Origin: an uncultured Candidatus Saccharibacteria bacterium
GTDB taxonomy: Bacteria > Patescibacteriota > Minisyncoccia > Phycocordibacterales > 2-02-FULL-43-11
Assembly: GCA_964348785.1 (NCBI GenBank)
Contig: CAYGDO010000002.1
Coordinates: 66,238-130,237, forward strand
Reading direction: 5' to 3'
Length of the DNA: 64,000 nt
Shown: positions 1 to 64,000 of the stretch, one piece after another
Position numbering within the stretch: position 1 is the first letter of the stretch
How the letters are laid out: every line of letters begins with the position of its first letter
Notes under the pieces: generated by a model
Seen by the model: only the letters and a program-made list of their open reading frames with translations
Database searches by the model: none
What the model was told of the DNA's origin: nothing
Program-made: the position numbers and the translations under genes

Positions 1-377
1 AGCTTATAGAAAAATTTTTAAAATGGGTAGAAAGTGTGGGGGAGTGGACTATAGCAGGACAAAACCCATCTTTTGATAGAGACTTCCTCATGAAAACTGC
101 CCATAGATACCATCTAAACTGGCCATTGGCGCACAGAACACTAGATTTACACTCAGTGGCATATATGCATATGGTTAAAGCTAAAATTGAGCCTCCGACA
201 ACCAAAAATCGTTCTGCTTTAAATCTTGATTCAATAACAAAATATTGCGGTTTAGACTTTGAAAGAAAAAAACATAACGCACTCGAGGACACATTACTTG
301 AAGCAGAGTGTTTTTCCAGATTAATGTACAACAAAAAACTTCTACCAGAATTTGAGAAGTTTGAGATACCGTTCTAA
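1..377 (+). CDS. 3'-5' exonuclease, DnaQ/DEDDh-like, C-terminal fragment (5' end outside window)
   Basis: Reading frame is open from the window start. ORF 36..377 begins at an internal GTG. Exo III-like motif 'HNALEDTLLEAECFSRL' is present. Confidence 0.55.
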   Translation, partial: LIEKFLKWVESVGEWTIAGQNPSFDRDFLMKTAHRYHLNWPLAHRTLDLHSVAYMHMVKAKIEPPTTKNRSALNLDSITKYCGLDFERKKHNALEDTLLEAECFSRLMYNKKLLPEFEKFEIPF

Positions 378-406
378 ATTAAAAATCAAATATCAAAAAG
401 TAAAAA

Positions 407-1030
407 ATGAATGAAGAAAAAGGAGATTTGATAAAAGGGAAGTTGGCTAAATTTTATGATTTAGCGACAATAAACTTTAAAGGATTGAAAACAGTACATA
501 AAAAAGCTCTATCCTTAATCAACCCAAAAGAAAATTCTGCTTTACTTGACGTCGGTTGTGGCACAGGAACAATTTTAAAAGCCTTGAGGGAAAAATTTGG
601 ATCAAACATCTCACTTTTTGGCATAGACCCAAGTTTAGATATGCTAGAAATAGCAAAAACAAAAACTAACAATTTAGAAATAACTTTTAAACAGGCCTAC
701 GGGGATGAATTACCTTTTGTAGATAACCAGTTTGATTGGGTCATTTCAATCCTTGCCATGCACCACATATCGAATGAACAAAAAGAAAAAGTGATTTCAG
801 AAATAAAAAGAGTATTAAAACCAAACGGTATAGTTCTAATTTCTGATCTTGGCAGACCTAAAAACTTTGCCGGTAAAATTTTGGCATGGTTTTCAAGAAA
901 CCACTCTTTTACAAGAGGTAACACAGAAACAATCGAAAAAATAATGATGGACAGCGGTTTCAAAATAATAGAAAAAAAGTGGTCCTGGTTTTTTATAGAA
1001 CATATAGTATTTAAGAAAGTCACTAGTTAA
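407..1030 (+). CDS. class I SAM-dependent methyltransferase (UbiE/COQ5-like, Methyltransf_11)
   Basis: Motif I 'LLDVGCGTGT', then acidic motif II and 'PNGIVLISD' motif. Confidence 0.8.
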   Translation: MNEEKGDLIKGKLAKFYDLATINFKGLKTVHKKALSLINPKENSALLDVGCGTGTILKALREKFGSNISLFGIDPSLDMLEIAKTKTNNLEITFKQAYGDELPFVDNQFDWVISILAMHHISNEQKEKVISEIKRVLKPNGIVLISDLGRPKNFAGKILAWFSRNHSFTRGNTETIEKIMMDSGFKIIEKKWSWFFIEHIVFKKVTS

Positions 1031-1109
1031 TAGTTGATAGAGTCTGTAAGGAAAATTGTAAATAAAAAACCTCCTCGAAAGAGAAGGTGGGGGAAGAACA
1101 CAGCCAAAA

Positions 1110-1349
1110 TCAAAGTACGGCTGGATCCATTTCCACACGAACATGTTCTCCGTGCAGGCGTTCAAATGCCCGCTCAACGACTATATTGTGATTCAAAACA
1201 AAACCTCCTCCTTGCTCTTTGTACTCCTCGCGCTGAACAGCCCCAAGAAAAACCAAGGCAAAAGAGTAAGCTTGATGGCTAGCACTACGAGCAATTGCCT
1301 CAGCAAATCTCACAACTGCGTGCCAATCATCGGCAGAAATCACTTTCAT
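1110..1349 (-). CDS. small hypothetical protein (about 80 aa) in a GC-rich island
   Basis: ATG at 1349 is preceded by GGAGGT RBS ('ggaggtaacttcaATG'). Local GC is clearly higher than the AT-rich background. The annotated ORF 1110..1427 over-extends upstream. Confidence 0.45.
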   Translation of the reverse strand: MKVISADDWHAVVRFAEAIARSASHQAYSFALVFLGAVQREEYKEQGGGFVLNHNIVVERAFERLHGEHVRVEMDPAVL

Positions 1350-1502
1350 TGAAGTTACCTCCAAAAAGAATCCTACCACCAAACAATTTAACATACAAAT
1401 TATACAATTTTTTACAAAGTTAGACAAGAAAATTTTAGATAAAAATGGCTCAACAAAGCCATTTTTTAATGTTTGACATACCCCAATCGTTATCGTGTTG
1501 TA

Positions 1503-1531
1503 TTGACAATAAAAACGAAAGGTGATATAAT
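1503..1531 (+). promoter_or_regulatory. sigma70-type promoter: TTGACA, 17-nt spacer, extended -10 TGaTATAAT
   Basis: Exact TTGACA at 1503-1508 and TATAAT at 1526-1531 with 17-nt spacing. Followed by about 120-nt leader with hairpin 'cagaggttcgcctctg' before the 1651 start codon. Confidence 0.5.
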
Positions 1532-1650
1532 AGTAAAGTAATCAGAGGTTCGCCTCTGGTTTTTGTTTGAGACTTTCCAGTATTCGTAAGAGAACAGTTT
1601 CAAACGCTTTCTGGTGCACTTTACAATAAAAGCCGCCAGATTGAAATAAA

Positions 1651-2121
1651 ATGAGTATACAAATAGTTACTAGCATGGTTTTGCTCCTCATGAACTTATA
1701 CAGTGGAACAACGACCACAGAAGCAGTTATACAAAAAAATATAGAGGACAGTTTTAAAAAAGAAATTCAGTCTACGGGACCTATCACTCTTGAGTCTCAC
1801 GTTAGAGAATACTTCAAAGATGACCCAATCTTAGCTGAAATTGCTAAATGCGAAAGCCAATTTAGACATATTGGAAGCACGGGTAAGGTCATAAGAGGTA
1901 AAGCTAATAAAGCTGATGTCGGAGTGATGCAGATAAACGAAAAGTATCACTTAGATCAAGCTGAAAAAATGGGTTACGACTTACATACTCTTGAAGGTAA
2001 TATGGCTTATGCAAAATGGCTATATGAAAAACAAGGTTCTCAACCTTGGTATCCATCAGAGAAATGTTGGAGTAAAGCGGTAATAAATACTGAAAACCAA
2101 AAAGAGTTAGCGAAATCATAA
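1651..2121 (+). CDS. secreted transglycosylase-like (Rpf/lysozyme-like domain) protein
   Basis: N-terminal hydrophobic signal. 'AKCESQF...VGVMQINEKYH...AYAKWLYEKQGSQPW' resembles the transglycosylase-like (Rpf) catalytic Glu region. Confidence 0.65.
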   Translation: MSIQIVTSMVLLLMNLYSGTTTTEAVIQKNIEDSFKKEIQSTGPITLESHVREYFKDDPILAEIAKCESQFRHIGSTGKVIRGKANKADVGVMQINEKYHLDQAEKMGYDLHTLEGNMAYAKWLYEKQGSQPWYPSEKCWSKAVINTENQKELAKS

Positions 2122-2136
2122 AAATTTCTTTCAAAA

Positions 2137-2166
2137 CCGCCACAAAATGTGGCGGTTTTGTTTTTT
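2137..2166 (+). terminator. rho-independent terminator
   Basis: ccgccac/gtggcgg stem followed by TTTTGTTTTTT. Confidence 0.7.
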
Positions 2167-2261
2167 ACTAAACCAAAAAAATTCATTTTAAATTTAATTA
2201 TGAAATAAAATAAAATTTAGTAAATATTTAAATATTTTATAAAAAGTTCATACTTTTAATT

Positions 2262-2723
2262 AGGCGAAGACTTCTCGATCGAACGGAAGAGTCAGGCGAC
2301 TCCTAGAAGCTCAATCGAGATGAGTTGAAAATTCTGCATCTGAACGGGTGTTCAGTCAGGATGAGAGTCCTTTGAAAATAGACTGGAAGATGTGACTTCC
2401 TATTCAGTCTCAAGGACAGAACCATAGCTAAGGTCAAAGGTCACCGTTCCACACGGCAAGCGCAATTCAGTGTCGGTAAGCTCGCGGAAAGGCGCGCTCT
2501 GCCAACGCAATGTGGAATGAACAAAATGCGGGTAACTATAATCCCGCTACCGAAGCTTGGTCCCTCCGGCAAACCATCATCGTCTTGGTTTTGACGATTG
2601 ATTAGGTAAGCCCTAAAAATGCCTCGGCCAAACCGCAGGGTTAAAGGTCGACCAAAGGGGAGGGGGTACGCGTTCTTCGCCTCGTTCTTTGCAACCGGTC
2701 CAGCTTTCAGGGCCGGTTTTTTT
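2262..2723 (+). ncRNA. candidate structured non-coding RNA, class unassigned (about 460 nt)
   Basis: No ORF. GC sharply elevated against flanks. Many perfect local hairpins (CUGAAC-GGGU-GUUCAG; AGACUG...CAGUCU; CGCG-GAAAGG-CGCG; GCGGG...CCCGC). Ends in a GC stem plus U7 terminator at 2694-2723. Confidence 0.45.
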
Positions 2724-3065
2724 ATTTTATATAAAATATTTTTTTAGAAAATCTGTAATGTTTGGAATGAAGTACAAATAAATTTATTTCCATAAATTTT
2801 TATCTATTCATAAAACCCAAAAAAACGACCAAGAAGAATAGGGGGGTAATTTCAAACCTTGCTCTATGACCCCCGTTACCATAAGCGTGTCGCACAATAT
2901 ATCTTTCCGGTAGTTATACCTGAGGGCCTTTAGAAGAGACCTCTCAAACCTTATTGTTAGTATTAATAGATATCAACTCAACATAACCTAAACAATAATT
3001 TAAAGTTTTATTTAGATAATTTATTCTTCTTTATGTATTCCCCCTGCAATAATTAATTATAAAAA

Positions 3066-3098
3066 CAAAAACCGGAGTTTTTTCCGGTTTTTGTTTTT
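3066..3098. terminator. bidirectional intrinsic terminator (A-run, hairpin, T-run)
   Basis: aaaaacaaaa-accggag-tttttt-ccggttt-ttgttttt. Lies at the 3' end of the minus-strand gene 3147..3455. Confidence 0.6.
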
Positions 3099-3146
3099 AA
3101 TTTGTTTAATTTACAAAATTTAAGGATAAAAGACTAAAATCAGACT

Positions 3147-3455
3147 TTAATTGGCCGGGACAACCTGATCAGCCTTACCAGGTATAGCATCCTTTAACTT
3201 CTTTAGGCCTTCTAATCCCAAACCAATAATAACCTTATCCCAAATAAATCTAGCAGGTTTTGCTAAAAGATTATTCCAAATAGTTTTTACTAAGCCCCAA
3301 GCGTATCCCAAATTCTTTTTTACTGTTGGAGAATCAAAAACAGTTTGAATATTTAGACCAAAGAACCCTAAAACTACTAAAGCAATAATGATTAGCACGA
3401 TTGCTTGAAAAAAACCTCCCTGCCCTTTTTTATAAAAAAACATATTATTATTCAT
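3147..3455 (-). CDS. small membrane protein, hypothetical
   Basis: One strong TM segment ('AIVLIIIALVVLGFFGL'). Lies upstream in the same orientation as the M23 peptidase gene. Confidence 0.45.
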   Translation of the reverse strand: MNNNMFFYKKGQGGFFQAIVLIIIALVVLGFFGLNIQTVFDSPTVKKNLGYAWGLVKTIWNNLLAKPARFIWDKVIIGLGLEGLKKLKDAIPGKADQVVPAN

Positions 3456-3507
3456 ATGTCAATATTATATAATAAAAAATAATTTTAGAAAAGAAAAAAG
3501 TTGATAA

Positions 3508-4791
3508 TTATAAATAAATAAGGGGATTCAAATAAGCACGTAGGTCCGCAACAGGCATTATATAACTACCACTACAAACTTTACTCTTTCTACTCATTAT
3601 TTGAACACCTTGAGTGGCATAAACAGTAAAATGTAAATGTGGGCCAGTCGAATAACCAGTATTACCTGAATAGCCAATAGTTTGACCTGTAGAAACTTCT
3701 TGTCCTGCCCCACTAACCTCAAAAGCTGAAAGATGGGCATAAAGAGTTGAAAGACCATTTGGATGTTCAATTAGAATCCATTTACCATAAGAAGTTCCTG
3801 GGCAAGCGGTATCCGTATTACCAAAACCCTTAACAATTCCACCAAGAGAAGCTTTTATTGCCGTTCCAACATTTATAGCCAAATCGATGCCATTATGACC
3901 AGAACCGTTATAAAGTTGAGGATTAGAAAGTGCAAATTTTGTATTACCAAAATATTGACTAATTTTTACCTTATCAAGAGGCCACTGTAAAATACCTTTG
4001 CCTGTTTTTGGATAACTATCAGGATCAATAGCAAACTTAAGTTGAGATTCAAACTCTAAAAGTTCTTTTTCAAAAGCGTCCTTGTTAGCTAATTGATTTT
4101 TTAATAATTTTTGATACTCGGATTCTTTATTTTTAGTTTGAGTTAACAATTTTTCTTGTTCAGCTTTCAAAGATTGCGAGACTTTTTTGTTTCCCAACAA
4201 TTCTAAATTCAAATTCTCTAATTGTTTCTTTATCAAAAGAGCCTGCGCTTTATCTTTCTCTAAACCTTTTTTTGTAACTTTCAAATCTGTAATCAATTTT
4301 GATAGATTAGAAGAGAAAATCTGGTTCTGTCTTAAAGATGACCAATACTCTGACATATTGTCATAAGCCAAAACTGTAAAAATCACCGATTTTGATTCTA
4401 AAACTTCAGTATCCTTAATTGACGATGCAATACCGTCAACGCTTTTTTGTATAGATAAATTTTTGTTATCTATATCAAAACCCAATGATTGAATTTCCAA
4501 CTTTTTACCACCAATTTTCTGTTCAGTGACTTTTATTTGAGCGGTAATCTTTTTCATTTCACCGTCATATATCTTAATTTTATTACTCAAAGTATTCTGA
4601 GCATTTCTAGAAGATTGTATCTGCTTCTCAGTGTTAGCAATTTCTTCCTCCAAAGCTTTAATAGCGTCTTTTCGCAATTGAATTTTACTTTGCAACTCTT
4701 CTGGAGTTTCAGAAAATACAAAAGAAAAACTGACCACCCAAACGAGCGTCAAAAATAAAATAGCCCTTATCTTAAACTGGCACTTATCCAT
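3508..4791 (-). CDS. M23 family metallopeptidase (murein endopeptidase) with N-terminal coiled-coil, EnvC-like
   Basis: Signal/TM, long coiled-coil, 'HNGIDLAI' and 'GNTGYSTGPHLHFTVY' LytM/M23 motifs. Confidence 0.85.
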   Translation of the reverse strand: MDKCQFKIRAILFLTLVWVVSFSFVFSETPEELQSKIQLRKDAIKALEEEIANTEKQIQSSRNAQNTLSNKIKIYDGEMKKITAQIKVTEQKIGGKKLEIQSLGFDIDNKNLSIQKSVDGIASSIKDTEVLESKSVIFTVLAYDNMSEYWSSLRQNQIFSSNLSKLITDLKVTKKGLEKDKAQALLIKKQLENLNLELLGNKKVSQSLKAEQEKLLTQTKNKESEYQKLLKNQLANKDAFEKELLEFESQLKFAIDPDSYPKTGKGILQWPLDKVKISQYFGNTKFALSNPQLYNGSGHNGIDLAINVGTAIKASLGGIVKGFGNTDTACPGTSYGKWILIEHPNGLSTLYAHLSAFEVSGAGQEVSTGQTIGYSGNTGYSTGPHLHFTVYATQGVQIMSRKSKVCSGSYIMPVADLRAYLNPLIYL

Positions 4792-6133
4792 TTATTAATT
4801 TTACCGCAAATTCTATTCTTTTTATTGTTTCGTTCTTCCCCAAGACAGATGCGATTGTAAAAGGGTCTGGAGACTTTTCCTTGCCAGATAGTAAATACCT
4901 AAAAGGCCACAATACCTCTCCCCTTCCATTGCTTTCGGCAAATGGCCAAACAACTTTTTTTATATCCTCAGCGGAAAAATTAGCATCGTTCATCGAAGAT
5001 ATAATTTCCAAGATTCCATTAAGATTCTTTAAGACAGAATTGAGATCACCCTTACCTTTCCAAATAAGATTTTCTTTTTGAAAATTTGGTTGAGCAAAGA
5101 AAAACTGTAAATCATCGTTTGCAACCATAATATCAATATCACCAAACTTATTTATTCGTTCAGTAATAATTGGTTCAATCTTAGAAATCAAATCTTTTTT
5201 ATATCCAGAAATATTATTTTTACTCAACCAATTATCATAAATTTCCTGTCTTTCTTTAGAATCAATTCTTTTTAGATGTTCCTTGTTAACCCAATCTAAT
5301 TTTTCTTCACTCCAAATCGCACCAGCCTTCTGCACTCTTTTTAAATCAAAGACGTTAACTAATTCTTCTAAAGAAAAAATTTCTTGATTATCTTGAGGAT
5401 GCCATCCTAAAAGAGCCAAATAATTTATAATGGCCTCTGGCAAATAACCTCTTTCTAAAAATTCTCTGAGTGCAACAGAACCCTGTCTTTTAGAAAGTTT
5501 AGATCTATCAGAAGCTAAAACTAGAGGTATATGAGCGTATGACAAACCTTTTAAACCTAAAGCCTCTCTAATCAATATTTGCCTTGGAGTATTAGCTAAA
5601 TGCTCCTCCCCTCTTATGACATGGGTCACCCCCATAGCATCGTCATCTACCACATTTGCGAAATGAAAAATCGGTTCATCAAAAGATCTTGCTATAACAA
5701 AATCGCCAAGATCAGAAGTATTAACTTTCACTTCTCCATGTATCAAATCATTAAAAATAACGTCTTTGTTTGGATTTTTAAATCTTATAACCTCATCTTT
5801 CTGCCCTTCTTCCAACACGGTTTCTTTTGATATATAAGCAATACCCTCATTAACAAGTTTTTCAATTAACTTACGATATAGAGGTAAATTGTCTGATTGT
5901 CTATAAACAGGGTCATTATCCCAATTAATGCCCACGAGTTTAAAACCTTTTATGATATCTTCCTCATACTCTTTCTTATTTCTTTTTTTATCAGTATCTT
6001 CAATTCTTAATAAAAATTTACCACCATTTTGTCTAGCAAATAAATAAGAAAATAACGCACTTCTAACACCGCCAATGTGCAAGTACCCGGTCGGACTTGG
6101 AGCAAATCTAGTTACAACTTTTGAATCTTTCAT
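4784..6133 (-). CDS. gltX: glutamate--tRNA ligase
   Basis: 'RFAPSPTGYLHIGGVRSALF' (HIGH) and 'KLSKR' (KMSKS) class I motifs. Confidence 0.9.
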   Translation of the reverse strand: MKDSKVVTRFAPSPTGYLHIGGVRSALFSYLFARQNGGKFLLRIEDTDKKRNKKEYEEDIIKGFKLVGINWDNDPVYRQSDNLPLYRKLIEKLVNEGIAYISKETVLEEGQKDEVIRFKNPNKDVIFNDLIHGEVKVNTSDLGDFVIARSFDEPIFHFANVVDDDAMGVTHVIRGEEHLANTPRQILIREALGLKGLSYAHIPLVLASDRSKLSKRQGSVALREFLERGYLPEAIINYLALLGWHPQDNQEIFSLEELVNVFDLKRVQKAGAIWSEEKLDWVNKEHLKRIDSKERQEIYDNWLSKNNISGYKKDLISKIEPIITERINKFGDIDIMVANDDLQFFFAQPNFQKENLIWKGKGDLNSVLKNLNGILEIISSMNDANFSAEDIKKVVWPFAESNGRGEVLWPFRYLLSGKEKSPDPFTIASVLGKNETIKRIEFAVKLING

Positions 6134-6137
6134 AAAT

Positions 6138-7262
6138 TTATTGATGTGATAAAGAAATTTTTATAAGTTCCTCAGCGATCTTTTTAGCAGAATCTGGTTT
6201 GAAAAAAGCCTTAGCTGAATCAGACATCTTATTTAACAACTCTCTGTTTTCCAAAAGACGTTTAATCTCGGAAACCAAAATAATCGGGGATAAGTTAGAT
6301 TCTTCAACAACTAAACACCCACCAAATCTAGCATAGTTGTAAGCATTTTTTCTTTGATGATCTCCATTAGATTCTGTAATCGGAATAATGATTGAAGGTA
6401 TACCCCAAGATGCAATCTCAAAAATTGATGAGCCTGCTCTTGAGATTATAAAATTGGCCGATCCTGCAACCATAGACATTGCCTCATCGTCAAAATAAGA
6501 AAAAGGATGATACCTCGTCAAAAAATTAACATTGTTTACCACTATAGAAGCTCTCTCTTTTACGTCCTTTATATTACTACGTCCTGTTTGATGTATTACC
6601 TGACAAAATTTCAAAAGTTCCGGCAAAGAAGACAAGATTATCTCATTGATTTTTTCAGCCCCCGAAGACCCGCCCAAAACCAATAAAACTGGCAAATCGT
6701 CTTCAAGGCCTAAAAAATTAAACGCTTCTTCTTTTTTATGTTTTTTTATTGAATCTCGAACTGGCTGTCCCACCCAAGCAGTTTTATTCTTTGGAAAAAA
6801 ATCTGCTGAATCTGGATAAGAAACAGCAACTCTATTTGCTATTTTTCCTAAAAATCTATTAGCGCGCCCTGGGATACTATCTGACTCGTGAATAATCACT
6901 GGTATGCCCCAAATCTTAGCGGCCAAAACTGTAGGGAAACTTGCAAAACCACCCTTACCAAAGACGACATCGGGATAAATCAAAAAAAGTTTAAACCAGG
7001 CGATAATAAAACCAAAAATTGTTTTAAAAATATCAATGAAATTTTTAAAAGAAAAATATAATCTAAATTTTCCAGCCGGTATTTTTACAAATTTTATACC
7101 ATATCTTCTAAGAGTATTTTCATCATAAGGATCTGGAGCACAAAAATACAAAGTTGGTTCAAGCAACTTTTGCTCTTTTACTATCTGCCTTATTTCTTCA
7201 ACTATGGCGATTATGGGATAAAAATGACCACCGCTACCCCCGCCAGTAAAAACAATTTTCAT
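6138..7262 (-). CDS. murG: undecaprenyldiphospho-muramoylpentapeptide beta-N-acetylglucosaminyltransferase
   Basis: 'MKIVFTGGGSGGHFYPIIAI' MurG N-terminus. C-terminal GT28 domain. Confidence 0.9.
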   Translation of the reverse strand: MKIVFTGGGSGGHFYPIIAIVEEIRQIVKEQKLLEPTLYFCAPDPYDENTLRRYGIKFVKIPAGKFRLYFSFKNFIDIFKTIFGFIIAWFKLFLIYPDVVFGKGGFASFPTVLAAKIWGIPVIIHESDSIPGRANRFLGKIANRVAVSYPDSADFFPKNKTAWVGQPVRDSIKKHKKEEAFNFLGLEDDLPVLLVLGGSSGAEKINEIILSSLPELLKFCQVIHQTGRSNIKDVKERASIVVNNVNFLTRYHPFSYFDDEAMSMVAGSANFIISRAGSSIFEIASWGIPSIIIPITESNGDHQRKNAYNYARFGGCLVVEESNLSPIILVSEIKRLLENRELLNKMSDSAKAFFKPDSAKKIAEELIKISLSHQ

Positions 7263-7266
7263 AAAA

Positions 7267-8379
7267 TTAAGTACTCCTTGAAACTCCTAAAGCAACACCA
7301 AGACCAATAAGAGACGCTAGCATTGAACTACCTCCGTGACTAATAAAAACCAGCGCCAAACCCGAAAGCGGTATTAACCCCAACATAGCAAAAATATTTA
7401 CAAATGATTGGGTGGTTATAAGTATAACAATGCCAATAACCACAAGTCTACCAAAAGAATCTGATGTTTTTTTTGCTATTCTAAAACCCTGAAACAAAAA
7501 TGCCATATAAAGAAAAATAATACTTAGACATCCAACAAGCCCAAATTCTTCTCCAATAACTGCAAATATGGAGTCCCCTATCGGTTCTGGCAATCTTCCA
7601 TATTTACTCGCACTTTGACCAAAACCCTTTCCAAAAAGGCCACCTGACCCAATAGCTATTAAAGACTGATTAACCTGATATCCAGAATCAATTAAATCTT
7701 TGCTGGGATCAAAAAAAGTTACAATTCTTTCTTTTATATAAGGCCTGGCTGAAATCAAAACTGAAAAACCTAAAATACCTATTACAAGAAATATGAGCAT
7801 ATCCTTCCATCTCGCTCCAGATACAAAAAACATACCGAAAGCAGAGACTAATAACACAAGCGCGTTATCAGTATCTTTTTGCCACATCATAAAACCCATA
7901 GCAACCGATAAAATAATTATAAAAGGTAATAAACCGTGTGTTCTGGTATTAATTTTATCTTTTACCGAAGCTATCCAAGCAGCAAGATAAATTATTGTGG
8001 CAATCTTTAAAAATTCCGCCGGTTGGACTGTACTACCGAAAATATTAAGCCACCTGGTCGCGCCACCGTGTTCAAAAGCCAAACTCGGAAAAAACAAAAG
8101 AGAATTTATGGCAAGAGCTAATAGAAAAATAAAAATTGAAACTTTCTTCCAAACAACATGTTTAAACTTTGAAATCAGATAGCAAAAAATAATACCCGGA
8201 ATAATGCCAAAAAAAATCTGACTTTTTAAAACAGAATAAAAAATAGGATTGCCTCTTGCCAGCAATCCAAAAGATGCCGAAAAAAAAGCAAAAAAACCTA
8301 CAACTACAAGCAAGATAGAGACTACTAAAAATTGTCTATCAACGCTTTTTTTTACTAAATAAAGATTAGAAAAACTCAT
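7267..8379 (-). CDS. ftsW: SEDS family cell-division/peptidoglycan polymerase FtsW
   Basis: Polytopic protein with SEDS-like loops ('SGYQVNQSLIAIGSGGLFGKGFGQS'). Lies between mraY and murG. Start set at the internal ATG at 8379, 2 nt after the mraY stop. Confidence 0.85.
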   Translation of the reverse strand: MSFSNLYLVKKSVDRQFLVVSILLVVVGFFAFFSASFGLLARGNPIFYSVLKSQIFFGIIPGIIFCYLISKFKHVVWKKVSIFIFLLALAINSLLFFPSLAFEHGGATRWLNIFGSTVQPAEFLKIATIIYLAAWIASVKDKINTRTHGLLPFIIILSVAMGFMMWQKDTDNALVLLVSAFGMFFVSGARWKDMLIFLVIGILGFSVLISARPYIKERIVTFFDPSKDLIDSGYQVNQSLIAIGSGGLFGKGFGQSASKYGRLPEPIGDSIFAVIGEEFGLVGCLSIIFLYMAFLFQGFRIAKKTSDSFGRLVVIGIVILITTQSFVNIFAMLGLIPLSGLALVFISHGGSSMLASLIGLGVALGVSRST

Positions 8380-8381
8380 TT

Positions 8382-9455
8382 TTAAGCTATAAAAGCAATT
8401 ATCATTCCTATAACAGATAAAATAATTGATATAACCCAATACCTCATTACCACCTTATAAGCTGGCCAACCTATAGCTTCGAAATGGTGATGCATGGGGG
8501 CAACTAAGAAAACTTTTTTACCTCTAAATTTTTTTGATAAAACCTGAATAATAACAGAAAGTGCTGTGACAAAAAGAGGCAAAGCGATTATAGGTAAAAC
8601 TGATACCCCGTATCCATCACCAAGAGTATCACTCATAAAAGCGACAACGGTTAAAGCTAAAGTGAGAGCCATCGAGCCAGTCTCCGTCATATAGTATCTA
8701 GCTGGTGGTATGTTAAACCACAAAAAGGCCAGGATAGCTCCCGCCACAACAGCACAAAAAGCCGATAGATTTATTTGATTCTGATGAAAAGCAATACCGG
8801 CGTAAGCTAAAAATATTGACCCAAAAACACCTCCAGCCAGACCATCGAGTCCGTCTATAATTCCACCCGCATAAACCGCAAGGGCTACCAATACAAAGAA
8901 AGGTATAAACCAGTATCCTAAAAATAATTCTTTCCAAAAAGGAATATTTATAGAATCAACATCCAATTTAAAATAAAACCAAAGAGACACCAAAAAAGCA
9001 CAAAGTCCGACAAAAAATAAACGTTTTTTTAGAGACAAACCTCCCACCTTGTAAGTAGAATTACCTTTAATTTCCAAATAGTCATCAACAAAGCCAACAA
9101 AAGCTCCTAAAATTAAGACTGACAAAGGTATCCACGTCTGATCTCTTGAGAGAAAATCTAGCTTATCAAAAAACTGAAAAGGTGTGGCCTTGTCTAAAAA
9201 AACCACCAATAAAGTTGATAGCAAAACTGAAAACCATATCACTACCCCACCCAAACGTGGTACTTGTGTTTCCCTCTCTTTATGAAGTTGATTAAAAATT
9301 GGAGTACCCGTGCCGTCAAAAGAAATGTCTTTAGCCTTTTTCTTCCACATTTCATTTTTGTATAAAAAATTGGCCCAGGGAAAAGTAAAAACAATACCGA
9401 TAAAAAATGAAATGGTTGCCGGAATTAAAACTTTTGCTATATCAGTTAACATCAT
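8382..9455 (-). CDS. mraY: phospho-N-acetylmuramoyl-pentapeptide transferase
   Basis: 'DDYLEI' and 'APMHHHFEAIGW' MraY motifs, polytopic. Confidence 0.9.
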   Translation of the reverse strand: MMLTDIAKVLIPATISFFIGIVFTFPWANFLYKNEMWKKKAKDISFDGTGTPIFNQLHKERETQVPRLGGVVIWFSVLLSTLLVVFLDKATPFQFFDKLDFLSRDQTWIPLSVLILGAFVGFVDDYLEIKGNSTYKVGGLSLKKRLFFVGLCAFLVSLWFYFKLDVDSINIPFWKELFLGYWFIPFFVLVALAVYAGGIIDGLDGLAGGVFGSIFLAYAGIAFHQNQINLSAFCAVVAGAILAFLWFNIPPARYYMTETGSMALTLALTVVAFMSDTLGDGYGVSVLPIIALPLFVTALSVIIQVLSKKFRGKKVFLVAPMHHHFEAIGWPAYKVVMRYWVISIILSVIGMIIAFIA

Positions 9456-9459
9456 AAAA

Positions 9460-10488
9460 TTAATTGTTCTTTTTACTTAAATACTCGAGCGTCGCCGTAG
9501 TTAGTTTTTCAACGTCAGTAAACCTATCTTCAAAAGTTGAACCCAGCGCAACTACAGATATTGGATTACCGAAACCTGCATCAAAAACTATGACCAAATT
9601 TCCACCTGCCAAATTAGTATACCCAGTTTTTGATGCTATGACACCTGGTATGGAGTTGATAGTTTTATTTGTATTTATTGCATTATGTTTCAAATTGCTT
9701 AATGAACTAATTTTTAATTCATCATATTTTGTATTCCTAAATATATTGGGATATTGATTGACTGCATAACCTATCAAAAAAGCCATATCTCTCGCTGAAC
9801 CATAACCACCTGCCAAAAAATCATTCTCATCGAGACCACTTTCATTATTGAAATAAGTCTGTGCCAAACCTAAATCTTTAGCTTTTTCATTCATCATTTT
9901 TATAAAATACTTTCTCCCCTCTTCCCTGCCCGTCTTTACAAAAATTTCTCCCAAACTTGAGGAAACTGTATAAGCGCCATCATTGGATGACTCAATTAAA
10001 ACCAAATTTAACAAATCGCCTAAACGCCATTTTTCGTCGGCATACAATCCGCTGTCACCTTCCATAACTAAATCTGTTTTCTCAACACTTATAATTGTTG
10101 ACTCAGAAACTAATGATAAGGCCGTAACTGCTGTCATTGTTTTGGTCAACGAAGCAAGGGGCAATTGAGAATCACCATTTTTTTCAAAAAATATCTCTCC
10201 AGAATTTACATCAAAAACGTATGCGGATTTGGCTTTTATATCAATATCTTTAAAAAAATCCTCTTTTTTAATTTCGACCAATGCAACACTGGCCTCATTA
10301 TCTTTTGAAAAATTATCTCCAGAAAAAATCTGTCCTCCGCTAAACAAAAATACTAAAATAAAAATAGAAAAAAGGGATAAAAAAATCTCAGTTTTTGTTA
10401 AAAATTTATCCCTTTTTACCTCTATAGGTAAATTTTCAGGAACATAATTATATTCAATACTATTATTCTGTTCCAAGTTGTCCATCAT
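9460..10488 (-). CDS. D-alanyl-D-alanine carboxypeptidase (serine-type, PBP5/6-like, S11)
   Basis: SxxK 'ASLTKTMT', SxN 'ESSND', KTG 'KTGYT'. Confidence 0.8.
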   Translation of the reverse strand: MMDNLEQNNSIEYNYVPENLPIEVKRDKFLTKTEIFLSLFSIFILVFLFSGGQIFSGDNFSKDNEASVALVEIKKEDFFKDIDIKAKSAYVFDVNSGEIFFEKNGDSQLPLASLTKTMTAVTALSLVSESTIISVEKTDLVMEGDSGLYADEKWRLGDLLNLVLIESSNDGAYTVSSSLGEIFVKTGREEGRKYFIKMMNEKAKDLGLAQTYFNNESGLDENDFLAGGYGSARDMAFLIGYAVNQYPNIFRNTKYDELKISSLSNLKHNAINTNKTINSIPGVIASKTGYTNLAGGNLVIVFDAGFGNPISVVALGSTFEDRFTDVEKLTTATLEYLSKKNN

Positions 10489-11074
10489 CTTGTTTTAAAT
10501 CATCTACTAATTGTTCACTTTTCTGTTCTTTTTGTTCATTCACAGAACTCTTAAAACTTTCTATATCCCTTCTTACTTCTTCATAATTAGGCAAATCTTT
10601 TAAATTTGAAACGCCCATAAAAGCAAGCGAGTCTGGGGTCGGCTTATACAAAAGAGCTCTGTGGTCTTTTGGGTCTTCAAATTTCTCTATCAATCCTCTA
10701 ATCATCAAATTTCGTAGAACAAATCCGGAATTAACACCTCTTATGTAATCTATTTCTTTTCTTGAAACTGGCCCCTGATATAAAACAATAGACAAAGTTT
10801 CCATTCCGGCTTTTCCGATATCTCTATTAAACTCATCTTTCGTTAATTCAGAAAAAAAATCAGCCAGGGATGGGTTAGTAGCCAAGACCAATTCATCACC
10901 TGTTTCCATAAGAAAAATACCCCGATTCTTAAGTTCTTCTTTAAGCTTAGTTATAGAATTCTTAACATTTTCCTCATTTTCTTTTAGCAAAGAGGCCACC
11001 TTTTTAATAGTAGTGGGTTCTGCCTTAAAGAATAACAAGGCCTCTATTTTTTGTTCTAAACTTATTTGATCCAT
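10463..11074 (-). CDS. scpB: segregation and condensation protein B
   Basis: 'IEALLFFKAEPTTIKKVASLL' ScpB N-terminal wHTH. Adjacent to scpA. Confidence 0.85.
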   Translation of the reverse strand: MDQISLEQKIEALLFFKAEPTTIKKVASLLKENEENVKNSITKLKEELKNRGIFLMETGDELVLATNPSLADFFSELTKDEFNRDIGKAGMETLSIVLYQGPVSRKEIDYIRGVNSGFVLRNLMIRGLIEKFEDPKDHRALLYKPTPDSLAFMGVSNLKDLPNYEEVRRDIESFKSSVNEQKEQKSEQLVDDLKQDDGQLGTE

Positions 11075-11104
11075 TTGGTCAATTCTAACAGAAAAACGAT
11101 ATTT

Positions 11105-11857
11105 TTAAATGTATTTAGGAGTTCCTATATCCTTTGTTTCTATAGTGATGTCCGAAAAATGTTCCTCCTGAGCGACATGCACTACTCCCTGTTTAACAAG
11201 TTCAAGCATAGCCAAAAAACTAACTATAACGTGTACTTTTTCTTTTTTCCCAAAACCTGAAAATTCTTTAAAACTCATCTTCAAAGAATCTTGGACTCTT
11301 TTTGAGAGATTTTGAATGACTTCTTCTAAGCTAATAACTTTCTGAACTATTGCTTTAGACAATTTCTCAAATTTTGGCAAAGAAAAAATAACTTGTTTTA
11401 TAGATAAAAGTAGATTTGGTAAAGTGATATTTTGATGAGGCGCAAAAACTTTACTAATCATTCTATTTTCCTGAAAAAGCAAAACATTTCTACCAAAAGA
11501 TGGTCTTAGGGTTTTTGATAATTCTTTGAATCTCTGGTAAATCTTTAACCTTCTCTCCAAATCTTCCATACTTCCCTGCTCTTCTTCTGACAATGCCAAC
11601 TCCGGCAAAAGAGCTTTTGATTTTATAAGAAGCAAAGTGGACGCCACCAAAATAAAATTAGCACTTTGTTCAATTGGAAAATCCGTAAAACTATTTACAT
11701 AACTTATATAATCATCAGCCACCTTAGCCAAAGAAATTTCGGTAATAGAAAGTTTTCTTTTTTCTATCAAAGATAAAAGCAACTCAAGTGGCCCCTCAAA
11801 TGCTTCCTGTTTAACTGTAAAAGATGACTGCATAATAAAATTTTTATTTTTTGACAC
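11105..11857 (-). CDS. scpA: segregation and condensation protein A
   Basis: 'FEGPLELLLSLIEKRKLSITEISLAKVADDY' ScpA signature. Confidence 0.85.
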   Translation of the reverse strand: MSKNKNFIMQSSFTVKQEAFEGPLELLLSLIEKRKLSITEISLAKVADDYISYVNSFTDFPIEQSANFILVASTLLLIKSKALLPELALSEEEQGSMEDLERRLKIYQRFKELSKTLRPSFGRNVLLFQENRMISKVFAPHQNITLPNLLLSIKQVIFSLPKFEKLSKAIVQKVISLEEVIQNLSKRVQDSLKMSFKEFSGFGKKEKVHVIVSFLAMLELVKQGVVHVAQEEHFSDITIETKDIGTPKYI

Positions 11858-13262
11858 TAAGACCCAATTCTAATAACTGTTCTTTTGAGATTTCGCTTGG
11901 CGCACTCATCATCAAGTCCTTTCCTTCGCCAGTTTTTGGAAATGCAATAACTTCTCTAATGTTTGGCTCGTTCTGAAGCAACATTACTATTCTATCAATT
12001 CCAGGAGCAAAACCACCGTGTGGAGGAGCTCCATATTTAAAGGCTTCAATCATATGAGCAAACTTTCTCTGTTGATCTTCTTCTCCAACACCAAGCAAAT
12101 CAAAAACTTTTTTCTGAATTTCTGATTTATGAATTCTTATACTTCCTGAAGACAACTCATAACCATTTAAAACTAAGTCATATGAATTTGCTCTGATTTC
12201 AAAAAGATTTTTATCAGTAGGACCAGTTGCGGACATAAACTTTTCTTCATCCTCTTTTTTAATTGAACAAAATGGATGATGTGCCGCTTGAACTTTTCCG
12301 TCATCAGTTCTTTCAAACATTGGAAAATCTACAATCCAAGCGAAAGCTAATTCATCAGGATTGCTTTTGTCTTTTCGAAGATCCGGCTTATCAGATCCAT
12401 ATTTATCCATAGATTCTTTAAAAGTTAATCTTGGGAATGGAGTTTCTGAAATTTTCTTATTTGGATAAACAGTTTTAATAAGTTCAATAAACATTTTTTC
12501 TGTATAAACCAAAACATCTTCTTGTTCAACAAAAGACATTTCAAAATCCAACTGAGTGAATTCTGGCTGTCTGTCGCCTCTTGTATCTTCGTCTCTCATA
12601 CATCTAGCAATCTGAAAATACTTTTCAAAGCCAGCAACCATCGAAAGTTGTTTAAATTGTTGAGGTGATTGAGGTAAGGCGTAAAATCTTCCTTTCTCAA
12701 GTCTTGAAGGAACAACATACTCTCTTGAACCTTCCGGAGTTCCCTTCATAAGTATAGGAGTTTCAATTTCAATGAAATCATTCTTGTGCATGTAGTCTCT
12801 AAAAAAAGCAATAATCTTATCTCTCATTCTGATATTTTTTTGAAGTCTTGATCTTCTCAAATCCAAATAACGATACTTCAATCGAACATCTTCACTAATT
12901 TCTTTTCCGTCAGTTCTAAGATCAAAAGGTGGGGTCTCAGCTTTATTTAGTATTTCTATACCCAATATTTCAAGTTCAATAGAACCATTTTCTTCATCTT
13001 TGTTTATCATCTTTTCAGGTCTGCCGTTTACTTTGGCCTTTAGAGCAAGAACCCATTCTGATCTTATTTCACCGGCAACTTGATGTGCCTCTTTGTGGTT
13101 AGGAAGAACAACAGATTGAACCTTGCCCGTCATATCACGAAAATCAAAGAAAATTAATTTTCCATGATCACGTCTAATATCTACCCAACCCTTCACTAAA
13201 ATTTCTTTACCAATATTATTTTTTAAATCTCTGATATATGTCCTTTCCATATTTTTAGACAT
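11844..13262 (-). CDS. aspS: aspartate--tRNA ligase, short form lacking the full bacterial insertion domain
   Basis: Class IIb motif 2 'RCMRDEDTRGDRQPEFTQLDFEMSF' matches AspRS 'FRDEDLRADRQPEFTQID'. N-terminal OB fold. 472 aa. Confidence 0.85.
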   Translation of the reverse strand: MSKNMERTYIRDLKNNIGKEILVKGWVDIRRDHGKLIFFDFRDMTGKVQSVVLPNHKEAHQVAGEIRSEWVLALKAKVNGRPEKMINKDEENGSIELEILGIEILNKAETPPFDLRTDGKEISEDVRLKYRYLDLRRSRLQKNIRMRDKIIAFFRDYMHKNDFIEIETPILMKGTPEGSREYVVPSRLEKGRFYALPQSPQQFKQLSMVAGFEKYFQIARCMRDEDTRGDRQPEFTQLDFEMSFVEQEDVLVYTEKMFIELIKTVYPNKKISETPFPRLTFKESMDKYGSDKPDLRKDKSNPDELAFAWIVDFPMFERTDDGKVQAAHHPFCSIKKEDEEKFMSATGPTDKNLFEIRANSYDLVLNGYELSSGSIRIHKSEIQKKVFDLLGVGEEDQQRKFAHMIEAFKYGAPPHGGFAPGIDRIVMLLQNEPNIREVIAFPKTGEGKDLMMSAPSEISKEQLLELGLSVKK

Positions 13263-13687
13263 TAACTATTAAAATATTTTTCTAAAACTTTATAATATTC
13301 TGAATTTTCATAAAAATTCTTGTAATTATTTTTATCTACCCATTCAAATTTGTCATGTTCACTTGATAACTTCACTTCACCTTTTTTATACTTACATTTG
13401 AAAGCCACTAAATAAACTTTCTTGGGATAATTTCTATGATTTTTTGGAAACTCATTATACCAAACAGCAAATGGCCGACCGACTTCAATCTCCAAAGTTG
13501 TTTCTTCTCTAACTTCCCTTTCTAAGGCAGAGACCAGACTGTTGGGATTTTCCATCTTGACTTCATCTTCTTGAATTTTTCCACCAGGAAAATCGAGGCC
13601 TAGAACTGGATCCATTAAAACCAAAACTTTATTGTCTTTTTCTATAAAAGCTTTTTGACCTACACAAAATAATGCATCTTCTTTCAT
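13262..13687 (-). CDS. NUDIX hydrolase
   Basis: Nudix box 'GGKIQEDE...ALEREVREETTLEI'. Confidence 0.8.
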   Translation of the reverse strand: MKEDALFCVGQKAFIEKDNKVLVLMDPVLGLDFPGGKIQEDEVKMENPNSLVSALEREVREETTLEIEVGRPFAVWYNEFPKNHRNYPKKVYLVAFKCKYKKGEVKLSSEHDKFEWVDKNNYKNFYENSEYYKVLEKYFNS

Positions 13688-13718
13688 TTTTTAATATTTT
13701 AATTTTTTAAAATAAAGC

Positions 13719-13758
13719 GCCCTCGCAAAAAACCAAAAACTGGTTTTTTGCGAGGGCG
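13719..13758 (-). terminator. 18-bp perfect-stem hairpin, minus-strand intrinsic terminator
   Basis: cgccctcgcaaaaaacca/tggttttttgcgagggcg with a 4-nt loop. Followed on the minus strand by CUUUAUUUU. Confidence 0.55.
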
Positions 13759-13984
13759 TTCTTCGCCAATTGGCGAAACGCGGTACCACCTCACTTTGTC
13801 TGGAATCATGATACAATCCCAAACCTCTTTAATGGCTTTTACAGTGCCAATTCTGTGGAGTTCTACATGGGAAAATACCCAATTCTTCTCCAAGCTCAGC
13901 CGTGTTTTCGGCTTCATCGCTACAAGGGTAGTTTATAACAAAAACATCTCTTTATATATGTTGACAAAACATCATTTTTAATAT

Positions 13985-14773
13985 TTAATTTTCGGTTTTT
14001 GATTTATTGTAGATTTCCGCCACTATCGCCTTATGATCACTCACCCCTTCTATAAGTTCAACATTCTCAACTAAATAATCAGGAGTTGAAAACAGACCGT
14101 CAACCATTAACTTTAAATTTTTTACTCTGTGTAAATTCGGATCAATACTTGAATCATATTTAAGCGGTATATTATCTTTATATCTTAAAGCAATTTTATT
14201 AAAAATTTCACCTCCTCTTGGTGCATTAAAATCTCCACATAAAATCAACGACTCTTTTTTATCACAAAAAGACAATAGTTTTTCAACGTCTTTTTTCTGA
14301 AATTCATTCGCCTTACCATCTGGTGTCCAAGTGAAGTGTGTTGTCGAAATAAAATAACTAACACCGTTCTTAATAACTTCTCCAAAAATAATGACTTTTG
14401 CTTCAATTTCATTCAGTAAAATCAATTGATCCTTTGTCATTGTGGAACTAAAATTTAAATCTTTTGGATCCCAACATTTTACAGAACTCTCATCACCCAC
14501 ATAATAAAATTTTTCTATATTCTTAATTTCAAATTTTGACAAAATTGCGACACCAACTGTATGTCTTACTCCATTTTTTATATCCCAGATAACCATCGGA
14601 GAAAAAACACCAAATACACCTAATTCTTTTTTCAAAGACAAAAAATCTTTTTCTGAGACTTCCTGAAGACAAATTACTTCTGGATCAAATTTATTGAAAA
14701 AATCTAAAACACTACTCAGGTGTTTATCTATTTCAATGTTTATAGAAACAAATCTAATAAAATCTTTGGGCAT
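13985..14773 (-). CDS. endonuclease/exonuclease/phosphatase (EEP) family protein
   Basis: 'VICLQEV', 'CGDFNAPR', 'SDHKAIVAEI' EEP catalytic motifs. Confidence 0.75.
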   Translation of the reverse strand: MPKDFIRFVSINIEIDKHLSSVLDFFNKFDPEVICLQEVSEKDFLSLKKELGVFGVFSPMVIWDIKNGVRHTVGVAILSKFEIKNIEKFYYVGDESSVKCWDPKDLNFSSTMTKDQLILLNEIEAKVIIFGEVIKNGVSYFISTTHFTWTPDGKANEFQKKDVEKLLSFCDKKESLILCGDFNAPRGGEIFNKIALRYKDNIPLKYDSSIDPNLHRVKNLKLMVDGLFSTPDYLVENVELIEGVSDHKAIVAEIYNKSKTEN

Positions 14774-14775
14774 CT

Positions 14776-15750
14776 TTAAAAATCAACACCGACAAGTTTT
14801 CGAACTAATTTCATTTTTTCTACCGCCTTAGATTTTGCCTTTTCACCTCCCTCTTTCAAAATTTTCAAAACACCAGCTTTATCCTTTGCAAACTCTTTTC
14901 TTTTTTCACGAAGTGGAGCAATAAAAGCAATCATGTCAGCCAACAATGCTTCTTTTAGATCTTTATATTTACCCTTTTTCTCTTCATAAAAAGCATCGAG
15001 ATATTTTTTATCTCTAAAGAGTTCATGTATTGCATAAACATTCTTTGGCAAATCACCGGTTGAATCAGTCACAATACCCATAACTAAAGTTTTAAGTTCG
15101 CTATCTTCGGCAAAAAGCGGGATAGTGTTTCCATAGCTTTTAGACATCTTTTGTCCATCAATGCCAGGAATTGTTTTAACAGATTCCAAAATCAAAGGTT
15201 CAGGCAATTTAAATGCTTCTCCAAAAATTCTGTTAAATTTTTCTGCTGTATCTCTTGCATATTCAACGTGTTGCTTTTGATCTTGCCCCACAGGCACAAC
15301 ATCCGCGTCATAAAGCAAAATATCCGCTGACATCAAAAGCGGATAATCAAAAGTACCGACAGAGACTTCCTTACCTTTCGCCATAGCGTCTTTGTACGCA
15401 TGAGCTCTTTCAAGATAAGGCATAGTAGTAATGCAATTAAAAATCCAAGCGAGTTCAGTGTGCTCAATAACATCTGATTGTTTAAATAAGGTGACTTTTT
15501 TTGGATCAAGACCTAATGCCAAGTAATCCAAAGCCAAATCAACAATATTTTCTGAAAGTTCTTTACCATTTTGAAGAGTGGTCAAAGCATGATAATCAGC
15601 AATAAAAACGTAAGAATCATGATCATTTTGCAAATCAACAAATTGTTTCATCGCGCCAAAATAGTTGGCAATATGAGGCCTGCCAGTTGGCTTAACGCCT
15701 GAAAGTAAAATTTTCTTTGAATTCATAAACTCAATGTTATCAGAAACCAA
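14776..15750 (-). CDS. trpS: tryptophan--tRNA ligase
   Basis: About 324 aa class I enzyme. 'SGVKPTGRPHIANYFGA' and 'KMSKS'. Confidence 0.9.
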   Translation of the reverse strand: MVSDNIEFMNSKKILLSGVKPTGRPHIANYFGAMKQFVDLQNDHDSYVFIADYHALTTLQNGKELSENIVDLALDYLALGLDPKKVTLFKQSDVIEHTELAWIFNCITTMPYLERAHAYKDAMAKGKEVSVGTFDYPLLMSADILLYDADVVPVGQDQKQHVEYARDTAEKFNRIFGEAFKLPEPLILESVKTIPGIDGQKMSKSYGNTIPLFAEDSELKTLVMGIVTDSTGDLPKNVYAIHELFRDKKYLDAFYEEKKGKYKDLKEALLADMIAFIAPLREKRKEFAKDKAGVLKILKEGGEKAKSKAVEKMKLVRKLVGVDF

Positions 15751-15829
15751 CTTTTTGAGAAAGAGTTGATTTAGACATACATGTCTTATTTATTTTCTAC
15801 AAGGTTCGACCTTGTAACTTTGAATACTA

Positions 15830-15997
15830 CCAACCATAAGGATAATAGACGGTTAACTCCACAATGTCCCCTTTTGTGTCTGTGGATAGAGTAATGGAAC
15901 CGAAGTGGTCGGTGAGGTGATATGAAAGAGCGGGAGATGGGGTTACTTCTACAGCTTTGGTTTGTTTTACTGCTCCGCCTTTTTTGATGAGTTAGTC
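15830..15997 (-). pseudogene. orphan remnant of an RHS core start (no start codon, begins right after a stop, ends 'YYPYGW*')
   Basis: About 165-nt duplicate, roughly 75% identical, of main-gene segment 17205-17362. Translates to 'IKKGGAVKQTKAVEVTPSPALSYHLTDHFGSITLSTDTKGDIVELTVYYPYGW'. Main-gene counterpart reads '...LIKKGGTIRQLKPIDLTSSSSLSYHLIDHLGSITLSTDTAGKVVELIDYYPYGS'. Confidence 0.6.
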
Positions 15998-16356
15998 CAA
16001 TAGTAAAGTTTAGTAGAATCAGTTGGATAATCACCTCCGCAATCTTTGTCTTTTTGGGGATCCACAATTTTATCAATTTCAACATCAAACATCCGCCAAC
16101 TGGGATTCTTAGCGTACGTATTGTCCCCCCTCTTTTCGTGACTAATAAAATGGCGCTCACTGGCACCGAAATTCTTAAAATTGTCCTGTGCCTGAAGTAA
16201 AGAAACTTCATTGGCTCCCAAAGTTTCAACAAACTTTAGTTGAGAAATGTCATCCTCCCAATTACAAATCGGGCAAATTTCGTAGTGTCCGGGAGGTTCT
16301 GAAAATACATCATACCCACAACACGGGCAAGTGAACATTGTTTCGTCTTTTTTCAT
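15967..16356 (-). CDS. CPCC-family cysteine-rich protein, putative cognate immunity protein of the upstream RHS toxin
   Basis: Literal 'CPCCGYDVFSEPPGHYEICPICNWEDD'. Starts 5 nt after the stop of the 2417-aa toxin gene. Confidence 0.6.
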   Translation of the reverse strand: MKKDETMFTCPCCGYDVFSEPPGHYEICPICNWEDDISQLKFVETLGANEVSLLQAQDNFKNFGASERHFISHEKRGDNTYAKNPSWRMFDVEIDKIVDPQKDKDCGGDYPTDSTKLYYWTNSSKKAEQ

Positions 16357-16361
16357 ACTAA

Positions 16362-19300
16362 TTACTTTAAACTTTTAAGTAAGCTCTTCAAACTGTTTGA
16401 GAGAGACTGCAAGTTGTTAATTAATTGTCCAGCTTGACGATCAAAATACGCCTGACCTGCTGACGGCTTAAAAAATGTATTGATGACAGTACCACCAGTT
16501 TTAGGATTAATTTGAAAAACCGCAAAAGAGTTCGACAAAGAATCGTAGGCCCTTGCCACACCTCCAGCATCTATTTTTAGTGAAGTTTTACCATTCATTG
16601 CGTCAGTTACAAAATCTCTAGCACCTTTTATATACTCCTTAGTATTTTTAAATCCAAATTTCTCTGCATGTTTCCCAGCATGATAAATTGCATTATCGGC
16701 CAACGTTAACTTGGTTCCTTTACTCCAGATACCCTCAAAGACTGGCACCACTTTCCCCGCGGGTATCTCCCCCGCAGTCAATGCCCCAACGGCCGCCATC
16801 CCATAATTTCCTTTATCTACATCATCTATTACTTGGCTGACAGCAACTTGCCCAAGTGGAGTGAGTAACGATTGGGCAAAGGAAGTTATCTGTGGAGCGT
16901 ACATTGTCAAAACCCCTGCAACAGCCACTAGAGCTGGAAGAAACCTCCCATCCGGGTCTTTGTAAGTTACGGGATTATTACCTCCATACGAATACGAATT
17001 CTGAACTTGAGGATTTAAAAGAGCTTCCTTCCCTTCTTTACTCATCCCCACTTCCCAAAACACCGGATCCTGATTAAGAAACTGCCCTCTTGCTCCATCG
17101 TAGTAACGAGCATTAAGGTAAGAAAGTCCTGTACTTGCATCAAACTCCTGCCCTATATACTTCCTCTGTTCTTTTGGAGAACCTCCTTCATCTGCCCTAA
17201 TACTACCATAAGGATAATAGTCGATTAATTCCACAACTTTACCAGCGGTATCTGTGGAGAGAGTAATAGAACCAAGGTGGTCGATTAAGTGGTAAGAGAG
17301 AGATGAAGATGACGTTAGGTCTATAGGCTTTAGCTGGCGGATTGTTCCTCCTTTTTTGATTAAGACGCCACCTCCTTTCTTAACTAGAAGCTTGGAGGCT
17401 TTGAGGTTGATGTAGAGAGTGGAGTCTGCTGTGACAGTAAGAACTTTACCTACAGGGACAATGACAGAAGCGGGAGCGGTAACGGAGCCCACAATAGTAC
17501 ACGAAGAAATCAGCGTGAAATCTCCTGTTTCTGGAATAACACAAGTACCAGCGTTTGCATTTGTTAACTTTGGAGCTACGGGTGTCTTTTTGTCAAAAGT
17601 GGAGAGTAACGTGTCGCCCACAAAAACGTGAGAAGTCTCGGACACAACAACGTCGTCAGAATTGTATCCTGCGTTGAAGTATTTAGATGGATACAAAGTA
17701 ACACCGCCTTTCCCATCAGAAACCTTCACCCTAGCGCCTCCGTGATCATAAGCGTAAGTGGAAGTGGCGAGACCGTTTGCAACAGAAATTAGGCGGTTGT
17801 TGTAGTCATATATATAGGAAATATTGCCAAACGAAATCAAATTACCACTTTTGTCGTAAGAGAGAGTGTTGGTTGCCACAGAACTACCGGTAACCGTCGA
17901 CGCGTGGGGGTTGGCGTAATCGGTACCATCATAAAAATAGTTAGTAGTTGTAAACTTCCCCACAGCACTACTAAATGGGGTATTTTCATTAAAAATAGGA
18001 GCTCCGAAAGCCGTGAGATGGTATGCATTCGCCGTAAAATCGTAATAATTATTGCCAAGTTTGTAGTAAGCAACAAGATTGGCCTCATTCCCACTCAACT
18101 CAGTAAGATAATTGCTATCCAAATCAACAAGCGAACGACTTGTATTCCAAAATCGGACATCGTCAACAAGACCGTCCCAATTATGCGGATTTGGGAAAGT
18201 GGCCTTACCGATAGCCAATTCATTAAACCCGCCATAACCTCTACCGACAGCAAGAGTGGGGCCTTTCACCAAAGTATGCCCGCTGCTAGTTGATGTTGCC
18301 AAATACAAGTTCATTTCTGTGCCATTGTAAGTTCCGACAATATGGTACCAAGAGCCGACAGAGAGGGTGGTGTCATAAATTATTCTTGCCCCCCCAACTC
18401 CTTCTATATGCCTGTCAAAATTAATGTGGTGAGATCCGTCAGTATAGCTTGTAGATAAAGAGTAACCGACATTGGTCACAGCATCCTGTTGAGACGCAAT
18501 AATATTGAACCCAGCGGAAGGCAAACTTTCAGGTTTTATCCAAGCCTCTATAGTAATAGGTCCCCCAGAAATACCAGCATTAGTTGGGACGGAAGCATAC
18601 TGACTAGAGTCTCCTTCAACATCTAAAGAATATGGGTTGAGTGAAACTTGCCCTTCAATTTTACTAATAATATTTCCAAGCGGATTGTAAGCAAAAGATT
18701 GTTGATTTGGCGTCGCCAATGCATCTACCAATCGATACAAATCATCATACTTATACGTCGCGATTTTCTTTGTGTTGGTTTCCGAATTATCCACAATCTG
18801 CAAAATATTTCCGACAGAATCGTAAGTGTAGGACAAATTTTGAAGTTGTAAGTTGTTAGCTGAAAGAGTCTTTTTATTTGTTAAGCGATAAAGTCGCGCT
18901 GGATCATAGGTATTTGTAGCAACAACACCATTACCATAAGTAATCGTTTTTAGCTGACCAAGTGGCGAATAATCAAAAGCGCCGATTTGCGTTACAGGTG
19001 TAGTTGTGGAAACTCCAGTTGCCGATATTGAATCAACTAAACCTGCGGAATTGTATATGTATGAAGTTTTTTTGGAATCAACGCCGGTCATTTCTGTCAC
19101 ACCTCCTCCTAAATTGTAGAGATAACTTGAAATGAAAGTTTTACCTCCAATAATTTTAGTTTCAGTTTTTGCTTGCCCCGCGGGGGTGTATGCGTAGCTA
19201 GTACTATTCATTTCTAAATTTGCCCCGACAGAATCATCGGCATAAGAAACCGCACAAAGCTTACCGATGCCGAAATCACAGGCGTCATAAGTGTAAGTTG

Positions 19301-22300
19301 TCCTAACACCTACAGGGATAGTTGAAATTGGAGAAGAAGCTGCCTCAATTTTCCCCAATCTATTCAACGAATCGTAAGTATAAACTGTTCGCGTACCATT
19401 CGGATCGGTTTTCCCCGTAAGATTGCCGACATCGTCATACTGATATGAGTAAACCCCGAAAGCGGTGTCACTTGGCGTGTGCAAATCTTCCGCCAAAAGT
19501 CGTCTACCGGAAAAGTCATAAGTGAAATTACGAATATTTTGAAGCGCATCTGTGATTTTTACAAGATTTCCTAAAGAATCATATTCATAAAATGTGGAGT
19601 AGGTGTCGGGATAATTAAATTCATCCACACGAGTAAGTCGGCCAAAAACATCTTTATAATATATTTTACTTTTACCGAGCGTGTCGGTAATTTTTGTCTG
19701 ACCGGGACTGAAATATGTATTGGTCGTCCCTAAAGCGTCAGTTTTCTGCACATTCCTACCGAGTGCATCATAAGTAAAGCTAGTATACAAAGAACTGTCA
19801 CTCGTGGCAGAAGTTTTACCTGAACCGTCACTAAAATATGGCAAAGATTGTTTTCCAACGCGACCCTCAGAATCATAAATTATGTCTGACACAATAAAAG
19901 TATTGGGATTTTCAGATTGTTTTCGAGTTTGTATCTCCCTACCAATGCCATCAAAATAAGTGTAGGTTTCGTTTGAAAGAGTACTGTTTATGAAATCAAC
20001 TTTTTTAACAGAAATATTATTTGGAGTATCTGTGTATTGATAAATTGTTTTTGTCACTAAAGAAGCCGAAATACCCGAAACCACGACGGAATTTCCGTCA
20101 GGCTGTTTTTCTTGAAGAGTACGGCCAAAAGCGTCGTATGCTTTGGAATAAATTTGATTATTTGAATCGGTGATTTGAATTGGCTTTCCTAGAGCGTAAT
20201 CGTAAAGATAAGTGGTTTTTTGATTCAAATGATTAGTGACTGAAATCGGAAAAAGATTGTATGTGTCGTAAGAATAACCGGTAGAATTTCCATTTGCATC
20301 GGTTGATGTTGCCACAAGCGCAAACGGATTGTATGTTGCAGAAGTAATGGAATACCTACCATCAGAAATCAAAGATTCTTGTTTTGTGCCATTGCCTTCT
20401 AAAAGTTGACCAAAAGGTAAATCATCAAAATATGTTTTTGATTCCGAAATCACATTTCCAGATTGCGAATTAGTAGTTTTATGAGATACCTCGTAATGAA
20501 TTTGTATTGAAGTTGAAGTGGAAACGCCCGCGTTTGAAGCGTACTCAACATTAGTTATAGTTTTGTCATTTCCAATATCAACAAAAGAATAAGAAGCGAG
20601 CGTGTTTGTTGACGCGGAAGTTACCTCGCCATAATCAACAGAAGAAATTAAATTGCCATTTGAGGTATCGTATGAATATTCCGTAGCGTGATCTTTGTGA
20701 GAAGTCGTGCCGTCAAAACTTTCTTCAATCTTTTTAGAAAGATACACAAATACCGGTGCGGAAGAAGTAAAGCCTGCTGAATTTACTCCCGCTAAAGGAG
20801 ACTCACTATAAATATTTTGATTTCTGGCGAACAACTTACCCTCCCTATCAAAAACTTCTGTTTTATATACAGAGCCGATTTTGCCGTAACTATCCCCTGT
20901 TTCTCCAGTTGAAGAGTTATCACCATTCCCCTGATGAAAATATGAAATTGTCACAGATTTTCCGGAATCTTTTGTAACCTTGCCAAATCCGGCAAATTTT
21001 CTATCGTGCGAACCGTTAAAAAATCCTTGCCCATCTGCGTAAGTGTATGTATCTACTTGTGGCTCTCCACCCACGCCATCGGTTGTAGTTATTTTGGACA
21101 CAATCCAAAGAACTGTTGGCAGTTTTAGATTAAACCGCTCACCCGAAGCGGAAGTTTTGTAATCAATAGATGTTTTTCCGCCTTGCGGGTAAGTTATAGT
21201 TTTTAAAATATCCGCTCTTGTTGTGGGGCCACTTGGAATATCAACGAGGGTGTCACCGTTGGTGTCATAGTAGTCGGTCAGTTGATAGGAAAAATTCCAC
21301 TTCCAATTGTAAGGATTTATTTTAATAAAATATGGAGACTTGAGGGTTGAACTTTTTACAAATCCATTTCCTGTATTTATGTAAACTTCATTATAATCCC
21401 CTGTTGTGTACCCGTTATCAAAATTTGGGTTGTTTGGCAAAACCCAACCACGCAAAACATCAACTAGCCCGTCAGCGTTAATATCCAGATACCGAACCCC
21501 CATATCATTACCGTCACCATCAGTCATCATTAATGTGTGGTCAGGTGAATCACCAAAAATAGGAACCATTGGTCCAGTTAACCCCCCATCTCCAGTACCT
21601 ATACGAAAAGAACTGTATCTATCGCTAGTCTTTGTATCATCTAAACCATCACCATTAACATCCATCGCACCCACTCGCCTCCTCTCCTCCCACCCAGATA
21701 TTTCGCGTCCATAAATTTCTGGTAGGCCATCTCCATTTGTGTCTGCAACGAAAGAGCCTTTGGCTACTAGCAAAGGAGTGGTAGTTGATATGTATGTATA
21801 ACTATTATCCAAACTATTAATACCGCTATTCAGATAAAGTGTCGGTGGATTGGGAGGAGGAGGACAGGTGGCGTTGGTACAACTACCTGCATTAAAGAGT
21901 GTAACCGGAACACCGAAAAAATCAGTTAAACCGTCACCATTCAAATCCGCAATACGCGCACCACTATCCTCTGGGCCTGAACCGTTTGAACCCCTAGTAT
22001 GATAAGCAAATCTTAAATTAGGTAGGGAATTTGAACCCGCTACGCCTAACTTGTTCCACTCCACCTGAATATTAAAACTATTTGATTCATAAGGGTTAAT
22101 TCCAAGCACAAATGAATCTGTGTAGCCATCACCATTCAAATCAGCATAAACATCTCCCCCTCTTTCTGGACCGTAAAAGAAAGAGCCGAGAGCCCAACTA
22201 AACGTACCGGATGAAATAGCAGGCTCAAGCCCCGTCGGTAAAACAGGATTTTCAAACCCCTTCGTGTACTCAAAAGTTGTTTGCGGTAAAGTTGTTGCAA

Positions 22301-23615
22301 CGTTTTGGGAGTCGTAGCCAGTTTCAGTAATTCCTGAAAGGATTGAACGTACGCCGTTTACACCAACTCCGTAGGCAAATTCGTATTTCTTTTTCAAAAT
22401 ATCACTGACACGAATTTCAATTATTTTGAGTCGTTTGGCATTGGTACTTAAAAATGCAAACTTGTATGAAGAAATAGCACTGTCTGAACGAGTATCTTCA
22501 TATACAAAAGTGACTTTGTAAATTCCAGATACAACTTCTCCGGAATTTGCCTGATGATTGGTATAAGTAATTTCAGTTGGATATACCTGACCGCCAGTTA
22601 CCGTATAGTTATATGAAATGTAATTACCGTTTGAATCACGGACTTCATCTAGATACCATTTAGCAACACGAGAAGCATTTGCAGGGTCCGCGTTTCGTGA
22701 AGTTGCCACCGAACCGAAAGTGTAGACTCTGCCGTTTTTATCATAAACCTTCCAACTCGTAGTGGTGGCGTTGTAAACATATTTCAAAAATTCGCCGGAA
22801 TCAACGCGAGGTTGATATAAACCAGCAATTGTAGTTGAGGCTAATTCACCGGATAAGCTGGAACTGAAATAATCTTGACCATACATTACTATATTTCCCT
22901 GCTTATTGATTCTCTCAATTGATGGAATGTTAAAATCCCAACCATACCCCATCGTATTTATGTTGGAATTCTCGGACGAGTTATATGAAATATTTAAAGA
23001 TGTCTCAACACCTGCCCTACCGGAAGGTGTAACAATCGGATAGGAATATGAAAGCGCTCCCGAGGAAGCATTGGCTTCGGGAAGAGTGGTTTTTCTATAA
23101 GCAAAATTGGAATTATCGTAAGTGGTTGGCTTGTTTTCCAACTGAGCGCTAGTGGCTTCAATTTCTGGAGGTAACAAGTCTTGCGCGTCCGGAGAAACCT
23201 CTGGAATTTCAGTGTCCAACTTTGGAGCTTCCGGAGCAATCTCGGGCACCACTTCAGTTTTTGGATTTGCATCTACAGTTGTTTCGGGAGTTATTTGTGT
23301 CGGGTCAGGTAAAATAGTAGAGCCTATTTCAGAATTTTCTGATGCAGAACTGCTTGGTGTTGATGTATCAGGAGAAACGTTGGTCTCAGCTGGGGTAGAT
23401 GGAGATGCAGTTTGGTCAGAGGAGGTTTCAACGGAAGCTACGGGGACAGGAGGTTGCGAAGCAACCTCCTGCGCAAACGCCACAGCAATCGGTTGCATTA
23501 AAAAAGCAACCACCAAAAAACTGGTTACGATTTTTTGCGTATTTGATTTTCTTATTTTCTTTGTAGAAACAATTGAAAAAAAGAAATTCATAGAATTTTT
23601 ACTGACACTTCCCAA
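16362..23615 (-). CDS. Tc-toxin-like TcB/TcC fusion / RHS polymorphic toxin: signal, S/T/P linker, SpvB domain, FG-GAP beta-propeller, YD repeats with LamG insertion, RHS core, C-terminal toxin domain
   Basis: SpvB-like N-terminal region. 'ADLNGDGLTD/DVNGDGLDD/LDINADGLVD' FG-GAP repeats. Many YD repeats ('YTYDALGR','YEYDSLGNL','YQYDDVGNL'). RHS core 'YHLIDHLGS...YYPYG...RYYDGARGQFLNQDPV...NPVTYKDPDGRF'. About 195-aa tip follows. Confidence 0.85.
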   Translation of the reverse strand: MGSVSKNSMNFFFSIVSTKKIRKSNTQKIVTSFLVVAFLMQPIAVAFAQEVASQPPVPVASVETSSDQTASPSTPAETNVSPDTSTPSSSASENSEIGSTILPDPTQITPETTVDANPKTEVVPEIAPEAPKLDTEIPEVSPDAQDLLPPEIEATSAQLENKPTTYDNSNFAYRKTTLPEANASSGALSYSYPIVTPSGRAGVETSLNISYNSSENSNINTMGYGWDFNIPSIERINKQGNIVMYGQDYFSSSLSGELASTTIAGLYQPRVDSGEFLKYVYNATTTSWKVYDKNGRVYTFGSVATSRNADPANASRVAKWYLDEVRDSNGNYISYNYTVTGGQVYPTEITYTNHQANSGEVVSGIYKVTFVYEDTRSDSAISSYKFAFLSTNAKRLKIIEIRVSDILKKKYEFAYGVGVNGVRSILSGITETGYDSQNVATTLPQTTFEYTKGFENPVLPTGLEPAISSGTFSWALGSFFYGPERGGDVYADLNGDGYTDSFVLGINPYESNSFNIQVEWNKLGVAGSNSLPNLRFAYHTRGSNGSGPEDSGARIADLNGDGLTDFFGVPVTLFNAGSCTNATCPPPPNPPTLYLNSGINSLDNSYTYISTTTPLLVAKGSFVADTNGDGLPEIYGREISGWEERRRVGAMDVNGDGLDDTKTSDRYSSFRIGTGDGGLTGPMVPIFGDSPDHTLMMTDGDGNDMGVRYLDINADGLVDVLRGWVLPNNPNFDNGYTTGDYNEVYINTGNGFVKSSTLKSPYFIKINPYNWKWNFSYQLTDYYDTNGDTLVDIPSGPTTRADILKTITYPQGGKTSIDYKTSASGERFNLKLPTVLWIVSKITTTDGVGGEPQVDTYTYADGQGFFNGSHDRKFAGFGKVTKDSGKSVTISYFHQGNGDNSSTGETGDSYGKIGSVYKTEVFDREGKLFARNQNIYSESPLAGVNSAGFTSSAPVFVYLSKKIEESFDGTTSHKDHATEYSYDTSNGNLISSVDYGEVTSASTNTLASYSFVDIGNDKTITNVEYASNAGVSTSTSIQIHYEVSHKTTNSQSGNVISESKTYFDDLPFGQLLEGNGTKQESLISDGRYSITSATYNPFALVATSTDANGNSTGYSYDTYNLFPISVTNHLNQKTTYLYDYALGKPIQITDSNNQIYSKAYDAFGRTLQEKQPDGNSVVVSGISASLVTKTIYQYTDTPNNISVKKVDFINSTLSNETYTYFDGIGREIQTRKQSENPNTFIVSDIIYDSEGRVGKQSLPYFSDGSGKTSATSDSSLYTSFTYDALGRNVQKTDALGTTNTYFSPGQTKITDTLGKSKIYYKDVFGRLTRVDEFNYPDTYSTFYEYDSLGNLVKITDALQNIRNFTYDFSGRRLLAEDLHTPSDTAFGVYSYQYDDVGNLTGKTDPNGTRTVYTYDSLNRLGKIEAASSPISTIPVGVRTTYTYDACDFGIGKLCAVSYADDSVGANLEMNSTSYAYTPAGQAKTETKIIGGKTFISSYLYNLGGGVTEMTGVDSKKTSYIYNSAGLVDSISATGVSTTTPVTQIGAFDYSPLGQLKTITYGNGVVATNTYDPARLYRLTNKKTLSANNLQLQNLSYTYDSVGNILQIVDNSETNTKKIATYKYDDLYRLVDALATPNQQSFAYNPLGNIISKIEGQVSLNPYSLDVEGDSSQYASVPTNAGISGGPITIEAWIKPESLPSAGFNIIASQQDAVTNVGYSLSTSYTDGSHHINFDRHIEGVGGARIIYDTTLSVGSWYHIVGTYNGTEMNLYLATSTSSGHTLVKGPTLAVGRGYGGFNELAIGKATFPNPHNWDGLVDDVRFWNTSRSLVDLDSNYLTELSGNEANLVAYYKLGNNYYDFTANAYHLTAFGAPIFNENTPFSSAVGKFTTTNYFYDGTDYANPHASTVTGSSVATNTLSYDKSGNLISFGNISYIYDYNNRLISVANGLATSTYAYDHGGARVKVSDGKGGVTLYPSKYFNAGYNSDDVVVSETSHVFVGDTLLSTFDKKTPVAPKLTNANAGTCVIPETGDFTLISSCTIVGSVTAPASVIVPVGKVLTVTADSTLYINLKASKLLVKKGGGVLIKKGGTIRQLKPIDLTSSSSLSYHLIDHLGSITLSTDTAGKVVELIDYYPYGSIRADEGGSPKEQRKYIGQEFDASTGLSYLNARYYDGARGQFLNQDPVFWEVGMSKEGKEALLNPQVQNSYSYGGNNPVTYKDPDGRFLPALVAVAGVLTMYAPQITSFAQSLLTPLGQVAVSQVIDDVDKGNYGMAAVGALTAGEIPAGKVVPVFEGIWSKGTKLTLADNAIYHAGKHAEKFGFKNTKEYIKGARDFVTDAMNGKTSLKIDAGGVARAYDSLSNSFAVFQINPKTGGTVINTFFKPSAGQAYFDRQAGQLINNLQSLSNSLKSLLKSLK

Positions 23616-24840
23616 TACAAATATCTCCGTCCGACACTAAATTCCCTGATAGTTTTATATCCCCAGCAACATCGAGTTTTGCCCCTGGAGTAGTAGTTCC
23701 GATTCCCACCCTACCCGTAGACTTTACTATAAGATATGAAGAAGAATTAATATACACGTCCCCTTTTGGTGGCGCGCCGACAGTCACATTATCAGCCGAA
23801 CTAAAACTAATAACATTTCTTTCGGTCCCAGAAGAATCTTTAAATTTTATAGATTGGCTATTATCAAGCAGTATGCTACCGCCACTTATGGTGAGTTTTT
23901 GAGTGGGCGATAAGGTACCTATACCTAATTTACCCCCAGTAAATACCATGTCTGGAGTAAGAGGATTAGAAACAACATTAGCAGTTAAACCAGTAGGGGT
24001 ATACCATCTAAAATCTGTAGCGGTATTTAATTGAACAGTAGCTGCCGTGCCAGAAGGAGTCACTCTATAACCAGCGCTATAAGATGGTTTACCTCCGGTA
24101 GACTGTAAAAACTCATTATTACCAGTCGTGTCGGTCATATATGTACCAAGATTTACATTATCTCCCCCTGTTGCACCTGAAGTTAATCTTAAATATCCTC
24201 CATTCAAAGTTAACCTCTCTGACGGTGAAATCGTCCCGACACCAACATTACCGGTTGAACCGACTATTACCATTCTTGACAGATGACCAGCCTTAAAATT
24301 AATGAGTGAGGTATAATCACCGAAATTAATTGGCAATGTGGTCTTACTGCCTGCCCCACCTGCAAAATAGAAACCAGTTGGATCCATACCAGCAATAATC
24401 TCTCTGTTTCTGTTTGAGAAAATATATCCACTAGTGGTATTACCGATACCAATACTACCGTAGGTTTCAAAAGGATAAAAAGGAGTTGTCGTACCCACCC
24501 CCATTCTTCCCGTCGTATCTATAGTAACTTTTGGATTGGAATTATTGGTGAAAAAATATAAATTGTGATTACTTTGAGTGCCTAGCCAACCACCAGGAAT
24601 TGAAGTATTCCAAACAAAAGTACCCATTTTCACCAAACCGTCTGTATGAACGAGACCATACTTACCGGTAGCTGTTTTTATAGTGAGAGGGCTTTCTGGA
24701 GAAGTCGTCCCGATACCAACATTACCAATGTTAGTATTGTAAATATTATTACCATTACTTTGCCAAAAAGCATCAGCAAAATTAATGTCCAAAAGAGTTA
24801 GAGTTGATAAAAAGACAACCAAAAATATTTTTTTATACAT
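23599..24840 (-). CDS. secreted repeat protein with tail-fiber-like 'G(N/S)VGIGTT(S/T)P' repeats, first gene of the RHS operon
   Basis: Signal peptide. Seven or more 'VGIGTTSP/ VGVGTISP / LGIGTLSP / VGIGTTTPGAKLDV' repeats. Ends 'DICIGKCQ'. Overlaps the RHS gene start by 17 nt. Confidence 0.6.
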   Translation of the reverse strand: MYKKIFLVVFLSTLTLLDINFADAFWQSNGNNIYNTNIGNVGIGTTSPESPLTIKTATGKYGLVHTDGLVKMGTFVWNTSIPGGWLGTQSNHNLYFFTNNSNPKVTIDTTGRMGVGTTTPFYPFETYGSIGIGNTTSGYIFSNRNREIIAGMDPTGFYFAGGAGSKTTLPINFGDYTSLINFKAGHLSRMVIVGSTGNVGVGTISPSERLTLNGGYLRLTSGATGGDNVNLGTYMTDTTGNNEFLQSTGGKPSYSAGYRVTPSGTAATVQLNTATDFRWYTPTGLTANVVSNPLTPDMVFTGGKLGIGTLSPTQKLTISGGSILLDNSQSIKFKDSSGTERNVISFSSADNVTVGAPPKGDVYINSSSYLIVKSTGRVGIGTTTPGAKLDVAGDIKLSGNLVSDGDICIGKCQ

Positions 24841-24983
24841 TTTTAAAATAGATGCCTATTTTACACAGGCAAGCTTTATATACGAGGCATTGATAAATCC
24901 GTCGCTTATAGTACCACTTTTAAAAATCAAGTCAAATTTAAAACAAACTAGATGCTACCAAAAATACCAAATATGAGAAAGTC

Positions 24984-25325
24984 TTATCTATTCAATTCGT
25001 CCTCTAACGATATAATGTAGATCTTATTAGCTACCAACCCCGAAAATTGCCCTCGAGAAGCGTTCATTGGATTAACACTTTCTAAACTCAATCTATAATT
25101 ATTAAAATAATTTTTTAAAACTTTTACATCATCACCATCTTTAAAATTTTTCAGAGTCTGCCACATATACATATCCTCTATATTTAAATCTTCAGAATTA
25201 AAACCTGCCAAATGTGAAGTCTTCCCGGAAACAGCCTCATCCTCGGAAAACTTGCGCATTTCATCTTTAAATACAATAAGCTTCTCCATCTCTAAATTTT
25301 GTTCACCTTGTTCCATATTTGCCAT
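24984..25325 (-). CDS. hypothetical protein
   Basis: ORF only. Acidic, no recognizable motif. Confidence 0.35.
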   Translation of the reverse strand: MANMEQGEQNLEMEKLIVFKDEMRKFSEDEAVSGKTSHLAGFNSEDLNIEDMYMWQTLKNFKDGDDVKVLKNYFNNYRLSLESVNPMNASRGQFSGLVANKIYIISLEDELNR

Positions 25326-25340
25326 AAAATTGTGATTAAA

Positions 25341-26936
25341 TTAATCTAATAAACTCAATTCTACAAAAAATTCTGACCCTTTGCCTTCTCCCTCAGACTC
25401 AACCCAAATTTTTCCGGAGTGTGCTTCTATAATCTTTTTTGCTAAATACAAACCTAAACCTGTACCAAGAATATTGACCTTTGATGCATCCTCCGCCCTG
25501 CTAAACTTCTGAAACAGATGCTCAATTGTCTCCTTCTTAATACCCACACCGGTATCTTTTACAGAAAAAATTGCTTTGTCATCTTTTTTATAGACAGAAA
25601 TCAACATAAAACCTGCCGGTGTATATTTGATTGAATTATCAATTATATTAGCTATTATCTGCCTAATTTTCAATTGATCTGCCATTACAAAAACTTTTTC
25701 GTTTATATTGATCTTCAACTCTAAACCTTTATTATCAATATTTGGCTTTATTTCATTTATCACCTCTTTTACAAGTTCAGATAAATCAAATTTGGCCATT
25801 TCATATTTCATTCTTCCTTGTTCAATTCTCGAAATATTCAAAAAATCTTCCACTAAATCGGCCAGTGAATCACTAGACTGAAAAATAGTTTTTACCGGCT
25901 CTTTTAAATGCGCTGGGACTTCACCAAAATCTCCCTCCATTATTTCTGACGCATAACCTTTTATAGCAGTCAAAGGGCCACGAATTTGATGGCTAGCAAG
26001 AGATAAAAATTCGCTTTTCAATTGATCCAAATCTTTCAATTTATCGTTGGCTTTTTCCAATTCCACTGCCAAGATTTGAATTTTTTCCCTTTGAGCGACT
26101 TCTCTATAAACACTTCTTACCAATAAAATACCAAATACAGTAGTTAATATTAAAACCGTTCCATTTATTAATTGATCAATTAACCTATCAGACAAAACGG
26201 TCCTAAAAAGCAAAATAAGCCATAGAGTTCCGGTCAACATTTCAGCTGAAATAATTCTTACGTTAAACAATTTATATCTCAAAATTGCGATAGTAATAAT
26301 TATTGGATAGAAAGCAAAAAGTGGTAATAAATAAGGAGGAATCTGCACGTTAAAAGTTAAAAAGAATACACTTCCCCCTCCTATAAATCCAAACAAAGAA
26401 GAAAAGAAAACCCACCACAACCTAGGTCTTTCTCTTTTCGCATAATTTTTTATAGCGTTAAACAGAAAAAACTGAGCAAGAATAGTGACTGCAAAAAAAT
26501 AGAAGGTAAAATAAATATAAAGAGGGCCAGCATCGGGAACAAATGGAAATGGGCCTTTGGCTAAGACATCTCTGATGTAGACTTGCGTATTACCAAAATA
26601 TAAAAAGAAAATGGTAAAAGGAATCGTTAAATAAAAATAAAATTTATAGCGATCAAACACTCTTACCAATTTTAAAATAAACAATAAATAAAAAAGTGGT
26701 ATTAAAATAGCCCCATAATGTAATATTTGGTCACTAATAAATGCAGTTTTTTTATCATCAGTAACAATCATCAAAAAATACCCGAAACTCCAGATGGCGG
26801 TGCTTAGGTTTAACAACATCCAAGAATTGCCTTCTTCTTTTTTTGAATCACTAAAATAAACTGCGGCACCAGACAATAAGGCCACTACCCCGCCAAGAAA
26901 AAGAGAAACGCTATAATAATTAAAAATAGAAAACAT
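25341..26936 (-). CDS. sensor histidine kinase with polytopic N-terminal sensor domain
   Basis: H-box 'LSLASHQIRGPLTAIKGY', G-boxes 'DTGVGI' and 'GTGLGLYLAKKIIEAHSGKIWVES'. Six or more TM helices. Confidence 0.85.
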   Translation of the reverse strand: MFSIFNYYSVSLFLGGVVALLSGAAVYFSDSKKEEGNSWMLLNLSTAIWSFGYFLMIVTDDKKTAFISDQILHYGAILIPLFYLLFILKLVRVFDRYKFYFYLTIPFTIFFLYFGNTQVYIRDVLAKGPFPFVPDAGPLYIYFTFYFFAVTILAQFFLFNAIKNYAKRERPRLWWVFFSSLFGFIGGGSVFFLTFNVQIPPYLLPLFAFYPIIITIAILRYKLFNVRIISAEMLTGTLWLILLFRTVLSDRLIDQLINGTVLILTTVFGILLVRSVYREVAQREKIQILAVELEKANDKLKDLDQLKSEFLSLASHQIRGPLTAIKGYASEIMEGDFGEVPAHLKEPVKTIFQSSDSLADLVEDFLNISRIEQGRMKYEMAKFDLSELVKEVINEIKPNIDNKGLELKININEKVFVMADQLKIRQIIANIIDNSIKYTPAGFMLISVYKKDDKAIFSVKDTGVGIKKETIEHLFQKFSRAEDASKVNILGTGLGLYLAKKIIEAHSGKIWVESEGEGKGSEFFVELSLLD

Positions 26937-26943
26937 AATTAAA

Positions 26944-28587
26944 CTACATCTTGTATAAATCTAAATACTTATTACCCAAAACAGACACTTGCGAATCTTT
27001 ATTCAGAAAATCTGCTAAGCCAACCAAAGATGGAAACATAATATTTGAACCGTGGTGTGGCTCTATGTGTATGTCCCCCAAAAATATTTTACCAGAATTA
27101 ATCATTTCGTTAAAAATTTTTAATTTTCCGTCTATGGCATAAATCGCTGACTGCGGAGAAGAACAAGAAACATGAGGATTTGAAATACCATGATAAACCC
27201 AACCTTCTGGAATCTTTTCTGGATGAAAATAACCATGCCAATGCGCCATTGCTAAACCCTTATTTTTTACAAGATTTAAAAACTCATCTTTCGGAGAAAA
27301 CTTCTGTAAAATACTGGCAATTATTACATTACCTACGGCATGAGCCAAAATAACCTTAGTGTCAAAAGATGGCTTATAGTCACTTTTCAAAACTAAACCC
27401 TTAGGAGAACAAAGATGCATTCTCCCATTTTTTAATCCTAATTTAATTATATCCTTATTGGGATCAAAATTAGTTTTATTACAACCGGAACGCAAACTAA
27501 GAACCCAGACTTCTGGCAATTTCATTACATATTTTAAGCCTTTTAAAGATAAAGCGATATATAAATTTCCATCAAAATTGGCAAAGTCTTTGTCGCCGAA
27601 TACAACACCTGAATGATTCTTTATAAAATCATCATAAATGATTAGATCCTCTAATTTAGAAGGTAGCTGTCTAGCAAAAAAACCAAAACTCATACCACTT
27701 CTCTCATCCAAATGAATACTGCCAATCCATTTATAAAAATTATTTCTAAAAGGCAAATCTGCTATTTTTTTGCCGGGTGGGTATAGCTTTGTCTTTTCAA
27801 ATTCTTTAGAACCCTTAATCAAATCGTCGACTGACTCTTTATGAAATGTATCAAAAGGATCAAAAGCGTTTGGTTGAAATACAAACTCAGAAAATTTATT
27901 TGGTCTTATGGGCGCCACAACTTTTGGCACTAAGGCGTGAAGAACAGAATTATTAAAATCTTTTTTTCTGTCATATATCGGATGCGAAGCATTAAAATTA
28001 TACAAAAGCCATTTATCTTTTTTTACTGCAATAACGATATTTGTCATATGATGTGCAAAAAGACTCATAGACGTATCAAAATGTTCCACAAAATCTGACT
28101 CCTCTGAAATACCCTTTGGCCAATTAACAATAGTAATAACAAAACTACCAGAAAAACTTATAGTATGATCCATTGGCAAATTCCAAGTTTCATTTTCTCC
28201 AAGAGCAATTACAGATATGCCCTTCTTTATCTTGTTTCTTCTAAACAAATTCCTGATAGCGCTAAGAGGCACATAATGTCTACTATTATCTAATTTAAAT
28301 ACTCCATTAAAAAAACAAATAAAATTATTTACCAAAATTCTGAAAAGTCTTCTAAAAATTCTAGGGATAGAAACCTTCTCTAAGGCCTCTTCATAAGGAA
28401 CAACATTCACCTTTAAATCACTAAAAGCTTTCTTTAATTGCTCAACAAAAGAAAAAACCTCTTCATCAATATGCTTCCCAACGTGAGGGTAAAAAGTCAC
28501 ATTCATTTTATCAGCCATCTCTTCAGCAGTAATTGAGACTGTTTCTTTTATGCTTAAAATTTTTTCTAGGGCTTCTTGACTTAACAT
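26944..28587 (-). CDS. hypothetical protein (547 aa)
   Basis: Long ORF with no motif I can assign. Confidence 0.45.
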   Translation of the reverse strand: MLSQEALEKILSIKETVSITAEEMADKMNVTFYPHVGKHIDEEVFSFVEQLKKAFSDLKVNVVPYEEALEKVSIPRIFRRLFRILVNNFICFFNGVFKLDNSRHYVPLSAIRNLFRRNKIKKGISVIALGENETWNLPMDHTISFSGSFVITIVNWPKGISEESDFVEHFDTSMSLFAHHMTNIVIAVKKDKWLLYNFNASHPIYDRKKDFNNSVLHALVPKVVAPIRPNKFSEFVFQPNAFDPFDTFHKESVDDLIKGSKEFEKTKLYPPGKKIADLPFRNNFYKWIGSIHLDERSGMSFGFFARQLPSKLEDLIIYDDFIKNHSGVVFGDKDFANFDGNLYIALSLKGLKYVMKLPEVWVLSLRSGCNKTNFDPNKDIIKLGLKNGRMHLCSPKGLVLKSDYKPSFDTKVILAHAVGNVIIASILQKFSPKDEFLNLVKNKGLAMAHWHGYFHPEKIPEGWVYHGISNPHVSCSSPQSAIYAIDGKLKIFNEMINSGKIFLGDIHIEPHHGSNIMFPSLVGLADFLNKDSQVSVLGNKYLDLYKM

Positions 28588-28593
28588 AAAAAA

Positions 28594-29310
28594 TTAATGA
28601 TTATACGTTTTTACTTTAGAGAGTTCTGACACAATTTTTAAAATATTTTTACTAGTTTCTTTATAATAATTAATCTCTGGGTCATGATCATTCTTAAGAA
28701 CCAGATCGCGCGCGTAAATAGGTCTCCCAAAAATCACTCGAACAAATCTTTTTCTCAAGACAAAGTCCCAAAAACCCATCTTATATAAATCAGTAAGCAA
28801 AATAGGAACAATTGGCAATTCTGTTTTTTCAGCAAGAAAAGTAACACCTCCTCTCGCCTCTTCAATCATAACATTTCCAGTCCTGGTTGTTTTACCTTCT
28901 GGAAATATCAAAAGACTATGTCCTTTTTGAATAATGTGAATGTGACGAGATAAAGAAATACCATAATCTTTATATCCCGATATTACAGAATGGGCTCCCC
29001 ATAATTTAAATACGGTCCCGCCATAAAAAATTTGTCTCCAACCACTAGTTTTATAAAAATCTTTTGGTCTTGAAGTGTAAAACATTGGCATAAACTTAGA
29101 TAAAAAAGGCAAACTAGCCGGAACCAAAACGGGATCAAGCTCACCTGTATGATTAGCAGCAAAAATTACGCCTGGAGATAATTTTTGTAAATTATCTAAA
29201 CCCTCCACTTTTAAGTGGAGGAAAAATCTAAAAAGTGGCCGAGTAATCGGCCATATTGCTGTTTGCAAAATTAAGGGGGTAAAGAGAAAAATTTTTTCTA
29301 TATTTTTCAT
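28594..29310 (-). CDS. plsC: 1-acyl-sn-glycerol-3-phosphate acyltransferase
   Basis: 'AANHTGELDP' (HX4D) and 'FPEGKTTRTG' LPLAT motifs. Confidence 0.8.
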   Translation of the reverse strand: MKNIEKIFLFTPLILQTAIWPITRPLFRFFLHLKVEGLDNLQKLSPGVIFAANHTGELDPVLVPASLPFLSKFMPMFYTSRPKDFYKTSGWRQIFYGGTVFKLWGAHSVISGYKDYGISLSRHIHIIQKGHSLLIFPEGKTTRTGNVMIEEARGGVTFLAEKTELPIVPILLTDLYKMGFWDFVLRKRFVRVIFGRPIYARDLVLKNDHDPEINYYKETSKNILKIVSELSKVKTYNH

Positions 29311-29367
29311 CTAATTTTGATGCCCGTATTTTAACATAAAACAACAAAAATAATACAAATTGTAAAG

Positions 29368-29395
29368 TTGCCAAATAAATAAGCAAGAGTAATAT
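29368..29395 (+). promoter_or_regulatory. candidate promoter TTGCCA, 16-nt spacer, TAATAT, driving the ncRNA candidate
   Basis: Sequence match placed about 7 nt before the GC-rich RNA start. Confidence 0.35.
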
Positions 29396-29400
29396 TTTCA

Positions 29401-29758
29401 ATGTCTTCGGTGTCGTGAGAAGGAAACGGAGCCACTGATGGGTCTCCCTGCGGAGATACAGAGGGCTCGTGTGATTCCCAAAAAAGTACCCGAAAGGGAC
29501 ATAAGGGAAGAGCCTAAACCCCGGCTTGGCTGGGGGGTTGAGGGACCTCAACATCACGGTATCTACGAACGGTCGCCGGAATAGGTTCGGCGTGACTTAG
29601 TAGGAGAACCGAGAGGTATCCCAAGTAGGTTCGTGCCATGCGACCGAATCCGTCCCAGAACTCTGGGATAAGGCTAAACTCTGAGCGCCCTTGCGAGCGC
29701 GCTCCTCCGAAGACCCGGACCCCCACGTTGCACAAGCGACGTGGGGTTTTGTTTTTTT
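29401..29758 (+). ncRNA. candidate structured non-coding RNA, class unassigned (about 355 nt)
   Basis: GC-rich island on the plus strand amid minus-strand genes. Long-range perfect 8-bp closing stem GUCUUCGG (29403-29410) with CCGAAGAC (29707-29714). GNRA hairpin CCC-GAAA-GGG. Ends with strong terminator ccccacg..cgtgggg plus U-run at 29721-29758. Annotated ORFs here are short and overlapping. Confidence 0.45.
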
Positions 29759-29765
29759 AAAAAAC

Positions 29766-31289
29766 CTAGAAAGAACTCAGCCCCGAATACTCCATAAGCA
29801 AATATTGAACTCTTTTCATTAAACGATCATCCTGATATTTTTCATACCCAACCGAATAAATTTTTCCATTTTCATTATTCCAAATCTCGTCAAAAAACTT
29901 TTGCGCATCTTTAAAAACCATTTCATCCTTGTCGCCCAAAACCAAAACGTTAGTTTCTAAATTATAATTTCCAAGATTTCTTCTTGTTAAATTTGCAGAG
30001 CCTTGTATGAGAGAATAATGATTACTTTTTCTAAAATTAAATGTTTTGTCACTTAAAGACGCCCCTACGGCATCTCTTTTAAATAAAATCAACTTGGAAT
30101 GACACTGCTCACCATGAGTTAAACACCATCTAACTTCAGTGTTATTTGATTTAAGAAGAACCTCGCTCGCCACTTGCCTATTTGGCACACCATCTTTTTC
30201 CCTACCAAAAGCATCTTTGTTGGGATCAAAAAAAAGTCTTATTTTCACCCCTCGCCTATCAGCCTTTTTTATGGCCCTCACAATATCTCTGTCAGAAATA
30301 TAAAACATTGCCATATCAAGACCGTCTCCACTTTGGAGAGTGCTCATCTCCTCCAAAATAGATTTTTTTATTGATTTCTCTGTTAAAAGTTGAACTCTCA
30401 AAGAAGAGGTCACTGTCTCAAAAATCTTTTTGTTAGAAAAATTTGGTTCTACAAAATTGCCATTTGAAAAATCAACAACTAATTTCTCGCTCTGAAGAAC
30501 ATCTCTCCATAATTTTTCATCCACAACTATGGCCGTATTACTGTGAGCACTTGATCCATCGTGAGGATTAGCAGAAGTTATAAGCACAGAAACTTTAATA
30601 TTATTGCTTTCTAACTTATCAGCCAAAACCACCTTCCTGTGGTTAGCCTTAAAATTAAAAAGGGAAAGGTAGGTTCTAATCCCAAGTTTTTGTCCACCTT
30701 GTTTAAAAGGGTTGGGTAAAAAACCAACCTCAGAACTATTAGGAAACCAACCAAAAAAAGCTCGCCAAAAACCACTATAAAGCGGGTTACTATCCCTTAA
30801 AACCTTCAAATTCGTGATTGTAACGCTTATTCCTGCGTCTTTAAGCTCCTCTAGGTGAATTGCCGTAATACCGCCATAAATCTCATTTATAGGGTCAGTA
30901 ATTACTTGTATGACAATTTCTGGATTTTGACGTTTTTTGGTTATTAATTTTTGAGTTAAATCATAAGATAAAGATTTGTAGGAAGAAGTGGCCGTGCCAA
31001 GCATTCCATTAAACAAAAACATATCCATAAGGATATACGAATGAGCTTCATCTATCATCTTAAAAACTTCATCAAAAATCTGTTGGTCCATTTTTCTACT
31101 GGAGGAATCGTCAATGTATGTCTTATCAGACAAAAATCGGACACTTTCTGAAGAAACATTGAAAACCGTTCCGGAAAAATTCACTCCTTTTGGCAAGAGT
31201 TTTACAAGACCATAAATAGCAAAAAAGACATAAATCAGAATTAAAACAAGAAAAAGTTTTTTACAAAAATTTTTAATTTTTAGAAACAT
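29766..31289 (-). CDS. phospholipase D family protein (cardiolipin synthase-like), N-terminal TM
   Basis: Two HKD-like motifs: 'HRKVVLAD...' and 'HSKLILFK...GSANLTRRN'. Confidence 0.65.
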   Translation of the reverse strand: MFLKIKNFCKKLFLVLILIYVFFAIYGLVKLLPKGVNFSGTVFNVSSESVRFLSDKTYIDDSSSRKMDQQIFDEVFKMIDEAHSYILMDMFLFNGMLGTATSSYKSLSYDLTQKLITKKRQNPEIVIQVITDPINEIYGGITAIHLEELKDAGISVTITNLKVLRDSNPLYSGFWRAFFGWFPNSSEVGFLPNPFKQGGQKLGIRTYLSLFNFKANHRKVVLADKLESNNIKVSVLITSANPHDGSSAHSNTAIVVDEKLWRDVLQSEKLVVDFSNGNFVEPNFSNKKIFETVTSSLRVQLLTEKSIKKSILEEMSTLQSGDGLDMAMFYISDRDIVRAIKKADRRGVKIRLFFDPNKDAFGREKDGVPNRQVASEVLLKSNNTEVRWCLTHGEQCHSKLILFKRDAVGASLSDKTFNFRKSNHYSLIQGSANLTRRNLGNYNLETNVLVLGDKDEMVFKDAQKFFDEIWNNENGKIYSVGYEKYQDDRLMKRVQYLLMEYSGLSSF

Positions 31290-31348
31290 AACGAAAGGTA
31301 TTTTAACATTTTGTCATAAAAAACACCCCTCGCAAACCAAAAGAGATG

Positions 31349-31582
31349 TTAAATCGGCACAATGACAAATCTGTCATTTTCCTGGCACAGTTCGAGCTCG
31401 CGCAAAAACGCCCTGACAACACCAAGCTCAACCCACGTTTTATCATCAACGTGAATGACACTAGTTCCAAGCAACCTGACCAAGTCCTCGTCGCGCCTAA
31501 ATGGTTTAAGAAACCGTTTTGCCCTCTTGCCCAGTTTCAATCCCCTTTTCCGTAATCTATGCAAGAAATTTTTAACAGTCAC
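31349..31582 (-). CDS. small basic hypothetical protein (77 aa) in a GC-rich island
   Basis: GTG start preceded by GGAGGT RBS ('ggaggtataagGTG'). Elevated GC. The overlapping plus-strand ORF 31346..31555 is rejected. Confidence 0.45.
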   Translation of the reverse strand: MTVKNFLHRLRKRGLKLGKRAKRFLKPFRRDEDLVRLLGTSVIHVDDKTWVELGVVRAFLRELELCQENDRFVIVPI

Positions 31583-31632
31583 CTTATACCTCCAGAGAAT
31601 ATGATAACTCTAAAACAAAGAGAATCAAAAAA

Positions 31633-32730
31633 TTATAAACCCTGTTTCTTCAATTCCTCAATCAATTTTTTAGAATCTTTTGAAAGTCTGGTTGGTATAT
31701 CTATCTTTATGTGAATCATCAAATCCCCTCTTCTTGTTTTATCAACCGGAACACCTCTACCTTTTACTCTTAATATTTCACCATGTTTAATTCCTTCGGG
31801 AATTTTTATTTTTATACTTCCATCCAAAGCTTTTATCTCATATTCATCGCCAAGAAGAGCACTAGAAAGTTTAATCGGTAAATCCATCGCCAAATTTGAA
31901 CCCTCCTTTCTAAACATTGGATGATTTCTAACATGAACCTTTATATACAAATCACCACTAACACCTTTTGAAATCGCTTCTCCTTCGCCGGTCATCCTAA
32001 TCATCTCACCATTTTCAATACCAGATGGAATTTTAACTGATATTTCGTGTTGTTTTTTTAACACACCCTCTCCGCGACATTTAGAACATGGTTTTTCAGG
32101 AACCTTTCCTCTTCCTCCGCAGACATTACAATTTCTAACAGTTGAAAAAGAGCCGAGAAAAGATTTTTTAGTTTCTCTAACTTGTCCCTTACCATTGCAA
32201 GTCACACAAATTTTTTCCCCAGTCCCTTTTTCAGCTCCATTCCCACTACAAGAATCACAAACTGAAGTCTTATTTAACAAAACCCTTCTTTCTGTACCAA
32301 AAATTGATTCTTCAAAAGAAAGTTCCACATCTATTGAAATATCTCTACCTCTTTTTTGCCTTCCACCCCCACCACCAAAAAAATCTCCAAATATATCTCC
32401 TAAATCAAACTCATTAGAAAAACCTCCCTGTCCGCCGAAACCTTTAGCAAAATCAGAAAAATCAAAACCACCAAAACCTTGAGATGGGTCAAATCCCCCG
32501 GCCTGCCCTCCACCATTTCCACCAAAAACTCTGCCGTAAGTATCATATTCGGCTCTTTTCTTATCATCAGACAACACTGAATAGGCCTCGCTGGCTTCTT
32601 TAAATTTCTGCTCATCACCACCTTTTTTATCAGGATGATATTTATGAGCTAAATTTCTAAAAGCTTTTTTGACTTCATCTTTTGAGGCTCCTTTTTGCAA
32701 ACCTAAAATTTCGTAATAATCTTTATTCAT
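31633..32730 (-). CDS. dnaJ: molecular chaperone DnaJ
   Basis: J-domain 'DYYEILGL...HKYHPDK', G/F-rich region, four CxxCxGxG repeats. Confidence 0.9.
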
Positions 32731-32821
32731 TTGGCTTGTAGTTTATTATTTAAGAGTTTTGAAAGCAAGGACGAAGACCGAATCGGTTTTTTATAAAACC
32801 GATTCGGTCTTAAAAACAATT

Positions 32822-34738
32822 TTATTTTGTTTCCGCGTCTCTTACATTTCCATCATTAGGAGAAGGGTCTGTTTTGCCTCCTTCTTCTCCATTTGGAGTA
32901 GCGTTGGCATTTTTATTCTGTTCATTCATATACTGGCCAATTTTCTGCATCTCAAGGGACAAAGCTTCAGTTGCACTTTTTATAACTCCCATATCAGTAC
33001 CATCTTTTACCTTTTTTACATCTTCAATTTTTATTTCAATACTCTTAACAACATCAGCTGGAATTTTTTCCTTGTAATCCCTTAAAGATTTTTCTGCCAT
33101 ATAGACTGATTGCTCGGCAATATTTTTCACCTCAACGGATTCTTTCTTTTTCTTGTCTTCTTCACCGTGAAGATCTGCTTCCTTCTTCATCCTCTCAACG
33201 TCAGCGTCCGACAAGCCACTTCTGGCTTCAATTCTTACAGATTGAGTTTTACCACTGGCTTTATCTTTAGCTGTAACTGATAAGATGCCGTTTGCATCAA
33301 CGTCAAAGACAACTTCAACCTGTGGCATACCACGTGGAGCTGGTGGAATTCCGTCCAAAATAAATCGTCCTAGAGATTTGTTATCTCCTGCCATAGCTCT
33401 TTCACCTTGAACAATGTGAATTTCTACAGAAGTCTGATTATCGGCCGCAGTTGAAAAAACTTGAGACTTAGAAGTTGGAATTGTGGTATTTTTATCAATC
33501 AATTTTGTCGCCACACCACCCAAAGTCTCAATACCAAGAGAAAGTGGAATGACATCAAGAAGTAAAATATCCCTAACGTCTCCAGAGATGACTCCACCTT
33601 GGATAGCGGCGCCAATGGCCACAACTTCGTCAGGGTTTACTCCCATATGAGGTTCTTTACCGAAAAAGTCTTTAACCATTTTCTGCATTGCAGGCATTCT
33701 TGTTTGACCTCCCACAAGAACCACTTCATTTATATCTCCTACTTTAAACGGAGAATTATCCATAGCTCTTTTTGTAATGGTCATAGCTCTATCCAAAAAT
33801 TCCGAGGCAAGTTCTTCAAGCTTGGCTCTGGTTAATTTCATAAGCAAATGCTTTGGACCGTTAGCATCAGAGGTAATAAAAGGTATATTGATTTCAGTCT
33901 CTACGGCCGTAGAAAGTTCAATCTTAGCCTTTTCAGAAGCCTCATCTAGTCTTTGCAGGGCCAATGGATCTTTGGTCACATCTATACCATTTTCTTTCTT
34001 AAATTGATCTGCTACAAAATTTATAATTTTCGCATCGATATCTCTACCTCCCAAGTGAGAATCCCCATCGGTTGATTTTACTTCAACTACATCATCTCCA
34101 ACTTCAAGAATCGAAACATCGAAAGTTCCTCCACCGAAGTCAAAGACTGCAATTTTCTCATCTTTCTTTTTGTTAAATCCGTACGCAAGAGCGGCGGCGG
34201 TTGGTTCGTTAATAATTCTTTTTACATCAAGGCCTGCAATCTTACCAGCATCTTTTGTGGCTTGTCTTTGGCTATCGTTAAAATAAGCAGGTACTGTGAT
34301 AACAGCTTCAGTAATTTTTTCTCCAAGCCTTGCCTCAGCATCTTGTTTAAATTTCTGAAGAATCATGGCCGAAACTTCTTCTGGTGTCATCCACTTGCCT
34401 GCCTTGCCGTCAGGCAGGTCACCAAGCTTTACTTCAACGCCACCATTTGATGCCTTTCTTACTTCAAACGAAACATTTTTTATATCCTTCTGAACTGCAG
34501 GATCGTCAAAGGTGTGTCCGATAAATCTTTTAATTTGAAAGATTGTATTTTTTGGATTTGTAACGGCTTGTCTTTTTGCAAGTAAGCCCACCAACCTCTC
34601 TCCAGTTTTCGAAGCTGAAATAATTGATGGTGTAGTTCGGACACCTTCTGCATTTTCTATTATCTTTGGTGTACCACCTTCCATAATGGCCATAGCTGAA
34701 TATGTAGTACCCAAGTCTATTCCTAATATTTTACTCAT
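32822..34738 (-). CDS. dnaK: molecular chaperone DnaK (Hsp70)
   Basis: '[15 protein letters not shown]', '[12 protein letters not shown]' Hsp70 signatures. Confidence 0.95.
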
Positions 34739-34762
34739 AGTTTTTTTAATTAGTTGTTAATC

Positions 34763-34789
34763 GCCTCATCGGCGATCTGCCGATGAGGC
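34763..34789 (-). promoter_or_regulatory. perfect 11-bp inverted repeat (GCCTCATCGGC-N5-GCCGATGAGGC) 25-50 nt upstream of dnaK start
   Basis: Palindrome in the dnaK 5' region. It is not the CIRCE consensus and is not followed by a U-run on the minus strand. Confidence 0.35.
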
Positions 34790-34937
34790 AGATTTATAAC
34801 CTTACTCGATAAGAACACGTTAAAAAAATAAAACCTCAATCAGTTACCGATTCATCGTTTTTTTCAATGAAAATTGGTTCACCAGTTGGCTAATTGAGAA
34901 TTGTCTCGCATGGCGAAATTCCGCCTAGCGGGAAAAA

Positions 34938-35237
34938 TTAAAAAGATGGAGCTCTAGTCATCTGACTGACAAAAAATTGATTTTGAAGGTAAGGAGAAAC
35001 CCTTTCAGAAAATTTTCTAAAAATATTTCGATTTTCAATATATTTCTTACTACCACATAAAAGGCAAAGCCTTGAATCATTTGAGTCAAAATTTGAATCT
35101 ACCGGAACCAGACTGACCACTTTCCAAAAAAATTTACCTCCTTTAAATACAACAAGAAAACTGGCCTGATATTCATTACCAGATTTATCAAAAATACGTC
35201 TCTCTACAATTTTTGCTCTATAATTTAAATCAAGCAT
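34938..35237 (-). CDS. hypothetical protein between grpE and dnaK
   Basis: ORF only. Confidence 0.35.
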   Translation of the reverse strand: MLDLNYRAKIVERRIFDKSGNEYQASFLVVFKGGKFFWKVVSLVPVDSNFDSNDSRLCLLCGSKKYIENRNIFRKFSERVSPYLQNQFFVSQMTRAPSF

Positions 35238-35243
35238 TTTATT

Positions 35244-35825
35244 TTATTTTGAAACGTACCTTCCAACCCTCACTTTGGCCGGTCTTAACACTCTATCATA
35301 GATTTTATATCCCTTCTGTAAAACATCGATAATAAAACCATCCTGTTTTTCATCCGCCACATCAACCATCTCAACTGCCAAATGTTTAGCAGGCTCAAAT
35401 TCTTCACCTTTTGGATCATCGGCTTTAATATTATTTTTCTCCAATGCCAAAATCAATTGAGAATAAATCATTTCCATCCCCTTTCTAAAGTTTACGTCAG
35501 CATTTTCCCAAGCTGGACTATTTTTAGCGGAATCAAAACTATCCATAGCATTTAAAATATCATTGGCTAACGGTTCAACAGCAAACTTTAAAAACTCAGC
35601 TCTTTCTGAAACTTCTCTCTTTTTATAATTTACAAAATCTGCCTGATTCCTTTGCCACCCAGTAAGATACTCGGTTGCTTTTGATTCGGCCTCCTTCAAC
35701 TTTAATCGCAATTTCTTTATAGTCTCAGCTTGAGATTCTTCAGCAACAACAGAGTCGTCAAGATCAGAATCTTGTTCTATTACAACGTCATTTTCGTCTT
35801 TGTTTTGCTTATTATCTTCGTCCAT
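35244..35825 (-). CDS. grpE: nucleotide exchange factor GrpE
   Basis: Acidic N-terminus, coiled-coil, 'GWQRNQADFVNYKKR' GrpE core. Confidence 0.85.
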   Translation of the reverse strand: MDEDNKQNKDENDVVIEQDSDLDDSVVAEESQAETIKKLRLKLKEAESKATEYLTGWQRNQADFVNYKKREVSERAEFLKFAVEPLANDILNAMDSFDSAKNSPAWENADVNFRKGMEMIYSQLILALEKNNIKADDPKGEEFEPAKHLAVEMVDVADEKQDGFIIDVLQKGYKIYDRVLRPAKVRVGRYVSK

Positions 35826-35913
35826 AGTCCATCTATTTTATACAAAAACTAGATAAAATCAAATGACGACATTTATAAAAAAATCCCGCTTGTGTAGCGG
35901 GATTTTTTTATAA

Positions 35914-36321
35914 TTAACGTTTGGACCACTGTGGAGCCTTTCTGGCCTTCTTCAAACCGAACTTTCTTCTTTCCTTACTTCTTGGGTCTCTCTTTAAAAA
36001 TCCTGCTTTTTTTAATTTCCTTCTAAGTTCCTGATCTTTTTCAACCAATACTCTTGCCAAACCGTGTCTTATGGCTTCAGCTTGCGAAGAAAAACCTCCG
36101 CCCTGAACCATAACTTCAACTTTAAATTTATCTTCAACTTTTGCTTTTGAAAATGCCTCAGTGGCAACTCTGTTGCCTTCTTTTGATTTAAAATAATCTT
36201 CAACGTTTTTACCATTCACAGTAAAAGAAGACTTTGTTGCAGGAGAAACTCTAACTCTGGCGATTGAAGTTTTTCTTCTACCCACTGCTTCTACATATGC
36301 TTTTTTTGTATCATTTTCCAT
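35914..36321 (-). CDS. rpsI: 30S ribosomal protein S9
   Basis: C-terminal '...GLKKARKAPQWSKR'. Confidence 0.9.
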   Translation of the reverse strand: MENDTKKAYVEAVGRRKTSIARVRVSPATKSSFTVNGKNVEDYFKSKEGNRVATEAFSKAKVEDKFKVEVMVQGGGFSSQAEAIRHGLARVLVEKDQELRRKLKKAGFLKRDPRSKERRKFGLKKARKAPQWSKR

Positions 36322-36331
36322 ATAACTTTTA

Positions 36332-36685
36332 TTATTCTGTAACCGATAGTTTCTTTAATCTGCCGACCTGTAGTCTATTTCTTGGCATCATTTTTCTTAC
36401 AGCCCCTCTAAATGCTTCGCCGATACCTTTCTTAGCAATAAGAGCTTCTAAAGAAAAACTTCGGAGACCTCCTGGATAACCAGAATATTTTGTATAAGTC
36501 TTGTTTTTCAATTTCTTTTCAGAAATATTAACTTTTGAAGCATTGATAATCTCAACACTTCCATCATAGACTTCATTCTTGGAGAAACTAACACTTTCTT
36601 TCCCCATAAGAATACTAGCTGCTTTTGAAGCAACTCTTCCGAACGATTTACCTGTAGCGTCTATGGTGTGTTTGTTCATAATCAA
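36332..36685 (-). CDS. rplM: 50S ribosomal protein L13
   Basis: L13 N-terminal signature. Immediately upstream of rpsI. Confidence 0.9.
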   Translation of the reverse strand: MIMNKHTIDATGKSFGRVASKAASILMGKESVSFSKNEVYDGSVEIINASKVNISEKKLKNKTYTKYSGYPGGLRSFSLEALIAKKGIGEAFRGAVRKMMPRNRLQVGRLKKLSVTE

Positions 36686-36718
36686 CGATTCTATAATAAA
36701 AACCTTTTAAAAATCAAC

Positions 36719-37066
36719 TTATACAAACTCAATGACTGCCATCTTGGCACCGTCACTCTTTCTAATTTTGGTTTTGATAATTCTTGTGTAACCACCACTC
36801 CTTTTTTCATACTTTGAAGCTAAATCGGTAAAAACCTTATCAGCAACTCTTTTTGAAGATCTTGAAGTAAGAAGTCTTTTTGAAGCTTGGCCACCTCTTT
36901 TACCAAGAGTAATCAATTTCTCAACAAAAGGACGTATTTCCCTAGCCTTCGCTTCAGTTGTTTGAATTTTTCCATTACTAAACAAACCTTCAATTAAAGT
37001 TTTTATAAGGGCTCTTCTTACCCCTTTTTCTCTACCAAATTTTCTTATGTTCTTTTTCTTTTTCAT
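36719..37066 (-). CDS. rplQ: 50S ribosomal protein L17
   Basis: L17 signature. Follows rpoA. Confidence 0.9.
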   Translation of the reverse strand: MKKKKNIRKFGREKGVRRALIKTLIEGLFSNGKIQTTEAKAREIRPFVEKLITLGKRGGQASKRLLTSRSSKRVADKVFTDLASKYEKRSGGYTRIIKTKIRKSDGAKMAVIEFV

Positions 37067-37078
37067 CTTTCTCTAAAA

Positions 37079-38053
37079 TTATTTCAATTTAATGCCTAAA
37101 TCTGAAAGAACCTTCTTAATTTCTTGAACACCTTTTGTGCCTAAACCATCAATATCTAAAATATCAGCTTCGCCCTTTCTTGCAAGACCACCGACTGTTC
37201 TGATATTAGCATTGATAAGAGCATTAGAAGTTCTCTGTGACAATTCAAGGGCTTCGATTCTAGTTTTCAAAATTTCTGGATCAACTTCCTTTTTAGGTTC
37301 TTTAGAAACTTCTTTTTCTGCTGAGGTGTTATTTTCAACAGGAGCTTCCTCTATAGGCGCTTCTTCAAAACCCACGACGGCTTTCAACTGATCAATCATA
37401 ATTTTTATTGATTGTTCTAAAGCATCATTGGGTGTAATTGTACCGTTAGTTTCAATAAACAATTTCAATCGATTGAAATCCGTTCTATTGCCAACTCTCA
37501 TATTTTCAACTTCATAATTAACCCTTTTTATAGGAGTGAAGCTGGCATCAAGAGCAATTTCTCCAATTGAAACTCTATCCTTTTGAATAGATTCTTTTGG
37601 CATGTAACCCAAACCTTGTTCAACTTTAATTTCCATATCTAATACAGCACCCTTTTCAGTTAAAGTGGCAATGTGTTGATCAGGATTCAAAACTTCAATT
37701 TGTCCAGGCACTTCAATATCACCGGCCTTAACTTCACATGGACCAGTAGCCTTAATTCTTAAAACTTGCGGCTCTTCAGTGGTTGCTTTGAAAATAACCT
37801 TCTTCAAATTAAGAATGATCATTATAACGTCCTCCTTTACTCCAGAAATAGTAGAAAATTCGTGACCAACATTTTCTATTTTTAAAGAAATTGGAGCAAC
37901 ACCAGGCAAAGAAGAAAGAATTATTCTTCTTAAAGAATTTCCTAGTGTATGACCATAACCAGGATAAAGACTGTCAATTTCATAAGAACCAGAGTTTTCT
38001 GATTCTTTAACTATCCTTGGCTTTGATGGCAAGACTATTTTTATATCAGGCAT
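37079..38053 (-). CDS. rpoA: DNA-directed RNA polymerase subunit alpha
   Basis: 'SLYPGYGHTLGNSLRRILLSSLPG' N-terminal domain, C-terminal domain HhH. Confidence 0.95.
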   Translation of the reverse strand: MPDIKIVLPSKPRIVKESENSGSYEIDSLYPGYGHTLGNSLRRIILSSLPGVAPISLKIENVGHEFSTISGVKEDVIMIILNLKKVIFKATTEEPQVLRIKATGPCEVKAGDIEVPGQIEVLNPDQHIATLTEKGAVLDMEIKVEQGLGYMPKESIQKDRVSIGEIALDASFTPIKRVNYEVENMRVGNRTDFNRLKLFIETNGTITPNDALEQSIKIMIDQLKAVVGFEEAPIEEAPVENNTSAEKEVSKEPKKEVDPEILKTRIEALELSQRTSNALINANIRTVGGLARKGEADILDIDGLGTKGVQEIKKVLSDLGIKLK

Positions 38054-38097
38054 ACTAATAAAAATTAGCTTTTAAAAATAAAAAATAAAAAATTAAA

Positions 38098-38700
38098 CTA
38101 TCTTCTGTAAAACTCCAAAATTGTAAAGATATCAAAAGCCAATTCTGTTGGGGAAAATCTTGGCAAAGACAAGACCTTACCCTCCATCTTTGAAACATCA
38201 AAATTAAGCCAATTTGGGACATTTGCTTCTTTTGATTTTTCTGCAATATTTGAAAAAATCTTCTTTCCTTTACTACTTGCTACTACAGTGACCAAATCAC
38301 CAATAGAAGCTGTAAAAGATGGCACATCTACTCTTTTGCCGTTAACTGCTATATGTCCGTGAGAAACCATTTGTCTTGAAGCAAGTCTTGTAGGAGCCAA
38401 ACCTAATCTGTATACAACATTGTCTAATCTTGTTTCAAGGGCTTCTATCAAACTTTCCTCTGGTTTCTTACTCTTCTCTGCAATAGCTTTTTCGGCATAT
38501 TTTTTAAACTGTCTTTCATTCATCAAATAAGTAAAACGGGCTTTTTGTTTTTCAAGCAAAGCTTTACCGAAATCAGTAACCATGCCCTCAAACTTTTTAC
38601 CCTTTCTTGACATTCGAGCAGCAAATTTTTGAGTTTGAGTTTTCTCAAATATTGCCGGTCCCAATCTTCTTGCTATTTTATATTTTGACTTTATTTGCAT
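38098..38700 (-). CDS. rpsD: 30S ribosomal protein S4
   Basis: S4 N-terminus and S4 RNA-binding domain. Confidence 0.9.
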   Translation of the reverse strand: MQIKSKYKIARRLGPAIFEKTQTQKFAARMSRKGKKFEGMVTDFGKALLEKQKARFTYLMNERQFKKYAEKAIAEKSKKPEESLIEALETRLDNVVYRLGLAPTRLASRQMVSHGHIAVNGKRVDVPSFTASIGDLVTVVASSKGKKIFSNIAEKSKEANVPNWLNFDVSKMEGKVLSLPRFSPTELAFDIFTILEFYRR

Positions 38701-38732
38701 ATACCTTTTGATCTTTTAAGTAAAATAATATT

Positions 38733-39161
38733 TTAGACTCTTCTTGGTTTTGGCGGTCTTGGCCCGTTATGTGGTACGGGGGTTGCGTCCTTTATTTTTT
38801 TCAAAACAATTCCTTTTGATATAAAACCTCTAACCGCTGATTCTCTACCCGCTCCAACACCGGAGATAACAACAGAAACTTCTCTCATGCCATATTCATT
38901 AGCTTTGTCAGCCAAAGTCTCTCCGACTTTCGCTGCGGCAAAAGGAGTACCTTTCTTTGCACCCTTGAAACCCAAAGCTCCGCTTGAAGATGAAAAAGCA
39001 ATATTACCCTTTTCATCAGCAACAGATAAGATAGTATTGTTATAAGTAGAACTAACAAAAAGAACACCGGAAGTTAAAACTTTCTTTTTTGATGACTTCC
39101 CAACTTTACTATTTTTATCGCTGGAAGTTTCGTTTGTTGTTACTATTCTTTTCTTTCCCAT
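38733..39161 (-). CDS. rpsK: 30S ribosomal protein S11
   Basis: S11 core 'ILSVADEKGNIAFSSSSGALGFKGAKKGTPFAA'. Confidence 0.9.
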   Translation of the reverse strand: MGKKRIVTTNETSSDKNSKVGKSSKKKVLTSGVLFVSSTYNNTILSVADEKGNIAFSSSSGALGFKGAKKGTPFAAAKVGETLADKANEYGMREVSVVISGVGAGRESAVRGFISKGIVLKKIKDATPVPHNGPRPPKPRRV

Positions 39162-39179
39162 TTTTTAAAAAATTATTTT

Positions 39180-39560
39180 TTATTTTTTCTCAGCAGCCCT
39201 TCTTCCTGTACCCATAGTCTTTCTAATGTTACCCCTTCTTGTTCTTGAATTTGTCTTTGTTCTCTGCCCTCTTGAAGGTAAACTTCTTGCGTGTCTTGCT
39301 CCTCTATAACACTTTACATCTTTAAGTCTTTTTATGTTTCCTGAAACTTCTCTTTTTAAATCGCCTTCAATTTTGTAACTCTCAATCACTTTTCTTATTG
39401 CATTCTCTTCATCCGCAGTGACTTCCTGTGATTTCTTATTAAGATCAACTTTGGCCTTTTTTAAAATTTCATTTGCTCTAGAGTGACCGATACCGAAAAG
39501 ATAAGTCAAAGCAATATCTATTCTTTTATTTTCTGGAAGTGTTATACCTAAAATTCTCAT
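39180..39560 (-). CDS. rpsM: 30S ribosomal protein S13
   Basis: 'MRILGITLPENKRIDIALTYLFGIG'. Confidence 0.9.
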   Translation of the reverse strand: MRILGITLPENKRIDIALTYLFGIGHSRANEILKKAKVDLNKKSQEVTADEENAIRKVIESYKIEGDLKREVSGNIKRLKDVKCYRGARHARSLPSRGQRTKTNSRTRRGNIRKTMGTGRRAAEKK

Positions 39561-39595
39561 TTTTTTTCAGAATAAGATTATAAAAAATAATTTGA

Positions 39596-39712
39596 TTAAC
39601 CCTGTCTCTGTTTATGTCTTGGGTTACCTGTACAAATAACATAAAGATAGCCCTTTCTACGGACTGTCTTACATTTCGGACACAACTTTTTTACTGATGC
39701 CTTGACTCTCAT
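39596..39712 (-). CDS. rpmJ: 50S ribosomal protein L36 (38 aa; below the ORF-track size cut-off)
   Basis: Hand translation gives '[38 protein letters not shown]' (C-x2-C...C-x-H zinc ribbon). Lies between infA and rpsM as in canonical operons. Confidence 0.85.
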
Positions 39713-39778
39713 CTATTTTTATTACAAAAACAAAAAACCTTTTTGTAGGCAGAAGCTTAACATCTCCTTGATTTTAAG

Positions 39779-40003
39779 TCAAAGTCTTTTGACAATTCTG
39801 CCTTTACCACCATAAGGATCCAAAACCAATCTTACCTTATCACCCAAAAGTACCCTTATATGGTTCATTCTCATTTTGCCAGCCAAATATGCCAAAATTA
39901 CATTCCCCCCATCTATTTCAACCTTAAATAAGGCATTTGGCAGGGCATCGACGACTACCCCGGCAACTTCATTTTGAATTGGTTTTTCAACGTTTTCTGA
40001 CAT
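39779..40003 (-). CDS. infA: translation initiation factor IF-1
   Basis: S1-like OB fold '...GKMRMNHIRVLLGDKV...GRIV'. Confidence 0.9.
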   Translation of the reverse strand: MSENVEKPIQNEVAGVVVDALPNALFKVEIDGGNVILAYLAGKMRMNHIRVLLGDKVRLVLDPYGGKGRIVKRL

Positions 40004-40044
40004 TTAAACAATTTTATACGTAGTACAATATAAGTCAATAAAGA

Positions 40045-41328
40045 TTACTCAGTTTTTACAACAATCTTCTCAGCAGAATCAGGAAAATGAATCATCCACA
40101 CCGGAGAAAGTATTGCTTCTGCACTAACCAATCCTTCATAATTAGGAAAAACTTCTTCTCTAATTTCCTTCCTTGTCTTACCAGCAACATCCATTGATAA
40201 TTTTTCGGAATCGATAACCCAAGTAAACAAGGCATTACCAGAAAGTCTAAAATCTATTTCCGGTGAATCAATTTTTGGTCTTTTTTTCCAAGAAAAATTA
40301 AGACCTTCATTAGATACGGAAACTCTAGCAGTAGAAGAGGAATTAGAAAAGATAGTTTTTGATACTATGTTTTCTTCCCAAACATCTTTTTCAAAAGCAA
40401 AAACATTCATAGTGGCTTTTTCCCTTACCAAGACGTTGGAACCACTTTTTGGATCAATAGGTAAAGACTCAAACTCTATGGTATAAGCTCCAGACGGAAA
40501 TACCTTACCTTCTGGTACTTTAGTAATTGCCTCAGCGATCATAGATTTCTCTAAATTGGCACGAAGTTCAGTTTTAACTGTTTTTTGTTTTGCGTCAGAC
40601 AACACATTTGTTACTCCAGAGTAACCCCCGGTCATTGGTGTTTTTGATTTTGCATAAAATCCGGCAAACCTTTTAGCATCAGATTTAAATCCTGGTATGG
40701 TAAAATCTGCCAAATCAATATTGTATTTCTCACCGGCCTCATCTGCATAAACCACCGCCTCAACGCTACCAAAGACAGATTCACCGTTTACAACCTTCAT
40801 ACCTGGGATATCAACCGATCTGTCTATTCTGTAAATCAAACCGTCTTTTGTCTCAAATCTAGTATTTTTTATCAATCTTTGAATGTCTTTAGAAAAAGCA
40901 TTGTAGATAGTTATAGTACCTGTAGCTTTTTTAGTAACCTGTTTTCTGCCATCAGCCGGAACTTCCTTACTTTCAATTTTAGAAAACGAAGCGCCGTAAT
41001 ACTTTAAAAAACCATCAGATTCAAGAGAAGAAATTTTCGCTTTCATATCAAGAGCTATTTCCTGACTTTCTGTTTTCGGAACAATTACAATCTCCGCTTT
41101 AGAAAAAACATAAGAAAGAGCAAACAAAAGAAACAAAACTGCCAATACAGCCACAACCCATAAACCTTTTCTGCTTGTATGTTTATATTCAATCATCTTT
41201 TCTTTTGTCTGGTGATAAACCGTTCCCCACTCTTTAGAATCCTTATTTACAACCTCTTTAGAAGATGACCGAACATAACTTTTAGGCAAAACATCCCTCA
41301 AAAAATTTTTTTTATTCATCTCACTCAT
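40045..41328 (-). CDS. membrane-anchored hypothetical protein (single TM after about 55-aa cytoplasmic N-terminus), possible PilN/PilO-like partner
   Basis: TM 'GLWVVAVLAVLFLLFALSYVF'. Directly downstream of the actin-fold ATPase gene. Confidence 0.4.
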   Translation of the reverse strand: MSEMNKKNFLRDVLPKSYVRSSSKEVVNKDSKEWGTVYHQTKEKMIEYKHTSRKGLWVVAVLAVLFLLFALSYVFSKAEIVIVPKTESQEIALDMKAKISSLESDGFLKYYGASFSKIESKEVPADGRKQVTKKATGTITIYNAFSKDIQRLIKNTRFETKDGLIYRIDRSVDIPGMKVVNGESVFGSVEAVVYADEAGEKYNIDLADFTIPGFKSDAKRFAGFYAKSKTPMTGGYSGVTNVLSDAKQKTVKTELRANLEKSMIAEAITKVPEGKVFPSGAYTIEFESLPIDPKSGSNVLVREKATMNVFAFEKDVWEENIVSKTIFSNSSSTARVSVSNEGLNFSWKKRPKIDSPEIDFRLSGNALFTWVIDSEKLSMDVAGKTRKEIREEVFPNYEGLVSAEAILSPVWMIHFPDSAEKIVVKTE

Positions 41329-41358
41329 TGAAATATAAAACTATTATAACACAACGAA

Positions 41359-42615
41359 CTAATTTTGTTGATGATAGTGGAAAAGAAAATCATTAAAAAA
41401 TACTGTTTGAGCAAATAAAAATGGATCTCTTTCAATAATACTTGGTGAATTTAAATATTTAATAAACAAATCAGCATCTAAAGCCTCAGCATTTATCGGA
41501 TAGGGACTCCTGCCGAAGACGGGTATTTTTTTACTCGTAATCAAATCGGCAAAAAGATGTCCTGAACCATCTCCCACTAAAATAAAAGCTTTGCTAGGCA
41601 TAAAAAATTGCCTAGAAATATCAGAAATCGATTCTGAAAATAATGCTAGCCAATCTTCCTCAACTTGTTTCAAAATATTTTTTAATTTTTCAGATAATTT
41701 TGGGCTGGTATTCTTTTCATCATGCACTCTAATCATTGAGAGAGCTAGATTGGGAGTAAGTCCGTGCATATCTTCCATAATTTTTCTGGCGATAAAATTT
41801 CTTCCTAGTGGAAAAGAGGCGTTGTCAGTAACGATACCATTTTTTACAACTGTAATATCTGTCGTCTCTCCGCTAATGTGAATAAGCATAAAATCTTTTT
41901 CATCGGGAAAAACTTTCCCCAAGACATCGTTGTAAACATGAACAGCTGAGTGAAATTCTATATCTGCACCGACAAAGTGCTTTAAACAAATTTTAGACAA
42001 ACTCCTTTCAACATCCTTAGACATCACACTAAAAAACATAAATAGCTCTAGCTCGGAACATTCTTTATTAAAAATATTTTTTACGTTATAACCATTAACA
42101 AAAGAGCCGACGACCACTTTCTCCACAACTTCAAAATGTTTAATTTCGCCCACAATATCATATTCTTCTTTAGCTTCTTTAGATAAAGAATGAAGAAATT
42201 GTTCTGATTCTCTATCAAGCAACTCCTTTAAAAATTTCTTATCAATCATAACAGGCTTTTGAAAAGAAAAATTTAAAGATTTTGTAGCATCAATATTCCA
42301 AGGAGAAGATACTGAACAAAAAATTTTATAGTAACTTGCTTTAACATCCTTTCCGTTCTTTCCAAGCAAAAAGGCCTTATCGGCCACCGACTTTAAAACA
42401 TCATCCAAAACACCAGACATCAAAGGTAACATCCTATGATTTGAAGACTTCAATTGTATTGGTATTTGTTTTCTTACAGAAAAAATAATCTCCGGTTTAG
42501 CTTCTTTTTGAAAATTAACTAAAGAAGCACCAACACTTCCACCACCAATATCTACCAAAATCGCTCTTCCTTCTGTAAATTCCTTATGTCCTTTAAGCAA
42601 TGAGAAAAAACTCAT
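41359..42615 (-). CDS. actin-fold ATPase, FtsA/PilM-like
   Basis: 'AILVDIGGGSVGASLV' phosphate-1 and 'HISGETTDITVVKNG' phosphate-2 motifs. Confidence 0.6.
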   Translation of the reverse strand: MSFFSLLKGHKEFTEGRAILVDIGGGSVGASLVNFQKEAKPEIIFSVRKQIPIQLKSSNHRMLPLMSGVLDDVLKSVADKAFLLGKNGKDVKASYYKIFCSVSSPWNIDATKSLNFSFQKPVMIDKKFLKELLDRESEQFLHSLSKEAKEEYDIVGEIKHFEVVEKVVVGSFVNGYNVKNIFNKECSELELFMFFSVMSKDVERSLSKICLKHFVGADIEFHSAVHVYNDVLGKVFPDEKDFMLIHISGETTDITVVKNGIVTDNASFPLGRNFIARKIMEDMHGLTPNLALSMIRVHDEKNTSPKLSEKLKNILKQVEEDWLALFSESISDISRQFFMPSKAFILVGDGSGHLFADLITSKKIPVFGRSPYPINAEALDADLFIKYLNSPSIIERDPFLFAQTVFFNDFLFHYHQQN

Positions 42616-42644
42616 TAAAATATTATAACATTTATGAATGTTTT

Positions 42645-44516
42645 TTAAACAAGCACGGCCTTGATTCTTCTTACTCCAGCTGAAACAGCTTCTTCTTTAG
42701 AAATTTTAAACGTACCAACAAGCTCGCTGGTATTCGAAACATGAGGACCTCCACAAAATTCTTTTGAGTATGCGTTGTCTAATGTATCTCCAATGTAATA
42801 GATGGAGACCTCATCACCATATTTCTCACCAAAAAAATGTCTGGCTCCAGTTTTTTCAGCATCTTTTAAAGGCATAACGATCTTGTTAACTGGCAATTTA
42901 GCTTTTATTTTATCATTTACTATTTCTTCTGCTTTCTTAATTTGTTCTGCTGTCATTTTTTGGGGATATGAAAAATCAAATCGAAGTCTTTCGGAAGTAA
43001 TATTACTTCCCTTTTGACCTACGCCTTCGCCCAAGACATCATGCAAAGCTTGATGCAATAGATGCGTCGCAGTGTGATATCGGACAACTTGCTCACTATT
43101 GTCAGCCAAACCTCCTTTAAATTTTTGTTCGGCGCCTGCGCGAGAAAGATCTTGATGTTTTTTCATTTCAGATTTAAATCCCTCTAAATCAACCGCGACA
43201 CCCCTTTCGACTGCAAGTTCCAAAGTCATCTCAATCGGAAATCCGTAACTAGAAAAAAGGACAAACGCGTCCCTGCCAGAAATATTATTTTTTGCTAATT
43301 TCTCAAATTCACGCAAACCGAACATAATTGTACCAACGAATTTAGTTTCCTCTAGAGCGATTTTATTTTCTATTTCTGCCTGTTTTGCCAAAAGGTTTGG
43401 ATAACAATCTTTATACTCCTCAATTATCTTGCCGACAAAAAAAGCTGCCGAGATGTCAGATTTAAGCTTATGAAGATGGTATACCGCTCTTCGCAAAATC
43501 CGTCTAACGAAATAACCTTGATCAGTATTTGAAGGATCAACACCGTCACCAATCAAAAATACAACGGCACGTAGATGATCTGCAACGATACGAAAGGATT
43601 TTTTCAGCGATAAGTCTCCGTAAGATTTTCCAGACAATTTCTCTAATTCTTTTATAAATGAATCAAAAACATCAATATTAAAAATATCTCTATAATCATT
43701 AACAGCCATCGCCATACGCTCTAATCCTCCACCGAAATCTACATTCCTCTGCGGTAATTTTGAAAAAGTTCCATCAACATTTTTCTTGTATTCCATAAAC
43801 ACATTATTACCGATCTCCAAAAAACGCCCGCAATCGCAGTTGGGGTGACAATGCTCACCAAACTTTTTGTCATGAATAATATCTGTAAATTCATAGAACA
43901 TTTCTGAATCCGGTCCTCCTGGCTCTCCTTTTGGCATATTCTCAGGAATTCCAGCTCTACTCCACCAATTTTTCCTAGCATCGTAATAAAAAATTCTTCC
44001 GCCTTGCATACCCAACTTATAACCATTTTCTTCGCTACCTATTTCTACTTCCTTGGCTTCCAATCCTTTTTGATTAAAGAGATTTTTCCATAACTCTGCG
44101 GATTCAACATCTTTAGGAATATTATTTTTTTTGTCACCAATAAAAACTGTAAAATATAATTTTTTAGGATCAATATTCATCTCTTCCGTTAAAAACTTAA
44201 ACATCCACTCTACCTGCTCTTTTTTAAAATAGTCACCAAGAGACCAATTACCCAACATTTCAAAAAAAGTAGTGTGACGATTGTCACCCACTTCTTCTAT
44301 ATCTACTGTACGAAAAGATTTCTGTGAATCAGCAATTCTACTGCCGAGAGGATGTTTTTCTCCAAGCAAATAAGGCACCATAGGTTGCATACCAGAACCA
44401 GTAAAAAGTGTAGTTGGGTCATTTTCAGGCACCAAAGAAGCAGAAGGAATGATGGCATGTCCTCTTTTTTTAAAGAAATCTAAAAATCTTTGCCTTATTT
44501 CATTTGAAGTTAACAT
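42645..44516 (-). CDS. alaS: alanine--tRNA ligase, short form lacking the C-terminal C-Ala domain
   Basis: AlaRS N-terminus '...DPTTLFTGSGMQ...FEMLGNWSLGDYFK'. Editing-domain 'HTATHLLHQAL' and 'CGGPHV'. 623 aa. Confidence 0.85.
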   Translation of the reverse strand: MLTSNEIRQRFLDFFKKRGHAIIPSASLVPENDPTTLFTGSGMQPMVPYLLGEKHPLGSRIADSQKSFRTVDIEEVGDNRHTTFFEMLGNWSLGDYFKKEQVEWMFKFLTEEMNIDPKKLYFTVFIGDKKNNIPKDVESAELWKNLFNQKGLEAKEVEIGSEENGYKLGMQGGRIFYYDARKNWWSRAGIPENMPKGEPGGPDSEMFYEFTDIIHDKKFGEHCHPNCDCGRFLEIGNNVFMEYKKNVDGTFSKLPQRNVDFGGGLERMAMAVNDYRDIFNIDVFDSFIKELEKLSGKSYGDLSLKKSFRIVADHLRAVVFLIGDGVDPSNTDQGYFVRRILRRAVYHLHKLKSDISAAFFVGKIIEEYKDCYPNLLAKQAEIENKIALEETKFVGTIMFGLREFEKLAKNNISGRDAFVLFSSYGFPIEMTLELAVERGVAVDLEGFKSEMKKHQDLSRAGAEQKFKGGLADNSEQVVRYHTATHLLHQALHDVLGEGVGQKGSNITSERLRFDFSYPQKMTAEQIKKAEEIVNDKIKAKLPVNKIVMPLKDAEKTGARHFFGEKYGDEVSIYYIGDTLDNAYSKEFCGGPHVSNTSELVGTFKISKEEAVSAGVRRIKAVLV

Positions 44517-44544
44517 AGAGAAAAATATACCAGAAAAAAGGCCA

Positions 44545-44575
44545 ATAAAAAAGGGCGGATTGCTCCACCCGCGAG
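44545..44575 (-). terminator. intrinsic terminator after the GC-rich ORF
   Basis: Minus strand: GGGTGGA-gcaa-TCCGCCC then TTTTTT. Confidence 0.5.
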
Positions 44576-45070
44576 TCAGTCCTTCCTCATTCTATAAGGA
44601 CTGGGCCCGTCTGGAGATCGGTCCAATAACTCTTGAACCCGATCCCTCATCCGAGGTTCCATTTTCTGAAGCAACCCCGCCATCGTGTCCGGACAAGCAG
44701 GTGAAGTCTCAGCGGTCAGTTGTGGCCAACCACCATCACCGTCCGCCGGATCCTGCATAGGCCAACCGTTGCCAGTTTCGGCCGTAACGGGAGGTGTAGA
44801 AGCCGGGACAAGTTCCACATCCGGCTCTCCAAACATTCGACACAAAACTGTCAGAATATTATTCTCCGCATCAATCCCAATCCCTAAAAACCTTCCCAGG
44901 GCATCCGAGACTACGGTAGAATCTGGGACACACTCACCGTGCGCAACGAAGCCCTGCTCTCCAACACTTACCCACTGACCGAACATCGGCGAACCGTCGA
45001 GCTGAAGACCGAGAATTCTCTGACGAGCTTCAGAAGTCAAAAAATTCACACCAGCTTTTTCATTACTCAT
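44576..45070 (-). CDS. hypothetical protein in a strongly GC-rich island
   Basis: ATG preceded by AGGAGG RBS (8-nt spacing). GC far above neighbours. Own terminator. Confidence 0.5.
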   Translation of the reverse strand: MSNEKAGVNFLTSEARQRILGLQLDGSPMFGQWVSVGEQGFVAHGECVPDSTVVSDALGRFLGIGIDAENNILTVLCRMFGEPDVELVPASTPPVTAETGNGWPMQDPADGDGGWPQLTAETSPACPDTMAGLLQKMEPRMRDRVQELLDRSPDGPSPYRMRKD

Positions 45071-45108
45071 AGAAAGATCCTCCTAAACACCAATTTACTC
45101 CAAAAAAA

Positions 45109-45444
45109 TCAGGCGTCAACAACCATAGATTCTTCCTTCAAAATCTTCTCTTTATTTTTAATTCCACGATTATACCCACCAAGAGAACCGTCAGATTTTA
45201 TAACTCGATGACACGGAACTTTAGGATTATAATTTGTATGTAAAATTGCTCCAACAGCTCGCGTTGCTTTTTCATTTCCAGCCAACTTTGCCACTTCCTT
45301 ATAAGACAAAGTCTCACCTTTTTTTATTTTTCGAACAATAGAAAAAACTTTATCCCTGAAAGAGAGTTTGTCCTGAATTTGCTTTTGATTCTTTTTTAAT
45401 TTTTGTTTTCTTTTCTCCATCTTCTTTTTTTTCTTCATTATCAA
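45109..45444 (-). CDS. ogt: methylated-DNA--protein-cysteine methyltransferase
   Basis: 'VPCHRVIKSDGSLGGY' MGMT active-site motif. 5' end overlaps the upstream nuclease ORF, so the true start may be the internal Met near 45420. Confidence 0.8.
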   Translation of the reverse strand: MIMKKKKKMEKRKQKLKKNQKQIQDKLSFRDKVFSIVRKIKKGETLSYKEVAKLAGNEKATRAVGAILHTNYNPKVPCHRVIKSDGSLGGYNRGIKNKEKILKEESMVVDA

Positions 45445-46207
45445 TTTTTAAATTCATCACAGAATCTTTAAATGCTTTGCCAGCCGATTCTCTATATTCA
45501 CAATACTCGCAACCTTGTCCAGATTTTGGTATTTTTTCTGAAACTAAACAATTTTTTATTTTTGGCAAAACCTCATCTATCCAATCCGCGTTTCCTGTAT
45601 ATGGAATTATATTCACATCAAATTCAAGTTTGGCATCAAAAGCTTCTCTATCCCTCTGACCATTAACATAAACAAAATAACCAGTATCCGACACTTCAAA
45701 ATTATTTTTTCGAAGTAACCATTGATAAACTTCCATCTGTCTTCTGTATTGATTATGCCAACGAGTGTCTTCCAATTCTTTGACCTCTTTATCCTTACTT
45801 GTAGCCTTATAATCAACCACATGAAGTTCACCAGTTTTGTTATTTTTCCAAATATCATCAACGGCTCCAAATATCAACAAATTTGTTTCCTTATCTAAAT
45901 ATTGAACACCGGTAAAATTATGCCTCCACTCATCCATCATTTCATTTTGAAAAGGTACAGCATCAACTCCAAAACTTTTCATCAAAGGGTGTGCTGTCTC
46001 TTTTGCCCTATGAAGATCAAATTCTTTCTTAAGAAGATGGTCAACAGCATTATTGAGCGTGAAAGACGGAATCGAAGGCCTACCCACTCCCAACCTCTGT
46101 TCAAGATAAAAACATCTAGAGCATTCCAAAAATAAATCAATTTTTGACCTTGAGACTTTAAATGGATTTTTCTGATTAGGAACAAATGGATTTTTTTTAA
46201 AAGGCAT
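45350..46207 (-). CDS. Cas4/RecB-like PD-(D/E)xK nuclease with Cys cluster
   Basis: 'GAVDDIW...LHVVDYKATS' (D...DYK motif III), N-terminal 'CSRC' and C-terminal 'CEYCEY' cysteines. Confidence 0.6.
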   Translation of the reverse strand: MPFKKNPFVPNQKNPFKVSRSKIDLFLECSRCFYLEQRLGVGRPSIPSFTLNNAVDHLLKKEFDLHRAKETAHPLMKSFGVDAVPFQNEMMDEWRHNFTGVQYLDKETNLLIFGAVDDIWKNNKTGELHVVDYKATSKDKEVKELEDTRWHNQYRRQMEVYQWLLRKNNFEVSDTGYFVYVNGQRDREAFDAKLEFDVNIIPYTGNADWIDEVLPKIKNCLVSEKIPKSGQGCEYCEYRESAGKAFKDSVMNLKIDNEEKKEDGEKKTKIKKESKANSGQTLFQG

Positions 46208-47066
46208 TTTGTTTAATATTATTTTGATGTGTTTGCTCCTGACTACAAACCTGTCTAGCTTCTTCAGAAATAATTTTTATACTTTGTTCTGAAAAACCCA
46301 AATTAACAAGTTTACTTGCATCCATTGCGTCCTTACATAAAACAACCCCAGATTCTATAAGAGTTCTTTTTTCAACCTGACTAATAGAATTAAGACAAGT
46401 TATAGGATGAAGCCCGACATCTTCGATAAAATCATGGAGATTGTGTTCTCTTGGATAATTCCAACCCATAAGACGAAGTCCGGCGCATCTAGCATAAGAA
46501 ATCGCCCTATCTGTAAATTTAGTATTTGTTATTAACCAAAATTCATCAAGTTTTCTTTTTTTACCGTAAGAAAAATCAATATTTTTTAAATCATCAGCTC
46601 TAGCTTTTACATAAAGTGCCACCTTTAAATCAGATTTTAAACCGATCTGATTATGAAATTTTGCTTCTGCCATTATAAGTTTATTCTCATTCCAAGCTAC
46701 CAAATCAATTTCATGCTCAGCACAATGCCCTTTTACAAAATGATTATTGTCCGATTCATAACCATACATCTTAAAAACACTAGCCATAAATTTTTCAAAA
46801 GGAAATCCTGAAGGACCAAGTTCTCCAAGAGCGCGTCTTAAAGAATATCTAGCGGCGGCAGGTTTTATTTTTTTACCCAATAGGTAAAAAGCATGATCAT
46901 AAATCATAGACGTGGACATTCCGTCTTCTAATTCCCTAGCAATATGTTCAACCACACCCTTAGCGACATTAACCTCCGCACCAGAATTCAAAAGTGATTG
47001 CTCTAGTTTATCTGGATTGAAAATCTCTCTCTGACCATTAGATTTTGTAATGTATATATCTTTCAC
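46197..47066 (-). CDS. ATP-cone domain fused to Mrr-like restriction-endonuclease-fold domain
   Basis: N-terminal ATP-cone-like 'ITKSNGQREIFNPDKL...'. C-terminal 'HEIDLVAWNENKLIMAEAKF' D-x-E-x-K-like core. Confidence 0.55.
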   Translation of the reverse strand: MKDIYITKSNGQREIFNPDKLEQSLLNSGAEVNVAKGVVEHIARELEDGMSTSMIYDHAFYLLGKKIKPAAARYSLRRALGELGPSGFPFEKFMASVFKMYGYESDNNHFVKGHCAEHEIDLVAWNENKLIMAEAKFHNQIGLKSDLKVALYVKARADDLKNIDFSYGKKRKLDEFWLITNTKFTDRAISYARCAGLRLMGWNYPREHNLHDFIEDVGLHPITCLNSISQVEKRTLIESGVVLCKDAMDASKLVNLGFSEQSIKIISEEARQVCSQEQTHQNNIKQNAF

Positions 47067-47107
47067 AGAGAAATTATACTACAGAAAAGAACCTTCGTTT
47101 AAAGGCT

Positions 47108-48310
47108 TTATGCCACTATTCCACCCCCCATACAAATATCACCTTTATAAAAAACTATTGATTGCCCCGATGCCACCATTTGAGGTTTTTTAAATTTTAC
47201 CTCTATTCCATTACTCATTTTTGCAATCTTGCAATTCTCAAGCTCTTGCCTATACCTAGTTCTAGCTAAAAAACCCTTTGTTCCTTCCTTTAAAAAAACA
47301 TTATCGTCAACTAACAAATTTAATTTCTTCAAGATTATTTTTTCATTTCTAAAATAAAAATTTTTATCATTTGAAACAGTAACCGTGTTATTTTTCAAAT
47401 CTTTAGCCACAACAAAATATGGTCTATCGTTTGGAGTTTTTTCTGTAATAGTAAAACCACCCCTTTCACCAATAGTCACAAAATAAGCCCCATCATGAAA
47501 ACCAATTTTTTTACCTTTTTCATTAAAAACTTCACCTTTTTTAGTTTTAATATAATGTTTCAGAAAATCTTTCATATCAACTTTGCCCAGAAAACAAACT
47601 CCCTGGCTATCTTTTTTCTTTGCCGTTGGTAAATTAAATTTCTTAGCCAACTTTCTGACTTCGCTTTTTTCCAAATGACCAACAGGAAAAAGTATTTTAG
47701 ACAGATGTTCTTTTTTAATATTCCACAAAAAATAACTTTGATCTTTATTTTTATCAATGCCAACCAACATTTGATAATGGAAAGTAGAAGGTAGAAAGTA
47801 GCCAGACTTTTGACTCTCATCTTTTTTCATTCCACTTTCCAATTTCAACTTTCTACTTTCCAATATTTGTGCATAATGTCCAGTCGCCACATAATCCGCA
47901 CCTTGCCTTATTGCCCAATCAAAAAAAGCTCCGAATTTTATTTCCTTATTACACATCACATCAGGATTGGGAGTTTTCCCTTTTCTATATTCCTCAATCA
48001 TATAATCAGCCACTTTTTCTTTATACTCCTTCTCTAAATCTAAAGTCATAAAAGGAATATCGAGAGTTGCGCAAACTCTCATGGCATCAAGTCTCTCTTC
48101 CTTCCAAGTACATTCCATAAAATCTGGTGACCATGTTTTTATAAAAACACCAACAACATCAAAACCTGCCTTTTTAAGTAAAGCAGCAGAGACCGAAGAA
48201 TCCACACCTCCGGACATACCGACAAAGGCCTTATTTTTATTTATTTTTTCTAATTGACTTATCACAAAAATGATGTTATCACGTATCATGGTTAAACCCA
48301 AGTTCATCAT
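47108..48310 (-). CDS. mnmA: tRNA-specific 2-thiouridylase
   Basis: PP-loop 'VGMSGGVDSS', 'CFLG' catalytic Cys region. Confidence 0.85.
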   Translation of the reverse strand: MMNLGLTMIRDNIIFVISQLEKINKNKAFVGMSGGVDSSVSAALLKKAGFDVVGVFIKTWSPDFMECTWKEERLDAMRVCATLDIPFMTLDLEKEYKEKVADYMIEEYRKGKTPNPDVMCNKEIKFGAFFDWAIRQGADYVATGHYAQILESRKLKLESGMKKDESQKSGYFLPSTFHYQMLVGIDKNKDQSYFLWNIKKEHLSKILFPVGHLEKSEVRKLAKKFNLPTAKKKDSQGVCFLGKVDMKDFLKHYIKTKKGEVFNEKGKKIGFHDGAYFVTIGERGGFTITEKTPNDRPYFVVAKDLKNNTVTVSNDKNFYFRNEKIILKKLNLLVDDNVFLKEGTKGFLARTRYRQELENCKIAKMSNGIEVKFKKPQMVASGQSIVFYKGDICMGGGIVA

Positions 48311-48650
48311 GTCGCCGTCATCTTTTCAAAAATCAGAACCCCAAACGCTGTCGGAGTTTGTCGCCCTGAGTCAAGAAATGGGTATAGTGGTCAAAAATCC
48401 CCCGACAAGTGTCGATCTCGATCGGCTAGCTGAGAGGTTCGCCGGTATAGAAATACCCCTTCAGCCTCTCCCTTGTTCTTTCAGTTATTTCGGTGGTTGG
48501 TATAGTGACCAATGGAAACGCGAAGTCCGGACAGAAGATGGTCGGTTACTTTTCACCATCAGGATCGGCGATCAACATATCTGCAGATTTCACTTCACTC
48601 TCACCATAGAGCCAGAAGCGTTCAGGCTTCTCTCTATACCGATACCATAA
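48309..48650 (+). CDS. hypothetical plus-strand ORF in a GC-rich island (could instead be non-coding)
   Basis: GC-rich. Plus-strand terminator hairpin at 48651-48680. No convincing RBS. 5' end overlaps the mnmA start divergently. Confidence 0.3.
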   Translation: MSPSSFQKSEPQTLSEFVALSQEMGIVVKNPPTSVDLDRLAERFAGIEIPLQPLPCSFSYFGGWYSDQWKREVRTEDGRLLFTIRIGDQHICRFHFTLTIEPEAFRLLSIPIP

Positions 48651-48713
48651 AGATTGCGCACGCAGTCTTTTTTATTTTCTATACCCCACTCTCCACCTTC
48701 TACTCTCTAACTC

Positions 48714-49733
48714 CTACCTCAAATATTTCTCCTTATTCAAAACATGTTCATCGTGTGTCGAAGCGTAATACATTTTGCCATCCTTACCAGTTAAATAATA
48801 AAGATAATTAGATTTTTTTGGATAAATAACAGCTTTAATAGAATCAAGCCCCGGATTGGTTATTGGGGTAGGAGGCAAACCAATTCTAGTATAAGTATTG
48901 TAAGGAGAATCCTCTTTTAAATCCTCAGTAGTTAAAGTAAAAGAATGTTTACCATTCCAATATCGAAAGACCGCATCCACTTGAAGTGGCATCTTTATAT
49001 CCAATCTTTTCCACAAAATTCCAGCAATCATTTGTTTACTTAAATAATCCTTACCCTCTTCTTCAACAATAGAGGCCATATTTATTATTTGATCTAAAGT
49101 GCGTTTGGTTTTTTTAATATCTGATTCAAGAGGTTTAATCTTTAATAAAAAATTATTGTTCAAAGTTTTTATAACATCATCGGGGCTTACATCATACAAA
49201 AATAAATAAGTGTCAGGAAAAAGTTTTCCTTCAAAAGCTAACGCTTTTTTTACAAATTCCTCACTTTTAAAATCACTAATTTTTTGTTTCAAAATTTCTG
49301 CCATTTCTTTGACGGATGTTCCTTCAGGAAAAACAAACTCTAGAGATTCAAAGCCCCTCTTTCCTTCAACCAAACGGTACAAAACAAAAAAAAGATTTTG
49401 CCTTTTATCAAATAAATAAGCCTCAGCTTTAACCTTTGCGTCACCCGGAAAAAAAGAAACCAAAACCCTAAAAGCTAAAGGTGATTTTATAATTTTTTCT
49501 TTATCCAGTCTTAAAGCGACCGCATTTAAAGTCTCACCTTTTTCAATTTTAAAAATAAAACTTTTTTCTCCTTTGAGAAAATTAACCGGAGTTGCAATAA
49601 AAATAAAATAAAAAACTAAAAAAATAAAGCCGAAAAACCCAAAGATATAAAATAATCGTTTGAGTCTAGAATCCCTTTTACCGTACAAATCAAAAAAATG
49701 ATTGTCTCTTATATTTTTATTGTCAAAATCCAT
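48714..49733 (-). CDS. mltG: endolytic murein transglycosylase MltG (YceG family)
   Basis: N-terminal TM. '...GLPPTPITNPGLDSIKAVIYP...YLYYLTGKDGKMYYASTHDEHVLNKEKY' YceG motif. Confidence 0.8.
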   Translation of the reverse strand: MDFDNKNIRDNHFFDLYGKRDSRLKRLFYIFGFFGFIFLVFYFIFIATPVNFLKGEKSFIFKIEKGETLNAVALRLDKEKIIKSPLAFRVLVSFFPGDAKVKAEAYLFDKRQNLFFVLYRLVEGKRGFESLEFVFPEGTSVKEMAEILKQKISDFKSEEFVKKALAFEGKLFPDTYLFLYDVSPDDVIKTLNNNFLLKIKPLESDIKKTKRTLDQIINMASIVEEEGKDYLSKQMIAGILWKRLDIKMPLQVDAVFRYWNGKHSFTLTTEDLKEDSPYNTYTRIGLPPTPITNPGLDSIKAVIYPKKSNYLYYLTGKDGKMYYASTHDEHVLNKEKYLR

Positions 49734-49739
49734 AAAAAA

Positions 49740-51119
49740 CTAACGTGGTAAATTGGTAGGCGGCTCCGATTTCTTTGAAGGAATTCTACCCAAAGTTGGA
49801 GTGCCAGCGACAGTACCAGGAAAATGAAAAATTGTTGCCAATTCTTCAGTCATTAAAATCATAGGCGTAGCTTCAAAATTCTTAAACGGATACTGAAAAA
49901 AAGACCGCATTTTGTAAGCTTCAAGCATTTCCTCCTCCATAACGTTTCTTCTAAATCTTTTCAAATCTCTCCACGGTTCATCTGGATCCGTATACCAGCC
50001 AAGCTTAAAGCCATTTGAGTTAGCTGAATTATATTGACGAAAACTACCAACCAAACCAGTTATAGAAATTGGTGTAAAAGATTCTTTAGTACAAACATAT
50101 ATACCACGAATGATAGCTTCAAACGGAAATTTGTCTCGGCTGCGCTCAAGAGATTTTATAGTTTCAATTTGTCCAGGAGTATAATTTGGAAAACCTGGAA
50201 TTTTTTCTCCATCGGAATTTATTCTAACGGAGGTCGCCTCTTTCTTTATTTCCGCTATCTTCTCATCTATTTCCTCTTTCCAGTCACCTTTCAATCCTAA
50301 AAATCTACCGTCAATAGTCTTTTCTTTTCTATGGGCTTGAACAATTATCTGAATCCAAACCTGCTCACCCTTCTTTAAAGATCCTAAGTATTCTAAAACG
50401 GAAGTCATTGGATCAATTTTAAATTCTTCTTTTGTATCTAGTTTATCTAAACCATAATCTACATATGTTTTTATAGGGAAAACATCTTCTTTTTCTAAAG
50501 TGAAATAGGTTCCCCACATCGGAAAATTAATTGGGTCGTGATGAATAGATTTTGTATAATCTTCGGCTTCATAAATCTCGATAGTTGGATACTGAGCATA
50601 AAGTTGAGCTTCTATTAAATTTCTCCATTTTTTCAAAGCCCAAATAAAAAACCTTACTTCACCATCAATGGAAGCTATTTCAAAAGAAAACCAAGGCCTT
50701 ACCTTTCCTAAAGAAAAAGCTTCCTTGGTAGTTGCGGAACCAGTTTGATATAAAGAAGTAAAAAATATCTCCATTGCCAGGGGGCTTTTATTGGTCTCTT
50801 TAGGGATTTTTATTTCAAGAAGAACTGACCCCTCTTTCCTTATCCAAGCAGCCCTTATGTATCTCATATAATAGTTGAAAAGTATGTTAGCCAAAATCAA
50901 AGGAACAAAAAATGGTGCAAAAACCATAACCATTTTGATAACCCCAAAAATTATCGGGCTATGAAAGAAAAAACCTCCAAAAAAATAAACTGAGACTAAA
51001 ATACCTAAAAAAGAAAGCCAAAAGACCGACCACTCCAAAAAATGTCCGCTTTTTGGTTCAGCCAGTTTATAAAATAAATCTAAAAGTTCGTAAAAAAGTT
51101 TTTTAAGAAACTTCAACAC
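49740..51119 (-). CDS. hypothetical membrane protein (459 aa)
   Basis: Two N-terminal TM helices. No assignable motif. Confidence 0.45.
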   Translation of the reverse strand: MLKFLKKLFYELLDLFYKLAEPKSGHFLEWSVFWLSFLGILVSVYFFGGFFFHSPIIFGVIKMVMVFAPFFVPLILANILFNYYMRYIRAAWIRKEGSVLLEIKIPKETNKSPLAMEIFFTSLYQTGSATTKEAFSLGKVRPWFSFEIASIDGEVRFFIWALKKWRNLIEAQLYAQYPTIEIYEAEDYTKSIHHDPINFPMWGTYFTLEKEDVFPIKTYVDYGLDKLDTKEEFKIDPMTSVLEYLGSLKKGEQVWIQIIVQAHRKEKTIDGRFLGLKGDWKEEIDEKIAEIKKEATSVRINSDGEKIPGFPNYTPGQIETIKSLERSRDKFPFEAIIRGIYVCTKESFTPISITGLVGSFRQYNSANSNGFKLGWYTDPDEPWRDLKRFRRNVMEEEMLEAYKMRSFFQYPFKNFEATPMILMTEELATIFHFPGTVAGTPTLGRIPSKKSEPPTNLPR

Positions 51120-51191
51120 AACTCTATTTTACATCATATTTAGAAATCAAAAAACCGTCCTTTTTAAAAAAGACGGTTTTTTGATTAAAAT

Positions 51192-52229
51192 TTACGATAT
51201 ATGGTACCTATTCTCTTTATCTTTATAAAAATATCGAGTATTTTGTAGATTAACCAAAATGGTATTTTCCTTTACGTATCTTTCTTTCATGACCTTATCA
51301 ATAATCTCCTGTTTAGTCATCGGACCATTTTTATCCAAAACCTTCTTTATTACGTCTTTGACTACGCCAGAAACATAACCCCACTCCGACAAAGCATAAA
51401 GACCTCTACCCACCAAAACAAATCTTTTATCTTTTATGAGTTCATTGTGAGTGGTGGCAATGTGAGCCTTTTTACCAAAAAGTTTTTCAATAGATTTGGC
51501 TACTTCCACAAAGTGAATCGGTGAACCGTGTTTTCTAAGAACCAAAAAAGCGTAATCTCTTATACCTTTTGCTTTAATATTCGGAGAAGAAACTAAACCC
51601 CATTCACCAAGAGGATTTTTACCAATGGTCTTTGAAATCGATAACCATCTTCTGATAATGTCGTCCTTCTTATAATGATCGGCAACATCCTCAACATGAG
51701 TCAAAAATTGAGCAATAATATCAAGTTCTGAAACTAAATGGTCTTCATTCAAATTTTCATAAAGTTTTTTTAATGCCTTGTGAACTTTCTCAGCGAGTTG
51801 TTCATTAACATACCAACGATGTTTAAAATGGTCATCATCTTTTTCTTTTTTGAACGAACCTCCTAACACCAAAAGAAAATGTATGTGGTTCTGTATACTT
51901 TTATCATTTGAGATATGGTTCAATAGATCATCCTCTCCAACCATTCCACCAAGAGTCTCCAAGAGTTGCTCTAATTCAACAAAAACATCCTTTTCTTTAG
52001 AATAGATTTCTGACTTTTTTATACTATGAAGAGCGTAATTTTCTATTTGCCTAACTCTTTCTCTTGTAATGCCATATTTCTTGCCAATAGCCTCCAGTGT
52101 CATCTTGTGAGAATCCTTTCCTAAACCAAATCTGCCCGTCAAAACATCCCTTGCTCTGTCAGGCAAAGCGGTTAGAAGTCTCTTCACTACCTGCTTTGGC
52201 TTGCTATTTATTGCATTTTTGGCACTCAT
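51192..52229 (-). CDS. sigma-70 region-4-like HTH domain protein
   Basis: 'TLEAIGKKYGITRERVRQIE' region-4.2-like HTH at the N-terminus. C-terminal HTH-like 'GPMTKQEIIDKV'. Confidence 0.5.
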   Translation of the reverse strand: MSAKNAINSKPKQVVKRLLTALPDRARDVLTGRFGLGKDSHKMTLEAIGKKYGITRERVRQIENYALHSIKKSEIYSKEKDVFVELEQLLETLGGMVGEDDLLNHISNDKSIQNHIHFLLVLGGSFKKEKDDDHFKHRWYVNEQLAEKVHKALKKLYENLNEDHLVSELDIIAQFLTHVEDVADHYKKDDIIRRWLSISKTIGKNPLGEWGLVSSPNIKAKGIRDYAFLVLRKHGSPIHFVEVAKSIEKLFGKKAHIATTHNELIKDKRFVLVGRGLYALSEWGYVSGVVKDVIKKVLDKNGPMTKQEIIDKVMKERYVKENTILVNLQNTRYFYKDKENRYHIS

Positions 52230-52336
52230 TTTTTTATTTTTATAAATTTAAGTAATTAATCAAAACAATTGGAGATTGTTTTTTATCATTAACTATCATT
52301 CTAGTCAAGTCAAGACTTTTGTCAATAGTTAAACCG

Positions 52337-55300
52337 CTAAACGACCAAACTTACCAGCTTACCTTTAACATAAATTTCCTTTTTTATACTCTTACCCTCT
52401 ATCCAATTCTGCACCTCTTTAAGGCTTTTTGCCCTAGCAAACACTTCATCTTCCGATATGTCCTTCGAAACTAAAAATTGCCCTCTAATTTTGCCATTTA
52501 TTTGAACCATTATCATAAACTCATCATCAACCATCTTAGTTTCATCATATTTTGGCCAACTTTCTAGCGCAATAATGTCTTTATTCCCTAACTCATTCCA
52601 TAGTTCTTCCGCTAAATGAGGGGCGAATGGCGAAAAAATTTTAAGATAATCTTCAAACATCTTTTTTGGAACAAAATCAGAAGAATCCATCTCATTGGCA
52701 CAAATCATAAGAGCTGAAATGGTCGTGTTAAATCTCATACCCTCTATATCTTCACCAACTTTTTTTATAGTCTTATGAACAAGAGTTTCTAATTTATTAT
52801 TAATGTTTTCTTTTGTAGCCTCTATCCTAGAGTTGGCGAGCTGGCTTACAACTTTTTGTCCTATTCTCCATACTTTTTCAACAAATCTTCTTGCTCCAAC
52901 AATTCCATCAACACTCCAACTAATGGCCTGATCAAAAGGTCCCATAAACATTTCATAAATGCGCAAAGAATCAGCACCAAGTTTGTTTACAATATCATCA
53001 GGATTTATAACGTTCCCTTTAGATTTGGACATTTTTACGCCACCTTCTGCCAAAATAAGACCGTGGGAAGTTCTCTTATTATAGGGTTCTTTGGTTGGCA
53101 CAACACCAATATCAAATAAAAATTTATGCCAAAAACGAGAATACAAAAGGTGCAATGTTGTATGTTCCATTCCACCGTTATACCAATCCACGGGGCCAGT
53201 TTTTAGTTGATAGTTTTTAGTTGATAGTTTTTCGGAAATACCGGACCAATAATTAAATTCTTTATCAAAATCTTGAATCTTTAATTTTTTATTTTTGATT
53301 TTTGATTTCATCAAATACGCGAGGTAATACCAAGAACTACCGGCCCAATTTGGCATAGTGTCAGTCTCTCTTCTAGCATGCCCTCCACAATGAGGACATT
53401 TTGTATTCACCCATTTTTCAATAGATGATAAAGGTGACTCACCGTCATCAGTTGGTTGATATTTCTCCACATTGGGTAATTTAACAGGCAAATCTTTTTC
53501 TGGAACTGGGATAAATCCCGATGGAATTGTTAGACCAAAAACTGCTGGTTCATCAGATCCACAAAAATGTCTATCAGAAGGATAAGCAAAATTGACTTCA
53601 ACTCCATATGCTAAGGCCAAAGCATCATTTTCTTTTTTTGGAATAACGCCCTCCGAACTATCACCTAGCACTTCAACAAATTTTGTCTTAGTCCGAGCTT
53701 TTTTGAAATCAAACTCCCAATCATTACTTTTTTCAACACCCTCTCTTCTCTTATCAGAAAAGTTGGGGCTAATAAAGCTGTCTACAAAAACTACTTTATG
53801 AATTTTCGTCTTGAGTCTCGGCAAAAGCTTGTGGACAACAATTCCCCCCAAACTGTGGGCAACGATAATCGTATTTTCATTAAATTCAACATTTTTAAGC
53901 AAAAAATCTACCTGTTCGTCTATTTTTATACCATCCTTACCAATCGGTAAATTTTTAGCAAAGACCGAGTGCCCACCCGCTAATAATCTTCTTTTGAGTT
54001 CCGGGAAAAAATTAGCGTCTACTGAACCACCTCTGCCATGAATGATGACAAAATTAAATTTTTGCTTGGCACATTGTTCACAAAAAACTACTGGAATTGG
54101 TTCACCCCAATAATGTTGTCTTGAAAAAACCCAATCGCGAAGTTTATAATTAATAGCTTTTTTGCCCCAACCATTTTTAATCAAAAACTTTATGATGTCT
54201 TCCCGCGCCTCATCCCATCTTCGCCCTTTGAATTCTACCGGCTCTTCAAGAATACCATCCTCCTCCCGATAAAAAATTTCTTGTTTCCTAACAAGCTCGG
54301 CCTTAACCTCGTCTTTTGGAAAAAGCACTGGATGAAGTGGTATATCGAATTTTTTGGCAAAAGCATAATCTCGTTCATCATGAAAACTACAATTAACAAC
54401 ACCCGTACCATAATCAGAGACAACAAACGAAGCGACCCAGATTGGTAACTGTCTTTTAGCTGGAATATAATCAACATATCGCCCTGTAAAAATTCCATCC
54501 ATCTCACCTGTCTTTTCGTAAACACCGTTTGAACGTTTAGCAATCATCTCTTTCGCCTTCTTCATTACACCGTCCTCAAACTGTGTACCTTTTACTAGTT
54601 CAAAAAGCTTTGGATGATCCGGAGCAATTACAGTGAAAGTCTGCGCCATATAGGTTTGAGGAATTGAATCATACATCTCAAAATGCATATCTAGATCTTT
54701 AACTTTGAACTGTAGATTAACTCCTTCTGAACGTCCGATCCAATTTCTTTGCTGAATTTTTATTTTTTCCAAAAAATTTACATCGTCTAAATCTTTATCC
54801 AATCTGTCAGCATATTTTGTAATAGCAAGCATCCACTGCTCTTTGTCTTTCTTTTCAACTGGAGTACCACATCTTTCACAACATCCATCAACCACCTCTT
54901 CATTTGCTAAACCAATTTTATCTTTTGGACACCAATTTATAGGCATTTTCTTTTTGTATGCCAAACCATGTTTCAACAATTGAAGAAAAATCCATTGCGT
55001 CCATTTGTAATATTTAGGATCAGTAGTATTTATTTCTCTATCCCAATCAAAAGAAAATCCTACCGCCTTCAACTGCCTCCTGAAAGTATCTGTGTTTTGT
55101 TTAGTAACCTTTATGGGATGAATACCTGTTTTGATAGCATAATTTTCTGTTGGTAATCCGAAAGCATCCCAACCAATAGGATACAAAACATTAAAACCCT
55201 CCATCCTTCTTTTTCGACAAATCACATCCATAGCTGTATTCGAGCGAATATGCCCAACGTGAAGTCCATCGCCTGAAGGATAAGGAAATTCAATCAACCC

Positions 55301-55402
55301 GTAAAATTTAGGTTTTTTACTTCCATCAACGGCCTTGAAAATTTTCTTCTTTTCCCAAACTTTTTGCCATTTATTTTCTATCTTTTTATGGTCATAATCC
55401 AT
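52337..55402 (-). CDS. leuS: leucine--tRNA ligase carrying an inserted alpha/beta-hydrolase-like domain
   Basis: 'P..GDGLHVGH' HIGH, 'KMSKSKGN'. CP1 'IWVASFVVSDYGTGVVNCSFHDERDYAFAKKF'. About 230-aa insertion between 'CEQCAK' and 'KCPHCGG' contains 'IIHGRGGS' and 'AHSLGG'. Confidence 0.9.
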   Translation of the reverse strand: MDYDHKKIENKWQKVWEKKKIFKAVDGSKKPKFYGLIEFPYPSGDGLHVGHIRSNTAMDVICRKRRMEGFNVLYPIGWDAFGLPTENYAIKTGIHPIKVTKQNTDTFRRQLKAVGFSFDWDREINTTDPKYYKWTQWIFLQLLKHGLAYKKKMPINWCPKDKIGLANEEVVDGCCERCGTPVEKKDKEQWMLAITKYADRLDKDLDDVNFLEKIKIQQRNWIGRSEGVNLQFKVKDLDMHFEMYDSIPQTYMAQTFTVIAPDHPKLFELVKGTQFEDGVMKKAKEMIAKRSNGVYEKTGEMDGIFTGRYVDYIPAKRQLPIWVASFVVSDYGTGVVNCSFHDERDYAFAKKFDIPLHPVLFPKDEVKAELVRKQEIFYREEDGILEEPVEFKGRRWDEAREDIIKFLIKNGWGKKAINYKLRDWVFSRQHYWGEPIPVVFCEQCAKQKFNFVIIHGRGGSVDANFFPELKRRLLAGGHSVFAKNLPIGKDGIKIDEQVDFLLKNVEFNENTIIVAHSLGGIVVHKLLPRLKTKIHKVVFVDSFISPNFSDKRREGVEKSNDWEFDFKKARTKTKFVEVLGDSSEGVIPKKENDALALAYGVEVNFAYPSDRHFCGSDEPAVFGLTIPSGFIPVPEKDLPVKLPNVEKYQPTDDGESPLSSIEKWVNTKCPHCGGHARRETDTMPNWAGSSWYYLAYLMKSKIKNKKLKIQDFDKEFNYWSGISEKLSTKNYQLKTGPVDWYNGGMEHTTLHLLYSRFWHKFLFDIGVVPTKEPYNKRTSHGLILAEGGVKMSKSKGNVINPDDIVNKLGADSLRIYEMFMGPFDQAISWSVDGIVGARRFVEKVWRIGQKVVSQLANSRIEATKENINNKLETLVHKTIKKVGEDIEGMRFNTTISALMICANEMDSSDFVPKKMFEDYLKIFSPFAPHLAEELWNELGNKDIIALESWPKYDETKMVDDEFMIMVQINGKIRGQFLVSKDISEDEVFARAKSLKEVQNWIEGKSIKKEIYVKGKLVSLVV

Positions 55403-55465
55403 AGCGAAATATTACACTAGAAGTGTCTATTTTCAAAAAAGGAAATTTGATGGGCAAATATACTT

Positions 55466-58400
55466 TTAATTTGTCACAACATCAGTAGAAGAGGCTGTCG
55501 GTTCTATAATCGCCGGCATAGTCGTAGTAGATATATCGATAACAGGTAAAGTTGTTGACGCTTGAGAGTTCGGATTAAAAACAACTACAGTCCTTGTGGA
55601 AGTGGCAAAATTCATCATTGAATCATGGGCAACCCAAACTACTTCATAGGTACCCTCTCTAGATGTGTCCACTGTGCTACTTGCCAAATCAGGCATCAAG
55701 CTTTGCCCTTTAGAATCTAAAGCTGTGGCCCCCAAATCAATATACGTAGAATTTAAAGCGATTTCTGATGGGTTATTACCAATAAGAGTAATGACGGGTG
55801 TAGAAGTTGATACTACATTTGTCTGATTATCAATTTTTATATTAGAAAATACAGTTTTAAATTGTTCTTTAGTAACACATATATCCTCCAAACAAAGTTC
55901 TTTAGTCTCAACTCGATCAAACACTCCTAAAACTGAAGTAATTTTTGAGCCCATCCACTCAGCAACATTTGAGACAAAACTAGAAACCGTAGAAGTTGAA
56001 ATTTTAGATTCTAAATTCAAAATTCTTGATTCAATATCATTTAGACGAATAGAAGAAAAAACCGGAACGGAAATTAAAGTTGAGGAGGCCGTTGAAGATG
56101 CAATGGAAAAAGTGCTTGTTGCCGTCTGCCTCATATTTAAAACTGAAGCCAAATCTTGAACCGCAGAAACTGTTAAAGCTGTTAAGTTGCCATAAGAAAT
56201 ACCTTTACTACCCTCTTCACCAGAAACCACTTCAGGAATTTCTTTCTCGATATCTTGAGCAATAAAACCTATTTGAGGTAAGTGGTTCCCTTTCATCTCA
56301 TAATAAACAGGTTTTAAATTTAAAATGGATTGAAAAGAATATTTATTATTTAAAGGAATAATATTTTCCTTGTACGAAATATCAGATGCGCTAGTCCAAG
56401 CTCCAGCAGCATTTAAAGTCGCAGTATTTAATGACCCCCCTGTATCTCCTCCCAAAAAGGACATTACCCCAGACGTATTCATATATATGCTACGAAAATC
56501 AGTATTACCCGTTTCAGCTATATAAAGACCGCCCGTTTGATCATTAGCCGATTGAGTAATTGATAATCTGGCAGTAGGCGATGTTGTGCCCAATCCAATA
56601 ACACCAGTATTTTTAACTATAAAATCAGTTCTAGTTGAGGAGCCAATAACAAAAGATGGTCCGCCTATGCTATTTGGATTTATAGAAAATTGACCCCATG
56701 GAGTAGTAGTACCAACACCTAAATTACCATCAGAAGATTGTGCATAAAAAGTCGGATATAAATTATTTATAAAAGTTGAAATATATGATGATGTGCCGTG
56801 GATCACATCCTTAAGGCCATCACCATTTACATCCCCGACTGCAATTGAATTACCAGCCCCAACCGTATTATAAAGTTTTCGTGTTCTGAAAGTTCCATTA
56901 CCATTATTAATCAAAACTGATATTTGAGCTGTATTATTATTAGGAATAACTATATCTGGCCTAGTATCATCATTTAAATCACCGATAGCTATAACGAAAG
57001 GATTAACAATAGAAATACTATAAGCAACAGGTGATGCCAAAGTTCCACTAGTACTTCCCATAAAAATTGATACAGTACTTGGACCATTTGCGTTTGTAGA
57101 AACAACGTCATCATAGCCATCACCATCGAAGTCATCTACTCCTACCCAATAAGGCTGACCACTATTTGGCGAATAATCCGTCCTTGTGGCAAGAGTCCCA
57201 TCACCATTATTTAAAAAAATAGAAATTTTTGAACTACTCCAACAAGCAGTTGCGACATCCAACCAACCATCACCGTTAAAATCACCAAAAGTTGCCCCTC
57301 TTGAAGCAGAAAGATTCGAATAAGATACATAAGATGCAAAAGTGCCATCGCCATTATTCAAAAGAACGGAAATACCGCTAGCTCCTTGTGCCACCGCAAC
57401 AATATCATTCCAACCATCCCGATTAATATCACCAATATCGACACCATTAGGCCCAGCGCCAGTTGAATAATCAACTTTATTAGCAAAAGTTCCATCACCA
57501 TTATTTATAAAAACAGAAATAGTATTCGCGGTATAATTCCCAACAATTACATCTTGCGAACCGTCATTGTTTACATCACCTATAATAGAATCAATAGGAT
57601 TTGTACCCGCAGTATAGGTTACAGGAGCAGATAACACACCGGAGCTATTTAAAAACACTGTCATATTACTATTTGTATAATCCACACCAACAGCGTCAAC
57701 CCGTCCGTCACCATTTAAATCAGCAGTTTTGTCTCCCAAGGCGGCGCCAGTTGCAGATAAATCTACTCTTGTAGCAAAACTACTATCCATTTTAGAAACA
57801 GTTAAACCGGATGGTCCATTAACCTTCAGAGAACCAGCAAAAGTAGACGTGGCATTATAAGTATTAGTAGTTAAATTACCAGAAACAAATGCGTCACCAA
57901 CCACAGTAAACTTAACAAAAGGTGAGGATGTACCAACGCCAACATTACCTCCATTAGTGACAACAAAATTTGTAGCGGTAGAAGAACCTATCACAAAAGA
58001 TGGTGTTGTTATGCCATTTGGATTTATAGAAAATTGACCCCAAGGTGTACTAGTCCCGACTCCGATTCTGTTATTAATAGAATCGACATATAAAGTCCCA
58101 GAATCAAAATTGACATCGCTTGAAATTGTAGAAGTACCCGAACTTAAAGAAACAGTGAGTACTCCAGAAATAGTTGTGGAACCGCCAGATAAAGCTCCAG
58201 AAAAATTTCCGGTAACACTATCTAATCCTCCAGTTAAAGTGATAGAAGAACCGGAAAAAGAAGAATCTGAAATTGTGGCTCCACTTATAGTAACACTCGA
58301 TAATTTATCTATTTTATTAGATAAAGATATAGCTTGATAAACAGGAGCTAAAGATAAAGAATTATATGCTTGCTGTTTTTGTTGTTGATTAGCAACTAAA

Positions 58401-58873
58401 TATTTTATTTCGCTAATTTGTCTCTCCAATTTAAGCTTCAAATCATTAACGGAATTATCTATATCATTTTGAGATACACCAGAAATTTCTATTGTTTTAA
58501 TAATTTTTATTTGAGGTTCTTTTTTTTCTTCGGGCACAATATCTTGTGATTGTCTTGGCGTTGTTGAACTAACAACCGTGTTTAAATTTGCACCAAAACT
58601 TAAAGAATTTACAGAAGCCGGCAAATGATTGACCTTATCAAGCAAAACTGAAAAAGATGCTGAGGTATGATTAAAAATTCTAACCACTGTTCTGTTAAAA
58701 TTTAAAGCAAAATAAAAAGGAGCTCTTAAAACTTCAGAAAATGAAAGGGCCGAAGCAAAAGAGGGTGAAAAAATAAAAGAAGTAAACACCAAAATAACCA
58801 AAAAAATGTTTAGATTATTTTTTATGCTTTTATTCCACATACTTAAGACAAAAAACTTTTTTATCTCGTTCAT
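55466..58873 (-). CDS. large secreted surface protein: tail-fiber-like GxGTxTP repeats, FG-GAP beta-propeller, peptidase-S74 intramolecular-chaperone domain, C-terminal Ig-like (DUF5011-like) domain
   Basis: Signal peptide. 'NRIGVGTSTPWGQFSINPN' repeated. Seven 'D(L/V/F)N(G/N/R/D)DG..D' FG-GAP motifs. 'SDISYKENIIPLNN...LKPVYYEMKGNHLPQIGFIAQDIEKEIPEVV' S74 chaperone motif. 'VITLIGNNPSEIALNSTYIDLGATALD' Ig-like. Confidence 0.7.
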   Translation of the reverse strand: MNEIKKFFVLSMWNKSIKNNLNIFLVILVFTSFIFSPSFASALSFSEVLRAPFYFALNFNRTVVRIFNHTSASFSVLLDKVNHLPASVNSLSFGANLNTVVSSTTPRQSQDIVPEEKKEPQIKIIKTIEISGVSQNDIDNSVNDLKLKLERQISEIKYLVANQQQKQQAYNSLSLAPVYQAISLSNKIDKLSSVTISGATISDSSFSGSSITLTGGLDSVTGNFSGALSGGSTTISGVLTVSLSSGTSTISSDVNFDSGTLYVDSINNRIGVGTSTPWGQFSINPNGITTPSFVIGSSTATNFVVTNGGNVGVGTSSPFVKFTVVGDAFVSGNLTTNTYNATSTFAGSLKVNGPSGLTVSKMDSSFATRVDLSATGAALGDKTADLNGDGRVDAVGVDYTNSNMTVFLNSSGVLSAPVTYTAGTNPIDSIIGDVNNDGSQDVIVGNYTANTISVFINNGDGTFANKVDYSTGAGPNGVDIGDINRDGWNDIVAVAQGASGISVLLNNGDGTFASYVSYSNLSASRGATFGDFNGDGWLDVATACWSSSKISIFLNNGDGTLATRTDYSPNSGQPYWVGVDDFDGDGYDDVVSTNANGPSTVSIFMGSTSGTLASPVAYSISIVNPFVIAIGDLNDDTRPDIVIPNNNTAQISVLINNGNGTFRTRKLYNTVGAGNSIAVGDVNGDGLKDVIHGTSSYISTFINNLYPTFYAQSSDGNLGVGTTTPWGQFSINPNSIGGPSFVIGSSTRTDFIVKNTGVIGLGTTSPTARLSITQSANDQTGGLYIAETGNTDFRSIYMNTSGVMSFLGGDTGGSLNTATLNAAGAWTSASDISYKENIIPLNNKYSFQSILNLKPVYYEMKGNHLPQIGFIAQDIEKEIPEVVSGEEGSKGISYGNLTALTVSAVQDLASVLNMRQTATSTFSIASSTASSTLISVPVFSSIRLNDIESRILNLESKISTSTVSSFVSNVAEWMGSKITSVLGVFDRVETKELCLEDICVTKEQFKTVFSNIKIDNQTNVVSTSTPVITLIGNNPSEIALNSTYIDLGATALDSKGQSLMPDLASSTVDTSREGTYEVVWVAHDSMMNFATSTRTVVVFNPNSQASTTLPVIDISTTTMPAIIEPTASSTDVVTN

Positions 58874-58907
58874 TTTAGCACGAAAACAAAAAAATTATGT
58901 GGAAAAG

Positions 58908-60062
58908 TTAGATTTTGAACTCAATCACATCTCCATCCTTAACAACATACTCTTTGCCCTCAGTCTTCACCCATCCTTTTTCTCGAGCAAGAGAATAAGA
59001 ACCAGCTTCAAGCAGTTTGTCCCAATGTACAACCTCAGCCCTTATAAATTTCTCTTTAAAATCTGTGTGTATTGCCATACCTGCAATTGGCGCAGTAGAA
59101 CCGACTTTAACAGTCCAAGCCCTGGTTTCGTCTTCACCGGTCGTAAAATATGTCATGAGACCTAAAATTTCATAACTTTTTACGATTAAGTCATCTACAC
59201 CTCCCGCAAAAGCACCCATTTCTTTTTTCATTGTTTCTTTTTCTTCACCACTCATATCTTTCAAATCACTTTCAACTGAAGCATCAATCAAAACCCAACC
59301 CGAATTTGTTTCTTTGAAAAATTCCATGAGTTTAGTCCACCGAGGATCAACTACTTCACTTGCCCCGTTAGAAGTAGCCCCTCCCGCCGCGGGCGGGGCG
59401 TCAGTTCTAATGGGGTCCAAATTTTTACCTCCTGATTTTTTGTTTAAAACATAAAGAATTGGCTTTGAGGTCAAAAGATTTACTTGCTTTAAAATATTTT
59501 TCTCATCTTCAGTTAAAACAACACTGTTAGCCAATTTACTATCTTCTAAGACTGGTTTGATTTTTGATAAAATTTCGTGCTCAGCGATCGCTTCTTTTTT
59601 TCTAGCTTTTACATCTTTATTTAAGGATTCCATTCTTTTTGTAACAGTTTCAAGATCAGACAAAATCAATTCTAAATTTATAACCCCAACATCTCTTAAT
59701 GGATCAATTCCCCCATCAACGTGAATAACCTTGTCATCTTCAAAAATACGAACTACTTCAGCAATCGCATCTGTTTCTCTAATATGAGATAAAAATTTAT
59801 TACCCAAACCCTGACCTTCTGACGCTCCTTTTACAAGCCCGGCAATATCTACAAATTCGACAATGGCGGGGATAGTTTTTAATGATTTACTAAATACAGA
59901 TAATTTTCCTAGTCTATCGTCTGGCACGGCAACCACCCCAACTGACGGGTCGATAGTACAAAATGGATAATTTTCAGCTGGAACACTCTTCTTTGTTAAA
60001 GCGTTAAAAAGCGTTGATTTGCCGACATTCGGTAATCCCACAATCCCAATTGATAAATTCAT
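58908..60062 (-). CDS. ychF: ribosome-binding ATPase YchF/Ola1 with in-frame 18-aa insertion
   Basis: 'IGIVGLPNVGKSTLFNALT', 'NYPFCTIDPSVGVV', 'VDIAGLVKGASEGQGLGNKFL', TGS C-terminus. Insertion 'PIRTDAPPAAGGATSNGA' is encoded by the palindromic element at 59362-59415. Confidence 0.9.
   Translation of the reverse strand: MNLSIGIVGLPNVGKSTLFNALTKKSVPAENYPFCTIDPSVGVVAVPDDRLGKLSVFSKSLKTIPAIVEFVDIAGLVKGASEGQGLGNKFLSHIRETDAIAEVVRIFEDDKVIHVDGGIDPLRDVGVINLELILSDLETVTKRMESLNKDVKARKKEAIAEHEILSKIKPVLEDSKLANSVVLTEDEKNILKQVNLLTSKPILYVLNKKSGGKNLDPIRTDAPPAAGGATSNGASEVVDPRWTKLMEFFKETNSGWVLIDASVESDLKDMSGEEKETMKKEMGAFAGGVDDLIVKSYEILGLMTYFTTGEDETRAWTVKVGSTAPIAGMAIHTDFKEKFIRAEVVHWDKLLEAGSYSLAREKGWVKTEGKEYVVKDGDVIEFKI
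59362..59415. repeat. MITE-like palindromic element copy 1, in-frame inside ychF
   Basis: TIRs GCCCCGTTAGAA ... TTCTAATGGGG flank GC palindrome cccgccgcgggcggg. Local GC spike. Confidence 0.5.
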
Positions 60063-60102
60063 ATTAAATGCGAAACAACTAATAACAAATGACCACTTCT
60101 CG

Positions 60103-60146
60103 CCCCGTTAGAAATAGCTCTTTTAAGAGCGTTATTTCTATTGGGG
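60103..60146. repeat. MITE-like palindromic element copy 2, intergenic upstream of ychF
   Basis: Same TIRs GCCCCGTTAGAA ... TTCTATTGGGG with a different internal palindrome AGCTCTTttAAGAGCG. Confidence 0.5.
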
Positions 60147-60210
60147 CCGACATTCGGTAGGCCTACAATCCCAATTGATAAACTCATATTAAATGCGATG
60201 CAACTAATAA
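60146..60210. repeat. about 65-bp direct duplicate (roughly 90% identical) of the ychF 5' end, including a start codon and the first 10 codons (copy at 60021-60085)
   Basis: gccgacattcggtaggcctacaatcccaattgataaactcatattaaatgcgatgcaactaataa versus gccgacattcggtaatcccacaatcccaattgataaattcatattaaatgcgaaacaactaataa. The two copies flank element copy 2. Confidence 0.5.
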
Positions 60211-60292
60211 TAAACCGCCAATCAAAGACATAAAAAAGAGTATATATTAAATACTCATCATTATCTAGATTAATCTATTAAAAACAAAAAAC

Positions 60293-60766
60293 TTAAAAAC
60301 CCTTCGTAACACATCCGGATTTAGAAGTGAAATCCCATTCAGCATTACCGATATACCAACCAGACGCATTATAACCCAAACCGCATACTATATATCTATT
60401 TACTCCATCAAACACAGATATGGCATATCTAGGAACTGAAATATCACTAGTCCAACCACCACACGCGACACCGCAATATCTAAAACCTGTATCTGTTATA
60501 TTTGGCAGAACAGCCACATCACCATTACAAACATTTCCTCCTCCAAGGGCATCGCTTGCTGGAATATTCAAAGCAACTCCACCATTCAAACAATTATGTG
60601 CCACATCATTTACAACCATCATCATCTGAATTATCTTCGCCTGTTTAGCTTTTGTCCTTGCACTACTTAAGCTTGCAAAAACTACTGAAGATAAAACTCC
60701 AATTATTGATATAACCACCAAAAGTTCAACTAGAGTAAAAGCTTTATTACTATGAAAAATTGACAT
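60293..60766 (-). CDS. type IV pilin / pseudopilin-like protein with prepilin N-terminal methylation motif
   Basis: 'KAFTLVELLVVISIIGVLSSVV' class III signal. Cys-rich C-terminal globular part. Confidence 0.75.
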   Translation of the reverse strand: MSIFHSNKAFTLVELLVVISIIGVLSSVVFASLSSARTKAKQAKIIQMMMVVNDVAHNCLNGGVALNIPASDALGGGNVCNGDVAVLPNITDTGFRYCGVACGGWTSDISVPRYAISVFDGVNRYIVCGLGYNASGWYIGNAEWDFTSKSGCVTKGF

Positions 60767-60834
60767 TATGATATTTTTCTAAAATAGAAAAAATAAACTA
60801 CCAATCGAGTATAATAATGATAATATAAAACCAA

Positions 60835-63800
60835 ATGAATTCCAAATTTACACATCTCCACACTCATTCCCACTATTCACTTCTTTCTGCTTTACCAAAG
60901 ATTGATGAGTTAATCACAAAAACCAAAGAAAAAGGAATGAACGCCATCGCCCTTACTGATAATGGTAATTTATATGGTGCAATTGAATTTTACAAAGCTT
61001 GCAAAAAAGCAGAAATCAAACCAATAATCGGGATTGATGGCTATATGGCAATAAGAAAAGCAACTGACAAACAAGCAGGTATAGACAACAAAAGAACCCG
61101 TCTAATACTTCTCGCAAAAAATAACGATGGTTATAAAAATCTAATAAGATTGACTACGGAGTCCCACACAGAAGGCTTCTACTACAAACCTAGAATGGAT
61201 TTTGCAATGCTTGAAAAGTACAAAGAAGGATTAATAGCAATAATTCCATCATTTTCTGGAGATATTATAAATTCACTACGATACGACGATGAAGAAAAAG
61301 CTTTAGAAAAGCTAAAAAAATATCAAGAAATTTTTGGAAAGGACTTATATTTTGAAATAACTCACCACAGCGAACTTGAAGGTCACGAAGAAAACATAAA
61401 AAAAATAATAGATTTTGCCAAAAAACAAAAAATTCCATTGGTCGCTTGCCATGACGTTTATTATTTGGAAAAAGAAGACCATAAAGCAAGAGAAACGCTT
61501 GTTGCTGTAAATAACCAAACCGATTTTGCTGATAGAGAAAGGAATGAGGCTGATTTTTCTTTTGTCGGAGAAGAAGAAATAAATAAATGGTTCAAAAATA
61601 ACCCTGAGGCTATAGAAAATACACAAAAAATAGCTGAAATGTGTAACGTAACACTAGATTTAGGAAAATGGGTTTTCCCTGCTTACAAAACTAAAGATGG
61701 AGTAACACCGGACGAAGAATTAAAAAGGTTAGCTTATGAAGGGGTAAAAACTAGAGGGGTAAAAGATACCGAAGAACTTAGAAAAAGAGTTGACTACGAA
61801 CTTGAAGTTATAAAAAATAAAGGTTATTCACCATACTTTTTAGTTGTGTCTGATTTGTTAAGACATGCTAAAAAGACTGGCATTTTAAGCACCACAAGAG
61901 GCTCGGCCGGAGGTTCAATGGTTTCTTACCTTACATATATCACCACAGTAAACCCGATAGAATACAATTTGCCCTTCGAAAGATTTTTAAATCCGGAAAG
62001 ACCTTCGGCTCCCGATATTGATATGGATATAGCGGACGACAAACGTGATGCAATGATTGATTACGTTAAACAAAAATATGGTGCCGACAAAGTTGCCCAA
62101 GTTGGAACTTTTGGAACAATGATGGCAAGAGGTAGTGTAAGAGATGTAGCAAGAGCACTTGGACATCCATATACCTTAGGAGATCAAATAGCAAAATTAA
62201 TTCCTATGGGTTCACAAGGATTTCCAATGACGATAGAGCATGCCTTTGAAATTGTACCGGAACTTAAAAAACTTTATGACGGCGATAAAACTGTACAAGA
62301 AATAATTGACACCGCAAAAAAAATTGAAGGTTGTGCAAGACATGTTTCAGTCCACGCGGCAGGTGTGGTTATTGCCCCAGAACCACTGACAAACTTCACA
62401 CCTCTCCAATACGATCCCAAAGGTGAAGGTAAAATTATTACTCAATACGACATGTATTCCATAGAAGAAGCTGGTTTATTAAAATTTGATTTTCTTGGAA
62501 TTAAAAACCTTTCCATTTTAGCTGACGCAGTCCACCGTGTTGAAGTAATAGAAAATAAAAAAATAGATTTAGATAATATACCAATTGATGATAAAAAAAC
62601 TTACGAGATGCTAGCGCGAGGCGAAACTACCGGTGTTTTCCAATTGGGAGGTGACGGGATGACAAAATATTTAAAAGATTTGAGACCTTCTAGAGTTGAT
62701 GATATTAGCGTTATGGTCGCATTGTACCGTCCAGGCCCAATGGACAATATCGATGAATATATTGCACGAAAACACGGCCAAAAACCCGTCAAATATCTTC
62801 ATCCAAAAATGAAAGACTTTCTTGACAGAACTTTTGGCGTGCTTGTTTATCAAGACGATCTCCTTATGACCGCTCTTGTTCTCGCTGGATATTCTTGGGG
62901 TGAAGTCGATAAATTCAGAAAAGCTGTTGGTAAAAAAATCCCCGAAGAAATGGCAAAACAACACAAGATATTCGTGGAGGGATGTAAAAAACATAGCGAT
63001 ATTCCAACTGAAAAAGCCGAAGAAATTTGGAAATTGTTCGAACCCTTTCAAGGTTACGGTTTCAACAAAGCCCACGCTGCGAGCTACGGCCGTCTTGCCT
63101 ATCAAACTGCTTACATGAAAGCCAACTTCCCTGCCATCTATATGTCTTCAGTTCTTACGGCCGATTCAGGTGATGTGGAAAAAATTGGAGAAACAATCAC
63201 CGAATGCAAAAGAATGGGTATCCCAGTTTTACCTCCATCTGTTAACGAAAGCTATTCTGGCTTTTCAGTCGTCCGAACTGATGTGCCAGAAAATGACAAA
63301 ATTCGTTTCGGTTTAACAACAATAAAAAACTTTGGTGAAGGGATTGCAAAAATCATCATTGAGGAAAGAAAACTTGGCGGAAAATTTAAATCGCTTTCAG
63401 ATTTTTTAAAAAGAGCAAAAGACAGAAATTTAAATAAAAAATCAATCGAGGCCCTTGTTATGTCTGGCGCACTTGATGAATTTGGTGAGAGAGGACAAAT
63501 GATGGCCAATATGGAAAAAATTTTAGCTTTCGTAAAAGAAGAAGGGAACAAAGCTACTGATCAGACTTCCCTTTTCTTTGGCTTTCAATCAAATGTAGGT
63601 GAAAACGTTGACGAATTAAAACTTGATAAATCAGAACCAGCAAAAACCGAAGACAAACTAGCTTGGGAAAAAGAATTGCTTGGTCTTTATATTTCTGGAC
63701 ATCCGCTTGATAAATTCAGAGATGTTCTAGAAAAAAGAGATGTAAATGTCAAAAAAGTTAAAGAAGAAATGAAAGAAGGAATGATTGTAGTAATCGGAGG

Positions 63801-64000
63801 AATTTTAGAAGAAATAAGAACAACAATCACAAAAAAGAACGACCAAATGGCTTTTGCCAAAATCAGTGATTTTTCTGGGGGAATTGATACAGTATTTTTC
63901 CCTAAAGTCTACGAAGAATTTAAATCCTTAATTATAGGAGAAGCTTGTATTGCCGTGAAAGGTAGAGTTTCAGATAGAAATGGAGAAAAAAGCATTGTTG
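60835..64000 (+). CDS. dnaE: DNA polymerase III subunit alpha (3' end outside window)
   Basis: PHP domain 'HLHTHSHYSLLSALPKIDELI...IALTDNGNLYGAIEFYKAC'. Pol III alpha core motifs. Frame open to window end. Confidence 0.9.
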   Translation, partial: MNSKFTHLHTHSHYSLLSALPKIDELITKTKEKGMNAIALTDNGNLYGAIEFYKACKKAEIKPIIGIDGYMAIRKATDKQAGIDNKRTRLILLAKNNDGYKNLIRLTTESHTEGFYYKPRMDFAMLEKYKEGLIAIIPSFSGDIINSLRYDDEEKALEKLKKYQEIFGKDLYFEITHHSELEGHEENIKKIIDFAKKQKIPLVACHDVYYLEKEDHKARETLVAVNNQTDFADRERNEADFSFVGEEEINKWFKNNPEAIENTQKIAEMCNVTLDLGKWVFPAYKTKDGVTPDEELKRLAYEGVKTRGVKDTEELRKRVDYELEVIKNKGYSPYFLVVSDLLRHAKKTGILSTTRGSAGGSMVSYLTYITTVNPIEYNLPFERFLNPERPSAPDIDMDIADDKRDAMIDYVKQKYGADKVAQVGTFGTMMARGSVRDVARALGHPYTLGDQIAKLIPMGSQGFPMTIEHAFEIVPELKKLYDGDKTVQEIIDTAKKIEGCARHVSVHAAGVVIAPEPLTNFTPLQYDPKGEGKIITQYDMYSIEEAGLLKFDFLGIKNLSILADAVHRVEVIENKKIDLDNIPIDDKKTYEMLARGETTGVFQLGGDGMTKYLKDLRPSRVDDISVMVALYRPGPMDNIDEYIARKHGQKPVKYLHPKMKDFLDRTFGVLVYQDDLLMTALVLAGYSWGEVDKFRKAVGKKIPEEMAKQHKIFVEGCKKHSDIPTEKAEEIWKLFEPFQGYGFNKAHAASYGRLAYQTAYMKANFPAIYMSSVLTADSGDVEKIGETITECKRMGIPVLPPSVNESYSGFSVVRTDVPENDKIRFGLTTIKNFGEGIAKIIIEERKLGGKFKSLSDFLKRAKDRNLNKKSIEALVMSGALDEFGERGQMMANMEKILAFVKEEGNKATDQTSLFFGFQSNVGENVDELKLDKSEPAKTEDKLAWEKELLGLYISGHPLDKFRDVLEKRDVNVKKVKEEMKEGMIVVIGGILEEIRTTITKKNDQMAFAKISDFSGGIDTVFFPKVYEEFKSLIIGEACIAVKGRVSDRNGEKSIV

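Follow-up and report, generated by a model that had tools for sequence, protein, structure and literature searches.

Within the window, by which we mean the whole 64,000-nucleotide stretch of DNA that was analysed, the minus strand carries an RHS/YD polymorphic toxin gene (16362..23615) followed by a small gene for a cysteine-rich protein (15967..16356). Scans of the window for Rfam families and tRNA genes gave no hits. According to the list of open reading frames and their translations, the RHS product is 2417 aa long when read from a TTG codon, but an ATG at 23591 is the more probable start, judging from the sequence. Translation from this ATG gives the N-terminus MNFFFSIVSTKKIRK...AVAFA-QE, which resembles a Sec signal peptide and is read here as a putative one. 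Pfam domains along the ORF include SpvB (183-355), FG-GAP_3 (557-635), TcdB_toxin_midN (796-883), DUF6443, RHS_repeat and Laminin_G_3 (1670-1828), and the RHS repeats match PF05593 with E=1e-29.

The RHS-associated core domain (TIGR03696 Rhs_assc_core, E=4.2e-18; 16947..17219, minus strand) ends in ...NPVTYKDPDG. The NCBIfam match covers residues 61-151 of the frame at 16365-17399 and stops on the G of DPDG. Because the match stops exactly there, the boundary 'NPVTYKDPDGRF' at which the first-pass annotation had separated a C-terminal toxin tip is real. The tip comprises 195 aa in frame (16365-16949, minus strand) and begins with GRFLPAL; the length of about 195 aa given to it earlier holds, while its end coordinate of 16950 lay one base out of frame and should read 16949. 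The strings quoted from it, 'AIYHAGKHAEKFGF', 'EYIKGARDF' and 'AVFQINPKTGGTVINTFFKP', are all found in the translation. From what is known of RHS and TcC proteins, DPDG would be the autoproteolytic site that frees the tip.

Repeats, a core with a DPxG-type boundary, a variable tip and an immunity gene at the 3' side mark the gene as an RHS/YD polymorphic toxin, and its RHS relatives have the core and the segment that follows it in common and differ in their tips. A Sec signal, an RHS/YD shell, a DPxG core, a variable C-terminal tip with a nuclease and a neighbouring immunity gene are presumably the layout of Bacillus subtilis WapA and other monoderm RHS/YD toxins as well. In the TcB-TcC cocoons of Tc toxins, TcB presumably carries SpvB and TcdB_midN domains, as the window protein does. 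Unlike WapA and the Tc toxins, the window protein carries a Laminin_G_3 insertion, and no TcA-like partner for it was identified.

The downstream gene starts 5 nt past the RHS stop codon and encodes a protein of 129 aa that matches Pfam PF14206 (Cys_rich_CPCC, E=1.5e-26). Its N-terminal part (aa 9-76; 16129-16332) is a four-cysteine zinc ribbon of the CPCC type, after which comes a C-terminal extension of about 50 aa. In a phmmer search of the PDB, the protein matches 8ey4_I, the immunity chain of the complex 8EY4 (E=4.4e-11), and 8ey3_A (E=1.7e-10). It is acidic (pI 4.79) whereas the toxin region of the tip is basic (pI 9.66 for tip aa 66-175). Among the nine loci of the toxin family that were examined and have a same-strand downstream gene (the window, L002, pO113, Rhizobium, L001, L005, L006, B. 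mycoides and L007), the gene directly 3' encodes a protein with the four-Cys zinc-ribbon pattern in all nine, and the four cysteines are invariant. The two partners have diverged in step, the toxins of the window and L002 being 43% and their immunity proteins 48% identical. The product of the gene downstream of P0001, another RHS protein, is 48% identical to the window immunity protein, extension included. The 8ey4_I match and the nine loci bear out the earlier suggestion that the CPCC gene is the immunity gene, and its zinc-ribbon product is likely to confer immunity to the tip toxin.

Fold and relatives of the toxin domain

The 195-aa tip consists of three parts: a pre-toxin module of about 63 aa, a toxin domain of about 110 aa and a C-terminal tail of about 16 aa. 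Calling the whole tip a toxin, as was first done, is therefore correct for some 110 of its 195 residues, the first 65 or so being a separate, reusable module. The toxin domain proper (tip aa 69-178; 16416..16745, minus strand) is identified by its homology to 8EY4_A and by AlphaFold2 (AF2) and Foldseek as a colicin-D-like RNase domain of the BECR fold. In a phmmer search against the PDB, the window domain alone matches 8ey4_A with E=1.3e-5, and a profile built from 47 family members (A1) does so with E=3.1e-29 over residues 4-88 of 88. The AF2 model of the domain has a pLDDT of 92.3 and a pTM of 0.85, and its topology, a pre-alpha helix, an alpha helix and a four-stranded beta-meander, is that of the BECR fold. 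Foldseek places the model in the same fold as the 8EY4 toxin (8ey4_A, E=8.8e-6, TM 0.87) and returns colicin D with a probability of 0.91-0.98. SRLase1 and its BECR-like superfamily were considered and rejected; there the conserved R70, D72, H85 and H97 lie on strands and the topology differs.

At E<=1e-3, the domain has 350 representative homologues. It lies at the C-terminus in 135 of 151 family members, and its carriers are CdiA/hemagglutinin, RHS, DNRLRE and PT-HINT proteins of many phyla. A single-domain search of the genome contigs yielded no relative. Curated models do not cover the family. Neither Pfam-A nor NCBIfam matches the tip, the best hits being clearly spurious (E>=0.005), and scans of the tip, the 8EY4 sequence, P0001-P0005 and 47 family members with both collections gave no significant match to a toxin family. 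PBECR3 and Colicin_D are the only Pfam families matched by more than one of the 47 members, both below threshold.

8EY4 is the CdiA-CT/CdiI complex of Escherichia coli O32:H37, whose immunity protein alone is 8EY3; near-identical copies reside on STEC plasmids, for instance pO113. The window toxin and 8EY4 have the H...KH...F and TxFKP motifs in common, and both are paired with an immunity protein of the CPCC zinc-ribbon family encoded immediately 3'. Their carriers differ, 8EY4 belonging to a two-partner-secretion CdiA of a proteobacterium with a PT-VENN boundary and the window toxin to an apparently Sec-exported RHS cocoon from a Patescibacteria genome. The window tip is also longer at both ends, by the pre-toxin module in front and the amphipathic helix behind, and its immunity protein, at 129 aa, is twice as long as those of the 8EY4 type (61-70 aa). 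Because the toxin and its zinc-binding neighbour both match this E. coli pair, the tip is a member of the 8EY4 kind of toxin and not a new kind. The first-pass annotation had found no family to assign to it, which holds for the absence of a Pfam or NCBIfam model, but the homology to the 8EY4 toxin comes close to the hit to a described toxin that it had itself set against that claim. A search for published activity of 8EY4 found none, and literature searches on 8EY4, the O32:H37 CdiA, PF14206/CPCC immunity and zinc-ribbon immunity turned up nothing relevant and no enzymatic data for family members. The main text of a preprint on BECR classification mentions neither 8EY4 nor CPCC.

Two described families lie nearby. 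Ntox35 (Zhang et al., 2012; PF15534) is predicted to be a BECR toxin, and its signature is given as 'H, KH'. It is described with two conserved N-terminal His and with an S/T that is conserved on the C-terminal strand, as occurring in RHS proteins of many phyla and as lacking a known immunity family. Its published description, as distinct from its sequences, fits the window family, but PF15534 matches neither the window domain nor any of the 47 members at E<=10; if the two are related, they are separate sequence families as far as a description and a Pfam model allow comparison. The other is the tRNase domain of colicin D (PDB 1V74, 1TFK and 5ZNM; Tox-ColD, PF11429). PF11429 misses the window domain (no match at E<=1) and reaches only two of the 47 members, at E>=0.065. 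The partner of the window toxin is a zinc ribbon instead of ImmD (or Imm64/Imm22), and delivery is by an RHS protein instead of colicin receptor and translocation domains.

Predicted active site and mechanism

The 'conserved-looking' region noticed earlier in the tip is indeed conserved, having the 350 representative homologues, and both His of 'YHAGKH' are nearly invariant in the family. The predicted catalytic motif H-A-G-K-H-A-E-K (16659..16682, minus strand) is defined by conservation and by its place on the pre-alpha helix of the AF2 model (H20-35). Tip residues H90...K93-H94 correspond to H27...K30-H31 of the domain, and the two histidines are H2312 and H2316 of the ORF. H27 is kept in 145 and H31 in 146 of 149 family members; position 30 is R or K in 104 and position 34 is D or E in 137 of them. 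The second half of the predicted site is T-F-F-K-P (domain T95-K98-P99; 16464..16478, minus strand) at the end of strand beta4 (E90-97 in the model), with T95 present in 143, F97 in 130, K98 in 123 and P99 in 148 of 151 members. The window protein retains H27, H31, F35, Y43, F50, Y72, N77, F79, T95, F97, K98, P99 and Y105.

Colicin-like BECR RNases draw their active sites from the pre-alpha helix and beta4, and carry on the former a conserved His, often after a Lys. This is the arrangement in the window domain, where K30-H31 lie on helix H20-35 and T95 and K98 on and after strand E90-97. In colicin D, the essential residues are K607, K608, H611, D614 and S677 (Zhang et al.), and the Tox-ColD signature reads [KH]K, Hxx[ED], [ST] and [TS]xxK. 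By spacing, this signature agrees with the family consensus H-x-x-[RK]-H-x-x-[DE]...T-x-x-K, although the window protein has K at the [ED] position. The likeness comprises a pre-alpha helix that bears a Lys-His pair, a His or basic residue four positions ahead of this pair, an acidic residue three positions beyond it (in the family, not in the window protein) and S/T-x-x-K on the last strand. Compared by motif spacing and secondary structure, and not by superposition, the window motif appears to parallel K607/K608...K610-H611...D614 of colicin D.

Observed at this locus are the homology to 8EY4 in both its chains, the fold, the conservation of residues and the linkage of the two genes. From these we infer, with good confidence, an RNase toxin that works without metal, probably on tRNA, and that the CPCC zinc-ribbon protein neutralises; its activity, its substrate, the autoproteolysis and the role of the pre-toxin module are predictions within this reading. 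The tip would be a payload that detaches from a Sec-exported RHS 'cocoon' protein, the producer being a Patescibacteria (CPR) bacterium, Taylorbacteria-like within the Paceibacteria. The aspartyl-protease core of the RHS protein would cut the tip off at DPDG, after which it would enter a target cell, where the RNase domain may cleave RNA by metal-independent acid-base catalysis, using the pre-alpha-helix pair K93-H94 (with H90) and the T-x-x-K element of beta4, and so stop translation. The acidic CPCC protein would protect the producer by binding the toxin in the way its homologue CdiI does in 8EY4. By analogy with colicin D and related CDI toxins, tRNA is the most probable class of substrate; colicin D cuts the anticodon loops of tRNA-Arg, whereas the substrate of the window toxin is a prediction only. 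The guess made at the outset, a His/Lys motif that could belong to a small nuclease or an RNase-type toxin, agrees with the BECR colicin-D-like fold of the model.

BECR toxins vary widely in substrate, from tRNA to ribosome-bound mRNA and rRNA, and some require EF-Tu. Because of this variety, tRNA cleavage is only the likeliest option. A toxin of the same fold and immunity may act on something other than free tRNA, whether ribosome-bound mRNA or rRNA in the manner of RelE, HigB or YoeB, or with the help of a host factor such as EF-Tu, a reading that is possible if clearly the less probable. Models for action through an EF-Tu-type host factor are CdiA-CT of NC101, EC869 and Kp342 and the BECR-like SRLase1.

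It is rather improbable that the window copy is a catalytically weakened or dead one, part of a decaying cassette that has lost the acid at position 34 and the base at position 94. The window protein has K34, a residue found there in three of 149 members, and N94, a minority state where the family mostly has R or K. If position 34 corresponds to D614, which is essential in colicin D (Zhang et al.), K34 may alter catalysis. However, E33 adjoins K34, roughly 8-10% of family members vary at position 34 or 94, and every nearly invariant residue is retained. The ORF is intact, as is the tightly linked immunity gene, and the model of the toxin domain is very confident, all of which argues against decay.

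Pre-toxin module and C-terminal helix

The pre-toxin module (tip aa 3-65, FLPALVAVAGVLTMYAPQITSFAQSLLTPLGQ...GNYGMAAVGALTAGEIPAG; 16755..16943, minus strand) is delimited by homology to other RHS proteins, being 51-68% identical to P0001-P0005 and P0171 with 20 invariant columns. It has no Pfam match. It is common to about 12 RHS proteins, where it precedes at least four different C-terminal domains, a distribution that is poorly sampled, a later N-terminal homology search having added one protein only. In P0002-P0005, for instance, what follows the module is unrelated C-termini. Tip aa 1-65 are hydrophobic and rich in Gly and Ala, with only two basic and four acidic residues, and the Kyte-Doolittle value peaks at 1.65 in tip aa 3-21. 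AF2 models the module with low confidence (pLDDT 44-54) as four short helices. Most likely, the module serves as a linker or as an element for membrane translocation.

At the other end of the tip, an amphipathic helix (LQSLSNSLKSLLKSL; 16368..16412, minus strand) is predicted by AF2 at H117-131 in the model of the domain and at H180-194 in that of the full tip. The last 20 aa (tip 176-195) have a hydrophobic moment of 1.84 per residue. This tail is restricted to the closest relatives, with a similar one in P0009, and most members of the toxin family stop right after '...RQPG' without it.

The hydrophobicity of the module (1.65 on the Kyte-Doolittle scale, almost without charge) and the high hydrophobic moment of the tail would suit a toxin that damages membranes like an ionophore through either or both of these segments, leaving the globular domain for targeting or binding only. 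We consider this very unlikely: the module stands ahead of several unrelated C-terminal domains, which fits a carrier and not a toxin, most family members, 8EY4 included, have neither module nor tail, and the linked gene encodes a homologue of the immunity protein that was co-crystallised with the globular domain. The weakest alternative, a DNase, a metal-dependent nuclease of the HNH/AHH type or a deaminase, has two histidines in its favour and nothing else, and is almost certainly wrong given that Pfam matches no such family, that HNH, EndoVII and deaminase structures are absent from the top 60 fold matches and that the toxin domain has no Cys/His metal-binding motifs. The AHH, GHH, SHH, HNH and deaminase signatures had already been judged not to fit, and neither the Pfam scan nor the fold contradicts that judgement.

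Place among polymorphic toxins

The analysis reveals no new kind of system. Instead, an RHS tip without assignment can now be annotated as one half of a toxin-immunity pair, and a Patescibacteria (CPR) genome is seen to carry a complete RHS delivery system whose cassette it has in common with enterobacterial CDI systems. The widespread toxin domain and its zinc-ribbon partner are represented by a crystal structure, yet there is no Pfam or NCBIfam model for the toxin and we found no published activity. A family model and a single biochemical study would allow hundreds of loci to be annotated.

In the polymorphic-toxin literature that was searched, a zinc-ribbon type of immunity is undescribed. 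The 8EY4/CPCC pair could form a distinct BECR clade defined by such immunity, whose Patescibacteria version has a new RNA target or entry route and is used by an episymbiont on its host or competitors, though we regard this larger proposal as doubtful. The traits peculiar to the window that belong to it are the pre-toxin module, the amphipathic helix, the acid/base change at E33-K34 and N94, and the extended immunity protein.

A toxin tip homologous to a crystallised CdiA toxin

The C-terminal tip of the RHS protein is a member of the family typified by the toxin chain of 8EY4, the crystal structure of a CdiA-CT toxin with its immunity protein; sequence, fold, invariant residues and immunity partner are all positive for this assignment. 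The RHS gene is a single minus-strand ORF from 23615 to 16362 (2417 aa counted from a TTG), though the ATG at 23591, which opens a signal-peptide-like MNFFFSIVSTKKIRK...IAVAFA/QE as read from the sequence, is the more likely start. The first-pass annotation had described an RHS toxin tip beyond a conserved boundary, and this is confirmed: the boundary sequence '...NNPVTYKDPDGRF' is present, and the boundary is genuine because the NCBIfam RHS-associated core TIGR03696 (E=4e-18) terminates on the last residue, G, of DPDG. Read in frame, the tip spans 195 aa (window:16365-16949:-); the end proposed earlier, 16950, is off frame by one base. The same annotation could assign the tip to no family. 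That holds for curated sequence families, as the tip has no model in Pfam-A or NCBIfam, but not for structure, where it has both a homologous solved toxin-immunity complex and a classical fold.

A word-indexed homology search with the tip returned five homologous proteins, P0001-P0005. P0001, an RHS C-terminal fragment, aligns over the whole tip at 43% identity. P0002-P0005 align only to the first ~65 residues ('MYAPQITSFAQSLLTPLGQ...GNYG.AAFG..T.GE') and continue into four unrelated C-terminal sequences, so the tip consists of three parts: a pre-toxin module (tip aa 3-65, window 16755-16943), a globular domain (tip aa 69-178, window 16416-16745) and an amphipathic tail (16368-16412), all on the minus strand. 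The tail is common only to the nearest relatives, such as P0009.

For the globular domain, 1.84 billion representatives were searched exhaustively with HMMER (cut-off E<=1e-3), which yielded 350 proteins. In 135 of 151 family proteins, whose lengths range from 83 to 3155 aa, the domain ends no more than 15 residues from the C-terminus; this placement, with the wide range of lengths, is the hallmark of polymorphic-toxin tips. The family consensus reads W(G)..tL..HF.rHG.DFG...a.eYa..A..F....K.D.dG..R.YDp.TNTFg.y..dGt.rTfFKP..G..Y[FW].rQpG. The window domain alone matches 8ey4_A, a 'PT-VENN domain-containing protein' in the PDB, at E=1.3e-5, and a profile of 47 family members matches the entire chain at E=3.1e-29. 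The PDB describes 8EY4, released 2023-11-08, as a 'contact-dependent growth inhibition toxin-immunity protein complex from E. coli O32:H37'.

The domain also ends CdiA/hemagglutinin-repeat proteins of Rhizobium, Salmonella and E. coli, a DNRLRE-domain protein of Bacillus mycoides and a PT-HINT protein, and some members carry the JGI label 'pyocin large subunit-like protein'. Near-identical, unannotated 8EY4-like coding segments lie on STEC plasmids, adjoining a 'CPCC family cysteine-rich protein' gene and subAB. On pO113 (NC_007365.1, 4001-4440) the toxin segment is 97.6% identical, has no gene listed in the PLSDB table, and is followed directly by the CPCC gene, beyond which lie a transposase and the genes for subtilase cytotoxin, subAB; 22 E. 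coli plasmids carry similar segments. A different, non-polymorphic setting is found on a Clostridium butyricum megaplasmid (L090, 2099-2731), where a 210-aa protein annotated 'zinc-ribbon domain containing protein' has a CxxC...CxxC zinc ribbon at its N-terminus and a copy of the toxin domain at its C-terminus, together with a hydrophobic segment, and is followed by no separate immunity gene.

Fold and predicted active site

An AlphaFold2 model of the domain, built with a 22-sequence alignment, has a pLDDT of 92.3 and a pTM of 0.85. It comprises helices 20-35 and 40-55 and strands 60-63, 68-73, 78-84 and 90-97, then one short helix, one short strand and a tail helix. This topology is that of the 'Colicin-like' group of canonical BECR RNases, [pre-alpha + alpha-beta1-beta2-beta3-beta4] (2026 preprint, 10.64898/2026.08.28.747851), BECR being an RNase fold class that includes colicin D. 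Foldseek with the model retrieved 8ey4_A (E=8.8e-6, TM 0.87) and colicin D chains (probability 0.91-0.98). As modelled, the tip is thus a colicin-like BECR RNase at the level of fold. Among 47 members scanned at E<=10, PBECR3 and Colicin_D were the only Pfam families matched more than once, both below threshold, which would agree, weakly but consistently, with this assignment.

Membership of Pfam Colicin_D fails the model test, and the immunity protein differs. Published Ntox35, found on RHS proteins without known immunity and featuring 'H, KH' and, in the last strand, S/T, resembles the 8EY4-type family; membership is unsupported because none of the 47 members was hit by the Pfam model for Ntox35. 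The BECR-like SRLase1 superfamily was also weighed and set aside.

The His/Lys motif 'YHAGKH', previously suggested to suit an RNase-type toxin, corresponds to domain H27 and K30-H31 (tip H90, K93 and H94). The suggestion agrees with the predicted site, which lies on the pre-alpha helix; H27 and H31 are near-invariant (145 and 146 of 149-151 members, respectively). Across the same members, position 30 is R/K in 104, position 34 is D/E in 137, and T95, K98 and P99 are kept in 143, 123 and 148. The resulting pattern, H(-4)...[RK](-1)-H(0)...[DE](+3)...T-x-x-K, is close to the Tox-ColD signature '[KH]K, Hxx[ED], [ST], [TS]xxK' (Zhang et al., 2012, PMC3482391) and to the colicin-like Lys-His arrangement. 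Residues K607, K608, H611, D614 and S677 are essential in colicin D (PMC3482391). In colicin D, PBECR3 and CdiA-CT EC869 the catalytic pre-alpha His often follows a Lys, and the remaining conserved residues come from beta4 (10.64898/2026.08.28.747851). From the fit to this signature and to these pre-alpha and beta4 residues, we infer that tip H94 is the probable equivalent of colicin D H611.

Immunity partner, pre-toxin module and carrier

The predicted immunity ORF (15967-16356, minus strand) starts 5 nt past the RHS stop codon and encodes an acidic protein (pI 4.79; the toxin domain has a pI of 9.66). It matches PF14206 Cys_rich_CPCC, a four-cysteine zinc-ribbon family (E=1.5e-26), and chain I of 8EY4, a 'Cys_rich_CPCC domain-containing protein' (E=4.4e-11); 8EY3, the immunity protein alone, was also matched. 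The window toxin and immunity genes therefore each have a homologous chain in a single crystallised complex. Nine loci were checked in which a same-strand gene directly follows a family toxin: the window, L002 (the locus of P0001), pO113, a Rhizobium plasmid, a B. mycoides plasmid and the homologous loci L001, L005, L006 and L007. At all nine, that gene encodes a small protein with invariant C-x2-C ... I-C-x2-C. Four are PF14206 members and four belong to a 'CxVCG...YEICPxCGF[QE]FG' subtype, comprising those of L001, L005 and L006, which match PF14206 below threshold (E 1.6e-4 to 2.8e-3), and that of B. mycoides, placed by motif only; the ninth, at L007, is a zinc ribbon of more distant kinship.

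Between the window and L002, toxin (43% identity) and immunity protein (48%) have diverged in parallel. The window immunity protein carries a C-terminal extension of ~50 aa ('...DYPTDSTKLYYW...'; immunity residues 77-129, 15970-16128, minus strand), which the L002 partner keeps and which enterobacterial/proteobacterial CPCC proteins of 61-70 aa are without. L002 (GCA_964372465.1 contig, 1097-3886) is an array of RHS C-terminal fragments, in which P0001 and its CPCC immunity gene are followed by a second RHS fragment, of 408 aa and carrying a PT-TG domain, and by an ORF of 100 aa; it looks like an orphan toxin-immunity cassette array.

The pre-toxin module (~63 aa) is hydrophobic and Gly/Ala-rich, with 20 invariant columns across six aligned sequences; tip aa 1-65 hold just 2 basic and 4 acidic residues, with a Kyte-Doolittle maximum of 1.65. 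With low confidence (pLDDT 44-54), AlphaFold2 renders it as four short helices. No Pfam model covers it, and it was seen in only ~12 proteins (window, P0001-P0008, P0010, P0012, P0052, P0171), each time immediately 3' of the RHS DPxG; the C-terminal domains that follow it are of at least four unrelated kinds. The module is a candidate for an undescribed domain with a pre-toxin or translocation role.

Domain content (SpvB, FG-GAP, TcdB_toxin_midN, DUF6443, RHS repeats and a Laminin_G_3 insertion) marks the carrier as a predicted TcB/TcC-like cocoon. The insertion, a concanavalin-like lectin domain (18132-18608, minus strand; RHS residues 1670-1828, E=1e-18), lies inside the RHS repeat region and may form a surface-exposed binding domain on the shell. 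Directly 5' of the RHS gene, a 413-aa minus-strand ORF (23599-24840), overlapping its TTG start by 17 nt, had no match in Pfam and NCBIfam scans and may encode an accessory or partner of the system.

Proposed activity and genomic setting

Given the conserved core, the Sec-exported RHS shell would enclose the tip once autoproteolysed between DPDG and RF. The hydrophobic module, judging from its composition and re-use with different toxins, probably aids the crossing of the target-cell membrane. The BECR domain would then cut RNA by metal-independent acid-base catalysis, using H94, together with K93 and H90, and the T-x-x-K element of beta4, and in the producer the CPCC protein would bind the toxin directly and neutralise it, as in 8EY4. 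Metal-independent RNA cleavage is, on the model, the probable class of activity. Analogy with colicin D and related CDI toxins makes tRNA the most likely substrate, with roughly an even chance of being the true one; a literature search on the 8EY4-type family found no paper on biochemical activity or substrate. That the substrate is instead presented by the ribosome or EF-Tu is rather doubtful. The window protein is unusual at K34 (E33 is adjacent) and N94, positions at which ~8-10% of members vary; these residues could point to an attenuated copy, which we consider improbable. Toxicity by membrane damage through the hydrophobic parts, rather than by the BECR domain, is highly improbable, and a DNase, HNH nuclease or deaminase is barely credible.

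The window DnaK shares 82% identity with its counterpart in a Candidatus Taylorbacteria MAG, and the best 80 loci are all Patescibacteria/Paceibacteria; the window sequence itself occurs in metagenome assemblies only. Rfam and tRNA scans of window 1-64000 found no tRNA, rRNA or other Rfam family, and no NCBIfam model matches the large ORFs at 55466-58873 (1135 aa) and 26944-28587 (547 aa). Nearly all ORFs of at least 120 aa in this interval lie on the minus strand. Over ~16000-24700, GC in 600-nt windows is 0.35-0.45 where they overlap the RHS gene and ~0.39 over the immunity gene, compared with 0.30-0.36 in neighbouring genes; either horizontal acquisition or the amino-acid make-up of RHS repeats could account for the rise.

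Follow-up and report, generated by a model that had tools for sequence, protein, structure and literature searches.

A circularly permuted LamG module in the YD-repeat shell of a CPR cocoon toxin, a candidate binder of target-cell surfaces

Tc/RHS cocoons are under development as protein-delivery devices, and their targeting is usually credited to TcA, T6SS or CdiA filaments. The stretch of DNA analysed in the present study (64,000 nucleotides as a whole, hereafter the window) encodes a cocoon protein with a lectin-like segment in its shell, and raises the question of whether such a segment could take part in choosing the cell to be attacked. The protein (P0001; further P numbers denote its homologues and relatives) is a 2417-aa fused TcB-TcC ('BC') RHS cocoon protein with a Sec-type signal peptide (Table 1), and the likely true start of its gene is the ATG at 23591. 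Its named homologues belong to Sungbacteria, Staskawiczbacteria, Ryanbacteria, Falkowbacteria, Peregrinibacteria and the 'Patescibacteria group', and on this basis the locus was assigned to the CPR. Pfam matched SpvB (PF03534, E 8.5e-16), FG-GAP (PF13517, E 2.3e-6), the TcdB mid/N region (PF12256, E 1.7e-12) and RHS_repeat (E 1.1e-29), and the Rhs_assc_core profile TIGR03696 matched at aa 2133-2223 (E 1.4e-16). A DPxG-type autoproteolytic motif, KDPDG/RF, is present at aa 2219-2225 and is followed by the cargo; from what is known of the family, we infer that the chain is cleaved there by autoproteolysis.

Table 1. Features of the cocoon toxin locus, with positions in the window and aa numbering of the 2417-aa ORF (a slash marks a putative cleavage site)
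Feature	Position	Strand	Basis
TcB-TcC-like cocoon gene	16362..23615	-	ORF translation; Pfam; Rhs_assc_core; PDB sequence match to TcdB2-TccC3
Predicted immunity gene Cys_rich_CPCC, 129 aa	15967..16356	-	PF14206 E 1.5e-26; PDB 8EY4 chain I E 4.4e-11
Encapsulated C-terminal cargo, aa 2225-2417, 193 aa, 20.4 kDa, pI 9.5	16365..16943	-	PDB sequence match; hydropathy
RHS-associated core, motifs ARYYD, NQDP and NNPVTYKDPDG/RF (putative autoproteolysis site)	16944..17315	-	TIGR03696; motif scan
Second insertion, aa 2017-2100, 8.6 kDa, β-solenoid-like short strands and Cys pair	17316..17567	-	Alignment; AF2
YD shell after insertion, aa 1889-2016	17568..17951	-	Homologue alignment; AF2 pLDDT >90 from aa 1889
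C-terminal extension of LamG module, aa 1845-1888 ('ANLVAYYKLGNNYYDFTANAYHLTAFGAPIF..')	17952..18083	-	Corresponds to N-terminal strands of canonical LamG_3; pLDDT 89-94 with strands
Inserted LamG module, aa 1656-1888, 233 aa, 25.1 kDa, pI 4.8	17952..18650	-	Indel; AF2; Foldseek; stand-alone relatives
Pfam Laminin_G_3 core, aa 1670-1828	18132..18608	-	PF13385
YD/RHS shell 5' of insertion, aa 884-1655	18651..20966	-	RHS_repeat and DUF6443 (Pfam); AF2 regular β-hairpins, pLDDT >90 up to aa 1656
TcB-like N-terminal part: SpvB (aa 183-355), FG-GAP β-propeller (~aa 480-735), TcdB_toxin_midN (aa 796-883)	20967..23069	-	Pfam
P/S/T/E-rich low-complexity linker, aa 49-165	23121..23471	-	P19 S16 T16 E14 among 117 residues
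Sec-type signal peptide, aa 9-48 (..AVAFA/QE)	23472..23591	-	Hydrophobic core aa 35-44; putative cleavage site
Secreted tail-fibre-like protein, 413 aa, GxVGIGTTxP repeats	23599..24840	-	PHROG tail-fibre families E 1.6e-12, 1.8e-11

A sequence-only reading of this DNA had proposed that a LamG/concanavalin A-like domain of approximately 180 aa lies within the YD shell, and the domain assignment was borne out by Pfam, AF2 and Foldseek. The match to Laminin_G_3 (PF13385) covered profile positions 3-146 of 151 with an E-value of 1.2e-18 and 68.2 bits against a gathering cut-off of 27.6, which is far beyond chance; as Pfam finds the domain, the assignment is itself routine. Modelled in isolation from a 30-sequence alignment, the module gave a confident AF2 structure (pLDDT 85.8, pTM 0.85), a separate two-sheet β-sandwich (jelly-roll) of 15 strands, for which Foldseek returned a probability of 1.00 to PAPP-A LamG, pentraxins, LG domains and 4dqa. 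The PDB matches included PAPP-A LamG (E 1.7e-9, TMq 0.63), the Bacteroides carbohydrate-binding protein BACOVA_03559 (4dqa), pentraxins, perlecan/laminin/agrin LG domains, the BoNT receptor-binding domain and the phage CBA120 tailspike TSP2, and many phage ConA-like proteins matched as well. A GH16-like enzyme, of the ConA-like glucanase superfamily and acting on cell wall polysaccharide of the target, is an extremely improbable reading of the domain, given that the LamG block does not contain the GH16 catalytic motif E[ILV]D[IVAF][VILMF]E and that its best structural matches (LamG, pentraxin and CBM) are non-catalytic. The peptides quoted in the earlier reading were all found in the ORF, namely 'LDVEGDSSQYASV' at aa 1664-1676 (18588-18626), 'WYHIVGTYNGTEMNLYLA' at aa 1756-1773 (18297-18350) and 'WDGLVDDVRFWNTSRSL' at aa 1813-1829 (18129-18179), and all are read from the minus strand, which that reading had left unstated. 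A plus-strand reading of 18080-18630 was rejected, its translation being full of stops.

The extent of the domain had to be revised. The inserted unit comprises ~233 aa (17952-18650) rather than ~180, and the interval first proposed stops at aa 1846, missing the last β-strands. Stand-alone relatives span 91-94% of the longer unit. Its strands do not follow the canonical order, in which those of the type LVAYWKLDE..GN.L come first; here these strands lie at the C-terminus of the module (aa 1845-1885), and alignments to doubled canonical LamG sequences crossed the junction in all five cases. We reasoned that a C-terminal extension matching the canonical N-terminal strands represents a circular permutation. 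Judged by these alignments, the module is a circularly permuted LamG_3 subtype, common to the stand-alone relatives, which keeps the fold family and varies the topology. Homologues with the canonical phase also occur.

The insertion within the YD shell, the other structural part of the original proposal, is visible as an exact indel in a 13-sequence alignment, the LamG block being present in P0001 and P0002 and missing from P0003 (52% identical) and ten others. A YD repeat ('FAYNPLGNIISK') precedes the module, and further repeats follow it (YFYDG..YANPHA, 'LSYDKSGNLISF', YIYDYNNRL and YAYDHGGARV). An AF2 model of the TcC half (1041 aa) was in agreement: the shell hairpins (pLDDT >90) end at aa 1656 and restart at aa 1889, and the intervening block retained the strand pattern of the isolated model. 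Confidence for the block in this context was low to moderate (pLDDT 33-84 per 10-residue block) because only one homologue, P0002, covers those columns; the rows of stand-alone LamG proteins had been left out of this alignment as they were misaligned (~5 residues in the LamG columns). Outside the LamG block, the model superposed on TcC chains with TMt 0.62-0.69 and on TcdB2-TccC3 with TMq 0.53-0.57 in Foldseek. The alignment and the modelling indicate that the LamG module is inserted inside the YD shell and folds separately from it rather than as part of the shell. A second insertion, at aa 2017-2100, was confined to P0001, P0002, P0003 and P0006 in the 13-sequence alignment; it had no credible Pfam or NCBIfam match, and AF2 predicted nine strands of 3-4 residues (pLDDT 86-94).

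On which face of the cocoon would the module lie? A YD shell that bears lectin-like inserts on its exterior has a precedent in the mosquito protein SGS1, in which cryo-EM located a CBM and a lectin-CRD, inserted in the Rhs/YD repeats, on the exterior surface (PMC9935623). SGS1, too, is a single-chain TcB/TcC-like Rhs/YD cocoon; it has β-sandwich carbohydrate-binding domains inserted within YD repeats, no TcA partner and C-terminal hydrophobic helices inside the shell, and the TcC-half model of the present protein matched the SGS1 structure (8fjp) with E 2.7e-20 and TMq 0.38. A LamG domain within the YD-repeat sequence thus corresponds to an SGS1-like decorated cocoon, a likeness drawn for the arrangement and not for the exact insertion sites. 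SGS1 differs in being eukaryotic (horizontally acquired), in having no toxin/immunity pair and in carrying inserts other than Laminin_G_3; 8fjp was not among the top 50 Foldseek matches of the LamG model. The capacity of the cavity is a second consideration, since the cargo (20.4 kDa), the LamG module (25.1 kDa) and the second insert (8.6 kDa) together exceed the ~35 kDa of the largest natural Tc cargo (PMC6868009). On the SGS1 precedent and this capacity argument, the LamG module is most likely on the outer face. Our literature search on LamG with Rhs, Tc or CPR did not find this arrangement described in bacteria.

The nature of the cargo was approached by sequence search against the PDB, which alone identified it, as there was no credible Pfam or NCBIfam match. 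The cargo, composed of a hydrophobic Gly/Ala-rich N-part (aa 2226-2300) and a toxin domain (aa 2306-2394), aligned over its full length with PDB 8EY4 chain A, the C-terminal domain of a CdiA 'PT-VENN domain-containing protein' (E 2.4e-5). A gene for a CPCC protein, the predicted cognate immunity protein, begins 5 nt past the toxin stop codon. As the cargo and this downstream gene correspond to the two chains of the CdiA toxin/immunity complex 8EY4, we consider the product an antibacterial polymorphic toxin, and the insecticidal Tc setting implied by the sequence-only reading gives way to an antibacterial one. No paper citing 8EY4 was found in the literature search, nor was anything on PF14206 as an immunity family.

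Next, we asked what could bring such a cocoon to its target. No TcA-type domains were detected among the scanned ORFs of the 64-kb window and no TcA in five related loci (L005, L007, L008, L050 and L051; flank up to 10 kb), and with no partner TcA found locally the toxin was not classed as a canonical ABC Tc toxin. The suggestion that the LamG domain fills the role of TcA goes too far: of the two tasks of TcA, receptor binding and formation of the translocation pore, LamG could cover only the first. A different source of targeting may be the secreted tail-fibre-like protein encoded immediately upstream, whose stop codon is 7 nt ahead of the toxin ATG and which, judged by its PHROG tail-fibre match (E 1.6e-12), is a possible partner or an alternative or additional targeting component. 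It might do most of the targeting, perhaps docking on the β-propeller as TcA does, and LamG would then be an accessory, avidity-enhancing decoration. The TcB-type β-propeller is indeed retained in the cocoon protein, and homologues of the fibre-like gene lie directly upstream of P0002 and of the LamG-less P0006, sharing a C-terminal 47-aa motif that is 62% identical. The gene is, however, absent upstream of P0015, P0018 and P0008 and is therefore subclade-specific; moreover, it is a candidate interaction only, and one compatible with binding by LamG. We regard targeting mainly by the fibre-like protein as unlikely.

The LamG module has a cassette-like distribution. LamG is absent from ~54 of the 67 family members, and is thus not needed for the basic mechanism, and among the homologues LamG domains occupy approximately six different shell positions (a phmmer search of the BC homologues with the LamG block retrieved P0002 only, and an iterated HMM was needed for LamG at other positions). 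In P0260, two copies that are 98.2% identical occupy two sites, one of them the insertion site of P0001. The permuted unit is also found as stand-alone proteins in phage structural modules and in arrays of up to 26 copies within giant proteins, and the cassette as a whole was represented by 13,431 representative clusters. In CPR bacteria and their phages, LamG_3 proteins of both kinds contain the permuted unit (xTHSLDLE...SPVFSTDVPF) at up to 52% identity, and differ in being free proteins or arrays, whereas the unit of P0001 is embedded in another fold. The same hot spots of the shell accept many unrelated insertions, among them Gly-rich and Ig-like segments that reach 1308 aa. A contig profile scan with LamG and its flanks retrieved only distant LamG relatives (23-32% identity) from other phyla.

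Such promiscuity, seen in the cluster number, tandem arrays, stand-alone genes and several insertion sites, together with the near-identical intragenic duplicate of P0260 and the unrelated insertions at the same hot spots, would suit a passenger domain, selfish in its spread or neutral, that exposed loops of the shell tolerate and that contributes nothing specific to delivery of the toxin. We consider this very unlikely, since P0001 and P0002, at one shared site, keep the fold-determining residues despite 43% divergence, the model is confident, and related folds are typically binding modules. Glycan or protein binding by the LamG module is plausible by analogy with these folds, and LamG/ConA-like proteins have been proposed to serve CPR bacteria and their phages in adhesion (PMC11310336, PMC12911398). 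Ligand-site residues were sought in the module and none was assignable; its loops were slightly more variable than its strands (entropy 2.04 compared with 1.80), a weak test.

If the module binds, its ligand could also reside on the producer. An exterior LamG would then hold the secreted cocoon to the envelope or glycan coat of the CPR cell that made it, displaying the toxin for contact-dependent use, and would select no target. In favour of this, no recognisable anchor (LPXTG, SLH and a second TM segment are all absent) accompanies the Sec signal peptide and the long P/S/T/E linker, the cargo is of the type found in contact-dependent CdiA systems, and CPR bacteria live attached to other cells (PMC11310336). 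Nevertheless, LamG diverges much faster than the shell around it (43% compared with 63-71% identity between P0001 and P0002) and has apparently been swapped between lineages, the LamG of P0001 being nearer to the stand-alone protein P0145 (52%) than to the same-site LamG of P0002 (43%). Fast divergence and swapping fit an arms race with varied targets better than a stable self-structure; in addition, most homologues lack LamG and yet must be retained or released somehow. Retention on the producer is, in our view, rather unlikely.

Taken together, the reading that we favour, with a probability of roughly 0.6, is that of a Sec-secreted, LamG-decorated CPR cocoon toxin, whose LamG module is likely exterior and recognizes a glycan or protein on the surface of the target (or host) bacterium. 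In the mechanism proposed, a complete permuted LamG module has been inserted in a loop that joins two YD repeats in the TcC-like half of a single-chain TcB-TcC cocoon enclosing a 20-kDa, basic, C-terminal CdiA-CT-type antibacterial toxin. The RHS-core aspartyl protease would release the cargo from the chain, and the CPCC protein would neutralize it in the producer. With no TcA-type receptor-binding translocator nearby, binding of LamG to the target (or host) surface would confer cell specificity, and entry of the toxin may make use of the β-propeller gate, of the hydrophobic N-part of its cargo or of the fibre-like protein encoded upstream. A wider and tentative extension, possible rather than probable, is a class of single-chain, Sec-secreted, TcA-independent CPR cocoons, antibacterial or host-directed, in which specificity would come from exchangeable LamG cassettes set in surface loops of the YD shell and entry from the hydrophobic leader of the cargo instead of a TcA pore. 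Such cassettes would move between toxins, phage structural proteins and giant adhesins built of LamG arrays, could be copied from loop to loop within a gene, and would make up a modular means of retargeting cocoon toxins.

Plug-in binding domains in a natural shell family would show which of the loops can take 25-kDa insertions, and binding domains borne on the shell would suggest a TcA-free route for retargeting cocoons. The locus is also of interest for the means by which CPR/Patescibacteria, which are episymbionts of very small genome size, attack neighbouring cells or bring them under control. With a fibre-like protein, a cocoon that bears both LamG and a CDI-type toxin, and an immunity gene, it is a complete candidate module, and since the toxin/immunity pair has a solved structural homologue the system is directly testable.

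Compared with the Tc BC proteins of Photorhabdus and Yersinia (TcdB2-TccC3 and YenB-YenC; PDB 4O9X and 4IGL), P0001 has the same SpvB, FG-GAP β-propeller, TcdB_toxin_midN and RHS shell, an RHS core with the DPxG autoproteolysis motif and an encapsulated basic cargo of ~20-35 kDa. It differs in its natural TcB-TcC fusion, its Sec signal peptide, the lack of a nearby TcA and the LamG and β-solenoid insertions in its shell; furthermore, the cargo of Tc BC is an anti-eukaryotic enzyme, whereas P0001 encloses a CdiA-CT-type, antibacterial toxin for which an immunity gene is present. A 2021 census placed 96% of Tc toxins in Proteobacteria and 3% in Firmicutes, with the CPR outside it (PMC7861908). 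Teneurins, which have a YD shell and an NHL propeller and bind the lectin domain of latrophilin, similarly carry interaction domains appended to or inserted on the outside (PMC9935623) and were among the Foldseek matches of the TcC-half model with low global TM-scores (~0.2), but they are eukaryotic adhesion receptors without an SpvB/TcB part or a LamG insertion.

Rhs/YD and CdiA polymorphic toxins share with P0001 a variable C-terminal toxin past a conserved core, an adjoining downstream immunity gene, orphan tip/immunity cassettes and, in the CdiA-CT/CPCC complex 8EY4, homologous toxin and immunity proteins. P0001 has no link to T6SS, T7SS or a CdiB transporter, its putative delivery vehicle being a Sec-secreted BC cocoon; the receptor-binding domain of CdiA lies in its filament, whereas the candidate binder here is a LamG inserted in the shell. 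The toxin tips of P0001 and P0002 are 23% identical compared with 66% for the core, and the cargos across the family include Peptidase_M15_4/VanY, Ribonuclease, Tox-REase-9, EndoU and Ntox44 (Pfam). A hydrophobic leader accompanies nuclease cargos in a suggestive, though not clean, trend (P0021 0.76, P0023 0.97). Barstar is encoded downstream of the RNase-cargo homologue P0008, and orphan YD-tip/immunity cassettes are present in locus L005.

Many stop codons interrupt the plus strand at 18080-18630, and the three peptides quoted in the sequence-only reading are encoded on the minus strand, at aa 1664-1676, 1756-1773 and 1813-1829 (window 18129-18626) of a 2417-aa RHS cocoon protein, hereafter the query. 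The LamG domain which that reading placed there is real and no chance match, as the Pfam score shows (see the table). Judged by its Pfam and NCBIfam domain set, the query is a naturally fused TcB-TcC (BC) cocoon; a probable ATG start at 23591 is followed by a Sec-type signal peptide and a 117-aa P/S/T/E-rich linker.

Features of the cocoon gene, its product and the two adjoining genes (nucleotide positions refer to the window, aa to the query)
Feature	Position	Strand	Basis or remark
RHS cocoon ORF, 2417 aa	16362..23615	-	ORF list and translation
SpvB	aa 183-355	-	Pfam
FG-GAP repeats	about aa 490-635	-	Pfam
TcdB_toxin_midN	aa 796-883	-	Pfam
DUF6443 and six RHS_repeat stretches	query protein	-	Pfam
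Laminin_G_3 (PF13385)	aa 1670-1828	-	Pfam, E 1.2e-18, 68 bits vs gathering score 27.6
RHS-associated core	aa 2133-2223	-	NCBIfam
Cys_rich_CPCC gene	15967-16356	-	PF14206, E 1.5e-26; start 5 nt downstream of toxin gene
Secreted tail-fibre-like protein, 'GxVGIGTTxP' repeats	23599-24840	-	directly upstream; stop 7 nt before toxin ATG

We analysed the boundaries of the domain by aligning the query with its twelve best homologues. The block at aa 1656-1888 (window 17952-18650) proved to be an exact indel of 233 aa with YD repeats on either side, as had been claimed, but the sequence-only reading had given about 180 aa, and the true unit is some 50 aa longer and reaches past the interval 18080-18630. 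The block was found in P0001 (a database entry identical to the query) and P0002 (57% overall identity), and was missing from P0003 (52% identity) and all ten others; homologues without it run 'YDxxGNI..K' straight into 'Y.Y.G..YANPHA'. A PDB sequence search matched query 1543-1634 to TcdB2-TccC3 1749-1847 (entry 6H6G) and query 2096-2230 to 2036-2157 of the related construct 6H6E. Between these stretches the query is longer by roughly 270 residues, owing to the LamG block and a second insertion of 84 aa. This second insertion (aa 2017-2100, window 17316-17567, minus strand; '...CVIPETGDFTLISSC...KKGGGVLIKKGG...') lies just ahead of the RHS core, is common only to P0001, P0002, P0003 and P0006, and gave no match in a Pfam scan; its model has nine short, regularly spaced strands and is β-solenoid-like (pLDDT 86-94).

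The isolated block was modelled using AlphaFold2 (aa 1650-1895, 30-sequence alignment of closest relatives), giving a β-sandwich of 15 β-strands with a mean pLDDT of 85.8 and a pTM of 0.85. Foldseek matched it in the PDB to the LamG domains of PAPP-A/PAPP-A2 (E about 2e-9, TMq 0.61-0.63), a putative carbohydrate-binding protein of Bacteroides ovatus (4dqa), pentraxins, the LG domains of perlecan, laminin and agrin, the receptor-binding domain of botulinum neurotoxin and the phage CBA120 tailspike TSP2, and among viral models to many phage 'Concanavalin A-like lectin/glucanase' proteins. We also modelled the TcC-like half (aa 1190-2230, 1041 aa, 35-sequence alignment; pLDDT 84.7, pTM 0.74), which superposed on TcC chains (5kis_B, TMt 0.69; 6l7i_G, 0.64; 4igl_D, 0.62), on TcdB2-TccC3 (TMq 0.53-0.57) and on the mosquito YD-cocoon protein SGS1 (8fjp, TMq 0.38). 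In this model the shell β-hairpins (pLDDT > 90) were regular up to aa 1656 and again from aa 1889, and the segment in between does not model as regular shell. Neither observation that the sequence-only reading named as counting against it was therefore made, as a LamG fold is predicted too. The strands of the block followed the same pattern as when it was modelled alone, with per-10-residue mean pLDDT values of 33-84, lower because P0002 alone covers those columns.

The inserted domain is an ordinary member of Laminin_G_3, though permuted. Its last 44 residues ('ANLVAYYKLGNNYYDFTANAYHLTAFGAPIF...') look like the opening strands of canonical LamG_3 and were modelled inside the sandwich (pLDDT 89-94, isolated model), and when the block was aligned with doubled canonical LamG sequences from homologues, the alignment crossed the junction in five of five. 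Its nearest relatives are stand-alone proteins of ~240 aa that start with 'MANTHSLDLE' and end with 'SPVFSTDVPF', and therefore have the same permuted boundaries. One of them, P0122, lies within a phage structural module and adjoins an SU10-type adaptor. An exhaustive search for the LamG unit returned 13,431 representative clusters at E ≤ 1e-3, including giant proteins with up to 26 copies in tandem; we infer that the permutation is explicable by a unit excised from a tandem array in another phase. The closest stand-alone relatives (L001-L004; e.g. L001:6001-6711) sit in phage-like structural clusters beside an SU10_adaptor-domain gene, and may serve as fibres or as decoration of the capsid or neck.

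Across the BC family, LamG of either phase occurred at about six different shell positions, and at least one LamG was detected in 13 of 67 homologues (Pfam annotation plus a custom HMM). About half of the homologues carried an insertion of some kind of at least 60 aa, with hot spots at query positions of about 1000, 1339, 1541, 1588, 1633, 1656, 1896-1915 and 1946-1969. In homologue P0260, two cassettes (aa 805-1023 and 1714-1932) at about query position 1000 and at exactly the query's LamG site were 98.2% identical, which points to very recent copying within the gene. P0270 also has two cassettes (aa 939-1157 and 1694-1915), in different shell loops and of 49% identity. Between P0001 and P0002, identity was 63-71% in the shell, 66% in the core, 43% in LamG and 23% in the toxin tip, and the query LamG was closer to that of stand-alone P0145 (52%) than to that of P0002. 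These values suggest rapid divergence or cassette replacement at this site. The commonest hot spot was position 1588, where inserts reach 1308 aa (P0065). Other large inserts share these loops (P0007, P0008, P0032, P0035, P0047 and P0065; about 1588, 1633 and 1909-1915), among them Gly-rich blocks in P0007 and an Ig-like segment in P0008.

The cargo after 'KDPDG|RF' comprises 193 aa (20.4 kDa, pI 9.5). Its last approximately 90 residues (window 16434-16700, minus strand) give a full-length alignment to PDB 8EY4 chain A (E 2.4e-5), the C-terminal domain of the CdiA 'PT-VENN domain-containing protein', and the Cys_rich_CPCC protein matches chain I (E 4.4e-11). As both match chains of one entry, cargo and CPCC protein are, by these alignments, homologues of a CDI toxin/immunity complex of known structure, which would imply that PF14206 proteins act as immunity proteins; we found no paper in the literature describing them as such. 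Other cargos of the family are Peptidase_M15_4/VanY, barnase-type Ribonuclease, Tox-REase-9, EndoU and Ntox44; a Barstar gene directly follows the RNase-tipped P0008 gene (L051), and the P0002 locus (L005:19701-27011) holds four orphan C-terminal pieces of YD shell, each with a small ORF behind it. Named homologues belong to Candidatus Sungbacteria, Staskawiczbacteria, Ryanbacteria, Falkowbacteria, Peregrinibacteria and 'Patescibacteria group'. We class the query as an antibacterial polymorphic toxin of the Rhs type, built on a BC cocoon and carried by Patescibacteria (CPR). At the P0008 locus (L051:3002-4898 and 11560-12021), the cocoon gene has a YD-tip with a CHAP domain upstream of it and the Barstar gene behind it.

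In the 64-kb window, where ORFs with Pfam matches outside the three-gene toxin module were mostly housekeeping, the scanned ORFs yielded no TcA-type domains (TcA being the receptor-binding translocator of Tc toxins), and neither did loci L005, L007, L008, L050 and L051. The scaffold shares the BC-cocoon features of a canonical ABC toxin but, in the stretches scanned, not its TcA partner, and on that count the query is not such a toxin. Its shell is closest to TcB-TcC in sequence and structure, its cargo and immunity protein to CdiA-CT/CdiI, and its closest functional analogue is SGS1. We found no literature account of a bacterial Rhs/Tc shell with an inserted LamG; toxin schematics have drawn Laminin_G_3 and RHS repeats together (PMC9111745), and CPR bacteria were not part of a 2021 Tc census (PMC7861908).

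We propose, by analogy, that LamG would lie on the outside of the cocoon, because the cryo-EM structure of SGS1 shows a CBM and a lectin-CRD on the exterior, both arising from inserts within the Rhs/YD repeats (PMC9935623). Size argues likewise: cargo, LamG and second insert sum to about 54 kDa in a shell shorter than that of TcdB2-TccC3, exceeding the largest natural Tc cargo of 35 kDa; a toxin of 49 kDa 'would likely not fit' (PMC6868009). That the module is found in arrays outside the cell and within phage structural modules points the same way, and LamG/ConA-like proteins have been proposed as adhesion factors of CPR bacteria and their phages (PMC11310336, PMC12911398). The sequence-only reading had LamG possibly filling the targeting role of TcA; the domain may bind a component of the target cell surface, which would enrich the toxin on certain neighbouring cells or hosts.

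Candidate routes for toxin exit or envelope crossing would be a hydrophobic cargo leader, the retained β-propeller gate and a fibre-like partner. The first part of the cargo is hydrophobic and Gly/Ala-rich, and in the tips of P0001-P0068, scored with a 19-aa Kyte-Doolittle window over the 70 aa that follow the DPxG motif, roughly half had a maximum hydropathy of at least 1.4; such a start may be a self-translocation leader. TM-like starts were seen in the query (1.65), RNase-cargo P0008 (2.01) and EndoU-cargo P0052 (1.82), and none in peptidoglycan-hydrolase P0036 (0.52) and Ntox44 P0009 (0.43) and P0016 (0.19); the trend was not clean (P0021, 0.76; P0023, 0.97). The fibre-like protein matched PHROG tail-fibre families (E 1.6e-12 and 1.8e-11). 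It has homologues just upstream of P0002 (33% identity, E 1e-18) and upstream of LamG-less P0006 (last 47 residues 62% identical), and none was found upstream of P0015, P0018 or P0008. The protein may be a cocoon partner, possibly docking on the β-propeller. In the window and in the related loci L005:8844-9995 and L050:2452-4224, the gene lies immediately ahead of that for the cocoon, and its product has a strongly conserved C-terminal motif '..GIGTTxPxAKxDxxGDxKxSGNLxSDGDICIGxCQ'.

The G+C content of the fibre-like, cocoon and immunity genes (window 15967-24840) was 39-41%, vs 34-35% in the flanks, and the strong negative GC skew shown by surrounding genes is not seen within the cocoon gene; this could reflect horizontal acquisition or an amino-acid composition effect. 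Elsewhere in the window (55466-58873, minus strand), a 1135-aa protein with six FG-GAP_3 repeats, Peptidase_S74 (endosialidase chaperone) and a bacterial surface Ig-like domain is probably another surface or fibre protein of the same genome.

What the first reader, a model, noticed from the sequence alone, without database searches (positions are those of the whole stretch)
29368..29758. Second GC-rich structured RNA candidate with promoter, long-range closing stem and strong terminator
This is one of only two plus-strand features within about 57 kb of minus-strand genes. Candidate promoter TTGCCA-16-TAATAT sits about 7 nt upstream. The 5' GUCUUCGG (29403-10) is perfectly complementary to CCGAAGAC (29707-14) about 300 nt away, a P1-like closing helix. 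Internal hairpins include a GNRA-loop CCC-GAAA-GGG. It terminates at ccccacg...cgtgggg plus U-run. The annotated ORFs in this region (29228..29557, 29514..29735) are short, overlapping and on the opposite strand. I could not fit RNase P (no room for P3), the SRP helix-8 motif, or a tmRNA tRNA-like domain.
Basis: seen in the sequence. Interest (0 to 1): 0.8.

Follow-up and report, generated by a model that had tools for sequence, protein, structure and literature searches.

The report
Stand-alone RNA copied from a ribosomal RNA domain
In a small, AT-rich bacterial genome (probably a candidate-phyla-radiation bacterium), a short gene with its own promoter and terminator makes a GC-rich, strongly folded RNA of about 355 nucleotides; its middle is a heavily reshaped copy of one part of the large ribosomal RNA. 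It sits where related genomes have a tRNA-Arg gene, and its function is unknown.

Summary
On the + strand, window 29395-29760 is GC-rich (56-57% against 36% for the genome). It has a promoter-like site (29368-29395), an 8-bp helix joining the 5' end (29403-29410) to the 3' end (29707-29714), with pair probability about 0.98, and an 11-bp terminator followed by a U-run (29721-29758). It folds far better than shuffled sequence (z -4.5). Rfam finds no family. A covariance model built only from real 23S rRNA domain-I sequences (E. coli nt 155-460 and two others) picks out window 29425-29693 as the only significant match (18.4 bits, E 1.3e-6, controls 103-104). The match keeps several 23S anchor motifs and helices, including a long-range helix and 3 compensatory base-pair changes. 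It is far more divergent than any real 23S (real 23S pieces score about 107-138 bits). It is not a copy of the genome's own 23S, which keeps this segment. The unit occupies the site of tRNA-Arg(CCG) in related genomes and came in together with a cardiolipin synthase gene. A homolog about 88% identical was assembled from a sediment metatranscriptome. Best reading: a separately transcribed, stable RNA derived from the 23S rRNA. Its function is unknown; a decoy for proteins that bind rRNA is a guess.

The parts
29368..29395 (+). sigma70-like promoter (TTGCCA-16-TAATAT); predicted transcription start about 29400-29403
   Evidence: consensus scan; weak on its own (4 hits vs 1.2 expected)
29403..29410 (+). 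5' strand of the closing helix (P1-like), not derived from rRNA
   Evidence: MFE; pair probability 0.97-0.99
29425..29693 (+). core homologous to 23S rRNA domain I (about E. coli 23S nt 230-430); the central E. coli ~283-357 part is replaced
   Evidence: CM R2 built only from real 23S (E 1.3e-6); no signal in control GC-rich regions; pairwise z 4.9 against a CPR 23S with 0/200 dinucleotide shuffles; mapping
29473..29479 (+). 23S anchor motif GAUUCCC (E. coli ~232)
29511..29522 (+). 23S anchor motif AGCCUAAACCCC (E. coli ~265-275 region)
29511..29675 (+). long-range 23S helix kept (29511-29514 paired with 29672-29675; E. coli 265-268/424-427)
   Evidence: A5 alignment
29651..29670 (+). 23S-derived hairpin (E. 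coli ~405-422) kept with 3 compensatory base-pair changes against all rRNA rows
   Evidence: alignment fitted to the model, so it leans toward pairing
29670..29678 (+). 23S anchor motif AAGGCUAAA (E. coli ~422)
29707..29714 (+). 3' strand of the closing helix
29721..29758 (+). intrinsic terminator (11-bp GC-rich stem) plus U-run
29347..29374 (-). promoter-like site for the divergent plsC gene; shares the AT-rich stretch 29311-29399 (23.6% GC)
29766..31289 (-). cardiolipin synthase (PLD-like, HKD) gene, acquired together with the RNA (not found in 40 relatives; nearest homolog in a Ca. Nomurabacteria MAG, 50% identity)
28594..29310 (-). plsC (1-acyl-sn-glycerol-3-phosphate acyltransferase), conserved neighbour; in relatives it sits next to tRNA-Arg(CCG) and dnaJ

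Best explanation
This is a separately transcribed, stable non-coding RNA of about 355 nt made from its own promoter (start near 29403) and ended by the intrinsic terminator at 29721-29758. Its body (about 29425-29693) is a remodeled copy of the central subdomain of 23S rRNA domain I (about E. coli nt 230-430). It keeps the anchor motifs GAUUCCC, AGCC(C/U)AAACCC, GGUAUCC and AAGGCUAAA, the long-range helix that closes this subdomain, and a downstream 23S hairpin kept through compensatory changes. The central stretch (E. coli ~283-357) is replaced by new sequence. A non-rRNA 8-bp helix clamps the 5' end to the 3' end, as in stable ncRNAs such as RNase P RNA and tmRNA, which would protect the ends from exonucleases. 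Most likely it works as a stand-alone mimic of this part of the 23S rRNA. It would bind, and perhaps soak up, the ribosomal proteins or assembly factors that recognise this subdomain, the same mimicry principle that ribosomal-protein operon leaders use (PMC10931766). Its target and effect are not known. The unit and the adjacent cls gene were acquired horizontally into the site where related genomes keep a tRNA-Arg(CCG) gene; this genome has no tRNA-Arg(CCG) anywhere. Shown: the anatomy, the 23S homology, the site replacement, and that a homolog exists in another organism and appears in an RNA library. Inferred: transcription in this organism, stability, and the mimicry function.
For: 23S homology: a covariance model built only from three real 23S domain-I sequences finds window 29425-29693 as the only significant match in 28800-30300 (18.4 bits, E 1.3e-6). 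Other GC-rich regions score at most 3.7 bits. A model built from the candidate alone finds, among 150 genomes of the phylum, only a 23S domain I (G183). Pairwise local alignment with that 23S gives z 4.9, and 0/200 dinucleotide shuffles reach it. Anchor spacing matches E. coli 23S (33/105/52 nt against 33/113/51). In the rRNA-fitted alignment the candidate forms 22 of 25 rRNA pairs, including 4 double changes. Stable-RNA anatomy: GC 56.7%, like the tRNAs (56.2%) and well above the genome (36.1%), the genome's own RNase P RNA (38.6%) and its tmRNA (38%). Folding z -4.5. Promoter, 5'/3' closing helix at pair probability 0.98, terminator. Retention: the X4 groundwater DNA run holds a relative of the locus (plsC, RNA 3' part, cls) at about 90-95% identity. 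The X8 sediment metatranscriptome assembled RNA contigs (~88% identity with indels) covering only 29420-29683, not the flanking genes. Not a relic of the genome's own rRNA: the own 23S (contig C3) keeps this segment and is not similar to the candidate. The high GC argues against neutral decay in an AT-biased genome.
Against: No transcript has been seen for this organism itself; X1/X2 are DNA runs. The X8 RNA contigs could come from a DNA contaminant, or, less likely, from an unusual real 23S. Similarity to 23S is weak (18 bits against about 107-138 for real 23S pieces), and Rfam's LSU model does not detect it. The alignment used to count pairs was fitted to the 23S model, so pair support leans toward it. 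No binding partner, ribosome association or phenotype is shown. The element is absent from the four same-genus genomes and from 100 relatives, so it is lineage-specific and could be a recent acquisition of no function. The promoter match is weak statistically.
Confidence: 0.5

Rival explanations
1. A non-functional relic. A piece of a foreign 23S rRNA gene was carried in with cls by horizontal transfer (or recombination at the tRNA site) and has decayed into a degenerate pseudogene. Its promoter- and terminator-like elements are fortuitous or belong to the neighbouring genes.
For: Weak 23S similarity, as expected for a decaying fragment. Absent from same-genus relatives and from 100 relatives. 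Inserted at a tRNA site together with a horizontally acquired gene. rRNA fragments are GC-rich to begin with.
Against: It is much GC-richer (56.7%) than the genome's own 23S segment (36-41%) and genome (36.1%). A neutrally decaying piece in an AT-biased genome should drift toward AT, not away. A compensatory-looking conserved hairpin. A tight 5'/3' closing helix bracketed by a promoter and a strong terminator. A homolog assembled from an RNA library.
Confidence: 0.3
2. A domain that works in trans. The RNA is incorporated into 50S subunits or supports their assembly, supplying or doubling the central subdomain of 23S domain I. This would be like fragmented rRNAs, but here alongside an intact 23S.
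For: It is sense to the 23S, keeps the closing long-range helix of the subdomain, and carries its own end-clamping helix. The genome's own 23S carries an AT-rich insertion in this same domain-I region, which hints at unusual rRNA processing in this lineage.
Against: The genome's own 23S keeps the same segment, so nothing is missing that needs supplying. The central part of the subdomain is replaced. Nothing of this kind is known in bacteria.
Confidence: 0.07
3. An unrelated new ncRNA, such as a regulatory sRNA or a mobile-element RNA, whose short resemblance to 23S anchor motifs is convergent or chance.
For: Rfam's LSU model and a 3-sequence nhmmer profile do not detect it. The pairwise signal against E. 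coli 23S is weak (z 2.5).
Against: Colinear order and spacing of several anchors. A significant match to a covariance model built only from real 23S (E 1.3e-6), with clean negative controls. Structure-consistent pairing and the long-range helix.
Confidence: 0.08

Closest known systems
Bacterial 23S (LSU) rRNA, domain I central subdomain (about E. coli 23S nt 230-430)
   Same: Colinear anchor motifs (GAUUCCC, AGCC(C/U)AAACCC, GGUAUCC, AAGGCUAAA) with similar spacing. The same long-range closing helix (E. coli 265-268/424-427) and a downstream hairpin kept with compensatory changes. Same (sense) orientation.
   Different: Stand-alone gene about 355 nt long with its own promoter, a non-rRNA 5'/3' closing helix and a terminator. 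The central E. coli ~283-357 part is replaced by new sequence. Far more divergent than any real 23S (18 vs 107-138 bits), and Rfam's LSU model misses it. Located far from any rRNA operon, between plsC and cls.
rRNA-mimic regulatory RNAs (ribosomal-protein operon leaders for uL1, bL20, uS8, uS15, etc.; PMC10931766 and the Meyer 2018 review cited there)
   Same: Proposed way of working (inferred): RNA that copies an rRNA protein-binding structure so as to engage ribosomal proteins.
   Different: Those are short cis-acting leaders upstream of r-protein operons that arose as convergent mimics. This one is a separate transcription unit away from any r-protein gene and is descended from a 23S domain by homology. 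No partner protein is known.
Stable housekeeping ncRNAs with end-to-end closing helices (RNase P RNA P1, tmRNA acceptor stem)
   Same: A 5'-3' closing helix right before an intrinsic terminator, high GC and a strong fold in a low-GC genome.
   Different: No RNase P conserved regions and no similarity to the genome's own rnpB. No tRNA-like domain or tag reading frame (own tmRNA elsewhere). The body is rRNA-derived.
Fragmented/scrambled rRNAs (e.g., organellar or kinetoplastid rRNA pieces encoded separately) — from memory, not checked here
   Same: A defined rRNA subdomain expressed as its own transcript with closing helices.
   Different: Here the genome's own 23S is intact over this region, so the piece is not a required part of the ribosome.

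Membership tests
23S/LSU rRNA gene (Rfam RF02541) | Detected by the curated LSU covariance model | tested here: not met
   No RF02541 match for 29390-29770 even at E<=10. A real 401-nt 23S piece scores 294 bits, E 4.7e-95.
23S/LSU rRNA gene (Rfam RF02541) | Homology to 23S domain I by a structure-aware model built from real 23S | tested here: met
   Custom CM R2 (E. coli nt 155-460 plus 2 other 23S): 18.4 bits, E 1.3e-6; controls at or below 3.7 bits.
23S/LSU rRNA gene (Rfam RF02541) | Full-length gene (~2900 nt) in an rrn operon with 16S/5S | tested here: not met
   Only ~270 nt of domain I; flanked by plsC and cls; the genome's own 23S is elsewhere, at contig C3.
Trans-acting split/fragmented rRNA piece | The main 23S lacks the segment that the piece supplies | tested here: not met
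   The genome's own 23S (C3) contains this domain-I segment, with an insertion.
RNase P RNA (bacterial type A/B) | Conserved regions CR-I to CR-V / P4 pseudoknot; Rfam hit | tested here: not met
   No Rfam RNase P match. The genome has its own RNase P RNA at C1:142804-143241, and it is not similar.
tmRNA | tRNA-like domain (acceptor stem with CCA, T-arm) plus tag reading frame | tested here: not met
   No tmRNA signal here. The genome's tmRNA is at C4:67654-68066. No tag-like ORF.
SRP RNA (4.5S/large) | Ffh M-domain partner in the genome; helix-8 motif; Rfam hit | tested here: not met
   No SRP_SPB (Ffh M-domain) in the genome. No SRP RNA by Rfam.
6S RNA | Rfam 6S match; ~180-nt rod with central bubble | tested here: not met
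   No 6S in the genome. Branched ~355-nt fold.
Intron-containing tRNA (tRNA-Arg(CCG) replaced at this site) | tRNA exons flanking an intron | tested here: not met
   ARAGORN with introns allowed finds nothing in 29000-30000. Only a 9-nt CCUCCGAAG match to the tRNA anticodon arm, not above shuffles.
rRNA-mimic r-protein leader (cis-regulatory) | Lies in the 5' UTR of a ribosomal-protein operon and binds that r-protein | tested here: not met
   Flanking genes are plsC, cls and dnaJ, not r-protein genes. Binding could not be tested with these tools.
Protein-coding gene | Conserved ORF with domain or homologs | tested here: not met
   The ORFs overlapping the region have no Pfam domain. The 48-aa plus-strand ORF would be broken by indels in the X8 homolog.

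The most novel reading that the evidence does not exclude
A domesticated 23S subdomain: a ribosomal RNA domain turned into an independently transcribed trans-acting RNA that takes part in ribosome biogenesis or ribosome-targeted stress responses. It would act by soaking up proteins that bind the 23S domain-I central subdomain, or by docking onto 50S particles. If so, rRNA domains can be exapted as separate regulatory RNAs in bacteria.
Probability: 0.15. Interest if true: 0.85.

Novelty: new variant of a known kind. Interest (0 to 1): 0.55.

Why it matters
If this is an expressed, functional RNA, it would be a bacterial ncRNA built by homologous descent from a structural domain of the 23S rRNA. 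Known rRNA mimics are short, convergent leaders of r-protein operons. Such a case would give a testable handle on ribosomal-protein titration or assembly control in candidate-phyla-radiation bacteria, whose rRNAs are already unusual (insertions in domain I here). It would also be a concrete example of rRNA being modular and able to spin off domains, a point relevant to models of stepwise ribosome evolution. It is also a practical warning: structured 'novel' RNAs in small genomes can be rRNA derivatives that Rfam's LSU model misses.

Tried and rejected
RNase P RNA, tmRNA, SRP RNA and 6S: all rejected. The genome has its own RNase P and tmRNA elsewhere with no similarity, no Ffh M-domain and no Rfam 6S/SRP. 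Intron-containing tRNA-Arg at the replaced tRNA site: ARAGORN -i found nothing. Only a 9-nt anticodon-arm match, not above shuffles. Copy of the genome's own 23S: rejected, no BLAST similarity to the C3 23S. Trans-supplied split-rRNA piece: rejected, the own 23S keeps the segment. Protein-coding: the overlapping ORFs have no Pfam domain. Phage or plasmid origin: no hits in phage/plasmid records or in viral contigs with three exact patterns. Two exact-pattern scans of metagenome contigs found nothing. Homologs in same-genus genomes and 100 relatives by BLAST and CM: none. In 400 phylum genomes only short 23S-motif hits. Antisense sRNA targets: only chance-level 14-mers. A paper search for rRNA-derived bacterial small RNAs found nothing relevant. 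The minus-strand reading (5' leader of plsC): rejected in favour of plus. The plus strand folds better, the 23S similarity is sense on the plus strand, the terminator is plus-oriented, and the plsC promoter-like site lies outside, at 29374-29347.

Full report
Observation. A sigma70-like site TTGCCA-16-TAATAT sits at 29368-29395. A promoter-like site for plsC on the other strand sits at 29374-29347, in a shared AT-rich stretch (29311-29399, 23.6% GC). The MFE fold of 29395-29760 pairs GUCUUCGG (29403-29410) with CCGAAGAC (29707-29714), with ensemble pair probabilities of 0.97-0.99. An 11-bp GC-rich hairpin at 29721-29746 is followed by a U-run. The strand folds far better than dinucleotide shuffles (z -4.52; 0/100 shuffles as stable). 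The minus strand gives z -3.04. The GNRA-type hairpin CCC-GAAA-GGG (29486-29500) is present. The overlapping opposite-strand ORFs (29228-29557, 29514-29735) and a 48-aa plus-strand ORF have no Pfam domain. Rfam 15 finds nothing at gathering thresholds in the whole window, nor at E<=10 on 28800-30300 or 29390-29770. A Logan contig of the likely source run spans 28500-32800 in one 19.7-kb piece with no differences, so the locus is real.

What it is not. The genome has its own RNase P RNA at C1:142804-143241, with no similarity to the candidate. It has its own tmRNA at C4:67654-68066. It has no SRP RNA and no Ffh M-domain, so an SRP RNA is not expected. It has no 6S RNA. The candidate is single-copy. 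ARAGORN, with introns allowed, finds no tRNA here.

What it is. A covariance model built from the candidate alone (R1) was searched against 150 genomes of the phylum. Its only significant match outside G000 was a 23S rRNA domain I (G183; L050). Pairwise alignment of the candidate with that 23S is colinear and beats 200/200 dinucleotide shuffles (z 4.9). The candidate shares 23S anchor motifs whose order and spacing match E. coli 23S: GAUUCCC (E. coli ~232), AGCC(C/U)AAACCC (~265-275), GGUAUCC (~388) and AAGGCUAAA (~422); the candidate spacings 33/113/51 nt match 33/105/52 nt. A second model (R2) was built only from three real 23S domain-I sequences: E. coli 23S nt 155-460 from a RefSeq chromosome, another bacterial 23S and the G183 23S. 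It finds window 29425-29693 as the only significant hit in 28800-30300 (18.4 bits, E 1.3e-6 for 1.5 kb, roughly E 7e-4 if scaled to the whole genome). The next hit scores 1.4 bits, and other GC-rich regions of the window score at most 3.7 bits. Real 23S pieces score 107-138 bits, so the candidate is a distant, reshaped homolog. That is why Rfam's LSU model, which detects a 401-nt real 23S piece at E 4.7e-95, misses it. In the rRNA-fitted alignment (A5) the candidate forms 22 of 25 aligned rRNA pairs, with 4 double changes against all rRNA rows. It keeps the long-range helix that closes this subdomain (E. coli 265-268/424-427 = window 29511-29514/29672-29675) and the E. coli ~405-422 hairpin (window 29651-29670, 3 compensatory changes). 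The central E. coli ~283-357 part is missing or replaced by new sequence. The 5' (29395-29424) and 3' (29694-29760) flanks are not rRNA-like; they make the end-clamping helix and the terminator.

Origin and context. Downstream of the grpE-dnaK-dnaJ operon (35825-31633, minus) come a cardiolipin synthase gene (29766-31289, minus; PLD-like), the RNA (plus) and plsC (28594-29310, minus). In same-genus genomes plsC sits next to a tRNA-Arg(CCG) gene and then dnaJ, with no cls. The whole G000 genome lacks tRNA-Arg(CCG). So the cls + RNA unit occupies the tRNA site. The cls is absent from 40 relatives; its nearest homologs are in a Ca. Nomurabacteria MAG (50%) and Bacillota (~40%), which points to horizontal gain. 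The RNA is not next to cls in those homologs. It is not a copy of the genome's own 23S: the own 23S was found at contig C3 by nhmmer after the Rfam-family search missed it. That 23S is 85% identical to a same-genus 23S, keeps this domain-I segment with an AT-rich insertion, and is not similar to the candidate. The candidate's GC (56.7%) is far above that of the own 23S segment (36-41%) and the genome, which argues against neutral decay in an AT-biased genome. Outside G000, a groundwater metagenome DNA run (X4) holds a relative of the locus: plsC, the RNA 3' part and cls, at about 90-95% identity. A sediment metatranscriptome (X8, 212 Mbases of RNA reads) assembled two RNA contigs about 88% identical that cover only 29420-29683, the rRNA-like core, and not the flanking genes. 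This is a homolog present in an RNA library. It is not proof of transcription, since DNA can contaminate RNA libraries. No close copies turned up in phage or plasmid records, viral contigs or metagenome contigs, and none in 100 relatives.

How it probably works. Anatomy shown: promoter, end clamp, rRNA-derived core, terminator. This is the layout of a stable, separately transcribed ncRNA. The most economical functional guess is rRNA mimicry: a free copy of the central subdomain of 23S domain I would bind the proteins that recognise that subdomain, either soaking them up or competing for them. This is the mimicry principle that ribosomal-protein operon leaders use (PMC10931766), but here it arose by descent from rRNA, not by convergence. 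Which proteins, and to what end, are not shown. The main rival is that this is an old rRNA-derived relic picked up by horizontal transfer and transcribed by chance. Against the relic: the GC enrichment, the conserved pairing, the clamped ends and the homolog in an RNA library. A more exotic reading, that it takes part in ribosomes or ribosome assembly in trans, is weakly supported and cannot be tested here. The genome's own 23S is complete in this region, so the RNA is not a missing piece.

Scores. I rate this a new variant of a known kind (rRNA-derived/rRNA-mimic RNA), with interest 0.55. The decisive tests are expression mapping, covariation with the X8/X4 homologs, structure probing and partner identification.

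Noticed in passing
No Rfam family at E<=10 and no 23S-domain-I signal with model R2.
   Followed up: partly
window 16362-23615 (-): A 2417-aa protein with RHS repeats, SpvB and TcdB_toxin_midN domains: an RHS/Tc-toxin-like large polymorphic-toxin-type protein. Its C-terminal region has no annotated domain.
   Followed up: no
whole G000 genome; relatives' plsC loci (L013, L014, L017, L018): G000 has no tRNA-Arg(CCG) gene anywhere (ARAGORN), whereas same-genus relatives keep one next to plsC. CGG codons are presumably read by tRNA-Arg(UCG) (inferred). The tRNA's orientation differs between relatives G001 (+) and G004 (-).
   Followed up: partly
G000 contig C3 start (about C3:1-1000, minus) and relative G002 23S (L051): The own 23S rRNA carries a long AT-rich insertion inside domain I (between the AAACCC and GGGGGUUG motifs), as the same-genus 23S does. 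The genome-wide Rfam LSU search missed this partial 23S, while nhmmer found it.
   Followed up: partly
window 29235-29254: A palindromic, terminator-like hairpin (GTGGCCGAGTAATCGGCCAT) inside the N-terminal coding region of plsC, scored on both strands.
   Followed up: no
window 29703-29711: CCUCCGAAG, a 9-nt match to the anticodon arm of the relatives' tRNA-Arg(CCG), overlaps the 3' strand of the RNA's closing helix. It is not above shuffle expectation; it might be a trace of the replaced tRNA, but nothing shows it.
   Followed up: partly
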